In this document: positions 1 through 56,887 of the stretch, in pieces
Layout of the letters: each line of letters starts with the position of its first letter
Position numbering within the stretch: position 1 is the stretch's first letter
Assembly (NCBI GenBank): GCA_051011595.1
Contig: JBPCTQ010000118.1
Coordinates: 1-56,887, forward strand
Reading direction: 5' to 3'
DNA length: 56,887 bases
DNA from: Acidimicrobiales bacterium
GTDB taxonomy: Bacteria; Actinomycetota; Acidimicrobiia; Acidimicrobiales; SHLQ01
Notes under the pieces: generated by a model
What the model was told of the DNA's origin: nothing
Seen by the model: only the letters and a program-made list of their open reading frames with translations
The model's database searches: none
Program-made: the position numbers and the translations under genes

Positions 1-1005
1 ATCCTGTGGATTCGGGACGCGAGCCTCGCGTAGACGAGCATCCGGTGCGATTCGTTCATCGACACCCACGATGGTGAACTCCTCCACCGACGCGGCTGCG
101 CCGACCTGGGCGCCCGGAGCGACGACACTGTCGATGACGGTGGCACCGGCCCCGATGTGAGCACCGGCGCCCACCACCGATCGCTCCACCGTGGCGCCGC
201 TTTCGACGCGGGCACCGGCGGCCACCACTGACTCGTTGACCACCGCATCGGGGGCGCACTGGGCATCGGCGCTGATCGCCGGCAACCGCTGGTCCCGCCG
301 GCCGTTCACCAGATCGAGCTGTACCTGGATGTAGGTGGCCGCGGTACCGGCGTCGACCCAGTAGGCATCGGACCCCTGGGCGTACAGCGCACCGTCGTCG
401 ACCAGAGCCGGAAACGTCTCCCGTTCGATCGACACTCGACGATCGGCGGCGATACGGCTCAGCACCGACGGCTCGAACACGTAGCTGCCGGCATTGATCC
501 AGTTGGTGGGTGCTTCGTCGATGGGAGGCTTTTCGATGAACCCGAGCACCCGGCCGTCGTCGTCGGTGGGCACCACTCCGTAGCGGGACGGATCATCGAC
601 CGGCGTCAGGGCAATGGAGCCCTCGGCGCCGGACCGTTCGTGGAAATCGATCAGGGCGGTGAGGTCGAGGTCGGTGAACACGTCACCGTTGACCGCCACG
701 AACCGTTCGTCGATGCCGGCCGCGTCGGCGGCGAAGCGGATGGCGCCGGCGGTGTCGAGCGGCTCGGGCTCCACCGCGTACACCAGGGAGAGCCCGGCGC
801 ACTGTCCGTCGGGGTACGCGTCGATGAACGCGTCGGGCTGGAATCCCAGGGCCAGGACCGCCTCGCTGATGCCATGACGGCCCAGACCGGCCAGGACGTG
901 TTCGATCATGGGCCGGTCGACCACCGGCAACATCTGTTTGGGAACCGACGTGGTCAGCGGCCGCAACCGGGTTCCGAAACCGCCCACCAACACCACGGCC
1001 TTCAT
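1..1005 (-). CDS. Sugar-1-phosphate nucleotidyltransferase (mannose-1-phosphate guanylyltransferase-like); C-terminal end runs off the window
   Basis: Absent from the ORF track because it is open at the window edge. Minus-strand translation from ATG 1005..1003 gives MKAVVLVGGFGTRLRPLTTSVPKQMLPVV (GxGTRL nucleotidyltransferase signature). A hexapeptide-repeat (left-handed beta-helix) region follows, as in mycobacterial Rv3264c-type enzymes. Confidence 0.8.
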   Translation of the reverse strand, partial: MKAVVLVGGFGTRLRPLTTSVPKQMLPVVDRPMIEHVLAGLGRHGISEAVLALGFQPDAFIDAYPDGQCAGLSLVYAVEPEPLDTAGAIRFAADAAGIDERFVAVNGDVFTDLDLTALIDFHERSGAEGSIALTPVDDPSRYGVVPTDDDGRVLGFIEKPPIDEAPTNWINAGSYVFEPSVLSRIAADRRVSIERETFPALVDDGALYAQGSDAYWVDAGTAATYIQVQLDLVNGRRDQRLPAISADAQCAPDAVVNESVVAAGARVESGATVERSVVGAGAHIGAGATVIDSVVAPGAQVGAAASVEEFTIVGVDERIAPDARLREARVPNPQD

Positions 1006-1037
1006 CGACGGATCTCCCCTGTGCCCTTCGGCTGCGA

Positions 1038-1826
1038 TCAGCCGTCGGTGGCGTCGCCGGCCACCGTAGTAGCCGGGCTGGTGTCCGGAGTCGGGTCGGT
1101 GTCGGGTGAGAGGTCGGTGTCGGTATCGGTGTTGCCGGACCCACCGGTGTCGTCGCCGAGATCGGTCACCGGGCCCTCACTCTGCAGCGATTGTGAGGCC
1201 TCGGCCACCTCCGATGCGGTGGGGGGCGGGGGAATGTCGGCGCCGAGGGGAACGAGGGCGATGGTGAAGGCCTCACCGTCGGCGTCGAAACGGATGGCGG
1301 CCAGGTCTTCGGTGATGATCTCGTCGGGATCGCCCGACACATCGAGGGCGCTCGACCATCGAGCCACCTGCCACACCGCGGCTTCGCCGTCGCAGACCGT
1401 GTCGGCCTCGGACAGCACCGTGCCATCGGCCAAGATCATCTGATCGTCGTCGAGCGACACCAACATGGCTTCCAGGAACACGTCCATCTGGGCTTCGTCG
1501 CCGGTGACACTGGACCCGAACGGATGGATGTGGATGAGACCGTCCTGATGGGAGTGGATGCCGTCCGGGTCGTTCTCGCTGGTGAAGGGTTCCAGGAACT
1601 CACCGTCGGTGCACACGAAGACGCCGTAGGCGCTGTGCCAGTGATCACGAAGGGTGGGTGCTTCGGACTCGCGTTGGGTGCGGGCCCAGCCCACCAGCAA
1701 CACCCCGAGAATGACGATGGCGGCGATGGCGATGGGAAAGCCGAGCTCCCGCCGCTCGGACGGCCCCGAGGACTGGCCGGCGCGGGCCGCTCGGGCGACC
1801 TTCTTGGATGAACTGGCTTTACCCAT
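1038..1826 (-). CDS. Single-pass membrane protein of unknown function with His-rich motif and acidic T/D/P-rich tail
   Basis: 262-aa ORF with basic N-terminus then TM (FPIAIAAIVILGVLLVGW). Ectodomain carries DGIHSHQDGLIHIHPF; tail is NTDTDTDLSPDTDPTPDTSP. High GC3 coding-like usage. Confidence 0.6.
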   Translation of the reverse strand: MGKASSSKKVARAARAGQSSGPSERRELGFPIAIAAIVILGVLLVGWARTQRESEAPTLRDHWHSAYGVFVCTDGEFLEPFTSENDPDGIHSHQDGLIHIHPFGSSVTGDEAQMDVFLEAMLVSLDDDQMILADGTVLSEADTVCDGEAAVWQVARWSSALDVSGDPDEIITEDLAAIRFDADGEAFTIALVPLGADIPPPPTASEVAEASQSLQSEGPVTDLGDDTGGSGNTDTDTDLSPDTDPTPDTSPATTVAGDATDG

Positions 1827-1861
1827 AGCTCACCACGCTAGCGGCCAGGGGCCCCGAAAAG

Positions 1862-3130
1862 TCACCGCGGCCGACCCTGCGATCGGTCGGCGAGGAGCTC
1901 CTCGAACAGGTCGCTGTACCTCTCCCCGATGGAGGTCGGAGAGGCCCATTGTTCGATCCAGGCCCGACCGGTCTCACCCATCCGACGAGCAGCGGCGGGG
2001 TCGTCGACCAGGCGGGTGATGGCGTCGATGAACGCCTGATCGTCGTCCGGGGCCACCGCCAGGCCGGCCGGGACCTCAGCGAGCACCCGGTCGAGCTCAC
2101 TACCCGGGTCGACGCTGACCACCACCGGCCGGGCCGCGGCCAGGTTGGCGTAGAACTTCGACGGCACGCTGCACCGGGTGAGGCCCCGTCGGAGCGGGAC
2201 CAGCTGGATGTCGGAGGCGGCCAGCACCTCCGGCATCCGGTCGGTGGGCACGAACCCCACCAGATCGAGGTTGTCGACCTCGACGGCCAGCTGCTCGAGC
2301 TCGTCACGCCGGGCACCGTCACCCACCACGACGAATCGCACGTCGGTGCGCCCGGCCAGAGCTCGGGCCGCCGCCACGATCGACTCCAGCGGCTGGCTGA
2401 ACCCGAGGTTGCCGGCGTACATCACGACGGTTTCATCACCGAGCCCCAGCTCGGCCCGAAACGAATTGTGACGATCGGCGGGGGTGATCCAGTCGTGGTC
2501 GACGAAGTTGGGAATGACGGTGACCCGGTCGGCATCCTCGGCGCCGAGACCACCAACCACGGTGGCACGCATGTCGTCGGACAACACCGTGACCGCATCG
2601 GCCCGCCGGTAGATGAATCGTTCCATGGCCGTGAAGAACCGGATGGCGGAACGGTTGGTGAGCAGGCCCAGCTCGACCGTGACCTGCGGGAAGATGTCCT
2701 GCACGTTGAACACGAAGGGCACTCGCCGCCGCCGGGCCGCCACCCAACCGGCCAAACCCAGGGTGAGCGGCGGCGACATGGCCAACACGATGTCGGGGCG
2801 CCAGCGGTCGATCACCGCCTGCCCGGTGGCCAGTCCGGTGAACCCGGCGAACCCGACGGCTCGGCGGGGCAGCGAATCCTTCGGCGCCGGGAAGGGATGG
2901 ACCCGGGTGATCCGACCCCACTCGGTGTCGTCGTGGCGGACCCGGCGACCCTGCCAGCCCTCTTCGATCTCATTGTTTCGGTAGAACGGCAGCGACGTGA
3001 CCACGTGGATCTGATGGCCGGCCGCGGCCAACCCGTCGACGATACCCGTCATCATCCGGCCGGTGGCGGCGATGTCGGGGGTGAAGTGGGGACTGATGAC
3101 CTGGATCCGCACCGCCGGAGCCTGGCACAC
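1862..3130 (-). CDS. GT4-family glycosyltransferase (WcaI-like)
   Basis: 422 aa. N-terminus RIQVISPHFTPDIAATG; C-terminal half has PSKFYANLAAARPVVV, typical of WcaI-type GT-B enzymes. Confidence 0.8.
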   Translation of the reverse strand: MCQAPAVRIQVISPHFTPDIAATGRMMTGIVDGLAAAGHQIHVVTSLPFYRNNEIEEGWQGRRVRHDDTEWGRITRVHPFPAPKDSLPRRAVGFAGFTGLATGQAVIDRWRPDIVLAMSPPLTLGLAGWVAARRRRVPFVFNVQDIFPQVTVELGLLTNRSAIRFFTAMERFIYRRADAVTVLSDDMRATVVGGLGAEDADRVTVIPNFVDHDWITPADRHNSFRAELGLGDETVVMYAGNLGFSQPLESIVAAARALAGRTDVRFVVVGDGARRDELEQLAVEVDNLDLVGFVPTDRMPEVLAASDIQLVPLRRGLTRCSVPSKFYANLAAARPVVVSVDPGSELDRVLAEVPAGLAVAPDDDQAFIDAITRLVDDPAAARRMGETGRAWIEQWASPTSIGERYSDLFEELLADRSQGRPR

Positions 3131-3150
3131 CCCGTCGGCCCGAGCGCGAC

Positions 3151-4287
3151 TCAGGGCAGGGCGAGGCGGTACGCGGCCTCCAACCGCTCCCCGCTCAGAT
3201 GGCGGGCGAAGCGGGCGGCCTGGAGCCGCCCGGCCGCCGCCGCCTCATCGCGGGGTGGGCGACCGTCGAGGCGATCGAGCAAAGCCGCGGTCCATGCCTC
3301 CACATCGCCGGGGGCCACCAACATCCCCGCGTTGCCCACCACTTCGGGCACTGCGGTGGCGTCGGCGGCGATCACCGGGCAGCCCAGGGCCATGGCCTCG
3401 AGCACCGGGATCCCGAACCCCTCGAACCGAGACGGGAACACCAGGGCCTCGGCTCGGGCGATCACCAGATCGAGGACCGTCCGATCGATGCGGCCCAGCC
3501 GCACCACCCGGTCGCCCACACCCAACTCCGCCACCAACTCGTCGACGGAGTCATCGGCGGCCCCGGCGGCACCGGTGAGAACCAGGCGCAGTGGGCGGCC
3601 GGCCGCCGCCACCTCGGCCACGGCGCGGAGCACGGTGGCATGGTCCTTGTGGGGATGGGTGACCGCCGGGTAGACGATGAAGGGATCGTCGTGATGCAGC
3701 AGGGCCGACACGTCGGGGCCCACCGCAGGATCATCGGGACTCGGCAGGCGCGGCACCTCATAACCCGCAGACACCGCCACCACCCGGTCGGGATCGAGTC
3801 CGTACCGGTCGATCAGCTGCCGCCGCACATAGTCACTGGGAGCCACCACCACCCGGGCGGCGCGTACCGAACGAGGGATGGCGTACTGCAGGTAGCGCGC
3901 CTTCACAGGACCGAAGTGCTCCGGGTACACCAGCGGTTGCAGGTCGTGCACAGTGACCACGGTGGGGGCCGGCCGCACGGCCGGTGACCGGCCGCCGACG
4001 TGGTGCATCACCGCAATGTCGTGGCGTCGGGTCTGGCGGGCCAGCCAGGTGTTCTCCACCGCGATACGCACGGCCCGGTTGCCGCCGCCGATCGACACCG
4101 TTTCGACCCTCGCCCGCTCGCAGATCTCGGGGTGGGCGTCGCGGAACGACTCCAGCGCGAAGACCACGAACTCGAGATCGTCCGGGGCCCGCTCCAGCAC
4201 CGATTCGAGGGTGCGCACGGCGTACTCCTCGGATCCGCCGACCACCCCGGGCACCATCCACACCAGGTTCACCCCGACCCTCGTCAT
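3151..4287 (-). CDS. GT4-family glycosyltransferase
   Basis: Start trimmed to MTRVGVNLVW (ATG 4287), which overlaps the upstream stop in ATGA at 4284-4287. Contains FPSRFEGFGIPVLEAMALGCPVIA (E-x7-E GT4 motif). Confidence 0.8.
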   Translation of the reverse strand: MTRVGVNLVWMVPGVVGGSEEYAVRTLESVLERAPDDLEFVVFALESFRDAHPEICERARVETVSIGGGNRAVRIAVENTWLARQTRRHDIAVMHHVGGRSPAVRPAPTVVTVHDLQPLVYPEHFGPVKARYLQYAIPRSVRAARVVVAPSDYVRRQLIDRYGLDPDRVVAVSAGYEVPRLPSPDDPAVGPDVSALLHHDDPFIVYPAVTHPHKDHATVLRAVAEVAAAGRPLRLVLTGAAGAADDSVDELVAELGVGDRVVRLGRIDRTVLDLVIARAEALVFPSRFEGFGIPVLEAMALGCPVIAADATAVPEVVGNAGMLVAPGDVEAWTAALLDRLDGRPPRDEAAAAGRLQAARFARHLSGERLEAAYRLALP

Positions 4288-5387
4288 GAGCTCACCTCGA
4301 TGGCGCGGCGATAGGCACCCACGGTCTGCTCGGCCGCACGGGCCCAGGTGTAGGTGGCCGCGATGGCCGCCCCGGCCTCGCCCCACTGCGCCACCGGATC
4401 GGGATGGGCAAGCACCCGCTGCAGCCCGGCCGCCACGTCATCGGCCCGTTTCGGGTCGACGAGCACTCCCCCATCACCCACCAGTTCCTCGGTGGCGGTC
4501 CCGCGGCTGGTGACCACCGGAGTGGACCGGGCCATCGCCTCGAGCACCGGCAGGCCGAAACCCTCCAGGAGGCTGGGGTAACAGAACACCGTCGCCGCCC
4601 GATAGAGCGCACGCAGATCACCCGCGGGCACGAACCCGACGGCCCGCACATCGACGGCCGCAGGCCACTGGGTGGTGGCTCCCCAGCCCTCTGGCCCCGC
4701 CAGCACGAGCGGGACCGACTCCTCGAGCTGTTCCATGGCCGCCAGCAGGGTGGACAGATTCTTGCGAGGCTCCTGCGTGCCGACGAAGAGGACGAAACGA
4801 TCATCGAGTCCATACCGACGCCGAACCTCGTCGGCGTCGGCCGCGCTGACCGGAACCACATCGACCCCGTGGGCCACCCGCACGGTGCGATCCGGGTCGA
4901 ACCCGTTGGCGACACAGTCGTCGACCACGGCCTGGGACGGACAGACGACGACATCGGCCCGGCGGCGAGCCGTATCGATGGCCGCTCGCAGGAAGAGGCG
5001 GCCGTTGGTGGTGAAGAAGTCGGGATGGTGCAACACCGCCAGGTCGTGCACGGTGACAACCAGTGGGGTGGCGCCCCGCGGCGGGGTGGCCCCACCGGTG
5101 CCGTGCACGACATCGACCGGGCCGGTGGCCCGGGTGACGGCGGGCCAGCTCGTCCGATGCCACAGCTCGTAGAGCATCCGCCGGGGCACCCGAAGGTGCT
5201 CGACGGCGACGGTGGGTCGAAAGGCGGCGGGCGGCGGGTTGCGATGGGCAGCCGCCACCCCGATGAGGTCGACATCGTCACGGTCCACCAACGCCCGGGC
5301 CAGCTCGAGCGCCGAGGTGGCCGTCCCGCCGGGCACTCGATGCCAACACTGCTCGAGCGTGTAGGCGACGCGCAGCGGTGTGGCCAT
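4284..5387 (-). CDS. GT4-family glycosyltransferase
   Basis: 367 aa with YPSLLEGFGLPVLEAMARSTPVVTS motif. Same strand and operon as its neighbours. Confidence 0.8.
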   Translation of the reverse strand: MATPLRVAYTLEQCWHRVPGGTATSALELARALVDRDDVDLIGVAAAHRNPPPAAFRPTVAVEHLRVPRRMLYELWHRTSWPAVTRATGPVDVVHGTGGATPPRGATPLVVTVHDLAVLHHPDFFTTNGRLFLRAAIDTARRRADVVVCPSQAVVDDCVANGFDPDRTVRVAHGVDVVPVSAADADEVRRRYGLDDRFVLFVGTQEPRKNLSTLLAAMEQLEESVPLVLAGPEGWGATTQWPAAVDVRAVGFVPAGDLRALYRAATVFCYPSLLEGFGLPVLEAMARSTPVVTSRGTATEELVGDGGVLVDPKRADDVAAGLQRVLAHPDPVAQWGEAGAAIAATYTWARAAEQTVGAYRRAIEVSS

Positions 5388-5435
5388 TGTCGGGAGCGTA
5401 CTGCCCGCTCGTGATCGCCCTGGCGATCGAACTTG

Positions 5436-6368
5436 TCAGGCGTGGGAGCGGAAGTACTCCGCGGTCTTCTCCAGGCCGATGCGCAGGTCGACCGAAGGTT
5501 CCCAGCCCAGCTCCTGGCGGGCCCGGGTGATGTCGGGACGACGCTGCATGGGGTCGTCCTGGGGGAGGTCGCGATACACGATCTCCGACGACGAGCCGGT
5601 CACCTCGATGACCAGTTCGGCCAGCTCACTGATGGTGAACTCGCCCGGGTTCCCGATGTTGCACGGCACGGTCAGATCGCTGTCGAGCAGGGCCAAGAAG
5701 CCGCTGATCTCGTCGTCGACATAACAGAAACTGCGGGTCTGGCGGCCGTCGCCGTAGATGGTGATGGCCTGACCCGACAGGGCCTGGACCAAGAAATTGG
5801 ACACCACCCGGCCATCGTCGGCGCGCATCCGGGGCCCGTAGGTGTTGAAGATACGCACGATCCGCACATCGACGCCGTGGTGTCGGTGGTAGGCCATGGT
5901 GATGGCCTCGGAGAACCGTTTGGCCTCGTCGTAGCAGCTGCGTGGCCCCACTGGGTTGACGTGGCCCCAGTAGTCCTCTTGTTGCGGATGGACCTGGGGA
6001 TCGCCGTAGACCTCCGATGTGCTGGCCATGAAGAACCGGGCTTGGTGATCCCGGGCCAGGTCGAGTCCGTTCTGGGTGCCCCGGCTTCCAACCTCGAGGG
6101 TCTCGATCGGTTTGGCCAGGTAGGCCGGCGGCGAGGCCGGACTGGCGAAGTGCAGGACGGCGTCGACCGCACCATCGACCGAGAAGGGCTCGCTCACATC
6201 GTGTTCGACGAACCGGTACCGGTCGTGATCGCTCAGGTGGTCGATGTTGGAGGCCCGACCGGTGACGAAGTTGTCGAAGGCGATGACCTCGTCGCCCCGC
6301 GCCAGCAACCGGTCGGTGAGGTGGCTACCGAGGAAGCCGGCGCCACCGGTGAGGACGAGACGGGCCAT
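5436..6368 (-). CDS. UDP-glucuronate decarboxylase (UDP-xylose synthase-type SDR)
   Basis: [17 protein letters not shown] Rossmann motif, catalytic YDEAKR (YxxxK) and [14 protein letters not shown], typical of the UXS family. Confidence 0.85.
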
Positions 6369-6395
6369 GACAGGAGAAACCGGAGCCGGTGCGGC

Positions 6396-7685
6396 CTAGT
6401 TGCGGCCGATGCCCTGATACGAGAACCCGGCGCGCCGTACGGCACCTCGATCGAGAATGTTGCGGGCGTCGACGATGTTCTTCTCGGCCATGGTGTCGGC
6501 CAGCTTGTCGAGGTCGAGCCACTTGAAGTCGTCCCATTCGGTGAGCACCACCAGCACCGACGCCCCTTCGGCGGCGGCATAGGGATCGTCGACCACGTCG
6601 AGCTCGTTGACACCGAGGTCAGGGGGCAGGGCCGTGATGGCCGGGTCGTACCCACGCACACCGGCACCGGCCTCGAGCAGTCGACGAACGATCTCGACCG
6701 AAGGTGACTCACGCACATCGTCGGTGCCGGCTTTGAAAGTGAGACCGAGCACACCCACCCGGGCATCGGCGATGTCACCGGTGATGGCCGACAAGATCTT
6801 GGCCGCCACCCGGTCGAACTGCTCGTCGTTGACCTCGATGACACCCCGCAACAGCGTGAAGTCGTAGCCGCCCCCTTCGGCGATGGAGATCATCGCCCGG
6901 GTGTCCTTGGGGAAACACGAACCACCCCAGCCCGGACCGGGGCGCAGGAACTCGTGGCCGATGCGACGGTCATAGCCGATACCGAGCATGACGTCGGTGA
7001 CGTCGGCGCCCACGGCCTCACACACCGCGGCGACGGCGTTCACGAACGACAGCTTGGTGGCCAGGAAGGCGTTGCTGGCGTATTTGGTGGTCTCGGCCGA
7101 GGCCGGATCGGTGACCAGGATCGGTGCCCGGGTTCCGAGGAACAACGACGCCACCCGGGTGGCGGCGCCCTGATCGTCGGCCCCGATGACCACTCGGTCG
7201 GGGTTGAGGAAGTCGCTGACGGCCGAACCTTCCCGGAGGAACTCGGGGTTGGACACCACGGTGACGTCGGGGCGCCCGAGCGCCTGCTCGACTCGCCGGG
7301 TGGAACCCACCGGCACGGTGGATTTGTTGATCACGATGGCACTGCGGTCCAGATGGGGAGCGATCTCACTGGCTGCGTTCTGGATGTAGCTCAGGTCGGC
7401 CGATCCGTCGGGAAGCTGCGGGGTCGGCACGCACAGGTAGACGAACTCCCGACCCTCGACCGCGTTGGCGGCACCGAGGACGAATCGCAGGCGACCGGCC
7501 TTGATGGCCTCTTCGACGATGGGTTGGAGCCCCTCCTCGTGGATGGGGATCCGACCCTCGCTCAGCATGGCGACCTTGTCGGGGTCGATGTCGGCACACG
7601 TGACGTCGTGACCCAATTGTGCGAAGCACGCCCCGGTGGTGAGCCCGACGTACCCGGTCCCGATGACCGCGATTCGACTCGACAT
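6396..7685 (-). CDS. ugd: UDP-glucose 6-dehydrogenase
   Basis: Start trimmed to [15 protein letters not shown] (ATG 7685), preceded by AGGAGG (reverse complement of tctcctcctg at 7691-7700). Has the catalytic GGSCFPKDT motif. Confidence 0.9.
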
Positions 7686-7766
7686 GTCTGTCTCCTCCTG
7701 CCAACTCCGTGGCCCCGCTGCTCGACCGCTCATAGTACGCACCAACTCTCCGGGTTGGCCACCCAA

Positions 7767-7794
7767 AGTGACCACTCACGTCACTCAGTGTGAC
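7767..7794. promoter_or_regulatory. Cluster of GTGAC-type half-sites in the LCP-ugd intergenic region (candidate operator)
   Basis: agtgac (7767-7772), 7-nt spacer, gtcact (7780-7785) is a perfect inverted repeat, followed by cagtgtgac (7786-7794). It lies about 80-110 nt upstream of the ugd start. Confidence 0.25.
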
Positions 7795-9309
7795 CTAGGG
7801 GCAAGATTCGCCCTCAGGGGCTCGACCGGTGATCACCTCGGTCGTTGTTGTGGGCACGGTATCGAACGAGGGCGGCTCTTCGGTGGTTGGGGGCGCCACT
7901 GTTGTGTCGACGGACCCCACTTCGCCGCTGGTGGTCGGGGCGGCCACCGGGTCCTCGTCGAGGGCAGCCTCCACGTCGGGTTCGACCTCACCTTCGGCCC
8001 GGGCGATGAGACGAACGGTGCCGTAATCGCCGCTGACCGAGAGGCTGAGCTGCTCGGTTCCCGCCACCAGCTCGAAGGCGGGGACGGGATCGAGGAAACG
8101 ACCGATGAGCTCGGCCTGGTCGGCTTGATCCTCGCTGAAGCGGATGGTGGTGACCTCGTCGTCGAGCTCGAGCGTGGGTTCCACCACGAACTCCTTCAGA
8201 CCCAGAGCCGAACGAGCGTCGGCGGCACCGTTGCTGTCGGACCCTCCGATCACCACCGAGATGTCGGACGGTGACAAGAACCCGGCCTCGCCCCGGAACA
8301 CGTCGAACACCGCGTCGGCCTCGTCGGACCGCAGCCGCAGGACCTTGAGCCCATCAACCCGGTCGTCGAACACCGGGAGGGAGTACTGCCGCAGGCGATC
8401 GGGCTCGAAGTCGCCCATGGCATTGGCCAGCTCGATCAGGTCGTTGGGTGAGAGGCGGTCATCGAGCGTGACCGTCTGCACACCGGCTTCCACCAGGCGC
8501 CGGATCTCGACCGGGTTCCGACCGCCGGCCGCCAGGGCCTGGTCGAGGGCAACGATGAGGAAGTCCTGCTGACGTTCGATGCGAGTGAGGTCGCTGCCGC
8601 CGGTGATGCGCCAGCGGTCGTCGATGAACTCCTGGAACTCGCGACCCCGCACGTAGGCCAGGGACTGGTCGCCGTCGAGACGGTGGCACCCGGCCTCGGG
8701 GATGTCGAGGCCGGCCTTTCGGTCCATGGCCGGATTCTCGAACCACACGTGGACGCCGCCCATGACATCGATGACATCAGCGAAGCCGGCGAAGTCGACC
8801 TGGACGTAGTGGTTGATCTCGACCCCGAAGTTCTCGCTGACCGTCTCGACCAGCTTCTCCTGCCCGCCGATGGCCAACGCCGAGTTGATCTTCCACTCCC
8901 GCCCCGAACCAGGCACGTCGACCCAGAGGTCGCGGGGAATGGACACGGTGGCCGCCTGGCCGGTCTCGGGATCGACCCGCACCAACACGATGCTGTCGGC
9001 CCGGATCTGGTCGGCTTCTTCCTGATCGATGTTGCGCCCTTCCCGACGGGGATCGTCGTCGTCGAGGCCGGCGGCGCTGTCGGCTCCCACCAACAAGAAC
9101 GTGAGGGGTTCGCCCGGTTCGACCGATGGAATGAGCACGTCGGAATCGAAACTCACCCGAGGAATCCGCTGCACCTTCTCCTCGGCGTCTCGCACCAGCA
9201 CGGCAGCCGTCAGACAGGCGGCGATCACACCGAGGTTGAACAGGATCAGCAACCGCTGCGGCCAGGTCCGGCGCAGCCGCGCCGGGGAGGAGGACGCCAC
9301 GACGGCCAA
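7795..9309 (-). CDS. LytR-CpsA-Psr (LCP) family glycopolymer-to-peptidoglycan ligase with C-terminal extension
   Basis: N-terminal TM, then ADSIVLVRVDPETGQAATVSIPRDLWVDVPG and INHYVQVDFAGFADVIDVMGGV, the LCP core pattern. Confidence 0.85.
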   Translation of the reverse strand: MAVVASSSPARLRRTWPQRLLILFNLGVIAACLTAAVLVRDAEEKVQRIPRVSFDSDVLIPSVEPGEPLTFLLVGADSAAGLDDDDPRREGRNIDQEEADQIRADSIVLVRVDPETGQAATVSIPRDLWVDVPGSGREWKINSALAIGGQEKLVETVSENFGVEINHYVQVDFAGFADVIDVMGGVHVWFENPAMDRKAGLDIPEAGCHRLDGDQSLAYVRGREFQEFIDDRWRITGGSDLTRIERQQDFLIVALDQALAAGGRNPVEIRRLVEAGVQTVTLDDRLSPNDLIELANAMGDFEPDRLRQYSLPVFDDRVDGLKVLRLRSDEADAVFDVFRGEAGFLSPSDISVVIGGSDSNGAADARSALGLKEFVVEPTLELDDEVTTIRFSEDQADQAELIGRFLDPVPAFELVAGTEQLSLSVSGDYGTVRLIARAEGEVEPDVEAALDEDPVAAPTTSGEVGSVDTTVAPPTTEEPPSFDTVPTTTTEVITGRAPEGESCP

Positions 9310-9362
9310 TCTACCAATCCCACCCCCCGGACCACGGTCACCGGGCCGATAGGGTCGCCGCC

Positions 9363-10193
9363 ATGAGCGGCCCCATGGCGACAGTGTGGTTCGACGGCCA
9401 GCTCGTCGATCGCGAACTGGCCCATGTGGCCCCCACCGAACACGGTCTGACGGTGGGCGACGGCGTGTTCGAGACGCTCAAGGTCGTCGACGGCACCCCG
9501 TTCGCGCTGCGCCGTCACCTGCGGCGACTTCACCGCAGCGCCGACGGCATGGGCCTGGCGGCCCCCGAGACGCGGCTGTTGGCCAAAGCCGCCCGAGCCG
9601 TGTGCGAAGCCAATCCTGGCGCCACCAAACTCCGCATCATGGTCACCAGCGGCGATGGGCCGGCCGGCTCGGGGCGCGGCGACGGGCCATCCACCCTGGT
9701 GATCTTCGCCGACGACACGCCGCTGGCCACCGCACCGATCGTGCTGGCCACCGTGCCGTGGGCCCGCAACGAACGCAGCGCGGTGACCGGCATCAAGACC
9801 ACGTCCTACGCCGAGAATGTCCTGGCGCTGCAGTGGGCGCACCGCGAGGAGGCCGACGAGGCCGTGTTCGCCAACACCGTCGACCAACTCTGCGAGGGCA
9901 GCGGGACCAACATCTTCGTGGTGCTCGACGACCGGCTGATGACCCCGCCGCTCAGCTCGGGGTGCCTCGCCGGCATCACCCGAGAACTGCTGCTCGAGGT
10001 CACCGACGCGGTCGAGGCACCCATCCCGATGAGCGAACTGGACCGCTGCACCGAGATCTTCGTGACGTCGTCGACCCGCGACGTCGCAGCCGTTGCCTCG
10101 ATCGACGGAAGACAACTGCCGGCGCCCCCGGGACCCCACACCCGGGCCGCGACCGTCGCCTTCGCCACTCTGGCCGCCGATCTCGATCCCTAG
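9363..10193 (+). CDS. Class IV (fold type IV) aminotransferase, aminodeoxychorismate lyase-like
   Basis: 276 aa, HGLTVGDGVFETLKV...RHLRRLHRSA pattern. Its size fits ADC lyase or D-amino-acid aminotransferase rather than IlvE. Confidence 0.7.
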   Translation: MSGPMATVWFDGQLVDRELAHVAPTEHGLTVGDGVFETLKVVDGTPFALRRHLRRLHRSADGMGLAAPETRLLAKAARAVCEANPGATKLRIMVTSGDGPAGSGRGDGPSTLVIFADDTPLATAPIVLATVPWARNERSAVTGIKTTSYAENVLALQWAHREEADEAVFANTVDQLCEGSGTNIFVVLDDRLMTPPLSSGCLAGITRELLLEVTDAVEAPIPMSELDRCTEIFVTSSTRDVAAVASIDGRQLPAPPGPHTRAATVAFATLAADLDP

Positions 10194-10969
10194 GCCGGGC
10201 GGAGATGGTGGACATCACCCACGGTGACCACCTCGGTGGTCCCCCCGGTGTCGACCAGCAAGGCGCCTCGATCATCGACGGTGATGGCCTTTCCGGTGAT
10301 CTCGCCGCCGCCCACCAGGTCGACCCGAACCCGCTCACCCAGCGTGGAACAGCGACTCCGATACGCGGCCACCAGTCCCGCCTGATCGCGCGCCAGCTCG
10401 TCAATCCGCCGGTCGAGGGCCGGCAACAACTCGCCCAGCAGGTCGAAGCGGTCGCCGGCGGCGCCGAGCGCCCGCAGGCTGGTGGCGCCCAGCTCCGGAT
10501 CGGCAGCCGCCGGCCAGGCCACATTGACGCCGAGCCCCACCACCAGCGCCGACGGAGTGGTGACCGCCTCGGCCAGCAGGCCGGCCACCTTGGCGCCGTC
10601 GTGGTGGAGGTCGTTGGGCCACTTCACGGCAACGTCGACACCGAGCTGGTGGCATGCGTCGACCGCCGCCACCGCCACCGCAGCCGACACCCATCCCCAC
10701 CGATCCGGTTGACCCTCGGGCCGGAGCAACACCGACACCAACAGGTTGGCCCCGGGAGGAGATTCCCATCGTCGGTCCAGGCGCCCTCGGCCGCTGGTCT
10801 GGTGATCGGCCACGAGCACGACCGGGGCGGTTGCTCCGCTTCGGGCCAACTCGACCAGATCGGCGTTGGTGGAACCCGTCCGGGCCACCCATCGCAGATC
10901 GTTCCAGCGGTTCGTGTCCGGATCGGCGTCGAGCCGGCGGCGCACGAGGTCGATCTCGGCTTCGCTCAT
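10190..10969 (-). CDS. birA: Biotin-[acetyl-CoA-carboxylase] ligase, class I (no HTH)
   Basis: HQTSGRGRLDRRWESPPGANL (GRGRxGRxW signature). The 3' end overlaps the convergent gene within CTAG. Confidence 0.85.
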   Translation of the reverse strand: MSEAEIDLVRRRLDADPDTNRWNDLRWVARTGSTNADLVELARSGATAPVVLVADHQTSGRGRLDRRWESPPGANLLVSVLLRPEGQPDRWGWVSAAVAVAAVDACHQLGVDVAVKWPNDLHHDGAKVAGLLAEAVTTPSALVVGLGVNVAWPAAADPELGATSLRALGAAGDRFDLLGELLPALDRRIDELARDQAGLVAAYRSRCSTLGERVRVDLVGGGEITGKAITVDDRGALLVDTGGTTEVVTVGDVHHLRPA

Positions 10970-11038
10970 GTCGCACCCGGGGGCCGCTGTCGAGTATTCA
11001 TATGAGGCCCGAACCTACCCACGAGGCCCTCCCAAACC

Positions 11039-12796
11039 GTGTTCACCAAGGTCCTGATCGCCAACCGAGGCGAAATCGCCGTTCGAGTCATCCGCGCCTG
11101 CCAGGAGCTCGGCATCGGCACCGTCGCCGTGTATTCCGAGCTCGATCGTGAGGCACTACACGTACGGCTGGCCGACGAGGCCTACGCCCTGGGTGGCGAG
11201 ACCGCCGCCGACAGCTATCTCAACACCGACGCCATCCTCGACGCCATCGATCGCAGCGGGGCCGAGGCCGTGCACCCCGGCTACGGGTTCTTCTCCGAGA
11301 ACGCCGACTTCGCCAGGGCGATCTCGGAGCGGGGTGTGGCCTTCATCGGTCCGCCGGCCGAGGCCATCGAGGTCATGGGCGACAAGATCTCGGCCCGCCA
11401 GGCGGCCGAGAAGGTCGGAGTCGACGGTGTACCCGGCACCACCGACCTCATCACCGACCCCGAGCAGGTTCGCACCTTCGGGGCGTCACACGGGTACCCC
11501 ATCGCCATCAAGGCGGCCTACGGCGGCGGCGGGCGGGGCATGAAGGTGGTGCCCGATGCCGACTCGGTCGAAGAGGCCATCGAGTCGGCCCAGCGCGAGG
11601 CCATGTCCTACTTCGGGCGCGACGAGATCTACATGGAGCGCTACCTCACCAAACCCCGCCACGTCGAGGTCCAGGTGCTGGCCGACAGCCACGGTCACTG
11701 CGTCTACCTCGGCACCCGCGACTGCTCGGCCCAGCGGCGACACCAGAAGCTCATCGAAGAAGCACCGGCGCCGGGCATCGACGAGGCCATCCTCACCGCC
11801 ATGGGTGAGGCCGCGGTGAAGGTGGCCCAGGGTTGTGACTACGTGAACGCCGGGACCGTCGAGTTCCTCTACGAAGCCGGCGAGTTCTTCTATCTCGAGA
11901 TGAACACCCGGCTCCAGGTCGAACATCCGGCCACCGAGCTCATCACCGGCCTCGATCTGGTCGAGCAGCAGCTCAAGGTGGCGGCCGGTGAACCCCTGGC
12001 GTTCACCCAGGACGACGTGGTCATCCAGGGTCATGCCATCGAGGTGCGCATCAACGCCGAGGACCCGGCCGAAGGGGCGTTCCTGCCCTCGCCGGGCACC
12101 ATCACCACCCTCGACACCCCCGACGGGTACGGGGTCCGGTTCGACGCCGGATACTCCGCCGGCGACGAGATCAGCCAGTTCTACGACAACCTCATCGGCA
12201 AGCTGGTGGTGTGGGGCCACGACCGCGAGACGGCCCGCCGCCGAGCCCTCCGAGCGCTACGCGAGCTCCGAGTGGACGGTGTGGCCACCACCATCCCGGC
12301 CGATGTGGCCATCCTCGAACACCCCGACTTCATCGCCATCGAACACTCCACCAAGTGGGTCGAGGAGGTGCTCGACCTCACCGGTGTGGGCGCCTCGATC
12401 GACGCCGCCGAAGGCGACGACGCCGAAGCCAAGGTCCGCCGCGACATCGCCGTGGAAGTCAACGGCAAACGCTTCTCGGTGAGCATGTGGGTTCCCGAAC
12501 AAGCCGGCACGGTGTCGGCCGGCGACGGCGGTCCGGCTCGCCGGGGCCGTCGGGGCGGCACCGCAGCAGGCGGCGGGGCCGCGTCGGGTGAGGTCACCGT
12601 GCCCATGCAGGGCACCATCTTGAAGGTGTTGGTCAACGAGGGCGACACGGTCTCGGCCGGCGACACCGTGGTGGTGCTCGAGGCCATGAAGATGGAGAAC
12701 AACATCGAAGCCGACAAGGACGGCACGGTGGCCGACGTCAAGGTCGCCGAAGGCGACTCGGTGGGCAGCGGCGACGTCGTGATCGTGATCGAGTAG
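11039..12796 (+). CDS. accA: Acyl-CoA carboxylase alpha subunit (biotin carboxylase plus BCCP domain)
   Basis: GTG start; MFTKVLIANRGEIAVRVIRAC; ATP-grasp core; C-terminal biotinyl-lysine motif VVVLEAMKMEN. Confidence 0.9.
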   Translation: MFTKVLIANRGEIAVRVIRACQELGIGTVAVYSELDREALHVRLADEAYALGGETAADSYLNTDAILDAIDRSGAEAVHPGYGFFSENADFARAISERGVAFIGPPAEAIEVMGDKISARQAAEKVGVDGVPGTTDLITDPEQVRTFGASHGYPIAIKAAYGGGGRGMKVVPDADSVEEAIESAQREAMSYFGRDEIYMERYLTKPRHVEVQVLADSHGHCVYLGTRDCSAQRRHQKLIEEAPAPGIDEAILTAMGEAAVKVAQGCDYVNAGTVEFLYEAGEFFYLEMNTRLQVEHPATELITGLDLVEQQLKVAAGEPLAFTQDDVVIQGHAIEVRINAEDPAEGAFLPSPGTITTLDTPDGYGVRFDAGYSAGDEISQFYDNLIGKLVVWGHDRETARRRALRALRELRVDGVATTIPADVAILEHPDFIAIEHSTKWVEEVLDLTGVGASIDAAEGDDAEAKVRRDIAVEVNGKRFSVSMWVPEQAGTVSAGDGGPARRGRRGGTAAGGGAASGEVTVPMQGTILKVLVNEGDTVSAGDTVVVLEAMKMENNIEADKDGTVADVKVAEGDSVGSGDVVIVIE

Positions 12797-12809
12797 TCGT
12801 CGACTACTC
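12791..12809. terminator. Palindrome between convergent accA and lpdA that embeds both stop codons (possible bidirectional terminator)
   Basis: gagtagtcg t cgactactc: 9-nt perfect inverted arms. TAG of accA (12794-12796) and CTA (the lpdA stop on minus, 12804-12806) lie in the arms. No clear U-tract. Confidence 0.35.
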
Positions 12810-14171
12810 GGCCGCCTCGGCCAACGCCTCGGCCAACGACGGGTGCACCAACAGCGAGTCGATCAGGTTGTTGACCGTGAGCGTGGCGTTCACGGCGATG
12901 GCCAACACCGATATCAACTCGGCCGCGTGCCGACCGACGATCGATCCCCCCAACACCACACCGGTGGCCGGGTCGGACACGATCTTGACGAACCCGCGGG
13001 CATCGTCGTTGATGAGCGCCTTGGCTGAGACCGAAAAGGGCACCTTGGTGACCCGGATTTTGCGGCCTTCGGCAAAGGCGTCGGCCTCGGCCAGGCCCAC
13101 GTCGGCGATCTCGGGTTCGGTGAAGATGGCCGAGGCGGCCTTGTCGTAGTCGAGGTGTTTGTGGGGCAGGTCGTGCATCCCCATGATGTGCTCGGCGATC
13201 TTGCGGCCCTGCATGGAGGCGACCGACGACAGGGGCAGTTTTCCCGAGAGATCACCACCGATGTAGATGTGCGGGACCGATGAACGGCAGTGATGGTCGA
13301 TGGGCACGTAGCCGCCCTCGTCGACGAACACCCCGGCGGCGTCGAGGCCCAGGTGTTCGGAGTTGGGGATCGAACCAATGGCCAACAGCGCATGTGACCC
13401 TTCGGCCACCCGTCCGTCGTTGCAGTTGACCCGTACCGCGTCGGGCAGCCGCTCGATACCCGTGGCTCGCGCCCCCTTGAACAGCGCCACTCCACGATCG
13501 AGGAAGTTCTCCTCCAGCGCGGCGGCCACCTCGGGGTCCTTGCCGGGCAGGACGTGCTGGCGACTGACGATGAGGGTGACGCGGGCACCGAAGCTGGCGA
13601 ACATGTGGACGAACTCCACGCCGGTGACTCCTGAGCCGACCACCACCAGGTGATCGGGCATCAGGGTGGGGGGATAGGCGTGGCGGGTGGTGAGCACCCG
13701 CTCGCCGTCGATTTCGGCCCAATCGGGTACACGGGGGCGACTCCCGGTGCCGAGCACGACGGCGTCGGCCTCGAGCTCGACGCGCTCACCGGTGGCCGCC
13801 TCGGCCACCACCTCGTGCGATCCCACCATCCGGCCCGAGCCCTCGATGATGCGGACTCCCTGGCTCTCGAGCAGGCTGATGGTGGAGGTGGTGAGCCGGG
13901 CCTCGATGGTGGCCAGTCGGTTCCGGAGATTGTCGAGATCGACCTCCGGTCGGACCTCTTCGAGTCCCATGCCGCGTGACCGGGCCAGGAACGACATGGC
14001 TCCACCGGTGGCGATCATCGCCTTGCTGGGTATGCAGTCCCAGAGATGGGCCGCCCCACCCACGATGTCGCGTTCGATCAGCACCACCTCGGCACCCAGT
14101 CGGGCCGCGTGGGTGGCCGCTGCGTTGCCCGCCGGGCCGGCACCGATGATGACCACGCGAGTCGCAACCAT
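12804..14171 (-). CDS. lpdA: Flavoprotein disulfide reductase family, LpdA (Rv3303c)-type NAD(P)H quinone reductase
   Basis: VVIIGAGPAGNAAA FAD motif. GGAAHLWDCIPSK has only one Cys of the usual CxxxxC, as in mycobacterial LpdA. Start trimmed to MVATRVV (14171); ATG 14183 is an alternative. Confidence 0.8.
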   Translation of the reverse strand: MVATRVVIIGAGPAGNAAATHAARLGAEVVLIERDIVGGAAHLWDCIPSKAMIATGGAMSFLARSRGMGLEEVRPEVDLDNLRNRLATIEARLTTSTISLLESQGVRIIEGSGRMVGSHEVVAEAATGERVELEADAVVLGTGSRPRVPDWAEIDGERVLTTRHAYPPTLMPDHLVVVGSGVTGVEFVHMFASFGARVTLIVSRQHVLPGKDPEVAAALEENFLDRGVALFKGARATGIERLPDAVRVNCNDGRVAEGSHALLAIGSIPNSEHLGLDAAGVFVDEGGYVPIDHHCRSSVPHIYIGGDLSGKLPLSSVASMQGRKIAEHIMGMHDLPHKHLDYDKAASAIFTEPEIADVGLAEADAFAEGRKIRVTKVPFSVSAKALINDDARGFVKIVSDPATGVVLGGSIVGRHAAELISVLAIAVNATLTVNNLIDSLLVHPSLAEALAEAAE

Positions 14172-14262
14172 GGGCGGCACCATACCGGGCCCGGCCTGAC
14201 CGACCCGGGAGGGCCGGCGGGGAGACGCTGGTCTTGGATCGGGATCCGCTAGCCTGACCGCC

Positions 14263-14493
14263 ATGATTGGTTACTTCGATGCCGGCACCGGCACCATGAT
14301 CATCTCGGCCGTGGCGGCGGGATTCGCCGGGATTGTCATGTTCGGGAAGTCGGTCTGGTACAAGCTGGCCTTCTGGCGCAAGCCCCAGGACAGCTCGATT
14401 GATCAGGCCGTCAACGTCGACCTCGACGATCTCGAAGGCACCGACGGACTCGACATCGGCGAGATCGACGACGCCGAGCTCGAGATCAACTGA
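14263..14493 (+). CDS. Small membrane protein with acidic C-terminus (unknown function)
   Basis: 76 aa, MIGYFDAGTGTMIISAVAAGFAGIVMFGKSVWYKLAFW then a D/E-rich tail. GC3-rich codons; the 3' end overlaps the convergent gene by 8 nt. Confidence 0.45.
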   Translation: MIGYFDAGTGTMIISAVAAGFAGIVMFGKSVWYKLAFWRKPQDSSIDQAVNVDLDDLEGTDGLDIGEIDDAELEIN

Positions 14494-15607
14494 TCGCTGC
14501 GGCCAACCAAGCGGCCGCGGCTTCGGCCGAATGACCGACGTTGTACACCGCGGCGTCACGCCGCTCGACCAGATCGGCCGCCCACTGGTCGGTTGATGAC
14601 GTCAGGTCGTCGATGGCGGGCACCAGCCGGTCGAGATCGGCCGGGTCGACCACGGCGCCGATCTCGGGCCGGAGTTGCCGCTCGATGGGTTCGATGTCGA
14701 GTTCGGACCACGCCGGGTTGTTGACCTTGGCCGGCGTGTCGATCGACACCACCGGCCGGGCCAGACCCAGGGCGTAGTCGAAGGCGGCACCCGACCAGTC
14801 AGAGATCAGCACACTCGACCGCAGCAGCGACGATCGATCCCGCATGTCGGTCTCGACGTGGAGGCGGCCGTGGCCGCCATGGGTGGCCGACAACTCGAAC
14901 GCCAGGTCGGGCAGGCGGCGCTGGGTCATGGGATGGAGACGCACCACCACCTCGTACTCGGCGGCCAGGAGCCGTTCGACGATGCGGGCGCCGACGTCGG
15001 TCTCCATGAACGCATCGTCGCCCCAACTGCCGGCGACCACGACCACCCCGGATTCGGGCCGAGATGCGGCCGACTCCTCGATGAGCGCATCCAATCGTCC
15101 GTAGCCGTGTTTGACCAACCGGCGGCGGTCGAGACCATGGAGTTGCTCAGCGGCCCGCAGTTCGCGCCCGTGGTGGGGCCCCACACACAACACGGTGTCG
15201 AAGGCGTCGAAGGCCCCCGGTCGGTACACCATGTGGGTGCTGACCACGGCGTGGAAGAGATATACGTAGTGCACCGGGTGCAGCGACCGTTTGACGGCGT
15301 AGGTGTCGAAATCGGGTGTGGTGGTCAACAACATGCCGGCCTGTAGGTCCCGCATCAGCACGTTGCGAACACTGCCCGATCCGATGTTGTAGGCCTGCAG
15401 ACGGGGGTGGTCACGGTCGAGCACCGGATCGTCGGCCTCGCCGGTCAGATACGACACGGCCACGTCGTGATGGTCGATCAGCCGCTCGACCACCGGGCCC
15501 AGGTGGGCGTAGTCGCTGCGCCCTTCGGCGAAGACCACCATTCGGCGCCAGTCGGAGTCGGATTTCTTGAACGCCTTGGCCGCGGACTTCTCGTCGCGCC
15601 GGCTCAC
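14486..15607 (-). CDS. CDP-glycerol glycerophosphotransferase-like (TagB/TagF family) enzyme
   Basis: GTG start inside a GTGA overlap (15604-15607). VVVAGSWGDD...VVVRLHPMT and VLISDWSGAAFDYALGLARPVVSI match the TagF-family C-terminal pattern (LITDYSS.xFD). Confidence 0.65.
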   Translation of the reverse strand: MSRRDEKSAAKAFKKSDSDWRRMVVFAEGRSDYAHLGPVVERLIDHHDVAVSYLTGEADDPVLDRDHPRLQAYNIGSGSVRNVLMRDLQAGMLLTTTPDFDTYAVKRSLHPVHYVYLFHAVVSTHMVYRPGAFDAFDTVLCVGPHHGRELRAAEQLHGLDRRRLVKHGYGRLDALIEESAASRPESGVVVVAGSWGDDAFMETDVGARIVERLLAAEYEVVVRLHPMTQRRLPDLAFELSATHGGHGRLHVETDMRDRSSLLRSSVLISDWSGAAFDYALGLARPVVSIDTPAKVNNPAWSELDIEPIERQLRPEIGAVVDPADLDRLVPAIDDLTSSTDQWAADLVERRDAAVYNVGHSAEAAAAWLAAAIS

Positions 15608-16068
15608 GTCACCTCGAGGCCCGCCAGGAGCTCGTTCACCACCGGAGTCAGCACCCGGCGGCGGCGATGGCTACCGATCACCACGTAGAGGCAGAACGCC
15701 CGGCCACCTTCGTGAAAGAAGATCTGGAGCCCGCCCTGGCCGGCCTGAGGCCGTTGCAGGGTGTGGGTGGCGAAGTCATCGGGCGGCACCGATCGGGGCA
15801 CACCCTCGCGAGCGAACAACGCCGTCCCGGCCGACTCACTGCCATAGTCGACCAGGCACACGAGCACTCCGCTCCGGCCCATGATCTCGACGGCACCGCT
15901 GCCGAAATCACCTCGCTCAGCCGGCAGTGCGAAGTTGGCCGCATGCAGCACCGGGTTCTCGACCCCGCCGGCCGATCGCTCCGTTTCATCGGGTTCCCGA
16001 CGATAGATGGCACCGTCCCACCCGGTGGGGAGGTCGACCGCCATGCCGTGACCACGTAGCACCGTCAC
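15604..16068 (-). CDS. Hypothetical cytoplasmic protein (about 150 aa)
   Basis: Start placed at the GTG overlapping the upstream TGA (GTGA 16065-16068); ATG 16044 is an alternative. I recognise no motif. The longer N-terminal extension in the ORF track overlaps the upstream gene. Confidence 0.5.
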   Translation of the reverse strand: MTVLRGHGMAVDLPTGWDGAIYRREPDETERSAGGVENPVLHAANFALPAERGDFGSGAVEIMGRSGVLVCLVDYGSESAGTALFAREGVPRSVPPDDFATHTLQRPQAGQGGLQIFFHEGGRAFCLYVVIGSHRRRRVLTPVVNELLAGLEVT

Positions 16069-16655
16069 CAGACGAACCCCATCGCCATACCGGCCGCCAG
16101 TGCTGCGGTGGCTCCGGCCAACAGCCGGGCCGGCGCGGCGGCCCGGGCCAGGTCGGTGTGCAGCCGCCGCAAGGACTCCGGGTCGTGCACCCGGGCCACG
16201 ACGCCGATGAGCGCCCCCCGGGTGAGCCCGAACAGACCACAGATGAGCAGCGCCGACCAGAAGCTGCCGCTGGCCAGCGCGATCACGGCGGTGAGATACA
16301 CGAGGGAGGTGGTGACGTAGGTGAACCATCCCGCCCCCAGCTGGAACCCGAAGCCCACGCCGTAGACCCACCCGCGGTAACGACCCAACCAGTCCTCATT
16401 GACCTGCCGGTGCCACGACGGCAGCGGTCGTCCTCGGCGAGTGAGCTCCGACGCGAAGGCAGCGATGGCGACCACCGCGACCACGAGCCAGCGCACGGCC
16501 GGGTCGATCCACACACCGACCGGCAGCGCCGCCGCACCGACCACGATGCCGGTGACGAGCGATCCGGCGAGGGCGCCGACCACGAAGGCGGCGGCGGTGG
16601 TGGACCATCGGTTGTTTCGGGTCCGCTCGCCGAGCGGATGGATGCTGGACAGCAT
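16065..16655 (-). CDS. Polytopic membrane protein of unknown function
   Basis: 196 aa with about 5 hydrophobic spans (AAAFVVGALAGSLVTGIVVGAAAL, WLVVAVVAIAAF, VYGVGFGFQLGAGWFTYV, FWSALLICGLFGL, LLAGATAALAAGMAMGF). Only one Cys, so not CcdA/DsbD-like. Confidence 0.6.
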   Translation of the reverse strand: MLSSIHPLGERTRNNRWSTTAAAFVVGALAGSLVTGIVVGAAALPVGVWIDPAVRWLVVAVVAIAAFASELTRRGRPLPSWHRQVNEDWLGRYRGWVYGVGFGFQLGAGWFTYVTTSLVYLTAVIALASGSFWSALLICGLFGLTRGALIGVVARVHDPESLRRLHTDLARAAAPARLLAGATAALAAGMAMGFVW

Positions 16656-16732
16656 CGACTCACCTCAAGGCGACCAGGTGGACCGAACGGCGGCCATCAC
16701 CGCAGCCACCGAACCCACGAGCACGAACCCGC

Positions 16733-17494
16733 TCATCGGTCACCCTCGGGATCTTCGTTCTCGGGCAGGTACAGGCGGGGGTCGCCGGGGGCGATACCGG
16801 CCCGGGCCAACTCGTCGTCGATGCGGGACTCACGCACCTCGCCGGTGGCCACCGAAGCAGGTGATCGCAGTCCGTCACCGGTGAGTCCGGCATCGGCCAT
16901 CGCCTGCCCCAACAGGTCGCGCACCTGGTCCCACGAGGCCGCCGCCCCCTCGCCGACGATTCGGCGATCGCGGCCGTCGACCAACAAGAAGAAGGGCGAG
17001 ACGGGGACGTCGTAGTCGTCCCAGGCGGTCGAGGACTGCACCACCGTGACCCCTGGTGGGGCCAGCTGGGCCAGCCGGGCCGGACTCTCGGCTTCGGGAC
17101 CCTGGGTGACAACCACGAGGCGGGTGTCGGCGCCGGGGAGAACTCGCTGGTCGGGGTCGGCGAACGCCTCCCAGAAGGTGGCGCAGGTGAGACACCCCGA
17201 CGACAAGAACGCCACCAGCGTGAGATGGTCGGTTCCGACGACCGCCACCTTCAACGAACCTCCATCGAGGGTCGATCCCACGATGTCGTGGCCGATGCGG
17301 TCACCGGCGGGCCGCGGCTCGGGAACACCCGGACGGGTGCGAATCGACATGCCGGCGGCGGTGGGATCGAGCACGTCGTCGAGGCCGAGCTCGTGCAGCG
17401 CTCGCAACACCTCGGCGTGAGCTCGCAACATCCCGACGACGAGCACGGCGAGCAGCGCCACCACCACCGTGAGGGCCACCACCAGCGCGGTCAC
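16733..17494 (-). CDS. Membrane-anchored thioredoxin-fold protein (TlpA/MauD-like, CxxC)
   Basis: Start trimmed to the GTG in the GTGA overlap at 17491-17494. N-terminal TM VTALVVALTVVVALLAVLVVGML, then LVAFLSSGCLTCATFWEAF redox motif. Acidic C-terminal tail. Confidence 0.7.
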   Translation of the reverse strand: MTALVVALTVVVALLAVLVVGMLRAHAEVLRALHELGLDDVLDPTAAGMSIRTRPGVPEPRPAGDRIGHDIVGSTLDGGSLKVAVVGTDHLTLVAFLSSGCLTCATFWEAFADPDQRVLPGADTRLVVVTQGPEAESPARLAQLAPPGVTVVQSSTAWDDYDVPVSPFFLLVDGRDRRIVGEGAAASWDQVRDLLGQAMADAGLTGDGLRSPASVATGEVRESRIDDELARAGIAPGDPRLYLPENEDPEGDR

Positions 17495-19656
17495 GACACC
17501 TCCACGGTGCGACAGCCGAGCAAGGTGTTGGGTTGTCCGCCGACCTTGTCCTTGCCGTACACACACACCTCGCGGGTTCCGGACCCGGCGGGCACAGTGA
17601 TCTTGAAGCCGTGCCGCGACGAGTACCCGGGATTGACGGCAGCCACCCGCCCCTTGTGACGGTCGGCTCGCCCGGCCCCGGCGAAGACCCCGTCGACGTA
17701 GACGTGCACACCGGCCGGCCCGTCGGTGTCGGGATCGATGACCCAACCCCGGACGGTGACCTGGCCACTTCCCGGTTCGACCTTCTGGAGCCGGCCGAAC
17801 GGCGAACCGGTGGGGGTGGTGAAGCGGCTCCGGTCGAGGAGCACGGTACGACCGGGGCTCTGGCGGTCGCGGGCATGGACGCGCAGCTCGTGGGTGCCCG
17901 CGTCGACCGGTACCACGAAGTCGAACCCGCCGCCGCTGCCGTACCCGGGCACATCGGGACGGTCGCCGTCGGCCCGCACCCCACCCCAGAACACATCGTC
18001 GAGGTAGACGTGGAGGTTGACCGCTTTGGGTGTGTCCGGATCGGCCACCCAGCCCCGAACCCGGACCTCATCGGGGCCCACGGTGAGCGACTCGACCGCC
18101 CCCAATGGGGACCCGGTGGGCACCGAGACATCGGCGCAGTCGATGGTGGTACGACGACCGGACCCGCCATTGCGGGCCCGCAGGCAGACCTGGTGGGAGC
18201 CGGTGACACCCTCCACCACGATGTCGAAACCGTGATCAGGGCCGGCCTCGGGGAAGGCCTGGGCCACATCGGGTCGGGGCAGGTTGGCCCGCCGCGACAG
18301 CGCCACCTCGCCGTCGATCAACACGTCGACCATCGAGGCCTGTTCGATATCGGGGTCGATGACCCAACCGCGAAGGTACACACCACCCGCGACAGCTTCG
18401 ATACGGGCCGCCCCGAACGGAGACCCGTCCGGGACCACGACGTCGGCGCATCCGATGAGCGTGCGCTGACCTACACCTCGGTTGACGGCGTAGACACAGA
18501 CGCGGCGAGCGCCAGGGCCGGCTTCGACCGAGGCGGCGAACCCGTGGTCGGGGCCGAAGGCGCCGTAGTCGGTCAGGTCGGGACGAGCAAGATCGGCCCG
18601 AGCGAAGGCGACGAATTCGTCGTCGACATGGATCTCGACCCGGACGAAGTTGTCGGTGTTGGGGTCGATGGCCCAACCGACCACGTCGATGGTGCCGAAC
18701 GGGCTGGTGGTGGCCATCTCCAACTCGCCGAAGGGGTTGCCCCCGGGCACCGTCAGCCGTCGACAACCAATGGTGCGCAGCGACAATCCCTCCACCACGT
18801 TGGCGCACACGGTGTGGGTGCCAGGGCCGAGCGGAACCGACACGTCGAACCAGCGGACTCCCCCGTTCACGGCGTCGAATCCGGGCGGCGGCTCGGTGAG
18901 GGTGGCTTCGGTGTAACCGATCCCTTCAGCCCCCACCGTGATGGCGATGTTGGTCGGCGCTTGAGGGACGACATAACCCACGACCCGAACGCCGTCGGGG
19001 GCCAACTGCACGTCGACCACGTTGCCCTCGGGATTACCCGGGTCGATCTGCAGGCACGGTCGGTTGTGGAACCGCGTGTTGTTGTCGGTGCGTACCGCCG
19101 TGGTGCAGGTCGGATCGAGCAGCCAGGGCGGCGTACAGGTGACCACCCGGCACACGATGGGCCCCAGGCAGGCAATGCCCTGGTTGCACTGGCCATAACG
19201 GAACCCGGTGCACCCGGCCTTGCGGTTCCCGCAGCTGCCGGCCGCACAGCCACATCGAGTGCCCGAGCATGAACCCGAGCAGATCCCGCCCGAGCCACAG
19301 CCACAGGAGCCGCAGGAGGCGTTGCAGTCGAGGTAGTAGCGGGGTTGGGGTGAGCCGTTGTCGCAGTAACCGGACCCGTCGGCCTTCCACCACCCGCCGT
19401 AGCTGGTACCCGGCGGACAGCCGTTCACGCCGGTGGTGGTGCAGCAGAATTCGGTGTAGCCGTCACAGCAGGTGGCTCCGCAATCGCAACTCTGCCCCGA
19501 GCAGTTGCAGATGGCGGCGTAGGCAGTGGTGGGACGAAGTACGTAGGCAGCCGGGGCCACGGTCATGGCCGATCCGGCCAGCGCCCCTCGCCGCAGGAAA
19601 CCGCGGCGATCGGTGCGTCGTTCGAGGAAACGGGCGGCGCGATCGACAATGGTCAT
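17491..19656 (-). CDS. Tat-exported protein: cysteine-packed MauA-like N-terminal domain plus five tandem about 100-aa beta-type repeats
   Basis: 721 aa. Twin-arginine signal TDRRGFLRRGALAGSAMTVAPAAY. 26 Cys between aa 50 and 201, including GCPPGTSYGGWWKADGSGYC...RYYLDC. Repeats follow with the pattern GSPFG..V.VRGWVIDPD...RPDV...GPDHGF...H.VC...GC..V.VP. Confidence 0.8.
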   Translation of the reverse strand: MTIVDRAARFLERRTDRRGFLRRGALAGSAMTVAPAAYVLRPTTAYAAICNCSGQSCDCGATCCDGYTEFCCTTTGVNGCPPGTSYGGWWKADGSGYCDNGSPQPRYYLDCNASCGSCGCGSGGICSGSCSGTRCGCAAGSCGNRKAGCTGFRYGQCNQGIACLGPIVCRVVTCTPPWLLDPTCTTAVRTDNNTRFHNRPCLQIDPGNPEGNVVDVQLAPDGVRVVGYVVPQAPTNIAITVGAEGIGYTEATLTEPPPGFDAVNGGVRWFDVSVPLGPGTHTVCANVVEGLSLRTIGCRRLTVPGGNPFGELEMATTSPFGTIDVVGWAIDPNTDNFVRVEIHVDDEFVAFARADLARPDLTDYGAFGPDHGFAASVEAGPGARRVCVYAVNRGVGQRTLIGCADVVVPDGSPFGAARIEAVAGGVYLRGWVIDPDIEQASMVDVLIDGEVALSRRANLPRPDVAQAFPEAGPDHGFDIVVEGVTGSHQVCLRARNGGSGRRTTIDCADVSVPTGSPLGAVESLTVGPDEVRVRGWVADPDTPKAVNLHVYLDDVFWGGVRADGDRPDVPGYGSGGGFDFVVPVDAGTHELRVHARDRQSPGRTVLLDRSRFTTPTGSPFGRLQKVEPGSGQVTVRGWVIDPDTDGPAGVHVYVDGVFAGAGRADRHKGRVAAVNPGYSSRHGFKITVPAGSGTREVCVYGKDKVGGQPNTLLGCRTVEVS
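17494..18741 (-). repeat. Four tandem about 100-codon repeat modules inside CDS 17491-19656 (a fifth, degenerate copy extends to about 19050)
   Basis: Each module starts G(S/N)P(F/L)G and contains RGW.(I/A)DPD, RPD(V/L), (GPD)HGF. All but the third also carry a Cys pair (VC...GC). Confidence 0.8.
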
Positions 19657-20189
19657 GAGGATCCTCCGGCGGCGGAACGGGACGGGCCGACGTACACCAT
19701 GGCCTCGGGCAGCACCGTCAGTACCGCATAGGACAAGGCGGCGCCGAGGGTGACCACACCCGCGAACGGGAGGCCGTACCAGGGCTGGTCGGCCACGATC
19801 TGGTCGACGGAATCGATGGGGAAGAAGACGGCGGCCAGGCCCACCCCCGCCGCGGCCGCATTAAAAGTGATGTGGATGGCACCGGGGCTGGTGCCCGACG
19901 ATCCGAAACAGCCGCAGTTGGTGAGCCGGCCCGATCGGCGACCGACGGCCACGAACACCGCGAACCCGGCATATGTGAGGCCGAGCGCGGCGGCCGGGAG
20001 GGCGCCACCCCACACGAGCACCGAGGTTGCGATGGCCACTTCGGCCAGGGCGAAGGCGACGACGACCAGCGTCGACGACGGGAGGCCGACGGCATACAAC
20101 GCGGCGCGGGTGGCGGTGGGGCTCCACAACTTGGCCAGGCCGGCTGCAGCCAGCAGCAGGGCGCACATGATGATCGGACCGGCGAGCAC
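19653..20189 (-). CDS. MauE/DoxX-family-like redox-associated membrane protein
   Basis: 178 aa with 4-5 TM spans and the RLTNCGCFGSSG motif (CGC motif of MauE). GTG start (ATG 20168 alternative). Its stop overlaps the next start in ATGA at 19653-19656. Confidence 0.7.
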   Translation of the reverse strand: MLAGPIIMCALLLAAAGLAKLWSPTATRAALYAVGLPSSTLVVVAFALAEVAIATSVLVWGGALPAAALGLTYAGFAVFVAVGRRSGRLTNCGCFGSSGTSPGAIHITFNAAAAGVGLAAVFFPIDSVDQIVADQPWYGLPFAGVVTLGAALSYAVLTVLPEAMVYVGPSRSAAGGSS

Positions 20190-20280
20190 GCCGGCATCGT
20201 AGTCAACCCGCTCCCCTTGCCTCGATCCGGCCGCCGCTACTGTTGGCCGAGCCGCCCGCCGTCGTCAGGAAGACCCGATC

Positions 20281-21639
20281 GTGACCCAGCCCGACCGGTC
20301 GACCGGACCTGTTCGTTCGGTTGTGGTCGCCACCCCCGAACCCCTCGCTCACCGCCGTGCGGGGCCTGCGGTCAGAGCCATTCGAACCGCCGAGACCCTG
20401 GCCGCTGAAGGCCATCGAGTCACGCTGGCGTCCACGGCCGCGGCTGGGCCCGACATCGAGGTCGACGGCTGCACGGTCGTGGACCGCCTCGCCGTCCCCA
20501 CCGACGCCGAGGTGTACGTGGTCACCGGTCGGGCCATGCTCGATCTCGCCTGGCTGGACGACTCGACGGCGGCGGTCGGGGTCGATCTCTACGACCCGTT
20601 CCAGCTGGAGGCCCTCCATCGGGGTGGCGACGACGAGATCCGGCGCATCGATCTGGTGGAGGGCGCCCATCGAACCCTGGCCGCCCAGTTCACCCGAGGC
20701 GATCGGTTCTTCTGTGCCAACGAACCGCAGCGTTCCTTGTGGTTGGGGTACCTCGGGGCGTTCGGGCGCCTCAACCCGGCCACCCACGACGCCGACCCGT
20801 CGGCGGCGGGACTGATCGAGTTGGCACCCTTCGGCGTCGACGGCGACGAACCGACCACCGGCCCGTCGCCGCTCCGCGCGCACCCGGGCATCGGCCCCGA
20901 TGACCCCATCGTGGTCTGGGCCGGCGGCCTGCACGACTGGCTCGATCCGGAGACGCTGGTTCGGGCCGCCGAGGTGGCCGCCCGGCGGCGCTCCGACCTG
21001 CGGGTGGTCTTCGTGGCCGGCCCTCCTCCCGCGGGCGACCCCACCGGTGCGCCCGAGCGGGCCCGGCGAGAGGCCGACCGTCTGGGCCTCACCGACCGGG
21101 TGGTGTTCTTCCATCCCGACTGGATTCCCCACGACCAGCGAGGTCCCATGTTGGTCGACGCGGCCATCGGGGTGTGTACCCATCGGCCCCACCTCGAGAC
21201 CCGGTTCTCTCATCGCACTCGTTTCCTCGACCACCTGTGGGCGGGGTTACCGACGGTGAGTACCGGCGGTGATCCGCTGTCGGCTCAGCTGGAGGCCGCC
21301 GGGGCGGCACTGATCGTCGAGCCGGGAGATCCCGACGGTGTGGCCGATGCCCTGGTCGACCTGCTCGACCACGACGACCGCCGCACCGGTATGGGCGACG
21401 CGGCCCGCGCCCTGGGCACCACCCTCCACTGGCCCGACACGCTCGCACCCATCGTGGACTGGGTGGCCTCGGCCGCCACCGCCCCCGACCGTCTCGACCC
21501 GGCCCTGGCGCACCGCCTGGGGCCCCAGGCCCACACATCACGCTCGGCGGTGTCACGACTGCGATTGCAGTGGCAGCGTGAAGGTGCGGCCGGAGTGCTC
21601 GACCGGGCCAGCCGCCGCGTGCGCCGTCCATCGTCGTGA
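20281..21639 (+). CDS. GT-B glycosyltransferase (GT4/GT1-like)
   Basis: 452 aa. IVVWAGGLHDWLDPETLVRA, then RVVFF..WIPHDQRGPMLVDAAIGVCTHRPHLETRFSHRTRFLDHLWAGLPTV, a GT-B C-terminal-domain pattern. Confidence 0.65.
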   Translation: MTQPDRSTGPVRSVVVATPEPLAHRRAGPAVRAIRTAETLAAEGHRVTLASTAAAGPDIEVDGCTVVDRLAVPTDAEVYVVTGRAMLDLAWLDDSTAAVGVDLYDPFQLEALHRGGDDEIRRIDLVEGAHRTLAAQFTRGDRFFCANEPQRSLWLGYLGAFGRLNPATHDADPSAAGLIELAPFGVDGDEPTTGPSPLRAHPGIGPDDPIVVWAGGLHDWLDPETLVRAAEVAARRRSDLRVVFVAGPPPAGDPTGAPERARREADRLGLTDRVVFFHPDWIPHDQRGPMLVDAAIGVCTHRPHLETRFSHRTRFLDHLWAGLPTVSTGGDPLSAQLEAAGAALIVEPGDPDGVADALVDLLDHDDRRTGMGDAARALGTTLHWPDTLAPIVDWVASAATAPDRLDPALAHRLGPQAHTSRSAVSRLRLQWQREGAAGVLDRASRRVRRPSS

Positions 21640-22922
21640 ACGACCACCCGCCGGTCAGAGCAGTGGTCGTGAACCACAACGGCGGTGAGCTGTTGAACCG
21701 CTGCCTGCAATCGCTGCAGGCCCTCGAGTGGCCGAACGACCGAATTCACATCGTGGTGGCCGACAATGCCAGCACCGACAACAGCCTCGACTCCGTCCCC
21801 ACCGGCGTGGAGATCATCGAGATGGGCACCAACGCCGGATTCGGGGCGGCCATCAACCGGGCGGTGTCGGCGCCGGGCCCGGCGTTCGATGCCGTGTTGT
21901 TGCTCAATCCCGACGCGTGGATCGAACCCGACGCACTGGAGAAGCTGCGTCACGTGCTCGATACCGATCCCGGCGTCGGCGCGGCCTGTCCTCGCATCCT
22001 GTTCGATCGTCCCATGGCCACCGTCACCATCACGGCCGACGAGGGTATGGACTGCCGGCTCGGCGCCGCCGAGGTCGACGGAACCGACGTCCGCGACTCG
22101 GTGCACGGGCTGGAAGGGGCCGAGCGAACGCCGAACCGGTTCGGGACATCGACCTGGAAGCTGAGCGCCCGCAGCACCCTGCACGTCCCCCATGGCTCGC
22201 GTCTGCGGGTCGAACTCGAGGCCCGACGCCGGGGCCGGGTCACGATCGCCGCCGACGCCGATCCGGTCACGGCGCTGGTCGGCCCGGGCGCAACGTCGAT
22301 CGATGTGGCCCTCGGCGATGAACCACTCACCGTCGTCCAGAACGACGGATCCTCGGTGGCCGCCGACGGCACCGGCACCAATCGGCACTTCCATCGACCC
22401 CTCTCGGCCGTCGACTCCCGACCGGCCGACGTGTTCGCCTGGTGTGGCGCCGGCGTGCTGCTCCGATCGGCGATGCTCGACCAGATCGGCTCGTTCGCCG
22501 AACCCTTCTTCCTCTACTACGAGGACACCGACCTGGCTTGGCGGGGCCAGGCCGCGGCGTGGCGCAGCACCCTGGTGCCCGACGCGGTGGTGCATCATCG
22601 GCACTCGGCCACCACCGGCCAGGGTCGGGCCGTCACCGAGGTCCACCAACACCGAAACCGGGTGCTGATGATGGCCCGGAACGCACCCCTGGGTGCGGCC
22701 TTGGGCACGCTGATCGGGCTGGTGCTGACCGCCGGGTCCACCACGGTGCGGGGATGTGCGGCGCGACTGCGCGGCTCGGGCGACCTCACCCGGGCCGGGT
22801 ACCGCTGGCGCTCGGTTGTGGCCGCGCTGGCCAAGCTGCCGTGGGCGCTGTCCACCCGCCGCAGGCTCGGGCGGCGAGCTCGTCGGCCCCGACGCCAGGT
22901 CTACGCCGAGCTGGAGCCGTGA
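21636..22922 (+). CDS. GT2-family glycosyltransferase (rhamnosyltransferase-like) with a large internal insertion
   Basis: GTG in a GTGA overlap with the upstream stop. VVVNHNGGELLNRCLQSL, VVADNASTDNS, LLLNPDAW, FAWCGAGVLLR, FFLYYEDTDLAWR. Confidence 0.8.
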   Translation: MNDHPPVRAVVVNHNGGELLNRCLQSLQALEWPNDRIHIVVADNASTDNSLDSVPTGVEIIEMGTNAGFGAAINRAVSAPGPAFDAVLLLNPDAWIEPDALEKLRHVLDTDPGVGAACPRILFDRPMATVTITADEGMDCRLGAAEVDGTDVRDSVHGLEGAERTPNRFGTSTWKLSARSTLHVPHGSRLRVELEARRRGRVTIAADADPVTALVGPGATSIDVALGDEPLTVVQNDGSSVAADGTGTNRHFHRPLSAVDSRPADVFAWCGAGVLLRSAMLDQIGSFAEPFFLYYEDTDLAWRGQAAAWRSTLVPDAVVHHRHSATTGQGRAVTEVHQHRNRVLMMARNAPLGAALGTLIGLVLTAGSTTVRGCAARLRGSGDLTRAGYRWRSVVAALAKLPWALSTRRRLGRRARRPRRQVYAELEP

Positions 22923-22971
22923 CCGCCGAGGAGCAACGGCCTGGCGCACCTCAGCCTCTACAGTCGAACCC

Positions 22972-24003
22972 GTGCAGATCGTCTATCTGACGGCTCGACC
23001 GTCGGTCCTGGCCCAGACGCTCGACCACGTCGGGCACTACATGCCGTTCATCGACCAGGTCGTGGCGGTGTGCCCGGCGGCCGCGGCCGACGCGGTGGCC
23101 ACCATCTCCGGCATCGAGGTCATCACCGACGAACACCTCACCGGGCAGTCGGCGGCCACCATCGCGGCCTGGGACCACACCACGCGGAACTTCCGACTAC
23201 GGGCCGCCATGGCCGACCACCCGGTGATCGCCGAAGAATTCGTGATGGCCGACGACGACAACCGGCCACTCCAGGCCATCGACCGGTCGTTCTTCACCGA
23301 CAACCGAGGCCGCACCCGCAACTACTGGTTCACCGAGCTCGATGCGTGGAAACGCGACGAGACCCCGTTCGATCAGGGCCTGACCCATGCCCTGCTGGTC
23401 CTACGCCAACTCGGCGTCGACCGACCCCTGGCCTACGCCTCCCATCAACCCCAGCTCATCGACCGGGCGCTCTTCGGTGAGGCCGTCGGGCGGGTGATGG
23501 CCACCGCCTCCCGATACCCCCTCGACGAGTGGTCGATCTACTTCAACCTGGCCCGAGCGGGCGCCCCGGAACGATTCGCTCCCCCGGAGCCGTTCGTCAC
23601 GCTGGGCTGGCCCCAGTTCCCAGGTGAATGGCTCCACATGGTGCCGCCCGCCGGGTACCTGTTCGAGAACCATCATCCCGAGCTGTACCAACCGGGCGGC
23701 CTGTTCGAGGGGCTCCCCACCGACCTGGTTCCCGAGACCGCCGATGCCGACAACCTCGAGAAGGCCGTTCGCTGGCATCGATTCGGGCTGGCCCTCGGAC
23801 GCCTCGACATCGACGATGCGGTGACCAATCCGTACACCCAGGGCAAACCCCATCGAAGAGCCTTCATGCGCGGCACCCGTTCGTTGCGCAAGGTCGTCGA
23901 ATACGCCACCATCGCCGAACGCGAGGCCCTCACCGACCTGACCGGCCGCGTCCGTCGGCTCGAACAGCGACTGGACGAGCTGGCCGTCGATGACGACGAC
24001 TGA
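22972..24003 (+). CDS. Hypothetical protein in the glycosyltransferase operon (DDD motif, C-terminal coiled-coil-like tail)
   Basis: Start trimmed to GTG 22972 (VQIVYLTARPS), because the upstream part of the ORF overlaps the GT2 gene. Contains EEFVMADDDNRPL and ASHQPQLIDRALF. Ends TDLTGRVRRLEQRLDELAVDDDD. Confidence 0.5.
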   Translation: MQIVYLTARPSVLAQTLDHVGHYMPFIDQVVAVCPAAAADAVATISGIEVITDEHLTGQSAATIAAWDHTTRNFRLRAAMADHPVIAEEFVMADDDNRPLQAIDRSFFTDNRGRTRNYWFTELDAWKRDETPFDQGLTHALLVLRQLGVDRPLAYASHQPQLIDRALFGEAVGRVMATASRYPLDEWSIYFNLARAGAPERFAPPEPFVTLGWPQFPGEWLHMVPPAGYLFENHHPELYQPGGLFEGLPTDLVPETADADNLEKAVRWHRFGLALGRLDIDDAVTNPYTQGKPHRRAFMRGTRSLRKVVEYATIAEREALTDLTGRVRRLEQRLDELAVDDDD

Positions 24004-25543
24004 GCCGGCGCCGGACCACGTCGAGTCCGAAGAACCCGAGGGCGGCCCGCCACTCCCCCGCGCCGCCCGTATCGCCATCGCGCTGGCGGTGGCCGCCGGC
24101 ATCGTGGTCCGGTTCGTGGCCGACACGCCCTTGTGGCTCGACGAGGCATTGTCGGTGAACATTGCCGACCTCCCGGCCGGCGACATCGACGACGCCCTGC
24201 GCCGTGACGGCCATCCGCCGCTGTACTACTTCTTGTTGAAAGCCCACATGGCGGTGTTCGGGCAATCCGATCTGGCGGTGCGGGCGTTGTCGGGTCTGAT
24301 AGCGGTGGCCACCCTGCCGCTGGCGTTCGTGGCCGGACGCCGGCTGGGGGGCGTTCGGACGGCGTGGCTCAGCCTTGCGCTGTTCGCCGCCTCACCCTTC
24401 GCCATCCGGTACGCCACCGAGACCCGGATGTACACGTTGCTCATGTTGTTGGCCCTGGTTTTGTGGCTGCTGGTCGACCGGGCCCGCACCGCGCCAACCG
24501 CGGGCCGGCTGGTGGCCATTGCGGTGGTGGCCAGCGCATTGTGTTGGACGCACTACTGGGCGTTCTGGTTGTTGGCGGCCTTCGGGTTGTGGGCCTTGGT
24601 GGCGGCGGTACGCGGGCTTCCCGACTTCCCCATTCGGTCCGGTCGTCTTGTCGCAGGTGCGCTGGTGGTGGGTGGTGTGTTGTTCCTCCCCTGGGTGCCG
24701 GCGTTGCTCGATCAGCTCGCCCACACCGGTACCCCCTGGGGTGATCCCAGTCGGCCGGCCGAGGTGGCGGTGCTCACCCTGTTCGAGCTGGGTGGTGGCC
24801 CGCGGTCTGAAGCCCAGTTGGTGGGCATGGCCATCACCACCCTGGCCGTGCTCGGTGTCCTCGCTCGGCCGGGTGACGACAAACGCATCGAGCTGGATCT
24901 ACGTGTGCCGCTCCCGGCCCGGGAATTGGCCGGCCTGGTGGTGGTGACCATGGCCCTGGGTTTGCTGGTCAACGTGGTCACCGGCAGCACCTTCCAGCCT
25001 CGGTACGCCGCGGTGGTGGTGCCTTTCGTGATGTTGCTGGCCGCTCGGGGGCTGGGGGCGTTTCGGGGCCCCGCCCTCGGCATCGTCGCCAGTCTGGTGG
25101 TGGTGGCCGGGTTGGCCGCCGGCGTGGGGGTGAGTGGCCTGGAACGAAGCCAGGGTGAGGTGGTGGCCGCAGTCATCAACGCGGACCACGGTGACGGCGA
25201 CGTGGTGGTGTTCTGCCCCGACCAGCTGGGCCCCTCCACCGACCGCTACCTCGACGACGTGGTCAACGGAGTCACGTTCCCGGACGGGGCGTCACCGACG
25301 CTGGTCGACTGGCGCGACTACGCCGATCGGGTCGATGCGGCCGACCCGGTCTCGTTCATCACCGAGGTCGACGCCGCCCACGACGGCACCATCTGGCTGG
25401 TCATGGCCACGTCCTACCGGACACTGGAGGGGGTGTGCGAAGAGATGAACGCCACCCTGTTCGCCTCCCACTCCGGCGAGTTGGTGGTGCGACCCAACAC
25501 CGACTTCTACGAGCCGGCGGCCTTGTACCGATTCGACCCATGA
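23990..25543 (+). CDS. GT-C fold membrane glycosyltransferase (GT39/ArnT-PMT-like)
   Basis: 517 aa, many TM spans. N-terminal loop LWLDEALSVNIA...RRDGHPPLYYFLLKAHMAVFG (DE motif plus PPLYY) is typical of family 39/83 enzymes. Soluble C-terminal domain. Confidence 0.65.
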   Translation: MTTTEPAPDHVESEEPEGGPPLPRAARIAIALAVAAGIVVRFVADTPLWLDEALSVNIADLPAGDIDDALRRDGHPPLYYFLLKAHMAVFGQSDLAVRALSGLIAVATLPLAFVAGRRLGGVRTAWLSLALFAASPFAIRYATETRMYTLLMLLALVLWLLVDRARTAPTAGRLVAIAVVASALCWTHYWAFWLLAAFGLWALVAAVRGLPDFPIRSGRLVAGALVVGGVLFLPWVPALLDQLAHTGTPWGDPSRPAEVAVLTLFELGGGPRSEAQLVGMAITTLAVLGVLARPGDDKRIELDLRVPLPARELAGLVVVTMALGLLVNVVTGSTFQPRYAAVVVPFVMLLAARGLGAFRGPALGIVASLVVVAGLAAGVGVSGLERSQGEVVAAVINADHGDGDVVVFCPDQLGPSTDRYLDDVVNGVTFPDGASPTLVDWRDYADRVDAADPVSFITEVDAAHDGTIWLVMATSYRTLEGVCEEMNATLFASHSGELVVRPNTDFYEPAALYRFDP

Positions 25544-26616
25544 GCGGGTGGCGGCGCGATCTGCGCATCGCCTTGCCCGCCTGGATCACCACCCGGGTGT
25601 TGGTGGCCATCACGTTCGTGGTGGCCCATGCCGTGGGAGCCGACGACGACAAGGGTCAGCTCACCCTCGACCAGGGCCTGCTGGCCTGGGACGGCGACTG
25701 GTACCACCAGATCGCCGAACACGGTTATGGCGGAGCCCCGGACGGCGCCATTCGGTACTTTCCGGGGTACCCGCTCTTGGGGCGAGTTCTGGGATGGCCG
25801 CTCACGGGTCGCAGCGACATCGCGCTGGTGTTGGTGGCCAACCTGGCCGCGCTGGCCGCCACCGTCGTGTTGGTCCGTCTGGCCCGCCGCGAATTCGACG
25901 GGACCGTCGCTCGCCGCACGGCGTGGTGGTTCTCGCTGTTCCCCGCGTCGTTCGTACTCACCTGGGCGTACAGCGAGTCCGTCTTCGTGCTCGCGGCGGC
26001 CGTCGCCATGCTCGCCACTCGCTCCCGGCGCTGGCCGGTGGCCGCCGGCGCCGGCCTCCTCGCCGCTCTGGTTCGACCTACCGGCGTGTTGCTGAGCGGT
26101 TTCATCGCGGTCGACGGGTGGACCCGTCGACGGCGATCCGACCGCTTCGGCTGGGTGGCGGCCACCGTCGCCCCGATCGTGGGGCTGTGCTGCTTCTTCG
26201 TGTGGGCGCAATGGGCCGAGGACTCGTGGCGCGCCCCGCTCGATGCCCAGCGCGAGATTCGAGGCGGATTCCACGAACCGGTGACAAGGGTGCTGCGGGG
26301 TCTGGGGCGGGGCCTCGGCGGCGATCAGACCGAGCTGTTGCACGCCGTGGCCGCCATTGTGTTCGTCACGGTGATCGTGGTGGTGTTCCGGTCGCGGCCG
26401 GCCTACCTGGTGTACGGGCTCGGCGGGGTGGCCGTCGGCCTGGCCGCATCCACCATCAACAGCTTCGAACGCTACGGACTGGGACTGATCCCCGTGATCC
26501 TGGGCCTGGGCGCCCTGCCACTGTCGGAACGAGCCCACCGAATCGGCCTGGCCGGGTCGAGCCTGGCCATGATCGGCTTGGGCACCCTCGCCCTCACCGG
26601 CCAATACGTGCCGTAA
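25540..26616 (+). CDS. GT-C-like integral membrane mannosyltransferase-type protein (PIG-V-like)
   Basis: Start trimmed to the ATG in the ATGA overlap at 25540-25543. First loop has LAWDGDWYHQIAEHGY, which I associate with PIG-V-type transferases. About 9 TM spans. Confidence 0.55.
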   Translation: MSGWRRDLRIALPAWITTRVLVAITFVVAHAVGADDDKGQLTLDQGLLAWDGDWYHQIAEHGYGGAPDGAIRYFPGYPLLGRVLGWPLTGRSDIALVLVANLAALAATVVLVRLARREFDGTVARRTAWWFSLFPASFVLTWAYSESVFVLAAAVAMLATRSRRWPVAAGAGLLAALVRPTGVLLSGFIAVDGWTRRRRSDRFGWVAATVAPIVGLCCFFVWAQWAEDSWRAPLDAQREIRGGFHEPVTRVLRGLGRGLGGDQTELLHAVAAIVFVTVIVVVFRSRPAYLVYGLGGVAVGLAASTINSFERYGLGLIPVILGLGALPLSERAHRIGLAGSSLAMIGLGTLALTGQYVP

Positions 26617-26626
26617 CCTTCGGACA

Positions 26627-28924
26627 ATGGTCAACCTGGTGCCGGCGGGCGATCTCGCCGACGACCCTGCGGGGGACCATCGATGGGTCGTCACCGGCCC
26701 TCGGCCCCAGCTCCGGGTCGACGGGGATCTGCCCGAGGGCTGGTATCGGTTGCGGGCCCGGTACCGGGCCGACGACACCCACCCCGGTGAGGCCTTGGGG
26801 CCCCAGCTGCGTCTCACCGGCCTGGCCGGACCCGTCAGCGCGGTGTCACGGGCCCTTGGGCTCCGCGACGACCACATCGACCGCATCGTGCACATCCCCG
26901 CGCAGGTCGCCGCGGTGTTCGTCGACCTGCCCATCACCGCTCGCGCCGTCGACATCGATCAGTTCCGCTGCGAAGCCGTCGGCCAGGCTTCGGCCGCCCG
27001 CATCATGCTGCAACGGGTGCTGGCCACCAGCCGAGAAGGATCCACCCAGACCGCGTCACTGCTCACCCGAGCCTGGGAGTCGCTGCGCAGCAGCGGGGCG
27101 ACGGGGCTTCGCGAGCAGTTGGTGGCCGACTACGAGGCCGTGCAACGGCGCCGAGCCGGCCTGGTGGCCATTCCCTACCGGGAGTGGATCGAATACCACG
27201 ACGTCCGCGATGGCGAGGACGGCACCGCCATCGATGCCCACATCGCCGCCTTCACGACCACACCCACCATCTCGGTGGTGGTGCCGGTGCACGACCCGCC
27301 CGCCGAGCTGCTCGAACGTTGCCTCGACTCGGTTCGGGCCCAGCGGTATCCGCATTGGCAGTTGTGCCTGGCCGATGACGCCAGCACCGATCCAGCGGTG
27401 GCCGCCGTGCTCGACCGGTACGAGGCCTCCGATGGTCGCATCGAGGTTGTTCGCCGGAGCGAGAACGGCCACATCGTGGCTGCGTCCAACTCGGCGCTCG
27501 GCCTGGCCACTGGCGAGTTCGTGGCCCTGCTCGACCACGACGACGAGCTCCCCGACCACGCCCTGTATCTGGTGGCACAGGCCATCGACGCCGACCCGTC
27601 GGTCGACCTCGTCTACACCGACGAGGACAAGATCGACGAGGAAGGTCGCCGCTACGACCCCCACTTCAAGCCCGACTACAACCCGGAGCTGTTGCTGGGC
27701 CAGAACTACTTCTCACACCTCACCACCATTCGTCGCTCGGTGGCGGAAGAGGTCGGGTCGTTCCGGCCCGGCACCGAAGGCAGCCAGGACTACGACCTGG
27801 TGCTGCGGGTGGTGGCCCACACCGACCGGATCGTGCACGTCCCACACGTGGGCTACCACTGGCGAGCCATCGAAGGGTCCACGGCCAAGGACAGCGCCGC
27901 CAAACGCTACGTGATCGATGCCGCCCTCACGGCCCTGCGCGACCACGTGCCCGACGATTGGACGGTCGAGCCGGCCTCCGCCCCCACCACCTACCGGGCC
28001 CGGCCGCCGCTACCCGACCCGGCCCCGTCGGTGTCGATCCTGGTACCCACCCGCAACGGGTGGCCCCTCATCGACACCTTGATGACGAGCCTCGAGCTGA
28101 CCACATATCCCAACTACGAAGTGGTGATCCTCGACAACCAGAGCGACGATCAACGAGCGCTGGCCGGCTTCGCCGAGCTGGAGGCTTCCGGGCGGGCTCG
28201 GGTGGAGCCCTTCGACGCCCCGTTCAACTACTCGGCCATCAACAACCACGGGGTCGACTGCACCGACGGCGAGTTGATCTGCCTGCTCAACAACGACATC
28301 GAGATCGTCGACGGCGACTGGCTCGGGGAGCTGGTTCGCCAGGCCGTCCGGCCCGAGATCGGAGCGGTCGGCGCCAAGCTGCTCTATCCCGACCGCACCA
28401 TCCAGCACGCCGGGGTGATCCTCGGTCTGGGTGGTGTGGCCGGCCACGGACACCGCCAGTTCGCCCATGACGCCCACGGGTACTTCAGCCGACTGGCCAT
28501 CACTCACCAGGTGGGAGCGGTCACCGGCGCCTGCCTGGTGGTGCGTCGCTCGGTGTGGACCGAAGCGGGCGGCCTCGACGAGTCCGATCTGGCGGTGGCG
28601 TTCAACGACGTCGACCTGTGCCTGAAGATCACCGCACAGGGCTACCGCAACGTGTTGTGCCCGCATGTGGTGCTGGTCCACCACGAGTCGGTCACCCGTG
28701 GGGCCGAGGACACACCCGAGAAGCAGGCTCGGTTCGGCTCCGAGATCGACGTGATGCTCAGTCGGTGGGGCGGCGCCCTGTTCGACGATCCGGCCTACAA
28801 CCCCAACCTGGCCTTGGACGCGGATGCCTTCACCCTGGCCCGCGAGCCGCGTGTCACCACCCCCTGGCGCCGGCGCGCCGATAGCCTCGGGCCAGCCGAG
28901 GACCACCTCGACACGGCACCATGA
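26627..28924 (+). CDS. Dual-GT2 glycosyltransferase (glycan polymerase type)
   Basis: 765 aa. First GT2: ISVVVPVHDPPAELLERCLDSV, LADDASTD, LLDHDDEL. Second GT2: VSILVPTRNG, ILDNQSDD, LLNNDIEI. Confidence 0.8.
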   Translation: MVNLVPAGDLADDPAGDHRWVVTGPRPQLRVDGDLPEGWYRLRARYRADDTHPGEALGPQLRLTGLAGPVSAVSRALGLRDDHIDRIVHIPAQVAAVFVDLPITARAVDIDQFRCEAVGQASAARIMLQRVLATSREGSTQTASLLTRAWESLRSSGATGLREQLVADYEAVQRRRAGLVAIPYREWIEYHDVRDGEDGTAIDAHIAAFTTTPTISVVVPVHDPPAELLERCLDSVRAQRYPHWQLCLADDASTDPAVAAVLDRYEASDGRIEVVRRSENGHIVAASNSALGLATGEFVALLDHDDELPDHALYLVAQAIDADPSVDLVYTDEDKIDEEGRRYDPHFKPDYNPELLLGQNYFSHLTTIRRSVAEEVGSFRPGTEGSQDYDLVLRVVAHTDRIVHVPHVGYHWRAIEGSTAKDSAAKRYVIDAALTALRDHVPDDWTVEPASAPTTYRARPPLPDPAPSVSILVPTRNGWPLIDTLMTSLELTTYPNYEVVILDNQSDDQRALAGFAELEASGRARVEPFDAPFNYSAINNHGVDCTDGELICLLNNDIEIVDGDWLGELVRQAVRPEIGAVGAKLLYPDRTIQHAGVILGLGGVAGHGHRQFAHDAHGYFSRLAITHQVGAVTGACLVVRRSVWTEAGGLDESDLAVAFNDVDLCLKITAQGYRNVLCPHVVLVHHESVTRGAEDTPEKQARFGSEIDVMLSRWGGALFDDPAYNPNLALDADAFTLAREPRVTTPWRRRADSLGPAEDHLDTAP

Positions 28925-29790
28925 GCAGCTCCGAAACCCCCGTCATCGTCTTCTCCCCCACCGGCCGCCAGCGGGGCATCCTCGGCTCGGCCCGCGAGGT
29001 CTGGGAGTACCGCGGATTCATCGAGTACCTCACCAAACGTGAGCTCAAGACGATGTACAACCGCAGCTACCTCGGGTGGTTGTGGTCGCTCATCAATCCG
29101 ATCATCGTCCTGGCCATCTACTGGTTCGTCTTCGGCCAGATCCTCAGCATCGATCGCGGCGCACCCAGCCCCACCGGCCTCGACTCGTTCGCCCACTTCC
29201 TCATGAGCGGCCTGATCCTTTGGAACCTCTTCAGCCAGGTCTCCAACGGATACCTCCAGGCCTTCCAGCAGTCGGTGGCCCTGCGCAAGAAGCTCTACTT
29301 CCCGCCGAGCGCCCACGGGGTGGCCCGCACCATCGTGAAGGTCATCGAGTCGAGCCTCGAACTGCTCGTGCTGGTCATCTTCTACGTCGCCTTCGACAAC
29401 TTCGGGGTCACGTTCATCCTGGTCCCGGTGATGATGCTGCTGGCCGCCGTGTACGGCATGGGGGTGGGGATGCTGCTGGCCGTGCCCAACGTGCGCTATC
29501 GCGACGTCGGCTACCTGTACTCGCTGGCGCTGCGCCTGTTCTTCTACCTCACACCCATCATCTGGCCCTACGAGCTCATCCAGTCCCGCATCGATGTCCC
29601 CCTCATCCGGTTCATCGCCGAGTGGAACCCCCTGGCCAAACTCATCGAAGCCAACCGCGACATCACCTACCGGCTCCAGTGGCCCGACCCGGGCGACATG
29701 ATCTATCTCGTCGTGTCGTCCACGCTCCTGTTCCTGCTGGGCTGGCGTTCGTTCCACAAACGGTCCATCAAGGCCACCGAGGGCCTCTGA
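28921..29790 (+). CDS. wzm: ABC-2 type polysaccharide exporter permease
   Basis: ATGA overlap with the upstream gene. RELKTMYNRSYLGWLWSLINP signature and 6 TM spans. Confidence 0.85.
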   Translation: MSSSETPVIVFSPTGRQRGILGSAREVWEYRGFIEYLTKRELKTMYNRSYLGWLWSLINPIIVLAIYWFVFGQILSIDRGAPSPTGLDSFAHFLMSGLILWNLFSQVSNGYLQAFQQSVALRKKLYFPPSAHGVARTIVKVIESSLELLVLVIFYVAFDNFGVTFILVPVMMLLAAVYGMGVGMLLAVPNVRYRDVGYLYSLALRLFFYLTPIIWPYELIQSRIDVPLIRFIAEWNPLAKLIEANRDITYRLQWPDPGDMIYLVVSSTLLFLLGWRSFHKRSIKATEGL

Positions 29791-29791
29791 A

Positions 29792-30961
29792 TTGACCACC
29801 AGTCCCGATCTGCGCCCCGCAATCGTCGCCGAAGGCCTGGGCAAGATGTTCCGGCTCCATCGCAGCTCGACCAGCAGTCTGAAGTCGATGTTGGGTGGCC
29901 TCGGCAGCGCCAACTTCGAAGAGTTCTGGGCCGTCCGCGACGTCTCGATGACCATTCCCCGCGGCTCGATGGTGGGAATCATCGGCCGCAACGGTGCGGG
30001 CAAGTCGACGTTGTTACGCATGTTGTGCGGCGTCTACCAACCCTCCGAAGGCCGAGTCGAGGTCCGGGGCCGAATCACCGCACTGCTCGAATTGGGTGCC
30101 GGGTTCCACAACGAGTTGTCGGGCCGCGAGAACGTCTACATGAATGCCGCCGTCATGGGGATCTCTCGTGAGATGGTCGACGAGCGACTCGACGACATCA
30201 TCGCCCTGGCCGACATCGGCGACTTCATCAACAGCCCCGTAGAGGTCTACTCCAGCGGCATGCGGGCCCGGCTGGGCTTCGCGGTGTCGGTGTTCCTCGA
30301 CCCCGAGATCCTGCTGGCCGACGAGATCATCTCGGTGGGCGACGTCGGCTTCGCCAAACACTGCACCCAGCACATGCAACGTATGCGATCCGAGGGCGTC
30401 ACCATTGCCCTGGTGGCCCACAACCTCGGGATCATGGAGAGCATGTGCGACCACGTGGTGTGGCTGCACCAGGGCCAGCTGATGGCCCAGGGCGACCCCA
30501 CCGAGGTGGTTCGCGAGTACCGCGACTTCATGATGGGGGCCACCGACGACGTCCCGATCTCCGAGGACACCGGCGTCACCGGCATCACCCACCTCGACGC
30601 CGCCTCCGAGGACGGGGTGGCCTTCGGCTACACCGGCGCCCCCCTCACCGTCCGCGCCGGCTACGACCTGACCCGACCGGTCGAACAGGCGCAGGTGCGC
30701 GTGTTCGTGCACCACCAGAACGGGCCCGTGTACCTCGGGGACGAGTCCGGCGACCCCCGCACCCTGGAGGGACGCGGCGACATCGAGTACCACGTGCCCG
30801 TGCTGCCCGTGCCCCCCGGGCGCTACAGCCTCGAACTCCAGATCGTCGACGGCGCCGGTCACGTGATCGAGGCCCGCCGCTCTCCGCTGCCCGTTCGGCC
30901 CCTCGGTGAGCTGGTGACCGAACGCTACGTCGAGATGGGCGGCTACTGGCGCATCGACTGA
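29792..30961 (+). CDS. wzt: Polysaccharide ABC exporter ATPase with C-terminal beta-sandwich extension
   Basis: TTG start. Walker A GIIGRNGAGKSTLL, signature YSSGMRARLGFA, Walker B ILLADEI. About 140 extra C-terminal residues. Confidence 0.85.
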   Translation: MTTSPDLRPAIVAEGLGKMFRLHRSSTSSLKSMLGGLGSANFEEFWAVRDVSMTIPRGSMVGIIGRNGAGKSTLLRMLCGVYQPSEGRVEVRGRITALLELGAGFHNELSGRENVYMNAAVMGISREMVDERLDDIIALADIGDFINSPVEVYSSGMRARLGFAVSVFLDPEILLADEIISVGDVGFAKHCTQHMQRMRSEGVTIALVAHNLGIMESMCDHVVWLHQGQLMAQGDPTEVVREYRDFMMGATDDVPISEDTGVTGITHLDAASEDGVAFGYTGAPLTVRAGYDLTRPVEQAQVRVFVHHQNGPVYLGDESGDPRTLEGRGDIEYHVPVLPVPPGRYSLELQIVDGAGHVIEARRSPLPVRPLGELVTERYVEMGGYWRID

Positions 30962-31746
30962 GCGGATTCGGCTCGGGCCGACTCCACCAGCCGTTCGACA
31001 TAGCGCGAGCAGTGTTCGGGGTCGATGGTCGGATGCTCGGCCAGATCCCAGCCCTTCTGGTAGTCGAGCCGCCGCAGGACCGACGACACCATGGGCCGCA
31101 ACCACAACAGGTCGCGGTCGGTGAACCAGTGCTTCCAGTCCCCGGAGCTCTTGGTGCGCACCACTCGCTGGAGGTCGGGGCCCACGTCGGGTGTACCCAG
31201 CTCGTCGACCTCGAGGTAGATCTCCAACTGGCTGGTCTGACCGGCTATGTAGAGCTCGTAGTAGACCAAGGTGAAGAGGTCGCGGTAGCGGCCCAGCAGG
31301 TCGTTGAGCCGCGCCGTCGACCGGGCCAGTGCGCTCAACAGGTCGTTGCCCGTGAGTCGCCAGTAGGCGTGGGTCAGGCGAAGGAACGGCACCCCCACCG
31401 GGTCTTCCTCCTTCTTGCGCAGCATGTCGATGAACGTCTCGATCTTCTCCGGGTCGAGGTCGTTGACCCGGCCGTGGATGTCGTACAACAGCCACGACAC
31501 GAGGCGATCGCGGGGATCACGCACGATCAGCACCCGCCGGTCGAACTCCCCGAAGAGGTTCTTCTCCTCACCCGAGAGATTGCCGAGCAGCTTCTTGGCC
31601 ACCAGCTCGGGCGGCGACAGATCGATCTGGGTGAGGTCTTCGGGTTCGAAGTAGCTGTGTTCGGGTGCGATGTTGCGGGCGTCGCAGATGGCTCGGTGCA
31701 ACATGGTGGTGCCGCTCTTGGCCTCACCCAGGATGAGAGTCTTCAT
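30943..31746 (-). CDS. Sulfotransferase-family protein
   Basis: 5'-PSB-like loop LILGEAKSGTTMLHRAI and 3'-PB-like VLIVRDPRDRLVSWL. ATGA overlap with the upstream gene at 31743-31746. Confidence 0.65.
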   Translation of the reverse strand: MKTLILGEAKSGTTMLHRAICDARNIAPEHSYFEPEDLTQIDLSPPELVAKKLLGNLSGEEKNLFGEFDRRVLIVRDPRDRLVSWLLYDIHGRVNDLDPEKIETFIDMLRKKEEDPVGVPFLRLTHAYWRLTGNDLLSALARSTARLNDLLGRYRDLFTLVYYELYIAGQTSQLEIYLEVDELGTPDVGPDLQRVVRTKSSGDWKHWFTDRDLLWLRPMVSSVLRRLDYQKGWDLAEHPTIDPEHCSRYVERLVESARAESAQSMRQ

Positions 31747-32498
31747 GTAGAGAAGTTGTACCCGAGTTCGCGGCTGATCGGACCACAGATCTCCTCGACC
31801 AAGGCCAATGCCTCGGGATCGAGCACGTCGGCGAAGGCGTTTCGTTCGTGACGAACCCGGCCCAGCTCCTCGGGCGGCACCTGTTCGATGTCGACGAATC
31901 GACAGATCCGGCGCACCACGGTGACCGGATCACCGGTGAGGTCGGCGTAGGACACGGTGAGCATCCGTTCGGGGTTGGCCCGTTCGAACGCCGCGGCCAG
32001 AATCTCCGATTCACGCCAGTAGTTGGCGGCACCGACGACGTTGTCGACCTTCATCACCTTGCCCACCGCCAGGCTGGCCACCACATTGCGGGGGTCGCGG
32101 TAGATGTGCACGAAACGGGCGTCGGGATAGTCGGACGCCAGCAACGACACGCAGTAGATGTTCTGGGGTGTCTTGTCGAACCATCGAGTGTCGGGGTCGA
32201 GCCCTTGCTTCTCGCGGAACAGCGCCATGTACCGGTCGGTGAAGTCACGGCGGGTGTGGGAGTGCTCGAGCAGCTCCCCCATCTCGTCCTCGGTGACCTC
32301 GTCGATCTCGCGGTGGCGAGCCAGCACGGCGTTCTTGCGGTAGTTGTGCTCGAACTGGCGGGTACCGAAGGGTTGGGCCCAGCGATAGAAGTGAGTCTCC
32401 TCTGGACAACACAACCCCGGCACCGACCGGAGCAGGTCGCGGAGCATGGTGGTGCCCGAACGCACGCAGCCGAGGATGAAGAACGGAGGTTGGGTCAT
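31743..32498 (-). CDS. Sulfotransferase-family protein
   Basis: Start trimmed to MTQPPFFILGCVRSGTTMLRDLL (ATG 32498). Second motif HIYRDPRNVVASL. Confidence 0.7.
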   Translation of the reverse strand: MTQPPFFILGCVRSGTTMLRDLLRSVPGLCCPEETHFYRWAQPFGTRQFEHNYRKNAVLARHREIDEVTEDEMGELLEHSHTRRDFTDRYMALFREKQGLDPDTRWFDKTPQNIYCVSLLASDYPDARFVHIYRDPRNVVASLAVGKVMKVDNVVGAANYWRESEILAAAFERANPERMLTVSYADLTGDPVTVVRRICRFVDIEQVPPEELGRVRHERNAFADVLDPEALALVEEICGPISRELGYNFST

Positions 32499-32505
32499 GG
32501 ATCTC

Positions 32506-35500
32506 TCAGCGGGTCCAGCCGGACACGTCGCCGCGCAGCTCGTCGTACAGGGCCAGCCAGTCGGCCGCCATGGCGCCGCGACCTCGCACGTTGTGCAGGG
32601 TGGCGGTACGAGCCAGATCGGCGTAGGCCAGACGATCGCGGCCGTACTTGGCGGCGGTGTGCACGATGACCTCCGGGTCGAGCTCGTCGACGACCAGGCC
32701 ACCGCCGTGTTCGTGGACCCGTTCGGCCGGCGCCCCCAAAGGACCGGTGATGACCGGGATGCCGGCGGCCCACGCTTCCGACAGTACGTAACAGTGCGTC
32801 TCGGGCCACAGGGAGAACACCCCGATGAACGTGGGGCGGATGACAGCGAGGCGAGCCATCAGCTCGTCGCGCTGGTACTCGCCGTGGCCGTGGGCCACGT
32901 GTTCGTATCCGGGTTCGACCTTGCCGAGAATCTCCAGGCGCACGCCGGCTTCGAGGCCGGCTTCGGCGATATCGGCGGCCAGGGTGGCACCCTTGGACTG
33001 GTTGATCCCGCCCACCAGCAACAACGTGACCGGTTCGTCGTGGCGCGGGGCCCGAGCGAAGGCTCGCTGGCGCCGGAAGTCGCGACCGTGCTCGATGATG
33101 TCGATTCGGGATCCCACATCGGCACCGAAGGTGGCGATGTACCGGTCCCGGGTGTCGTTCGACGGCGTGACGAACCGGGGAATGGTCTCGAACAGCTTGG
33201 TGGTCTCGTGGCGCCAGAGGTGCACGAATCGGTGTTTGAGGGGCAAGTCGTTGGGCAAGAAGACCGGGGTCGGGCAGCGGCCCTCACCTTCGGTGCAGAC
33301 GCCACGGCAGTAGCGCAACTGTTCGTCGAGCAGGTTGACCGATGGGCAGGCCAGGTAGAAGTCGTGCAACGACATGACCACCGGCAAGCCGATGGCGTCG
33401 GCCAGCTCGGGCAGATCGAGGGTGAGCCCGATGAGGTGCTGGATGTGCACCAGTGAGATGTCGTAGCGGGTGAGCACCTCCAGCGCGATGGCTGCGGCCT
33501 CGTCGTCGTGGAACTGGCGGATGTCCCAGGGGCGAGACATGTGCCACTCGTTCTCGATGACCCACTCCGGACCCTCGTAGCGCCACAGCCGCAGTGTCTG
33601 CCCGTCGGGCATCAACAACAACGGTTCCTCGTCGCCGGCGGCGGCCTCGGCCAGATCGCGGGCGAAGTACTCGGTGCCGCCACCGCCGGCGTGCAGCACA
33701 TGCAGCACCCGGGGCAGCGTGGCCTCGTCACCGTCGTCGGTGGCGGCCGCACCGGCGATCGATCGGGCGGCCACGAACGCCGTCGACGCCACGAACTCCT
33801 CGGCCAGCGAGGCGTAGTCCGGATACCGCTCGGCCAGTACCGCCAGGCCGTCGGTGATGAGGGCGTGGCGTTGGGCGTCGCCGAAACTGGCCGACTCCTC
33901 GTGGAACACGGCCACGTCGTCGGCCACCACGTGCTCGAACCCGGCGGATCGCAACTTCATGCAGAAGTCGTTCTCTTCGCCGTACCCACGCGGGAACCCC
34001 TCGTGGTCGAGGCGGGGGACTTCGGCCAGGGCCTCGGCTCGGACATACAGGCAGAATCCGTTGCCGGTGGGACCGGTGGGCCGTAGGTAGTGGCTGGCCC
34101 GGGCCACGCGGGCGGCGATGGTGGCGCCGTGGTGCAGGCCGGTGGGCACCGGGCTGGCGAAGGAGAAGACGCCGGCGTGGTCCGACAGCGGCGTGACCGT
34201 GCCGATTCCGGGTCGTTCGATCGCCGCCAGCCGCAAGCGCTCGGTCCACCGGGGTGTGACCTGGGTGTCGCTGTTGAGGATGATGACGTCGCCCTCGGTC
34301 ACCTCGTCGAGGCCCCGATTGACGGTGGCCGGGAAGCCGAGGTTCTCGGAATTGCGGATGATGCGAACCCCCGACCGCGATCGGAGCTGGTCGATGACCA
34401 GGTCGATTCGTTCGTCGGTGCTGGCATCGTCGATCAACACGATGTCGACATCGGACGGGGTGAAACGATCGACGGCCTCGAGACAGCGTTGGACGGCATC
34501 AGCCGCGTTGTAGATGGGGATGAGGACCGTCAGCCGGCGTTGCATGGTGCCGGCCCGCAGCTCGGACCGAACATGGTCCCAGTCGGCCTGGCGGGGCGGC
34601 GGCACCACCGGCGTCTCGGTGTGCTCGTCGTCTTCGGTGCCGCTCCCGGGGCTGCGGCCCAGTCGATCGGCGAAGCGCAGCACCCACTTGACGGCAGGCC
34701 GGGAGTACAACTCGGCCAGGTCCTGGGCCGTGAGGTTACGGGTGTGGATCGCCGTTTCGAGGTCGATGCGCAGGTCGGTCACCTGGTCCTGGAGGTGATC
34801 CAGTCCGCTGAGGTCGACCTCGGCATCGGTGAGCATGGCCCGTAGCCGTTCGATCTCATCGAGGTGGCGGTCCTCGATGGCCGTCCGCTCCTGTTCGATG
34901 AGGTTGATTCGTTTGTCGGACTCGGCCTCGATGCGGGCCACGTTCTCGTGTTCGTCGGACAGGCTCCGGCGGACCTCGTCGAGGGCGTCGCTCTGTTCGT
35001 CGATGTAGTCCCGAGCCTCCTGGAGTCGCTCCTCGTAGGCGGCCTCCGATGCCCTGAACTGGTCGAGCATGCTGGCGTGACCCCGGGCGAAGGACTCCTC
35101 GGCGATCGAATCGTTGAGCTCGTACAACGACACCGCCGCCTCGAACAACAGGTCCAGACCCGGTGTCTCCCGTCCGAGGGAGGGCACCTCGAAGCCGTCG
35201 TGGCCACCGTCGAGCGACCCCAGCACCTCGAGCAGCTGATGCTGTTGGGTCGACAGAACGATGCTGGCCTCGTCGTGGCCCCGGTGGTGGCGCAAGTCGG
35301 TCTCCAACACCGAGAGGAACCGGGCCATGCGGTCGGCGGTCTCGGCGTCACCGGCCGCCGGCCCCAGTTGTTCGACCGCGAACTCGACCAGGGCCTCGGT
35401 GTGCTCGGCGCCGGCCAACAGGTCGTCGTAATCGATCACGAACAACGGCAGGTCGGCCAGGCCGGCCAACGCCGTACGCGTGTAACGCTCCCAGATGGCC

Positions 35501-35982
35501 ACACCGTGCCGTAGGGCCAGACCGTTACGGTCCCGGATCGAGTGGGCCACGCTGACCGGATCGCGCCGGAGCAACACCGCGGCTTGGGGTGCCGATGCCA
35601 CCTCGCGCCAGAACGGCAGGGTCAGACACAGCCGGGGGTCCTTCATGAGCCACCGGTCGGTGGAGTAGGCCTCCAGGAAGGTGCGCCGGGCCCGCGGCTC
35701 GAGTCCATAGGTGGGATCGACCAGCTCGGTGATCGACGTGATGGCCGCTCGGGTGGGGGCGTACCAGGCCCCGCCGGCGCGGGTGAGCAGCTCCTCGGTG
35801 AGGTCCATGAGGGCCTGGACCTCGAAGTGCCCACGCGGGTTCGATTCGTCGCCACCCACCAGGTCGGCCTCGTCGGGCAGCTCGAAGGGCATGGTGGCCA
35901 GAGCTTCGGTGGCCGCGGAGGTACCGCTGCGATGCATGCCGACGACGAACAGACCCACGGCGGCGAGCCTACCGGTGTGCAT
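32506..35982 (-). CDS. Multidomain enzyme: sulfotransferase-like domain, about 150-aa coiled coil, GT2 domain, GT4 domain
   Basis: Start at MHTGRLAAVGLFVVGMHRSGTSAATEAL (ATG 35982; ATG 36021 alternative). LLRRDPVSVAHSI. Heptad-rich region EAAYEERLQEARDYIDEQSDALDEVRRSLSDEHENVARIEAESDKRINLIEQERTAIEDRHLDEIERLRAML. GT2: LTVLIPIYNAADAVQRCLEAV, LIDDASTD. GT-B C-terminal part. Confidence 0.8.
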   Translation of the reverse strand: MHTGRLAAVGLFVVGMHRSGTSAATEALATMPFELPDEADLVGGDESNPRGHFEVQALMDLTEELLTRAGGAWYAPTRAAITSITELVDPTYGLEPRARRTFLEAYSTDRWLMKDPRLCLTLPFWREVASAPQAAVLLRRDPVSVAHSIRDRNGLALRHGVAIWERYTRTALAGLADLPLFVIDYDDLLAGAEHTEALVEFAVEQLGPAAGDAETADRMARFLSVLETDLRHHRGHDEASIVLSTQQHQLLEVLGSLDGGHDGFEVPSLGRETPGLDLLFEAAVSLYELNDSIAEESFARGHASMLDQFRASEAAYEERLQEARDYIDEQSDALDEVRRSLSDEHENVARIEAESDKRINLIEQERTAIEDRHLDEIERLRAMLTDAEVDLSGLDHLQDQVTDLRIDLETAIHTRNLTAQDLAELYSRPAVKWVLRFADRLGRSPGSGTEDDEHTETPVVPPPRQADWDHVRSELRAGTMQRRLTVLIPIYNAADAVQRCLEAVDRFTPSDVDIVLIDDASTDERIDLVIDQLRSRSGVRIIRNSENLGFPATVNRGLDEVTEGDVIILNSDTQVTPRWTERLRLAAIERPGIGTVTPLSDHAGVFSFASPVPTGLHHGATIAARVARASHYLRPTGPTGNGFCLYVRAEALAEVPRLDHEGFPRGYGEENDFCMKLRSAGFEHVVADDVAVFHEESASFGDAQRHALITDGLAVLAERYPDYASLAEEFVASTAFVAARSIAGAAATDDGDEATLPRVLHVLHAGGGGTEYFARDLAEAAAGDEEPLLLMPDGQTLRLWRYEGPEWVIENEWHMSRPWDIRQFHDDEAAAIALEVLTRYDISLVHIQHLIGLTLDLPELADAIGLPVVMSLHDFYLACPSVNLLDEQLRYCRGVCTEGEGRCPTPVFLPNDLPLKHRFVHLWRHETTKLFETIPRFVTPSNDTRDRYIATFGADVGSRIDIIEHGRDFRRQRAFARAPRHDEPVTLLLVGGINQSKGATLAADIAEAGLEAGVRLEILGKVEPGYEHVAHGHGEYQRDELMARLAVIRPTFIGVFSLWPETHCYVLSEAWAAGIPVITGPLGAPAERVHEHGGGLVVDELDPEVIVHTAAKYGRDRLAYADLARTATLHNVRGRGAMAADWLALYDELRGDVSGWTR

Positions 35983-36074
35983 TTGACGAGGGGCGCACAC
36001 AGGTGATCGCGTGCCAACCACTGGATCGGCGCGGGCTTCCGCCGATGAGGATCACCGTGACTCCTGCCCTTGCG

Positions 36075-38321
36075 ATGCATCGTTTCCGCACCGTCGTTGC
36101 CGGCCTGGCAGCCTTCGCCCTGGTGTGCTTCGCCGCCGCTCCCGCGGGCGCTGCCCAAGGCGACGGCGCGTCGAGCGACGCCATGCCGGCCGAGCGGTCG
36201 TCCACCAGCGATCTGGCCCCGGGCGACCCCGCCACCATCACCTTCACCGGCGGTGGGTGGGGCCACGGCGCCGGTATGAGCCAGTACGGCGCCTACGGCC
36301 GCGCCGCGGCGGGCAAGAACTACAAGGCGATACTGCGCTTCTACTACCAGAACACCGTGGTGCGGCAGTCCGACTATGCGGGCAACGTGGCGGTCGGCCT
36401 GGGCACCAGCTCCGCGGTAACCTTCACCCCGCGGGGCCGGGCCGAACTGCGGCTGAACAACACGGTCAAGGCCGTGGCCCGCAACGGCCAGTCCGTTCGA
36501 GTGGCCCGCTCCGGTTCGGGTTGGAGCCTCAAGATCAACGGGGCCGAGCAGTGCGCGGCCGGATCGTGTGGGGGCGGCTCGTTTGCCCTCACCTACGCCG
36601 ACGGCACCATCATCGACGTGGCCGGTTTCGGCTCCTATGACCACGGCAAGATCAAACTGGTGCCCACGGCCCCCGGTTCGTCGTCGCTGTGGGTGGTGGT
36701 GGCCTCGCTCACCATGGACGAGTACCTCTACGGCCTGGCCGAGGTGCCGTCGTCGTGGCCGGCCGAGGCCCTGAAGACCCAGGCCGTGGCCGGACGCTCA
36801 TTCGCCCAGCACAACATCGAGGCTCGCCGGGCCTCGTCGAGTTGGACCAAACCCTTCGACCTGTCAGCCACCACCGGCGACCAGGTGTACGCCGGCCGAG
36901 CCAAGTCCGCGGGGTCGTACAGCGAATTCTGGCGGGCGGCCGTCGACGACACCTCCGGGGAGATCTCCACCTTCGAGGGCGAACCCATCCAGGCCTTCTA
37001 CTCGTCGTCGCACGGCGGCTACAGCGAGAACTCCGAGTACGTCTTCTACGAGAGACTCGACTACATCCGGGCTCGGCCCGATCCCTTCGACGGCCACCAG
37101 AACGCCTTCCACGAGTGGACGCGCACCTACTCGATCGCCGAACTGTCCCGCTGGCTGGGAGCCTATTCGTCCAGCAACGTGGGCACCCTCCGGTCGATCG
37201 AGATCACCGGCAACATCGGTGTCTCGGGCCGGGTCAACCGGGCCACGGCCGTCCTCATCGGTAGCGCCGGCACCAAACGCATCACCGGCAACGAGCTGCG
37301 CTGGCGTATCAACGCCGGCGCCGGAAGCAGCCTCGACCGCCAGCTACTCAGCACCAAGTTCGAGGTCGGCTCGACCAAAGCACCCGACGAGGCCCCGATC
37401 GGCAAGTTCAAGGTCACCGACGTGGTCGACTCCGGGCCCAATGCCCACATCTCACTACGAGGCTGGGCGCTCGATCCCGACACGTCGGCATCGATTCGGG
37501 TGTATCTGACCGACAACGGACGGTGGTCGGGAGGCCAGGTGGCCAACGACCTGCGTCCCGGCATCGACAACCAGTACGGCCTGGGCCCCAAACACGGCTT
37601 CGAGTTCGATCACGATCTGTCACCCGGTGTGCACCGGGTGTGTGTGGTCGCCCGCAATCACCCCGACAACACACCTGTCGAACTGGGCTGTCGCACCGTT
37701 CGCGTGGGCAACTCTCCGAGCGGCACCATCGCCGACGTGAGCTCCCGCGTCGAACCCGGCCTCCCCTACCGACCGGCGGTCGTGTCGGTCACCGGAACGG
37801 CCGACGACCCCGACACGCCCGGTGCCATCGACGTGGTGGTCGCCCTCGGCAACGAGACCACCACCGCAACCACGTCCAACGGCACCTTCGCCACCACCTT
37901 CTCCGCTCCCCCGGGCCCGGCCCAGGCCTGTGCCACCGTGGTCGACGATTCCGGTTTGCGCCCCGACGCCGACCTCGGATGTGTCAACCACCAGGTCGTT
38001 GACCGCTCCCCGGTGGGCAAGTTCAACGTCACGTTCCCCGGGCCCGGCCAGATCCGGCTGCACGGCTGGGCGCTCGACCCCGACAGCACCGCTTCGATCG
38101 ACGTCGTCCTCACGATCGACGGACAGACCGCCGCCGAACGCACCGCCGACGATGCCCGGCCCAGTATCGCCACCAAATACGGCCGGGGTCCCGCTCACGG
38201 CTACGACCTCGATGCCACGGTGGCACCGGGCCGCTACCGATTCTGCGTGCTGGCCATCGACGCCACCGACACGTCGGCGACGCCGGTGGAGATCGGCTGT
38301 CGCAACAAGACCGTCGCCTGA
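36075..38321 (+). CDS. Secreted SpoIID/LytB-domain peptidoglycan-remodelling protein with three C-terminal repeat modules
   Basis: Signal peptide MHRFRTVVAGLAAFALVCFAAAPAGAAQ (starts at 36003 or 36045 are possible). GGGWGHGAGMSQYGAYGRA and FYSSSHGGYSENSEYVF are SpoIID hallmarks. The C-terminal repeats match those of CDS 17491-19656. Confidence 0.8.
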   Translation: MHRFRTVVAGLAAFALVCFAAAPAGAAQGDGASSDAMPAERSSTSDLAPGDPATITFTGGGWGHGAGMSQYGAYGRAAAGKNYKAILRFYYQNTVVRQSDYAGNVAVGLGTSSAVTFTPRGRAELRLNNTVKAVARNGQSVRVARSGSGWSLKINGAEQCAAGSCGGGSFALTYADGTIIDVAGFGSYDHGKIKLVPTAPGSSSLWVVVASLTMDEYLYGLAEVPSSWPAEALKTQAVAGRSFAQHNIEARRASSSWTKPFDLSATTGDQVYAGRAKSAGSYSEFWRAAVDDTSGEISTFEGEPIQAFYSSSHGGYSENSEYVFYERLDYIRARPDPFDGHQNAFHEWTRTYSIAELSRWLGAYSSSNVGTLRSIEITGNIGVSGRVNRATAVLIGSAGTKRITGNELRWRINAGAGSSLDRQLLSTKFEVGSTKAPDEAPIGKFKVTDVVDSGPNAHISLRGWALDPDTSASIRVYLTDNGRWSGGQVANDLRPGIDNQYGLGPKHGFEFDHDLSPGVHRVCVVARNHPDNTPVELGCRTVRVGNSPSGTIADVSSRVEPGLPYRPAVVSVTGTADDPDTPGAIDVVVALGNETTTATTSNGTFATTFSAPPGPAQACATVVDDSGLRPDADLGCVNHQVVDRSPVGKFNVTFPGPGQIRLHGWALDPDSTASIDVVLTIDGQTAAERTADDARPSIATKYGRGPAHGYDLDATVAPGRYRFCVLAIDATDTSATPVEIGCRNKTVA
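37392..38318 (+). repeat. Three tandem copies of the same module family at the C-terminus of the SpoIID-like protein
   Basis: APIGKFKV...LRGWALDPDTSASIRVYL...LRPGIDNQYGLGPKHGFEF...HRVCVVA...LGCRTVRV and SPVGKFNV...LHGWALDPDSTASIDVVL...ARPSIATKYGRGPAHGYDL...YRFCVLA...IGCRNKTV. The middle copy is degenerate. Confidence 0.75.
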
Positions 38322-38329
38322 CGGTTCGT

Positions 38330-39181
38330 CTACAGCTCGCCGGTAGCCAACAGCTCCACGGGGTCTTGCACGTCGAGGGTGCCCAGGTAGCCGCCGCCGG
38401 TGGCGATGGCATCGTGAGCGGCGTAGCCGATGAGCTCCTGGGCCCGACGGGGCAGGTGATGGACCATGTCGGGTGGGGTGGCCAGGATGTTGTTCTCCTC
38501 GGTGCGCAACCAGCCCACCACGAAACTGAGGTGGAACCCCCGCCGCCACTCGTCGTCGGTGTTGTTGGTGCCGCCGGCGTGGTAGGTCGACCCGAGGTAC
38601 ACCACTGCCGCCCCGGCCGGCATCTCGGCCACCTCCAGCTCGCTGTCGTCGGGATAGCGCCCGTCCTCCCAGCGGTTGCTGCCGGGAACCAGCCGAGTGG
38701 CGCCGTTGTCGGCGGTGAAGTCCTTCAGGGCCACGATCGATGCCACCTCCACCTCCGGATGGGGCTTCGGCAGGAACGACCACACGTCTTCGTCGCGGTG
38801 GATGAACTGCTGTTCGGCTCCCGGCCCCCGCTCCAGCAGATGACCGATGTTGAGCCGCCAATTGGCGCAGTTGGGCCCGAGGATCTGGGCGTTCACCGCC
38901 TCGTACAGCGGATGGCACAACACCTCGGTGGCGAACAGGGGCGAACGCCCGGCAATACCCGTGAGATGTCGCACCCGGTCGCCGAAGAAGTCGGCGATGG
39001 CGGGGTTGATGAACCGTCGCTCGTGGGGCGCCTCGGCCATCACCGGATCGAGCTCGTGGTTCAGGGCCGACACCACCTCGCCATCGAGGAAGTCGTCGAT
39101 GATGACCCCACCGTCGTCTCGCAACGCCGCCACGATCTGGTCGATGTCGTCGGTCTTGAGGAGATGGCGCAGCGCAGGCAT
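38330..39181 (-). CDS. PhyH-family Fe(II)/2-oxoglutarate-dependent dioxygenase
   Basis: Start trimmed to MPALRHLL (ATG 39181). HxD in QQFIHRDEDVW, distal His in GSTYHAGGTN, and RGFHLSF. Confidence 0.7.
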   Translation of the reverse strand: MPALRHLLKTDDIDQIVAALRDDGGVIIDDFLDGEVVSALNHELDPVMAEAPHERRFINPAIADFFGDRVRHLTGIAGRSPLFATEVLCHPLYEAVNAQILGPNCANWRLNIGHLLERGPGAEQQFIHRDEDVWSFLPKPHPEVEVASIVALKDFTADNGATRLVPGSNRWEDGRYPDDSELEVAEMPAGAAVVYLGSTYHAGGTNNTDDEWRRGFHLSFVVGWLRTEENNILATPPDMVHHLPRRAQELIGYAAHDAIATGGGYLGTLDVQDPVELLATGEL

Positions 39182-39197
39182 GCGCCGATGGTATGGC

Positions 39198-40046
39198 TCA
39201 GGCCCGGAGCTTGGCCACCAGCTCGCCGAGTGGTTCGCGGAAGTCGCGCAGCAGCGGGATGTCGCACAGGCGCAGGGCGGCATTGTCGAGCACCGAGTTG
39301 GCCGGCCGAGGAGCCGGACGGGCCGGCTGCATGTCGGCGGTGCTGATGGGTTCGACCCGGGACGGGTCGGCGCCGGCTGCTCGGGCCACTTCCTGGGCGA
39401 ACTCGTGCCAGCTCACGGCACCCTGGTTGGTGACGTGGAACCGTCCGGGCCGCTTCTCGGTGGCCAGGCGGTAGATCATGGTGGCCAGGTCGGCGCAGAA
39501 GCTGGGATGGCCCCGCTGGTCATCGACGAATCGCAGGGTGTCGTGTTCGTCGAGCAGGCCGAGGATGGTCTTCACCATGTTCTGCCCGTACTCGCCGCAC
39601 ACCCACGATGTGCGCATGATGGTGGCGTCGGGCCCCAGCTCCATCTCGCCACCGAGTTTGGTGGCGCCGTACACCGACTGGGGATTGGGTGTGTCCCATT
39701 CGAGGTACGGGCTGGTCTTGGTGCCGTCGAACACGTAATCGGTGCTCACATACGCCAGGTGGGCGTCGACCAGACGGGCCGCCTCGGCGAAGTGGCGGAC
39801 CGACAGCGTGTTCACCCGATAGGCGGTGTCGACCTCGGTCTCGCAGAGATCGACAGCGGTGAACGCGGCACCGTGCACGATGACGTCGGGGTTGGTGGTG
39901 GTGACCGCGCCGAGCACCTGGTCGCGCTGACCGATGTCGAAGTCGTCGATGTCGACGGCGATCACGTCGTGGTGGCCCGGCGCTTCGAACACCTGCACCA
40001 CGTCCTGGCCGAGTTGGCCCTTGGCCCCGGTGATCATGACCTTCAT
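39198..40046 (-). CDS. rmlD: dTDP-4-dehydrorhamnose reductase
   Basis: Start trimmed to MKVMITGAKGQLG (ATG 40046). YGATKLGGE catalytic YxxxK. DDQRGHPSF. Confidence 0.85.
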   Translation of the reverse strand: MKVMITGAKGQLGQDVVQVFEAPGHHDVIAVDIDDFDIGQRDQVLGAVTTTNPDVIVHGAAFTAVDLCETEVDTAYRVNTLSVRHFAEAARLVDAHLAYVSTDYVFDGTKTSPYLEWDTPNPQSVYGATKLGGEMELGPDATIMRTSWVCGEYGQNMVKTILGLLDEHDTLRFVDDQRGHPSFCADLATMIYRLATEKRPGRFHVTNQGAVSWHEFAQEVARAAGADPSRVEPISTADMQPARPAPRPANSVLDNAALRLCDIPLLRDFREPLGELVAKLRA

Positions 40047-40059
40047 GGCAGTCCTCGTC

Positions 40060-41016
40060 TCAGCCGTTCTTGAGTGGTTCCCACCACCAGCGGTTGTCGC
40101 GGTACCACTCGACGGTGAGGCCGAGTGCGTCGGCGAACTCGTATTTCGGAGCCCAGCCCAACGCTTCGATCTTGGTGGTGTCGATGGAGTACCGGCGATC
40201 GTGACCCAACCGATCCTCGACCCACTCGATGGCCGAGTCGTCGCGGCCGGTGAGCTCGATGAGGCGGGCCGTGATCTCGGTGTTGGGGATCTCGTTGTCG
40301 GCCCCGATGTTGTAGATCTGGCCGACCGAACCTTCCCGCAACACGGTGTCGACTCCGGCACAGTTGTCGACCACGTAGCACCAGTCCCGCACGTTCATGC
40401 CGTCGCCGTACAGCGGCACGGTGTGACCGTCGAAGAGGTTGGTGGTGAACAACGGGATCAGCTTCTCCGGGTACTGCCACGGACCGAAGTTGTTGGACGA
40501 GCGGGTGATGACGATCGGCAGGTCGTAGGTGGTGTGGTACGACATGGCGATGAGGTCGGATCCCGCTTTGCTGGCCGAGTACGGCGAGCGGGGTTCGAGG
40601 GGGTCGGTCTCGGAGAACGACCCCTCGTCGATCGACCCGTACACCTCGTCGGTGGAGATGTGCAGGATCTTGTCGACTTCGAGCTGGCGGGCGATGTCAC
40701 ACACCACGTTGGTGCCATCGCAGTTGGTGTGGACGAACACGTCGGGACCGTCGATCGAACGGTCGACATGGCTCTCGGCGGCGAAGTGCACCACCCGATC
40801 GTGGCCCGCCATCGCCTCGGCCACGGCCGCTCGATCGGTGATGTCACCCTGCACGAACGAGAAACGCGAATCGTCTTCGAGGTCGGCCACTGTCTGGCGA
40901 TTGCCGGCGTAGGTCAGCGCGTCGAAGACGGTGACCTCGTCGTCGGAGTTGTCGAGTACGTAGCGGACGTAGTTGGAGCCGATGAACCCGGCTCCACCGG
41001 TGACGAACAACTTCAT
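40060..41016 (-). CDS. rmlB: dTDP-glucose 4,6-dehydratase
   Basis: MKLFVTGGAGFIGSNYV, HFAAESHVDRS, YSASKAGSD. Confidence 0.9.
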   Translation of the reverse strand: MKLFVTGGAGFIGSNYVRYVLDNSDDEVTVFDALTYAGNRQTVADLEDDSRFSFVQGDITDRAAVAEAMAGHDRVVHFAAESHVDRSIDGPDVFVHTNCDGTNVVCDIARQLEVDKILHISTDEVYGSIDEGSFSETDPLEPRSPYSASKAGSDLIAMSYHTTYDLPIVITRSSNNFGPWQYPEKLIPLFTTNLFDGHTVPLYGDGMNVRDWCYVVDNCAGVDTVLREGSVGQIYNIGADNEIPNTEITARLIELTGRDDSAIEWVEDRLGHDRRYSIDTTKIEALGWAPKYEFADALGLTVEWYRDNRWWWEPLKNG

Positions 41017-41043
41017 GGAATTACCTCGAGGAATCGGGAAGGG

Positions 41044-41610
41044 TCAGGTACGGAGGGAGACGTGGGGCTGCCACATCGCTTCGATGTCGGCCCGCCGGGG
41101 ATTGGCCTGGTCGCGCGCCGACAGGATCGGATCGTCGAGACCCCAGTCGGCCCCGATCTCGGGATCGTCCCACGCCACGCCCAGCTCGTCTTCGGGGTTG
41201 TAGTACCCGTCGACCAGGTAGGTGATGGTCATGTCGGTGAGGCTGGCGAATCCGTGGGCCACACCCGGCGGGATGAACACCCCACGATGGCTGAACGACC
41301 CATCGGCCTGCTCGCCCAGGTCGAGCTCGAGGGTGTTGCCGTCGGTGTCTGACCCCCGGCGGAGGTCGTGGAGGACGACGCGGGCCCGCCCGAAGGGCAC
41401 ATACCAGTAGTCGGCCTGGTGCAGGTGGTAGTGCAGTCCAACGATGCAGCCGGCCTGGCGATTGCCCCGATTGCCCTGGATCATCTCCCGGCCGTTGGGG
41501 AACCACTCGCGCCGGTAGGTCTCCACGAAGATGCCCCGCTCGTCGCCGTGCACGCTGGGTTCGACGATGTGGACGCCCGCGATGGTGTCGGATTCAGTGA
41601 TCTCGGCCAT
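41044..41610 (-). CDS. rmlC: dTDP-4-dehydrorhamnose 3,5-epimerase
   Basis: Start trimmed to MAEITESD (ATG 41610), preceded by GAGGAG. HGDERGIFVETY, GLHYH. Confidence 0.85.
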   Translation of the reverse strand: MAEITESDTIAGVHIVEPSVHGDERGIFVETYRREWFPNGREMIQGNRGNRQAGCIVGLHYHLHQADYWYVPFGRARVVLHDLRRGSDTDGNTLELDLGEQADGSFSHRGVFIPPGVAHGFASLTDMTITYLVDGYYNPEDELGVAWDDPEIGADWGLDDPILSARDQANPRRADIEAMWQPHVSLRT

Positions 41611-41694
41611 GGTCTCCTCTGGCACTGGTGGGTCTGGCGGGTGCCGGTCGCAGCGGTTGACCACGCACGAGAGCCGACGGTACCGCGTTCGGGC

Positions 41695-42969
41695 TCAGCG
41701 GACCCTCTTCAGCTCGTGCCACGTGATGACACCCATCGACGTGACGGCCACCGCCACCGCGGCCACCAGGGCCAACTCGACCCGCAGGAACAGATCTTCT
41801 GACGCCACGCTCACCACGATGGGGAAGGTGAACACTCCGGGCAGCCACCCGAAGGCCACCTGACGCTGCTTACCCAACGACACCAGGGTGAGCGCCAGCG
41901 ACACGGCGAGCATGAGCCCACACATCGATGCCGCCAGCAGTGCCATGTCGAGACGGCCGATGGAATCGCCGAACACCGTCTCCACCACCCAGGGGCCCAA
42001 CAGGGCCGACCCGATCACCCCGGCGACGCTGATTCCCAAGACGGCCGCCAACAGGCGGTAGAGCGTGCCCAGGAACTCGTCCCACTGGCGAAGCCCGGCC
42101 ATGCGGGCCAGGTTGGGGATGAGCGACGCCTTGACCGCCTGGAACAGGAACAGCGGCACGCGGGCCATCAACAGGCCGTTGAGGAACCGACCGGCCTCTT
42201 CTTCCTGCCCGCTGTCGGCCAGCACCTTCACCGTCACCACGCCGATGTTCAACAAGAACGCTTCCGACACCGATGCGGCCAGCAGGAAACCCAGGGCCTG
42301 GGTGACTTCGCCCCAGCCGGCGTCGGGGCCGGGACGGATGAGATCGCGCTGGCCCCGTCCGGCGATGATCAACGCGGCGAGCGGGCCGGCGGCCACCACC
42401 AGACCGAACGGACCCACGAGGGTGACACCGGCAATGGCCAGCACCAGGGCCAGCACCACCCGCGACAGACCTTCGGTGGCGAAGTAGGTGCCGTACGCGT
42501 TGAATCGGTGGTACCCGGCCAACAGACCGCGCAGCAGTTCGCCGGCGCCGAACGCCGCCAGGGTGAGGATGAGGGCACCCAGCAGAGTCCATTCGCCGTC
42601 GAAGGACTCCTCGACGAGCCACGGCGACGCCGCCAACAACCCCAGGGTGAGCAGGCCGAAGATCCCGCCTCCGACGATGGCCGCCCGTCGCAGTACGGGT
42701 TCGGATCCTTCTCCCCGGCTGGCCCGGTCGGCGCTGACCCGGCTGACCTCTTGCTCGAGGGGCTGGAAGAACCCCGGTCCGAGGATGAACACGATGGCCC
42801 ACAACGCAGCCAGCGCGCTGTACGTGTCCTCTCCCAGAGCGCGACGGGAGATGACGAGGAAGCCGTACGTGGCCAGCCCGTTGACGGCCAGACCGATACC
42901 GACGGTGGCGGTGCCGTCCGGAAGCGCGTTCGAAGCTCGCGCCGAGAGGCGCGATGTGGTGCGGGACAC
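41695..42969 (-). CDS. MOP-superfamily polysaccharide flippase-like membrane protein
   Basis: 424 aa with about 12 hydrophobic spans. Composition and size fit Wzx/polysaccharide-biosynthesis-protein families. No catalytic motif, so the call rests on topology and context. Confidence 0.6.
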   Translation of the reverse strand: MSRTTSRLSARASNALPDGTATVGIGLAVNGLATYGFLVISRRALGEDTYSALAALWAIVFILGPGFFQPLEQEVSRVSADRASRGEGSEPVLRRAAIVGGGIFGLLTLGLLAASPWLVEESFDGEWTLLGALILTLAAFGAGELLRGLLAGYHRFNAYGTYFATEGLSRVVLALVLAIAGVTLVGPFGLVVAAGPLAALIIAGRGQRDLIRPGPDAGWGEVTQALGFLLAASVSEAFLLNIGVVTVKVLADSGQEEEAGRFLNGLLMARVPLFLFQAVKASLIPNLARMAGLRQWDEFLGTLYRLLAAVLGISVAGVIGSALLGPWVVETVFGDSIGRLDMALLAASMCGLMLAVSLALTLVSLGKQRQVAFGWLPGVFTFPIVVSVASEDLFLRVELALVAAVAVAVTSMGVITWHELKRVR

Positions 42970-43035
42970 GATGGGTGAAGGGTACGCGGTCGATCACTCG
43001 TTAAAGCGCACCGGGGCCCGCCGCAGCGGCTTCGT

Positions 43036-44196
43036 TCAGGTCAGGGTGGGCATGCAGAGACCATCGAGCTCGGTGATCTCGATGCGCTCACGGTTCTCCC
43101 AGGTGACCTCGTTGTGGGGATCGACCCGCAACCGGTACTCGTTGAAGCTCATGTCGAGGGCGTCGAAGGCCACCAAACGGCCTCGTAGCGGTTCACCCAG
43201 GCCGAGGATCAACTTGATGGCCTCGAGGGCCTGGATGCTGCCCACGATGCCGGGCAACACACCCAGAACACCGGCCTCGGCACAGCTGGGGGCGAACTCC
43301 GCCGGCGGCGCCTCGGGCAACATGTCGCGGTACGTCGGGCCCTGCCGGGGGTCGAACACGGTGACCTGCCCTTCGAACCGGAAGATCGATCCGTGCACCA
43401 CGGGGATACCGAGTTTCACCGACGCGTCGTTGAGGAGGTACCGGCTGGGGAAGTTGTCGGCCCCGTCGACCACGATGTCGTAGCCGCTGAGGATGTCCAT
43501 GATGTTGTCGGCCCCCAGACGCACGTCGTAGGTCACGACGTTCACATCGGGGTTGAGCAGGGCCAAGGTCTTCTTGGCCGAGTCGACCTTGCGGTCGCCG
43601 ACCCGGTCGAGGTTGTGCAGGATCTGGCGTTGCAGGTTGGACTCGTCGACGACGTCCATGTCGATGACACCGATGGTGCCCACGCCGGCCGCCCCCAGGT
43701 AGAGGGCGGCTGGTGATCCCAGACCGCCGGCGCCCAGCAACAGCACCTTGGCGTCGAGCAGCTTGAGCTGTCCCTCCTCGCCCACCTCCGGCAACAGCAG
43801 ATGCCGTTGGTAGCGGTTGCGCTGTTCGGGACCCAGGGTGCGGGGCTGTTGCCAGTCGCGCCCCTCGTCCTTCCAGCGGTTGAAGCCGCCGTCCATGGAT
43901 ATGACGTCGGTGTAGCCCAGCTCGGCCAGGGTCTTGGCCGCGAAGGCGCTCCGCACTCCACCGGCACACATCACCACCAACGGTGTGTCCCGATCGGTGA
44001 CCCGGTTCTCGATGTTGGACTCGAGGTTGCCGCGGGGGATGTGGATCGAGTTCGGGACCGCACCCTGCTCGTACTCGTCGGGTTCGCGCACATCGAGGAG
44101 CGTGGCGCCATCGGCCAGCAGCACCTCGGCACCTTCGGGATCGGTCTCTCGGACCTGACGCTTCGCGTCGGCCAGCAGCTCTCTGAACGTTGCCAT
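43036..44196 (-). CDS. Rhodanese-ThiF/MoeB fusion (sulfur-carrier adenylyltransferase/sulfurtransferase, MoeZ-like but domain order reversed)
   Basis: aa 1-118 is rhodanese with active-site loop VVMCAGGVRS. Then NRYQRHLLLPEVGEEGQLKLLDAKVLLLGAGGLGSPAALYLGAAGVGTIGVIDMDVVDESNLQRQ, the ThiF/MoeB nucleotide-binding core. Confidence 0.8.
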   Translation of the reverse strand: MATFRELLADAKRQVRETDPEGAEVLLADGATLLDVREPDEYEQGAVPNSIHIPRGNLESNIENRVTDRDTPLVVMCAGGVRSAFAAKTLAELGYTDVISMDGGFNRWKDEGRDWQQPRTLGPEQRNRYQRHLLLPEVGEEGQLKLLDAKVLLLGAGGLGSPAALYLGAAGVGTIGVIDMDVVDESNLQRQILHNLDRVGDRKVDSAKKTLALLNPDVNVVTYDVRLGADNIMDILSGYDIVVDGADNFPSRYLLNDASVKLGIPVVHGSIFRFEGQVTVFDPRQGPTYRDMLPEAPPAEFAPSCAEAGVLGVLPGIVGSIQALEAIKLILGLGEPLRGRLVAFDALDMSFNEYRLRVDPHNEVTWENRERIEITELDGLCMPTLT

Positions 44197-44276
44197 GGCA
44201 AAACCCTACCTATTTGGTCGGCAATTCTCACACCGACAACCACGATCGACCGGTTGTCATTCCCGCGGCGGGGTAT

Positions 44277-45047
44277 TCAGCCGCAGATGAGTGGCAGGGT
44301 CTGGCTGATACCCGCCTGGAGCACCACATCGGCCAGGTGGTCCATGGCTGTCGGTTCACCGTTGACGATCACCACCCGGGCGCCGCTGCGAGCCGCCACC
44401 GGCACGGTCTCGTTGATGGGGAAGACCTGCAGGCTGGTGCCCACCGCGAGGAAGAGATCACACTCCAGCGCCGCCCGTTCGGCCCGCGCCAGGTCCTCGG
44501 CCACCAGGCTCTGACCGAACGAGATGGTGGCCGACTTCAAGATGCCACCACAGACCACACAGGGCGGATCGGTTTCGCCTCCCCGCACCCGTTCGAGCAC
44601 CACTTCCATGTCGGCCCGGTACTCACACGACAGGCACTGCACTTTGCGGGTGGTGCCGTGGATCTCCACCACCAGCCCGGGATCGGCACCGGCCCGTTGG
44701 TGCAGCTCGTCGACGTTCTGGGTGATCAGCGTGTGGAGTTTGCCCCGATCCTGCAGCCGCACCCGGGCGTGGTGACCGGCGTTGGGTTCGACATCGGCCC
44801 ACAGCTCCCCGGCCGCCCGCCGTTCCCAGTTGCGACGCCGCACATCGGGGTCGGACAGATAGGTCCGAATGTTGGAGGCCTTCTCGGCGGCGGGGTCCTT
44901 GGTCCACAGTCCCTGCGGACCCCGAAAATCGGGGATGCCACTGTCGGTGGAGATGCCGGCACCGGTGAGCACACAGATACGGGTGGCCTCGGCCACGAGC
45001 GCGGCGGCCGCTTCCACCAGTGCGTCGGGAGATGCCGGGCGCTCCAT
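44277..45047 (-). CDS. cobB: NAD-dependent protein deacylase (sirtuin, Sir2 family)
   Basis: Start trimmed to MERPASPD (ATG 45047). LTGAGISTDSGIPDFRGPQGLW, ITQNVDELH, and zinc ribbon CLSC...CVVCGG. Confidence 0.8.
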   Translation of the reverse strand: MERPASPDALVEAAAALVAEATRICVLTGAGISTDSGIPDFRGPQGLWTKDPAAEKASNIRTYLSDPDVRRRNWERRAAGELWADVEPNAGHHARVRLQDRGKLHTLITQNVDELHQRAGADPGLVVEIHGTTRKVQCLSCEYRADMEVVLERVRGGETDPPCVVCGGILKSATISFGQSLVAEDLARAERAALECDLFLAVGTSLQVFPINETVPVAARSGARVVIVNGEPTAMDHLADVVLQAGISQTLPLICG

Positions 45048-45098
45048 CGCCGCCGAGCATACGACGGGCCCACCCGGCCCGCCGGTTCGTGGTTCCCC

Positions 45099-45126
45099 TT
45101 GATTTTGAAATGATATGAAATATGCT
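45099..45126 (+). promoter_or_regulatory. Candidate sigma-70-type promoter in an AT-rich island upstream of CDS 45190
   Basis: TTGATT (45099-45104), 16-nt spacer, TATGCT (45121-45126). The spacer carries TGAAAT twice, 10 nt apart. About 35 nt of AT-rich DNA in a roughly 70 percent GC background. Confidence 0.35.
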
Positions 45127-45189
45127 GACGTTCGCTTCCCCTGCGACTTCCTCGGCGGATCGGCAACACGCAACAGAAGGAAGACGATC

Positions 45190-45519
45190 ATGGCTGCTTC
45201 AGCGCGCCCGGTGTTCGAAGGTGAACACCTCTGGATCACCGCTTGGACCGACGACATCATCGACCTGCACGGGGTCGACGTTCGGAGTCACTACGTCGAG
45301 CACGTGTGGCTCGGAGTACTGGGACCGAGCACGGTGTGGCTCCTGCGCCGGTTGGTCGACGGGCTCGACGGCCAACCCGACGGGTATGCCCTCGACCTGG
45401 CCGAGACCGCCACTGCCCTCGGCCTCGGCGGCCACGGCCGCAACAGCCCGCTGATGCGTTCGGTGGGGCGAGCCTGCACCTTCGGCCTGGCCCGCCAGTT
45501 GGGCCCGGCCCAACTCTAG
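45190..45519 (+). CDS. Hypothetical protein (109 aa), ends at a TAG followed in frame by the next ORF
   Basis: Start trimmed to MAASARPVFEG, preceded by GAAGGAAG. No motif recognised. See the finding on the in-frame TAG. Confidence 0.5.
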   Translation: MAASARPVFEGEHLWITAWTDDIIDLHGVDVRSHYVEHVWLGVLGPSTVWLLRRLVDGLDGQPDGYALDLAETATALGLGGHGRNSPLMRSVGRACTFGLARQLGPAQL

Positions 45520-45795
45520 GTGCGCCGACGCGTGCCGCCGGCAACCCACGGCCACCTGGCCAAACTGCCGGACTCGGCCCGCACCGTCCACGACGCATGG
45601 ATGCGTCGTGACCGCGACCTGGCCACCGGCCACGCCCGTCAGCTGGCGTCGAGCCTGGTCGAGGTCACCGACTCACCTGACCAGGCCGAACACGTGCTGC
45701 AACAACTGCGCATCGCCCCGGCCACCGCCCACGACGCGGTGGCGTGGGCCCGGGCCCAGCGAGATCACCCCTCGGGCGGGCCCGAAGCAGCCTGA
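45520..45795 (+). CDS. Hypothetical protein, or C-terminal part of the preceding ORF
   Basis: GTG directly after TAG 45517-45519, in the same frame. 91 aa, VRRRVPPATHGHLAKLPDSARTVHDAW. Confidence 0.35.
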   Translation: MRRRVPPATHGHLAKLPDSARTVHDAWMRRDRDLATGHARQLASSLVEVTDSPDQAEHVLQQLRIAPATAHDAVAWARAQRDHPSGGPEAA

Positions 45796-45870
45796 GCCCC
45801 CAGCTCGTCTGACAACAACTCACACCACCCTCCGTCGCACCGATAGGCACCCGTCAAGGGAGGGATTGAC

Positions 45871-46515
45871 ATGATGAGACGCCTGGTTGGCCTCGCCGTG
45901 GTCGCGTTGACCGCCGCGGCCTGCACCCCGTACTTCAACAACGGGGTGGTGTCGACGACCTCGGACGTACCCCGGATCATCTTCCTGGGCGATTCCATCA
46001 TCAACGGCGCAGGCGACGAGATCGTGACCACCTTCGACGCCGAGGGGTACTGGTGGCACCACATCCTGGCGGGTGGCGGTTGGACGGTGCAGGACATCAA
46101 CGATCACGACAACCAGGGTCTGGCGTCGGATCCCGACGCCATCATCATCGCCGCAGGCACGAACGACACCGGCCAGTGCCTCAACGATCCGGAGTGTTGG
46201 CCGAACGTCCCCGTCGATCGCCTCGACGATCTGTGGGACGACTATGCCGCCATCGGGCCCCACGCCTGTCGGATCGGGGTGACCATCGTGTTCGACCCGG
46301 GGTATCGGGGTGCCATCAACACCCGGCTGTACGAGCTGGCGGCCCAGGGCACCATCACCCACGTGGCCGACTGGAAGGCCTACAGCGCGAGCCATCCCGA
46401 GTGGTTCTCCGACGGTGTCGGGCACCTCAACCCATCCGGCCAGCAGGCCTTCGCCGACTTCTTGTTGGCCGAGACCGACTCGGTCTGCTTCGACAGCAAG
46501 GGTGGCGAGGGCTAG
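45871..46515 (+). CDS. SGNH/GDSL-family hydrolase lipoprotein
   Basis: RBS AGGGAGGG. Lipobox LTAAAC. Block I IIFLGDSIINGAG, block III AAGTND, block V SDGVGHLN. Confidence 0.7.
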   Translation: MMRRLVGLAVVALTAAACTPYFNNGVVSTTSDVPRIIFLGDSIINGAGDEIVTTFDAEGYWWHHILAGGGWTVQDINDHDNQGLASDPDAIIIAAGTNDTGQCLNDPECWPNVPVDRLDDLWDDYAAIGPHACRIGVTIVFDPGYRGAINTRLYELAAQGTITHVADWKAYSASHPEWFSDGVGHLNPSGQQAFADFLLAETDSVCFDSKGGEG

Positions 46516-46527
46516 GAGGACCGAGCC

Positions 46528-47973
46528 CTACGGCTTGGTGAACCCCTCGGCCAGCTCGACCAGCAGCCGTACCCCGAAACCACTGGCGCCGGCCGGCCCC
46601 AGCGGTGTCTCGCTGTCGCCGAAGGCGGGCCCGGCGATGTCGACGTGGGCCCAGGCGATGTCGTCGTCGACGAACTCCTTCAGGAACAACCCGGCGGTAA
46701 GCGCCCCGCCGTACGCCCCGCCGATGTTCTTCACGTCGGCGACGGTGGAGTCGAGCATCTTGCGGTAGTCGCTCGGCAGCGGCAGTGGCCAGACCCGCTC
46801 ATTCGACCGGTCACCGGCAGCCGCCACCTGGTCGCGCCAATCGTCGTGGTTGCTCATCAGCCCGGCAATACCAGGGCCCAGGGCCACCATGCAGGCCCCG
46901 GTGAGGGTGGCCAGGTCGACGATGGCATCGGGTCGGGCCTCGGTGGCCAACGACAAGGCGTCGGCCAGGATCAACCGACCTTCGGCGTCGGTGTTGAGCA
47001 CCTCGACCGTCTTGCCGTTGCGGATGGTGAGCACGTCGCCGGGCCGGGTGGCGTCGTCGCCCAACATGTTGTCGGTCATGGGTACATACGCCACCACTCG
47101 AACCGGCGGAGCCAGCTGGGCGATGGCCGACATGGCCCCGAGCACCGCGGCCCCGCCTCCCATGTCACATTTCATGGTCATCATTCCCGTGCCCGTCTTG
47201 ATGGACAGGCCGCCGGCATCGAAGGTGATGCCTTTGCCCACCAGGGCCAGCGTGCCGCGCGCCTTGCCGTCGGGTTCGTAGGTGAGCTGTACCAGCCGAG
47301 GCGGGTGCTTGGACCCTCGATTGACACCGAGCACGCCGCCCAGCTTGGCCGCCTCGATGGCGTTGGCGTCCATGATCTTGGCCTTCAGCCCCACTCGTTT
47401 GGCCATGCGGCCCGCCTCTCGGGCGAACTTGGGCGGGGTGAGCGATCCGCCCGGTTCGTTGACCAGGTCCCGCGCCCAGGCCACGGCCTCCGACACCACC
47501 CGACCACGTTCGACGGCGGCTTTGGTGCGAGCGCCGGTGGAGCCCACGTGGGTGATCTTCTTCAGGGTTGGTTTGTCGGGGTCGCTCTTTTGTTCGAGGT
47601 ACCGATACGAACCCAGCCCGACACCTTCGGCGAAGGCTTGGGTGGCGGCCTCACCATCGAGGCCCTCGGGTAACGCCTGAACCACGTGGGAGGCCACGTG
47701 GCTGTACTTCTTGGCCCGACGGGCCAGGGTGACCCCCGCCTTGCGAACGGCCTCGACATCGAGCTCGTCGGGGTCGCCCAGACCCAGCACCAACGCCGGT
47801 CGGCCGTCGCGGTCGACCAACAGCTGGGCAGTGCCCGACTTGGCCTCGAAACCCAACGCGTCGAGCGCCGCCCGATCGAGTTCGTCGGGAACGTCGCCGT
47901 CGACGAACAACCCGAAGGCCTCGAGGTCGGCGGCGGCGGGGCGGGTGCGGGCAACGGCCATCGAAATCGACAT
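46528..47973 (-). CDS. pepA: Leucyl aminopeptidase (M17)
   Basis: 481 aa with the NTDAEGRLILADAL signature and VGKGITFDAGG. Confidence 0.9.
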   Translation of the reverse strand: MSISMAVARTRPAAADLEAFGLFVDGDVPDELDRAALDALGFEAKSGTAQLLVDRDGRPALVLGLGDPDELDVEAVRKAGVTLARRAKKYSHVASHVVQALPEGLDGEAATQAFAEGVGLGSYRYLEQKSDPDKPTLKKITHVGSTGARTKAAVERGRVVSEAVAWARDLVNEPGGSLTPPKFAREAGRMAKRVGLKAKIMDANAIEAAKLGGVLGVNRGSKHPPRLVQLTYEPDGKARGTLALVGKGITFDAGGLSIKTGTGMMTMKCDMGGGAAVLGAMSAIAQLAPPVRVVAYVPMTDNMLGDDATRPGDVLTIRNGKTVEVLNTDAEGRLILADALSLATEARPDAIVDLATLTGACMVALGPGIAGLMSNHDDWRDQVAAAGDRSNERVWPLPLPSDYRKMLDSTVADVKNIGGAYGGALTAGLFLKEFVDDDIAWAHVDIAGPAFGDSETPLGPAGASGFGVRLLVELAEGFTKP

Positions 47974-47995
47974 GGCGCAACCCTAGGCCCGTACG

Positions 47996-48745
47996 GTGGA
48001 CCCGGTGAGCCCGGCCGAAGTGATCGTGATCCTGACGGCCGTGGTGGCCGGGGCGCTCGTGAAGTCGATCACCGGCATGGGGTTCCCGCTGGTCGCCATC
48101 CCGGTGATCAGCCTCTTCGTCTCGGTCGAGACCGCAGTGGTGGTGATCGCCCTTCCCAACGCCACGGCCAATGCCCTGCTGGCCGTGCGCGAGCGCCACG
48201 CCTGGCCCGACACCAGAGACCTGCCCGTGTTGATCCCCACGAGCATCGTCGGGGCGGTGGCCGGCACCTTCTTGTTGGTGAACCTGCCCGAACGGGTGTT
48301 GACCTTGGCGCTGGCCATTGCCGTGCTGTTCTACGTCGTCACCCGGCTGCGGCGACCCGATCTGATGGTGACCCCCTCGCTGTCGCGCCGGCTGGCTCCG
48401 GTGGTGGGATTGCTGGCCGGTGTGTTCCAAGGAGCCATCGGGGTGTCCGGGCCGGTGGTGGGATCGTGGATCCAGAGCTACCGCCTCACGCGCGACGCCT
48501 TCGTGTTGTCGGTGACCCTGCTGTTCCTGTTCAGCGGCACCGCACAACTCCTCATCCTGGCCGGTTCGGGCCAGTTCGATCGCGGCCGCATCGTCGCCAG
48601 CCTGATGGCCCTGGTGCCGGCTGTTGGTTTGATCCCCGTCGGAACCCGTCTTCGCGATCGACTGTCGGGCCAGGCCTTCGACGGTGCGGTGCTCGGCCTG
48701 TTGGTGGTATCGGCCGTGGCACTCGTGGTCCGCAGCCTCATGTGA
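47996..48745 (+). CDS. TauE/SafE-family anion (sulfite/sulfonate-type) permease
   Basis: 249 aa, about 7-8 TM spans. N-terminal VAGALVKSITGMGFPLVAIPV and internal LAGVFQGAIGVSGPVVG repeat pattern. Confidence 0.7.
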   Translation: MDPVSPAEVIVILTAVVAGALVKSITGMGFPLVAIPVISLFVSVETAVVVIALPNATANALLAVRERHAWPDTRDLPVLIPTSIVGAVAGTFLLVNLPERVLTLALAIAVLFYVVTRLRRPDLMVTPSLSRRLAPVVGLLAGVFQGAIGVSGPVVGSWIQSYRLTRDAFVLSVTLLFLFSGTAQLLILAGSGQFDRGRIVASLMALVPAVGLIPVGTRLRDRLSGQAFDGAVLGLLVVSAVALVVRSLM

Positions 48746-48895
48746 ATCAGGCTTGGCGTCGCCCGACCGGCTCGGTACTCTGAAAGGACCTGGCCTCTGC
48801 TCAGACGAGCGGCGACCGATCACCCCCGAACCCCCAGCGCACGACTGCATGATCGTCCGGGCGGTTCCTTCCGTTGATCCTCGAGAGGAACACTG

Positions 48896-51800
48896 GTGAC
48901 GGCCTACACCCAGGCAATCCGCGATCGAGTCGTCGTCTTCGACGGTGCATTCGGCACGTACATCCAAGAACAGCACCTGTCGGCCGACGACTTCGGCGGG
49001 CCCGACCTGGAGGGCTGCAACGAACTGCTCGTGGTGACCCGACCCGACGTCATCACCGGCATGCACGACGCCTACCTGTCGATCGGCGTCGACGTCATCG
49101 AGACGGCCACCTTCGGCGCCTTCGCCGTGCCACTCGGCGAATACGACATCGCCGACCGCAGCGACGAGATCAACCTGGCCGCCGCCAAGCTGGCTCGCGA
49201 TGTGGCCAACAGCCACAGCACGCCGGACCGACCTCGGTGGGTTGCCGGGTCCATCGGTCCCGGCACCAAGTTCGCCTCGCTGGGGCAGATCTCCTATGTC
49301 GAGCTCCGCGACGCCTACGAACAGCAAGCCCGCGTGCTGCTGGCCGGTGGTGTCGACCTGTTCATCGTCGAGACCATGTTCGATCTGCTCGGCGTGAAGG
49401 CGGCCATGAACGGCTGTCGCCGGGCGATGGTGGCCGCGGGGCGCGAGGTCCCCATCCAGACCCAGGTCACCATCGAGCTCACCGGCCGCATGTTGCCCGG
49501 CACCGAGATCGGGGCGGCCATCACCGCCATCGAACCGCTGGGCCCTGCTGCCCTGGGTATCAACTGCGCCACCGGACCGGCCGAGATGGGCGAACACCTG
49601 CGGGTGCTGTCGCATCAGAGTCGGGTGCCCATCAGTTGTATCCCCAACGCCGGTATGCCGTCGGTCGTCGACGGCAAGATGCACTACGACCTCACCCCCG
49701 ATCAGCTGGCCGATCATCTCGCCCGCTACGTCACCGAGCTGGGGGTCACCGTCATCGGCGGGTGTTGCGGCACCACCATCGACCATCTCCAGGCCGTGGT
49801 CGACCGCTGCCACGAGCTGACGCCGGCACCGCGCACGCCGCAGCCCGAGCCGGGCGCCACCTCCATCTACAGCACGGTGCCCTTCGATCAGGACACGTCG
49901 TTCCTCATGATCGGCGAACGCACCAACGCCAACGGCTCCAAGAAGTTCCGCGAGCTGATGCTCGACGGCGACTGGGACAGCTGCCTGAAGATGGCCACCG
50001 ACCAGGTCAAGGAAGGGGCCCACATCATCGATGTGTGCGCCGACTACGTGGGCCGCGACGGCACCGTCGACATGACCGAGCTGGCCAGTCGTTTCGCCAC
50101 CCAGGTGGCCGCACCCCTGGTTCTCGACAGCACCGAACCCGAGGTGATGGAGGCCGGGCTGCAACACATCGGCGGCCGGTCCCTGCTCAACTCGGCCAAC
50201 CTGGAGGATGGAGAGGGACCCGGGTCTCGCCTCGACCGGGTGTTCAACCTGGCCAAGGAGTACGGCGCCGCCGTCATCTGCCTGCTCATCGACGAGGAGG
50301 GTCAGGCCCGCGACGTCGAATGGAAGATGCGAGTGGCCCACCGCATCCACGACATCGCCACCCAGCAGTACGGGCTGGAGCCGTCGGAGCTGATCTTCGA
50401 CGCCCTCACGTTCCCGCTGTCGACCGGCGACGACGACCTGCGCCGCGACGGCATCGCCACCATCGAAGCCATCCGCCGCATCAAGGACGAGTTGCCCGGT
50501 GTGTACACCACGCTGGGTGTGTCCAACGTGTCGTTCGGCCTCAAACCGGCCGCCCGCCACGTGCTCAACTCGGTGTTCCTGCACGAGTGTGTCGAAGCCG
50601 GGCTCGATTCGGCCATCGTGCACGCCGGCAAGATCGTGCCCTTGGCTCGGATGAGCGACGAACACCGTCAGGTGTGCCTCGATCTCGTGTGGGATCGGCG
50701 CGGGACCGACGGGGGCGACGGCACCGACCCGAAGTACGACCCGCTGGTGAAGCTGCTGGAGGTGTTCGAAGACGTCGAGTCGGTCAAGACGGTGAAGGAA
50801 GACCGCACCGACTGGACCATCGAACGGATCCTCGAGACTCGGATCATCGAAGGTGACCGGGAGGGACTCACCGACGATCTCGAGCTCGCCCGCCAGACCA
50901 CCAAACCCCTCGACATCGTGAACAACACGCTCTTGGCCGGCATGAAGGTCGTGGGCGATCAGTTCGCCTCGGGCGAGATGCAGCTGCCCTTCGTGCTGCA
51001 GTCGGCCGAGACCATGAAGGCGGCCGTGGCCCACCTGGAGCCCCACATGGAGAAGGCCGACGGTGACGCCGGCAAGGGCAAGATCGTGCTGGCCACGGTG
51101 AAGGGCGACGTGCACGACATCGGCAAGAACCTGGTCGACATCATCATGTCGAACAACGGCTACGAGACCGTCAACCTCGGTATCAAGGTCAGCATCAACG
51201 AGATGATCGATTCGGCGCTGGCCGAGGGGGCCGATGCCATCGGCATGAGCGGCCTGTTGGTGAAGAGCACGCTCATCATGCGCGACAACCTCGAGGAGCT
51301 CAACGATCGAGGACTGGCCGACCTGCCCATCATGTTGGGAGGAGCCGCCCTCACCCGCACCTACGTCGAGAAGGACCTGCGTGAGGTCTACGACGGTCGC
51401 CTGTTCTACGGCAAGGATGCGTTCGAAGGGCTGCGCACCATGGACCGCCTGATGGAGATCAGCCGGGGCGAAGAGGACGACCCCGAGTTCGGGACCGTGC
51501 CCACCGGCCGCGACCGCTCCGAGCGGACCAAACCCGATGTCGACCCGGCGACCATCCCGGCCCGCTCCCCCGAGGCGGCCATCGACAACCCGGTGTTCAC
51601 CCCCCCGTTCCTGGGTTCGAAGGTGATGAAGGGAATCGGCCTCGACGACATCGCCGAGTACATCAACGAGACGGCCCTGTTCCGCAACCAGTGGCAGTTC
51701 CGGCCCGAGAAGGGTGAGGACGACGCCGCATTCAAGGACCGCATCCGTCCCCTGCTGCGCGAGCAGTTGGGCGCGGCCAAGGCCGGCGACATGCTCGTTC

Positions 51801-52390
51801 CCCAGGTGGTGTACGGCTACTTCCCGGCCAACGGCGACGGCAACGACCTGGTGATCTGGACCGACGAGTCGCGCACCGAAGAACGCTGCCGGTTCACCTA
51901 TCCCCGCCAGAAGGTCGAGCCGTGGTTGTGCATCGCCGACTTCTTCCGCCCCATCGATGGCGACGAGGTCGACTACGCCGCCTTCCACATCGCCACCATG
52001 GGCCAGCAGGTGTCGGAAGTGACGGCCGAGTTGTTTGCGGCCGACAAGTACCAGGACTACCTGATGGTGCACGGCATCGGGGTGGAGATGGCCGAGGCGC
52101 TGGCCGAGCTGTGGCATCGCCGCATTCGTGAGGAGTGGGGTTTCGCCGACGAGGACGGCCCCGACCTCCAGGGTCTGTTCCGCCAGAAGTACCGCGGCGG
52201 TCGTTACAGCTGGGGGTACCCGGCCTGTCCCGATCTCGAGGACAACGCCCTGGTGCTCGAGCTGCTCGAAGGCGAACGCATCGGCCTGGAGTGCAACGAG
52301 GAGACGGGCTGGCAGTACCAGCCCGAACAGACCACGTCGGCACTCATCTGCCACCACCCCCGAGCCAAGTATTTCGTGGCGCGGGACTAG
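48896..52390 (+). CDS. metH: Cobalamin-dependent methionine synthase
   Basis: 1164 aa. Hcy-binding GGCCGTT, pterin-binding domain, B12 motif VKGDVHDIGKNLV, and AdoMet-activation domain. Confidence 0.95.
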   Translation: MTAYTQAIRDRVVVFDGAFGTYIQEQHLSADDFGGPDLEGCNELLVVTRPDVITGMHDAYLSIGVDVIETATFGAFAVPLGEYDIADRSDEINLAAAKLARDVANSHSTPDRPRWVAGSIGPGTKFASLGQISYVELRDAYEQQARVLLAGGVDLFIVETMFDLLGVKAAMNGCRRAMVAAGREVPIQTQVTIELTGRMLPGTEIGAAITAIEPLGPAALGINCATGPAEMGEHLRVLSHQSRVPISCIPNAGMPSVVDGKMHYDLTPDQLADHLARYVTELGVTVIGGCCGTTIDHLQAVVDRCHELTPAPRTPQPEPGATSIYSTVPFDQDTSFLMIGERTNANGSKKFRELMLDGDWDSCLKMATDQVKEGAHIIDVCADYVGRDGTVDMTELASRFATQVAAPLVLDSTEPEVMEAGLQHIGGRSLLNSANLEDGEGPGSRLDRVFNLAKEYGAAVICLLIDEEGQARDVEWKMRVAHRIHDIATQQYGLEPSELIFDALTFPLSTGDDDLRRDGIATIEAIRRIKDELPGVYTTLGVSNVSFGLKPAARHVLNSVFLHECVEAGLDSAIVHAGKIVPLARMSDEHRQVCLDLVWDRRGTDGGDGTDPKYDPLVKLLEVFEDVESVKTVKEDRTDWTIERILETRIIEGDREGLTDDLELARQTTKPLDIVNNTLLAGMKVVGDQFASGEMQLPFVLQSAETMKAAVAHLEPHMEKADGDAGKGKIVLATVKGDVHDIGKNLVDIIMSNNGYETVNLGIKVSINEMIDSALAEGADAIGMSGLLVKSTLIMRDNLEELNDRGLADLPIMLGGAALTRTYVEKDLREVYDGRLFYGKDAFEGLRTMDRLMEISRGEEDDPEFGTVPTGRDRSERTKPDVDPATIPARSPEAAIDNPVFTPPFLGSKVMKGIGLDDIAEYINETALFRNQWQFRPEKGEDDAAFKDRIRPLLREQLGAAKAGDMLVPQVVYGYFPANGDGNDLVIWTDESRTEERCRFTYPRQKVEPWLCIADFFRPIDGDEVDYAAFHIATMGQQVSEVTAELFAADKYQDYLMVHGIGVEMAEALAELWHRRIREEWGFADEDGPDLQGLFRQKYRGGRYSWGYPACPDLEDNALVLELLEGERIGLECNEETGWQYQPEQTTSALICHHPRAKYFVARD

Positions 52391-52427
52391 ATCCCGAGCG
52401 GCCCCCTCTCCCTCGCCCTCCTTGTTG

Positions 52428-52475
52428 CGCTTCTGGTAGTGCAGCGACAGCCAGAGCCTGACGCTGCACGACCAG
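52428..52475. repeat. 48-nt repeat, copy 1 (hairpin-forming), between the convergent metH and sigma-partner genes
   Basis: cgcttctggtagtgcagcgacagccagagcctgacgctgcacgaccag, identical to 55322-55369. Arms ctggtagtgcagcg / cgctgcacgaccag pair at 13 of 14 positions around a 15-nt loop. In this copy pairing extends to 16 positions (52431-52477). Confidence 0.9.
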
Positions 52476-52506
52476 AACCGGGTATTCGGTCGGGGATGAT
52501 GAGATG

Positions 52507-52524
52507 GCGACCGGGTGCGGTCGC
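52507..52524 (-). terminator. GC-rich hairpin 5 nt downstream of the sigma-partner gene stop
   Basis: gcgaccg ggtg cggtcgc: 7-bp stem, 4-nt loop. On the minus strand it is followed by catctcatcatcc, a weak T-containing tail. Confidence 0.35.
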
Positions 52525-52529
52525 GGCGC

Positions 52530-54689
52530 CTACCCGATCACGTACACATGGGCCACTGCGCCCGAGATCTCTGGACTGGCAGATGTGAGGGTCAGCACCA
52601 GCACCCCTGGTTCGAGCTCATCGGGAAGCGCCACATGGGTTTGCAGGCCCTCGTGGTCGCTGACGACGGCAACCTCCGTCTCGCCGATGAAGGCTCGTGA
52701 CCCACCTTCGACAGCCACGCCCGGAAACGTGATGATGTCGCCGCCACTCACCCTCGAGCCAGCGGCGGGCTCAGACTGGTCGAGGAACGGCAGCCGCCAA
52801 ATGGCCAGCCCTTCGTCAGTCTCGTCCGCGAGCACGAACGAGGCGGCCTGGGCACCGTCGACCGACATGACGGTGACGGCGGCCTCCGCTCCCCTGAAGG
52901 TGTTGGGCGGGTTCACATACAGGTCAGAGATGGCCCCGGTGATCCAGGGGAATTCCTCAACCATCGCCGCGAGCCCCGCCTCACGATCCTCCTCGCCGTT
53001 CGGATAGCCGTTCCACATCGCCAACGCTTCGTCGGTCTCCCCGAGCGCCAGATGCCCCAGGAACGCAAGCACCACATCGCGAGCTTCGTCACGCTGGGCC
53101 TCGGTCAACGTCGGCAGGGCCGACACCGCCTGCTCGAGTTGCTCAGCGTCCAGCTCGACGTCAATGGGCACCACCGACACGGCGCGCGGTGGGCCCGGGT
53201 ACACCAGCTCGAGTGTCCACAAGCCCCCCGGATGCACAAGATCCGGCAACTCGATCATGATGGAGCCGGCCGCTGCCTCGACCGAGCCCACTTCGTCGAA
53301 GCACGACCCGAACAAGATGTCGGGCGCCCCAGGATTCGCGTAGCACAGTCGCACTCGGGCATCCTCAGGCGACTCATCGGCGGCGAACGAGACGACGTCA
53401 CCGACCGCGTGAGGGCCGGCGTCGACCGTCAGGCCGGGATTGTCACCACGCTCGACATCGATTGCCACCTGGGCGATCACGCCCTCGTCGAAGAGCACCA
53501 GCCACCAGCGCGCGTCCTCGACGCCGTCGACGACAGGAAGGCGGATGGCGCCGCGGGTCGGAAAGGCGAAGGTCACGATCTGTTCGCAGACCGCCTCCGG
53601 ATCCCGGAGTACCCGCTGGAGGCAGAGCTGCACGATGGACCTCTGCGGCGCCCCGATGGCCGTGAACGAGATCTCGTCACCCATCAGGTGCGGCCCGGGA
53701 TCGACCATCAGCGGGCCGTCCGGGGGCTCAGCCCGCTGCTGGTCGAATGCAATGGCCACCGGGTTGGGGGTGCGTGCAGCCTGGACCACGATGCGACAGC
53801 CGTAAGGGTCGGTTACGCAGTCGGCCGTCGCACCGGTGGTGTTGACCCACCGGCGAGCCGGGACCTCGGCCCGGAATTCGCCGGAGTCGTCGACGACGAT
53901 CTCGGCCGTTGGATTGTTGGACAGGCACCCACTCATACCGTCGAACCCGCCAAGGACACATTGCGTCAAGAGCGTGGTCTCACCCGGTTCGAAGCCGCGT
54001 CCGGCCACGAAGAGGGTGTCGCCGTCGACGAGGAGGTCGCTGGGCTCGACGGTGAAGATCGGCGGCTCGCTGCCCGCGACCTCCGGGTCGAAGAAGACCG
54101 CGGCGGAGCCGGACTGGTCGTAGTCCTCGACGTCGGCCACTCCGACCCGACAGCCCGCCTCCAGGCCGCCGTCGGCGCAGTCATGGGTGCCGGTGGATGT
54201 GGTGATGATCCGGCGCACTTCCATCTGCAGACGGAAGCGACCTTCGGCGTCGGCCACACCGGTCGCGATGTTGCCCAGGTCGCAATCGTCGGCCGAGCCG
54301 CCGGTCTCGCCCAGCCAGCACTGGGTCGCGGCAACGGTTGCACGCGGCTTCATGCCTTCGCCCTGCACGGTGACCGTCTGGCCGTCGACCAGGCCGTTGT
54401 CGGGTTCGAGCATCACCGGCAGGCCGACCGACTCGAGACCGTCGTAGGGACCGCCGAACTCGGGTTGTTGCACGGCCACCTCCTCGCCCGGGTCATCACC
54501 ACCGTCGCGGCTGGCGACAACGACACCGGCGGCGACCACGACGGCCAGGGCCAGCACCGCCAGACCGCCTCGAACCCGAGACCGGCGCCGACTACGGGCT
54601 TCGACCCCGTCAGGATCAGCCTCGAGGTCGATCAGCCCGCCACTCACCCGGTGGCCGGCATCGTGCAAGCGGTCGTCGAATTCGTTCAT
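52530..54689 (-). CDS. Single-pass membrane protein coupled to an ECF sigma factor; ectodomain has two neocarzinostatin-like domains plus further repeats (candidate anti-sigma/sensor)
   Basis: Start trimmed to MNEFDDRLHD (ATG 54689), sharing one nucleotide with the sigma-gene stop (TGATG). TM GGLAVLALAVVVAAGVVVA. Two copies of the pattern V.P..GLVDG.TV.V.G.G..P......QC.......C...V.D..G.F....VRR.......DC.....C.VG. Confidence 0.7.
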   Translation of the reverse strand: MNEFDDRLHDAGHRVSGGLIDLEADPDGVEARSRRRSRVRGGLAVLALAVVVAAGVVVASRDGGDDPGEEVAVQQPEFGGPYDGLESVGLPVMLEPDNGLVDGQTVTVQGEGMKPRATVAATQCWLGETGGSADDCDLGNIATGVADAEGRFRLQMEVRRIITTSTGTHDCADGGLEAGCRVGVADVEDYDQSGSAAVFFDPEVAGSEPPIFTVEPSDLLVDGDTLFVAGRGFEPGETTLLTQCVLGGFDGMSGCLSNNPTAEIVVDDSGEFRAEVPARRWVNTTGATADCVTDPYGCRIVVQAARTPNPVAIAFDQQRAEPPDGPLMVDPGPHLMGDEISFTAIGAPQRSIVQLCLQRVLRDPEAVCEQIVTFAFPTRGAIRLPVVDGVEDARWWLVLFDEGVIAQVAIDVERGDNPGLTVDAGPHAVGDVVSFAADESPEDARVRLCYANPGAPDILFGSCFDEVGSVEAAAGSIMIELPDLVHPGGLWTLELVYPGPPRAVSVVPIDVELDAEQLEQAVSALPTLTEAQRDEARDVVLAFLGHLALGETDEALAMWNGYPNGEEDREAGLAAMVEEFPWITGAISDLYVNPPNTFRGAEAAVTVMSVDGAQAASFVLADETDEGLAIWRLPFLDQSEPAAGSRVSGGDIITFPGVAVEGGSRAFIGETEVAVVSDHEGLQTHVALPDELEPGVLVLTLTSASPEISGAVAHVYVIG

Positions 54690-55234
54690 CAGAGTTCTCC
54701 GTTCTCGCCGAGCAGTTCGGCCAATCGGCGCCGAGCTCGTTTCAGGTGGGTCCGAGCGGTCTCCCGGCTTATGTCGAGGCACTCGGCGGCCTCGGCCTCG
54801 GGAAGGTCCAACACGTAGCGCAGAGCAATCAACTGGGCCTGACGTTTTGGGAGCGTGCGCACTGCGGACCAGAGCTGTTCATCACCTTCGGGGAGCTCGA
54901 CGACGGCGACCGATCGCGATCGCAGCCGAGCCAGGCCCCGCGCCTCGACGGCCAAGCGCCGCACACGTGACACCGAACGATTCACGACCACCCGCCGCAA
55001 CCAGGCCCGGGGGTCGTCGTAGGACCCGATGCGCCCCCAGTTGCGATAGGCGGCCAAGAACGCATCGGCGGCCAGATCCTCGGCCACCGCCCGGTCGCCG
55101 GTGAGCACGTACCCCAGGCTGACCAGACCGCGGTGCTCGGCTCGATACACGGTGTCGAAGTCGGCAACCAGGGCGATCGGCGCAGTCGCCGGCGTGCCGC
55201 CTTCGTCGGGTCCGAGGTCTCCCACCAGTTCCAT
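54689..55234 (-). CDS. ECF-type RNA polymerase sigma factor
   Basis: Start trimmed to MELVGDLG (ATG 55234). Region 2 DLAADAFLAAYRNWGRI. Region 4 AQLIALRYVLDLPEAEAAECLDISRETARTHLKRARRRL. Confidence 0.8.
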   Translation of the reverse strand: MELVGDLGPDEGGTPATAPIALVADFDTVYRAEHRGLVSLGYVLTGDRAVAEDLAADAFLAAYRNWGRIGSYDDPRAWLRRVVVNRSVSRVRRLAVEARGLARLRSRSVAVVELPEGDEQLWSAVRTLPKRQAQLIALRYVLDLPEAEAAECLDISRETARTHLKRARRRLAELLGENGEL

Positions 55235-55321
55235 CACACCATGTACTCGCCACAGACCCGGGCCAGGGGGGACACTCACACCCAGAAATCTCCCGCGCCC
55301 CGTCCTCGTCCGCTGCCCCTT

Positions 55322-55369
55322 CGCTTCTGGTAGTGCAGCGACAGCCAGAGCCTGACGCTGCACGACCAG
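55322..55369. repeat. 48-nt repeat, copy 2, in the divergent region between the ECF sigma gene and the RNase gene
   Basis: Same 48-mer in the same orientation. Both copies are preceded by a C/T-rich tract (ccctctccctcgccctcc versus ccccgtcctcgtccgctgcccc). Confidence 0.9.
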
Positions 55370-55405
55370 TTGGCGGGGAGGGGGCGCCGATAGGGTTGCG
55401 GGCTC

Positions 55406-55915
55406 ATGATTCGGCGCCCGAAGTCCCCCCGTCGGTGGTTGCTGCTGCCGCTGTGGATCGTGTTCGGTGCGGTGCTCGTGCTGACCGGCTGCGGGTCCGA
55501 CGACAGCTCCACCACCACCTCCTCCACCACCACGACCGAGGCCAGCGGTTCGCCGACGACGACGCTCGACCAACCGGCACGCTCCACTCCCCCATCGACC
55601 ACCCAGACCGAGGTCGAGATCGTCCGCTACAGCGACCTGCCCACGGTCACCGTCGGCGAACTGCCACCCGAAGCCATCGACACCTTGCGCCTCATCCGTG
55701 ACGGCGGTCCCTTCCCGTACGACCAGGACGGTTCGACGTTCCAGAACCGTGAGGGGCTGCTGCCCGACTACGACATCGGCTTCTACCAGGAGTACACGGT
55801 CGACACCCCGGGGCTGTCACACCGCGGCGCCCGGCGGTTGGTCACCGGCGACGACGGCGCCATCTACTGGACCGCCGACCATTACGCATCGTTCGAGGAG
55901 TTGGTGGTGGGATGA
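55406..55915 (+). CDS. Guanyl-specific ribonuclease (RNase Sa / barnase-N1-T1 superfamily) lipoprotein
   Basis: Signal plus lipobox LVLTGC, S/T-rich linker, then PFPYDQDGSTFQNREGLLP, YQEYTV, HRGARRLV and YWTADHYASF. Confidence 0.8.
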   Translation: MIRRPKSPRRWLLLPLWIVFGAVLVLTGCGSDDSSTTTSSTTTTEASGSPTTTLDQPARSTPPSTTQTEVEIVRYSDLPTVTVGELPPEAIDTLRLIRDGGPFPYDQDGSTFQNREGLLPDYDIGFYQEYTVDTPGLSHRGARRLVTGDDGAIYWTADHYASFEELVVG

Positions 55916-56343
55916 CCTGGCTGGACCGACTGATCACCAGCGCCGACCCGGGGACCTACGTGGCCCCGCCCGAACCGGACCGCTACGGCGTGGCCGACGA
56001 GGTGTCGGCTCGGGGCTGGCGTTGCCTGAGCGACGATCTGGCCGATGCCACCGACAAGGCCAATCTGGTGGCGGCCCTGGCCCGGGCGGTCGACGCCCCC
56101 GACTACTTCGGCGGCAACTGGGATGCCCTGGTCGACGTGATGCGCGACCTGTCGTGGAGCCCGGCCGAAGGGTACGTGGTGCTGCTGGAGAACTGCGGAA
56201 CCCCGGCCCGTTCGTGCCCCGCCGACTGGGCCGTTGCCCTCGACATCTTCGCCGAGACGGTTCGGTGGTGGACCGAGCACGGCACCCCGATGCGTTTCGT
56301 GCTGCGCGACGCCGACGTGTTCTCGGGTTACCACGCGCTGTGA
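55912..56343 (+). CDS. Barstar-family ribonuclease inhibitor
   Basis: ATGA overlap with the RNase gene. APDYFGGNWDALVDVMRDL is the barstar-type motif. No signal peptide. Confidence 0.7.
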   Translation: MTWLDRLITSADPGTYVAPPEPDRYGVADEVSARGWRCLSDDLADATDKANLVAALARAVDAPDYFGGNWDALVDVMRDLSWSPAEGYVVLLENCGTPARSCPADWAVALDIFAETVRWWTEHGTPMRFVLRDADVFSGYHAL

Positions 56344-56768
56344 CCGACGCGGCAGGCACCCACGATGGGGGTGTGCTGCGGAAGGTCGACGCCGTCACCG
56401 TTCGTGTACCCACCCTCGACGAGGGTGTGTCGTTCTACGTCGACGGGCTCGGCCACCAACTGGCCTGGCGCAACGACACCATCGGACAAGCCGGCCTGGT
56501 TCTCGACGACGGTGACTCCGAACTCGTGCTCACCACCGAACACGCCTACGAACCCAACTGGTTGGTTCGTTCCGTCGACGAGGCGCTGGCCGCCTTCGTC
56601 GCCGCGGGTGGCCGGACACTCTCGCCGCCCGTCGACATTCCCGTGGGGCGAGTGGCCGTGGTGCAGGATCCCTTCGGCAACGTGTTGGTGCTCGTCGATC
56701 TCAGCAAGGGCACCCACGACACCAACGACGACGGCACCGTCCGAGGGGTCAGCGGAAAACCCGCGTAA
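56340..56768 (+). CDS. VOC/glyoxalase-family protein
   Basis: Start trimmed to the GTG in the GTGA overlap at 56340-56343. VDAVTVRVPTLDEGVSFYVDGLG...VAVVQDPFGNVLVLVD is the paired beta-alpha-beta-beta-beta pattern. Confidence 0.65.
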   Translation: MTDAAGTHDGGVLRKVDAVTVRVPTLDEGVSFYVDGLGHQLAWRNDTIGQAGLVLDDGDSELVLTTEHAYEPNWLVRSVDEALAAFVAAGGRTLSPPVDIPVGRVAVVQDPFGNVLVLVDLSKGTHDTNDDGTVRGVSGKPA

Positions 56769-56842
56769 TGTGACACTTCTAGACTGTGACACTTATAGAC
56801 ATTGTGTCACGCCACTGTTACAACTAGGGCTGCGATGTCACA
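56769..56842. repeat. Iteron-like array: two tandem 16-mers plus two inverted half-sites in a low-GC patch
   Basis: tgtgacacttctagac (56769-56784) is followed directly by tgtgacacttatagac (56785-56800). Then gtgtcac (56804-56810) and tgtcaca (56836-56842) occur in inverse orientation. Confidence 0.8.
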
Positions 56843-56887
56843 GGCCAACGAACCGGCGTGGGGTGGGGATCCTCCCCAGAATGCAGC

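Follow-up and report, generated by a model that had tools for sequence, protein, structure and literature searches.

Gene content of the locus

The window analyzed here is a 56,887-nucleotide stretch of an Acidimicrobiales bacterium assembly (contig JBPCTQ010000118.1), in which one large gene encodes, in order, a sulfotransferase-fold domain, a helical spacer, a GT2 module, and a GT4 module with an EX7E motif (Table 1). This four-domain order was already claimed from the sequence alone, and Pfam, motifs, and AlphaFold2 (AF2) confirm it; both motifs quoted at that time were found again (GMHRSGTS at aa 15 to 22 and RRDPVSVAHS at aa 139 to 148). The gene is a single ORF as described, but the protein, given as 1,159 aa, has 1,158 aa plus the stop when read from the ATG. 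The longest frame opens at GTG 36021, and the database gene call (P0001) has 1,150 aa with a start at GTG 35958. Since the orthologues and P0001 begin 8 codons further in, the start is uncertain by 8 codons and is possibly GTG 35958, giving 1,150 aa. No transmembrane segment was found in the 1,158-aa protein (maximum 19-residue hydropathy, 1.39). The same full-length architecture is encoded in eight independent assemblies with 43 to 79% identity, indicating that the fusion is not an assembly artefact.

Table 1. Features of the window that bear on the proposed pathway
Feature	Coordinates	Strand	Evidence
Double-GT2 protein, 765 aa, upstream of wzm	26627..28924	+	Two Glycos_transf_2 stretches
wzm, ABC-2 permease	28921..29790	+	Pfam ABC2_membrane E=7e-20
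wzt, ABC transporter ATPase, 389 aa	29792..30961	+	Nucleotide-binding domain match, AF2, Foldseek
Wzt C-terminal carbohydrate-binding-type domain	about 30575-30958	+	AF2 and Foldseek
ST-B, stand-alone sulfotransferase-like	30943..31746	-	Sulfotransfer_1 E=1e-4 (weak, exactly at cut-off); GEAKSGTT, VRDPRDRLVS motifs
ST-A, stand-alone sulfotransferase	31743..32498	-	Sulfotransfer_3 E=1e-35; GCVRSGTT, YRDPRNVVAS motifs
ST/coiled-coil/GT2/GT4 gene	32506..35982	-	ORF and translation, Pfam domains, eight full-length orthologues
GT4-type (GT-B fold) module, aa 758-1150	32533..33711	-	Glyco_transf_4, Glyco_trans_1_4, Glycos_transf_1
GT2 (GT-A fold) module, aa 483-745	33748..34536	-	Pfam, invariant residues
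Helical spacer/predicted coiled coil, aa 276-441, candidate molecular ruler	34660..35157	-	AF2, composition, heptad heuristic
Sulfotransferase-fold domain, aa 9-262, candidate chain terminator	35197..35958	-	AF2, Foldseek, family profile
rmlB, dTDP-rhamnose pathway	40060-41016	-	Pfam GDP_Man_Dehyd/Epimerase
rmlC, dTDP-rhamnose pathway	41044-41664	-	Pfam dTDP_sugar_isom
LCP (LytR-CpsA-Psr) protein, candidate glycan-to-wall ligase	7795..9477 (stop-to-stop)	-	LytR_cpsA_psr E=3e-36

The large gene was thought to adjoin wzm/wzt. It does share their neighborhood, but two stand-alone sulfotransferase (ST) genes, ST-A and ST-B, which the sequence-only reading overlooked, intervene in the same operon as the large gene, and this operon and the wzm/wzt operon are convergent. 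ST-A starts 7 nt past the stop of the large gene, ST-B and ST-A overlap by 4 nt, and an ST-B orthologue lies at the equivalent position in a related locus (L001). The double-GT2 protein, whose homologues of 761 to 771 aa adjoin wzm in L001, L006, and L007, is probably responsible for a conserved portion of the glycan; rmlB/rmlC are syntenic in L001, L002, L007, and L008. The Gram-positive setting that had been assumed is plausible, as Acidimicrobiia provide the closest homologues and the window carries genes for an LCP ligase, a TagF-like protein, and SpoIID. The scanned ORFs of the window contained no methyltransferase, kinase, or Kdo transferase/GT99 domain, and no PAPS-synthesis genes were seen in the window.

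Sulfotransferase domain, spacer, and glycosyltransferase modules

Is the N-terminal domain a PAPS-type sulfotransferase, as had been proposed? Scanned alone, the N terminus matches Pfam Sulfotransfer_3 on aa 11 to 195 (E=4e-5) at 24.4 bits, slightly under the 27-bit cut-off. The AF2 model of the domain has a pLDDT above 90, and its best 15 Foldseek matches in the PDB are all PAPS sulfotransferases (E of 2e-5 to 6e-4), including CurM ST 4gbm, TPST1/2, and OLS ST 4gox. The family profile matches TPST, aryl ST, and CurM ST by sequence and places GMHRSGTS, KDPR, and R..P.....S on their PAPS-binding motifs. Fifteen residues are invariant in 41 sequences (M16, H17, R18, S19, G20, S22, N48, G51, E54, K114, P116, R117, R140, P142, and S148), and the full-length Acidimicrobiia orthologues retain all sulfotransferase motifs. 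Fold matches and conserved PAPS-binding motifs thus uphold the proposal, and judging from these motifs the domain would use PAPS. Its nearest solved folds and sequence relatives, the TPSTs and the CurM/OLS STs (3ap1, 5wrj, 8w5z, 4gbm, and 4gox), share with it the aligned 5'-phosphosulfate loop, KDP motif, and 3'-phosphate R...S motif, but the identity is only 13 to 17% at a TM of ~0.45, and their acceptors (protein tyrosine and polyketide beta-hydroxyl) are unrelated. The subfamily holding the domain is large, with ~16,000 representative clusters at E<=1e-30, and apparently uncharacterized.

For the spacer, AF2 predicts an unbroken 116-residue helix (aa 276 to 391), with pLDDT above 90 across most of it, and then helices at aa 397 to 427 and 429 to 441. 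Residues 282 to 430 are nearly devoid of Pro and Gly, contain many charged residues, and show a 3.5-residue periodicity; about aa 302 to 425 is the sole segment flagged by a heptad heuristic run over the whole protein. Composition, heptads, and model together support the charged, heptad-rich helix noticed before, which may oligomerize as a coiled coil and act as a ruler. Among the orthologues, the catalytic domains align nearly gap-free while spacer length varies, with an ST-to-GT2 anchor distance of 136 to 272 aa. The coiled-coil-like segment is merely ~30 to 40 residues in orthologues P0007 to P0009, indicating that a long ruler is not essential to the protein. Across the ST subfamily, 75 of 92 proteins have such a segment starting <=150 aa past the ST domain, compared to 3 of 120 Wzt proteins flagged as a control.

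The GT2 module matches Glycos_transf_2 on aa 483 to 702 (E=3e-19) and Glyco_tranf_2_3 (E=1.5e-10), and its D519, D523, and NSD (aa 570 to 572), with a DxD-type motif, are invariant among orthologues. Equally invariant in the GT4 module, where Pfam detects Glyco_transf_4 on aa 768 to 969 and GT1 on aa 986 to 1126, are the EX7E pair E1061/E1069 and four cysteines (C879, C892, C896, and C903).

The Wzt C-terminal domain and related loci

The nucleotide-binding domain of Wzt (aa 40 to 250) matches Aquifex Wzt 8dku (E=2e-58) and TagH/TarH and is followed by ~140 additional residues. AF2 models aa 240 to 389 as a beta-sandwich (pLDDT 84), and its best Foldseek matches (5hno, 8dl0/8dku/8dky/6o14, and 2r5o; TM 0.58 to 0.65) are the cap-binding domains of the O12, O9a, and Aquifex Wzt proteins. 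The extra C-terminal domain pointed out earlier thus folds like the known cap-binding domains of Wzt proteins, and on the strength of this model it would read a cap. Pfam Wzt_C is its top match, yet sub-threshold (E=0.004), so that the Pfam matches of the window ST domain and Wzt C terminus are both under curated cut-offs.

Related loci show how far these elements travel together. The L002 operon contains wzm, wzt (408 aa, with a homologous C-terminal domain), and an ST-GT2-GT4 orthologue, with no stand-alone sulfotransferase within 10 kb, suggesting that the fused ST domain is the conserved partner of the transporter. Its Wzt binding domain is far more divergent than its ST domain, and no common basic motif was seen. 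In L007, also from Acidimicrobiia, a homologous Wzt binding domain lies beside methyltransferases instead, implying that this binding-domain family is not specific for sulfate. Where wzt lies <=100 nt from the ST gene on the same strand, five of six Wzt proteins have a C-terminal extension of >=160 residues; in the wider ST/coiled-coil family, 7 of 20 nearby Wzt proteins lack an extension, and 60 of 80 loci have no Wzt within 8 kb.

In Pelagicoccus mobilis KCTC 13126, wzm and wzt (canonical Wzt_C, 76.5 bits) are directly followed by a WbdD-like 687-aa protein without a GT, made of an ST domain and ~290 residues of coiled coil, and then by GT4 and GT2/GT1 genes. Salinivibrio sp. ES.052 has wzt (Wzt_C, 85.6 bits), a stand-alone ST, and then an ST/coiled-coil/GT2/GT2 protein (1,059 aa). 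Both are cultured Gram-negatives, in which ST/coiled-coil next to wzt recurs independently. The analysis shows computationally which folds the domains have, that the motifs are conserved, how the genes are ordered, that the spacer varies, and that the arrangement recurs in other phyla.

Sulfation as a candidate chain-terminating cap

Capped systems are marked by a terminator on a coiled-coil protein plus a Wzt binding module (PMC11231755), and all these hallmarks are present at the window locus. WbbB (Raoultella terrigena/Klebsiella pneumoniae O12) resembles the large protein in its N-terminal terminator, coiled-coil spacer, and two C-terminal polymerizing GTs, and the C-terminal domain of its partner Wzt, working with Wzm, reads the cap (PMC11231755); in structure, the window Wzt C terminus comes closest to the O12 Wzt binding domain (5hno). 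However, WbbB terminates chains with a GT99 beta-Kdo transferase rather than a sulfotransferase-fold domain, and the PDB search gave no WbbB sequence match to the 1,158-aa protein. With a host that is presumably a monoderm actinobacterium, one would expect a wall polysaccharide as the product and not an LPS O antigen as for WbbB. In the WbdD/WbdA systems (Escherichia coli O9a and Klebsiella O3/O5), a coiled-coil-ruler enzyme adds a non-sugar group, methyl or methylphosphate, to the terminal sugar (PMC3482155, PMC11231755), and the Wzt binding domain is required for export; 2r5o also matches the window Wzt structurally. WbdD acts as a kinase and SAM-methyltransferase, unlike the window domain, and the WbdA polymerase is separate and recruited to WbdD, a split organization seen again in Pelagicoccus, whereas the window polymerase modules are fused. 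ORF6 of K. pneumoniae O7 likewise unites in one protein a non-glycosyl terminator at the N terminus, a coiled coil, and a pair of GTs at the C terminus, in a system with a rhamnose-containing chain (as is probable for the window) and extra enzymes as stand-alone proteins (PMC11231755). Its terminator is a methyltransferase-kinase pair, and both its GTs are GT2, in contrast to GT2 plus GT4. A eukaryotic precedent is the HNK-1 sulfotransferase on matriglycan, for which Sheikh et al. in 2020 reportedly described terminal-sugar sulfation that halts elongation of a repeating glycan; it is, however, a Golgi enzyme of unrelated sequence context, with no polymerase-fused coiled-coil ruler and no cap-reading exporter.

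The regulating caps in papers of 2022 and 2024 are only methyl, methylphosphate, and Kdo (PMC9445017, PMC11231755). The assertion that a sulfate cap had not been described agrees with both papers, but a 2019 terminator census may include such proteins (Mann, Kimber and Whitfield, Glycobiology 29:822); in the open papers searched, that census aside, we found no sulfotransferase tied to a coiled-coil terminator.

What else could the fused sulfotransferase do? The presence of ST-A and ST-B makes internal sulfation possible: the fused domain, perhaps with both, may sulfate the polymer body, the helix being a scaffold, length and export being set otherwise, and the Wzt C terminus reading another feature. 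Three sulfotransferases in one operon, the short coiled coils of P0007 to P0009, and the internally sulfated Cobetia capsule (PMC11766843) and synechan (PMC8205485) are consistent with this, as are family members whose neighboring Wzt lacks a binding domain or that have no ABC transporter next to them, which also count against the ruler with a sulfate cap that the sequence-only reading advanced and that the structural hallmarks support. We regard internal sulfation by the fused domain as rather unlikely, since it leaves unexplained why the ST subfamily so regularly occupies the N terminus, with a coiled coil of widely differing length behind it, and why the Pelagicoccus ST/coiled-coil protein directly follows a Wzt_C-bearing wzt; moreover, a Wzt binding domain accompanies a terminal cap in characterized systems (PMC9445017, PMC11231755), and the cluster showed no other cap enzyme.

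ST-A and ST-B also mean that the fused domain is not the sole candidate cap enzyme in the window. One of them, or an enzyme outside the window, might make the cap while the fused domain acts on another acceptor, such as a lipid-linked primer or adaptor sugar: ST-A is translationally coupled to the large gene and scores strongly as a canonical Sulfotransfer_3 protein, genes like ST-A and ST-B recur in L001, and wzt has a stand-alone ST next to it in L006, L008, and L083. This appears improbable, because L002 has the fused ST and the Wzt binding domain but no stand-alone ST within 10 kb, and a distal site on a helix fits terminators, not primer-modifying enzymes (PMC11231755). That the domain is an inactive structural or binding module, or a phosphate-adding P-loop kinase-like enzyme as in WbdD, is very hard to sustain: it would accord with the sub-threshold Pfam score and with the kinship of the ST fold to P-loop kinases, but the dephospho-CoA and shikimate kinase matches are weak (E above 0.01), the loop GMHRSGTS, which aligns with GMPRSGTT of TPST, has no Walker-A lysine, and the invariance of the 3'-phosphate-binding R140...S148 and of K114 in 41 diverse sequences points to purifying selection for PAPS binding.

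By analogy, we favor, with moderate confidence, a molecular-ruler system of the WbbB/WbdD type with sulfation as the chain-terminating, export-licensing cap. At the cytoplasmic membrane face, the GT2 and GT4 modules would lengthen a chain that is linked to polyprenol and probably contains rhamnose, while the helix of about 116 to 165 residues would oligomerize into a coiled coil that keeps the sulfotransferase roughly 17 nm or more from the glycosyltransferases, so that solely chains grown long enough could reach it. Sulfate transferred from PAPS to the non-reducing terminal sugar, although it could instead sit on internal residues, would block further extension; the Wzt beta-sandwich would recognize the sulfated end and license export by Wzm/Wzt, and the LCP enzyme would then join the polymer to the wall. 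ST-A and ST-B may add further sulfates, probably on internal residues. The large protein is best explained as the polymerase-terminator with which an Acidimicrobiia (Actinomycetota) bacterium makes a cell-wall polysaccharide by an ABC-transporter-dependent route. Hence, with sulfotransferase, spacer, and glycosyltransferases encoded beside an exporter that has a putative cap-reading domain, sulfate is probably what caps a cell-wall sugar chain and sets its size in this bacterium.

Architecture of the fusion protein

Orthologues and the database gene call place the start of the fusion gene at a GTG at 35958, 8 codons inside the ATG adopted by the sequence-only reading, in a window of about 68% G+C. 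That reading had proposed a sulfotransferase-like domain, a charged helix, a GT2 domain and a GT-B domain in this order in a single ORF, and the ORF, Pfam and AlphaFold2 analyses confirmed the order. The architecture is common to 8 assemblies, ruling out an artefactual fusion, and no transmembrane segment was found in the protein. The GT2 and GT4 modules sit after the helix and retain invariant catalytic-type motifs in the Pfam matches and the orthologue alignment, in keeping with polymerizing glycosyltransferases. An insertion in the N-terminal half of the GT4 module carries four cysteines (C879, C892, C896, and C903; CPSVNLLDEQLRYCRGVCTEGEGRCP; window 32533-33711, minus strand) that are invariant in all 8 orthologues, a pattern that suggests a structural metal (zinc) site, unusual for GT4 enzymes.

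Coordinates of the fusion protein modules and of the neighboring genes in the window
Feature	Position	Strand	Remark
Fusion gene	32506-35982	-	1158 residues counted from the ATG of the sequence-only reading
Sulfotransfer_3	aa 11-195 of fusion protein		Pfam, subthreshold
GT2 module	aa 483-702 of fusion protein		Pfam, E=3e-19
GT4 N-terminal half	aa 768-969 of fusion protein		Pfam
GT1 C-terminal half	aa 986-1126 of fusion protein		Pfam
ST-A	31743-32498	-	Sulfotransfer_3, E=1e-35; begins 7 nt past the fusion gene stop
ST-B	30943-31746	-	4-nt overlap with ST-A; weak Pfam match, clear GEAKSGTT and VRDPRD...S motifs
Double-GT2 gene	26627-28924	+	same operon as wzm and wzt
wzm	28921-29790	+
wzt	29792-30961	+	nucleotide-binding domain matches Aquifex Wzt and TagH at ~1e-58
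GT2/424-aa ORF/GT-C group	21582-25543	+	GT2 gene at 21582-22922; GT-C (PMT_2) at 23942-25543
PhyH-family dioxygenase gene	38330-39283	-	between SpoIID and rml genes
Conserved chromosomal site	38330-44205
424-aa membrane protein gene	41695-42969	-	~12 hydrophobic segments; no Pfam match
ThiF/rhodanese (MoeB-like) gene	43036-44196	-
TauE/SafE-family gene	47987-48745	+	sulfite exporter family
Ribonuclease ORF	55394-55915	+	PF00545, barnase/RNase family, secreted type

A conserved domain of sulfotransferase fold occupies the N-terminal, distal end of the protein. Its match to Sulfotransfer_3 (PF13469) scores 21.1 to 24.4 bits against a cutoff of 27 bits, below the gathering threshold, and rises to E=4e-5 (24.4 bits) when the N terminus is scanned alone; many homologues carry a precomputed PF13469 match. 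Among 41 diverse relatives M16, H17, R18, S19, G20, S22, N48, G51, E54, K114, P116, R117, R140, P142, and S148 are invariant, and a profile of these sequences retrieved from the PDB tick TPST (9e-5), an aryl sulfotransferase (1.4e-4), the CurM sulfotransferase (3e-4), and the OLS sulfotransferase (5e-4). The invariant GMHRSGTS motif (residues 15 to 22) aligns with GMPRSGTT of tick TPST, the 5'-phosphosulfate loop, and the same alignment pairs KDPR with KDPF and RnP..VA.S with RDGRAVVHS, the 3'-phosphate motif. In TPST and the CurM sulfotransferase, the counterparts of K114, R140, and S148 lie in the KDP and RD....HS motifs, the aryl sulfotransferase and CurM alignments spanning the 3'-phosphate motif region only. 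We take the K114-R140-S148 spacing to mirror K158-R183-S191 of TPST2 and E54 to be a plausible catalytic base. In the AlphaFold2 model of residues 1 to 470 (mean pLDDT 86, >90 across the sulfotransferase domain), the best 15 PDB matches by Foldseek are all PAPS sulfotransferases (E values of 2e-5 to 6e-4, probability 1.00 each). P-loop kinases appear among the matches only at E >0.01, and assignment of the domain as a kinase was rejected on motif and fold grounds. Motifs, conservation, and Foldseek matches bear out the earlier proposal of a PAPS-type domain, which by sequence and modeled fold is a sulfotransferase predicted to bind PAPS and transfer sulfate. The protein had no Pfam, NCBIfam, or PDB sequence match to the GT99 Kdo transferase, the WbdD kinase/methyltransferase, or GT137, meaning that it is an analogue and not a member of those terminator families.

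Between the two ends of the protein, a segment with almost no Pro or Gly carries a high density of charged residues and shows a 3.5-residue periodicity. AlphaFold2 predicts a single unbroken helix at residues 276 to 391 (116 residues, about 17 nm if straight), followed by shorter helices within residues 397 to 441 and a disordered Pro-rich linker into GT2, and a crude heptad heuristic marks this spacer region alone in the protein. The heptad-rich charged helix claimed from the sequence is thus supported, and the single-chain model and the heuristic point to an extended coiled coil between the putative terminator and the polymerase at the membrane-proximal end. Aligned across 8 full-length orthologues, the catalytic domains show hardly any gaps, and the distance from the sulfotransferase end to the GT2 start ranges from 136 to 272 residues; the orthologues P0007 to P0009 retain just ~30 to 40 coiled-coil-like residues. 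Such variation is the behavior expected of a length-setting spacer and would fit a dispensable linker too.

The transporter and its variable locus

The operon of the fusion gene and the stand-alone sulfotransferase genes ST-A and ST-B converges with the operon of the double-GT2 gene, wzm, and wzt. The sequence-only reading had placed the fusion gene next to wzm/wzt; the genes do share a locus and Wzt does carry an extra C-terminal domain, but ST-A and ST-B intervene and the operons are convergent. At their 3' ends, wzt and ST-B share 19 nt (30943-30961), leaving no space for separate terminators. Further genes in the window are rmlB, rmlC, several GT4 genes, and those for a UDP-glucose dehydrogenase, a TagF-like protein, an LCP ligase, and SpoIID. 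PAPS synthesis genes (APS kinase, ATP sulfurylase) were not seen within the window, where ORFs sized like cysD, cysC, and cysN are actually rmlB, rmlC, and a membrane protein gene.

Several other genes accompany the cluster. Elsewhere in the window a GT2 gene, an unknown 424-aa ORF, and a GT-C (PMT_2) membrane protein gene are grouped, an arrangement that by analogy resembles systems in which polyprenyl-phosphate sugars serve as donors for side-chain additions made outside the cytoplasm. The product of the PhyH-family Fe(II)/2-oxoglutarate dioxygenase gene, which is absent at the same position in the orthologue loci L001 and L002, may modify the glycan or be unrelated. The TauE/SafE and ThiF/rhodanese genes flank the cluster, and their sulfur link is probably a coincidence. 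The ribonuclease near the window end is unrelated to the glycan cluster.

About 140 C-terminal residues of Wzt lie beyond the matched nucleotide-binding domain. Their best Pfam match is Wzt_C (PF14524), at 17.6 bits against a cutoff of 30.4 bits (E=0.004) and therefore below threshold, and they are homologous to the C-terminal domains of many Wzt proteins, among them five with a precomputed PF14524 match whose C-terminal domains align with them (P0205, P0212 to P0214, and P0217). Homologues were gathered with full-length Wzt; the 139-aa domain query alone matched nothing, the window protein included. The modeled domain is a beta-sandwich following the nucleotide-binding domain (pLDDT 84), and at TM scores of 0.58 to 0.65 it is matched best by the domain with which O12 Wzt binds its Kdo cap (5hno), by the domain of Aquifex Wzt that binds 3-O-methyl-mannose (8dky, 6o14, and 8dku), and by Wzt-C of Escherichia coli O9a (2r5o). 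These matches to Wzt cap-binding domains confirm the extra C-terminal domain, which on its modeled fold is of the cap-binding type, so that Pfam and the model together place Wzm and a Wzt with a carbohydrate-binding-type domain in the locus. In characterized systems the Wzt binding domain goes with a terminal cap and is required for export (PMC9445017, PMC11231755).

The closest homologues are annotated as Acidimicrobiia or Acidimicrobiales MAGs, which makes a polysaccharide attached to the wall of a monoderm actinobacterium the most likely product. L001, the locus of P0005, has ST-A-like and ST-B-like genes after the fusion gene, with wzt and wzm near. At the same syntenic site, other Acidimicrobiia have ThiF/rhodanese, a 12-TM protein, rmlC, rmlB, rmlD, SpoIID, wzm, and wzt, with a homologous binding-domain Wzt. 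The conserved site, with its ~420-aa membrane protein and with rmlD as a variable member, recurs in L001, L002, L006, L007, and L008, and the glycosyltransferase, sulfotransferase, and methyltransferase content is completely different between genomes. Given these differing contents, the locus is hypervariable in the manner of O-antigen loci, here within a monoderm lineage. The 424-aa membrane protein is syntenic in L001, L007, and L008 (416 to 431 aa), with a 519-aa protein without Pfam match at the L002 position, and could be a flippase, ligase, or polymerase-like pathway component.

The idea of one binding-domain subfamily per sulfotransferase terminator was rejected, as homologous domains accompany methyltransferases in L007 and only stand-alone sulfotransferases in L006 and L008; the binding-domain family is thus not sulfate specific. 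A basic, candidate sulfate-binding motif shared by the Wzt binding domains that accompany sulfotransferase fusions was not found: an RR pair is kept in most close relatives aligned and missing from the L002 domain. The binding domains of L002 and the window are far more divergent than their sulfotransferase domains, and the window-family profile does not detect the binding domains beside sulfotransferase genes in other phyla.

A sulfotransferase subfamily across phyla

Approximately 16,000 representative clusters match the sulfotransferase subfamily at E<=1e-30, and it occurs in at least 560 species genomes of many phyla, many members being stand-alone proteins of 300 to 400 aa. By the heptad heuristic, a coiled-coil-like segment begins no more than 150 residues after the domain in 75 of 92 proteins with the GMHRSGTS domain, compared to 3 of 120 Wzt proteins flagged as a control. 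These segments are some 30 to several hundred residues long and are usually followed by glycosyltransferase modules. Several hundred coiled-coil-like residues are found by the same heuristic in P0064, P0089, P0045, P0053, and P0054, with sums of ~950 in P0064 and ~1000 in P0089; if such very long coiled coils are rulers, they would specify very long polymers.

Universal pairing of sulfotransferase/coiled-coil proteins with a binding-domain Wzt does not hold. A Wzt-type ATPase gene lies within 8 kb in 20 of 80 representative loci (none in the other 60), and 13 of these 20 ATPases have a C-terminal extension of at least 146 residues. Where wzt is on the same strand and within 100 nt of the sulfotransferase gene, five of six have an extension of at least 160 residues (L038, L051, L067, L069, and L079), L046 being the sixth, without extension. 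P0024 (L005) adjoins a 230-aa Wzt without a binding domain, and no ABC transporter was found within 10 kb of the Congregibacter (L003) and Vicinamibacteria (L004) members. In the Vicinamibacteria MAG (L004 14795-16651), a sulfatase gene two genes downstream of the sulfotransferase/glycosyltransferase fusion is a hint that the sulfated product is turned over or edited.

Textbook arrangements occur in two cultured Gram-negative bacteria. Pelagicoccus mobilis KCTC 13126 has wzm, wzt (Wzt_C, 76.5 bits), a gene for a 687-aa protein, and then GT4 and GT2/GT1 genes; the 687-aa protein consists of the sulfotransferase domain and about 290 residues of coiled coil without glycosyltransferase and is WbdD-like. 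In Salinivibrio sp. ES.052, wzt (Wzt_C, 85.6 bits) is followed by a stand-alone sulfotransferase gene and then by a gene for a 1059-aa sulfotransferase/coiled-coil/GT2/GT2 protein, like WbbB or O7 ORF6. By analogy, a sulfotransferase with only a long coiled coil, encoded between a cap-reading transporter gene and glycosyltransferase genes, could hardly be accounted for except as a terminator of the WbdD type.

Sulfate as a candidate chain cap

A coiled-coil ruler terminator coupled to a cap-reading ABC transporter is among the best-understood quality control mechanisms in glycan assembly. To our knowledge only three chemistries (methyl, methylphosphate, and Kdo) have been shown to act as ruler caps, all in Gram-negative O antigens. 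The fusion protein shares the plan of WbbB (O12), ORF6 (O7), and WbdD/WbdA (O9a/O3/O5) (PMC11231755), whereas its terminator chemistry and host differ. Papers of 2022 and 2024 give methyl, methylphosphate, and Kdo as the only length-regulating caps, with pyruvate as a nonregulating terminal group in O1 (PMC9445017, PMC11231755, PMC10629545). In Aeromonas salmonicida, a gene with a sulfotransferase domain whose presence is unexplained lies between wzt and a homologue of wbbB, and sulfate was not detected in the O antigen (PMC4483657). A 2019 census excepted, no sulfotransferase linked to a coiled-coil terminator was found in the openly searchable full-text literature. That work, by Mann, Kimber and Whitfield (Glycobiology 29:822), is reportedly a bioinformatic census of terminator chemistries; it may well already list sulfotransferase/coiled-coil genes as predicted new chemistry, because such genes directly adjoin canonical Wzt_C genes in public genomes. 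The sulfate terminator idea has thus possibly been predicted in silico already.

The computed basis of the mechanism proposed here comprises domain folds, motif conservation, gene order, spacer variability, and recurrence beside Wzt_C transporters. On a polyprenol carrier, the GT2 and GT4 modules would polymerize a chain that probably contains rhamnose, and the helix would oligomerize as a coiled coil, keeping the sulfotransferase at a distance from the polymerase near the membrane. Chains long enough to reach the sulfotransferase would be sulfated on the very hydroxyl that the next glycosyl transfer requires, ending growth. The Wzt C-terminal domain would bind the sulfated end and permit export, an LCP enzyme would attach the polymer to the wall, and ST-A and ST-B would add further sulfates. 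We consider this sulfate cap reading of the fusion protein reasonably probable.

The fused sulfotransferase might instead decorate the chain internally and not as a cap; with three sulfotransferases in the window operon, internal sulfation is certainly possible. We regard purely internal decoration as unlikely. The L002 operon consists of wzm, wzt (408 aa, with a homologous C-terminal domain), and the sulfotransferase-GT2-GT4 gene of P0007, with no stand-alone sulfotransferase within 10 kb, so that within this clade it is the fused sulfotransferase that stays paired with the binding-domain Wzt. A cap made by another enzyme appears considerably less probable; none of the window ORFs scanned contained a methyltransferase, kinase, or Kdo-transferase domain. 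That the N-terminal domain is inactive or not a sulfotransferase, whatever its subthreshold Pfam score, is hardly credible next to its invariant motifs and modeled fold.

Returning to the sulfate cap, we tentatively suggest that sulfate could quite possibly be a widespread class of chain-terminating, export-licensing cap, experimentally unrecognized so far, made by the large GMHRSGTS sulfotransferase subfamily on coiled-coil rulers and read by Wzt in monoderm Actinomycetota as well as Gram-negative phyla. With P. mobilis KCTC 13126 and Salinivibrio sp. ES.052 available in culture, the hypothesis can be tested directly, and modular sulfotransferase/coiled-coil/glycosyltransferase proteins could make size-defined, end-sulfated polysaccharides. 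If true, a sulfate cap would be a fourth, strongly anionic terminator chemistry, would extend the ruler mechanism to a poorly studied actinobacterial class, and would give a function to a very large uncharacterized sulfotransferase subfamily. As dominant epitopes at the cell surface, the sulfated ends would bear on interactions with phage and with hosts or particles. If such caps are widespread, the surface glycans of many environmental bacteria would each end in one sulfate that also sets polymer length.
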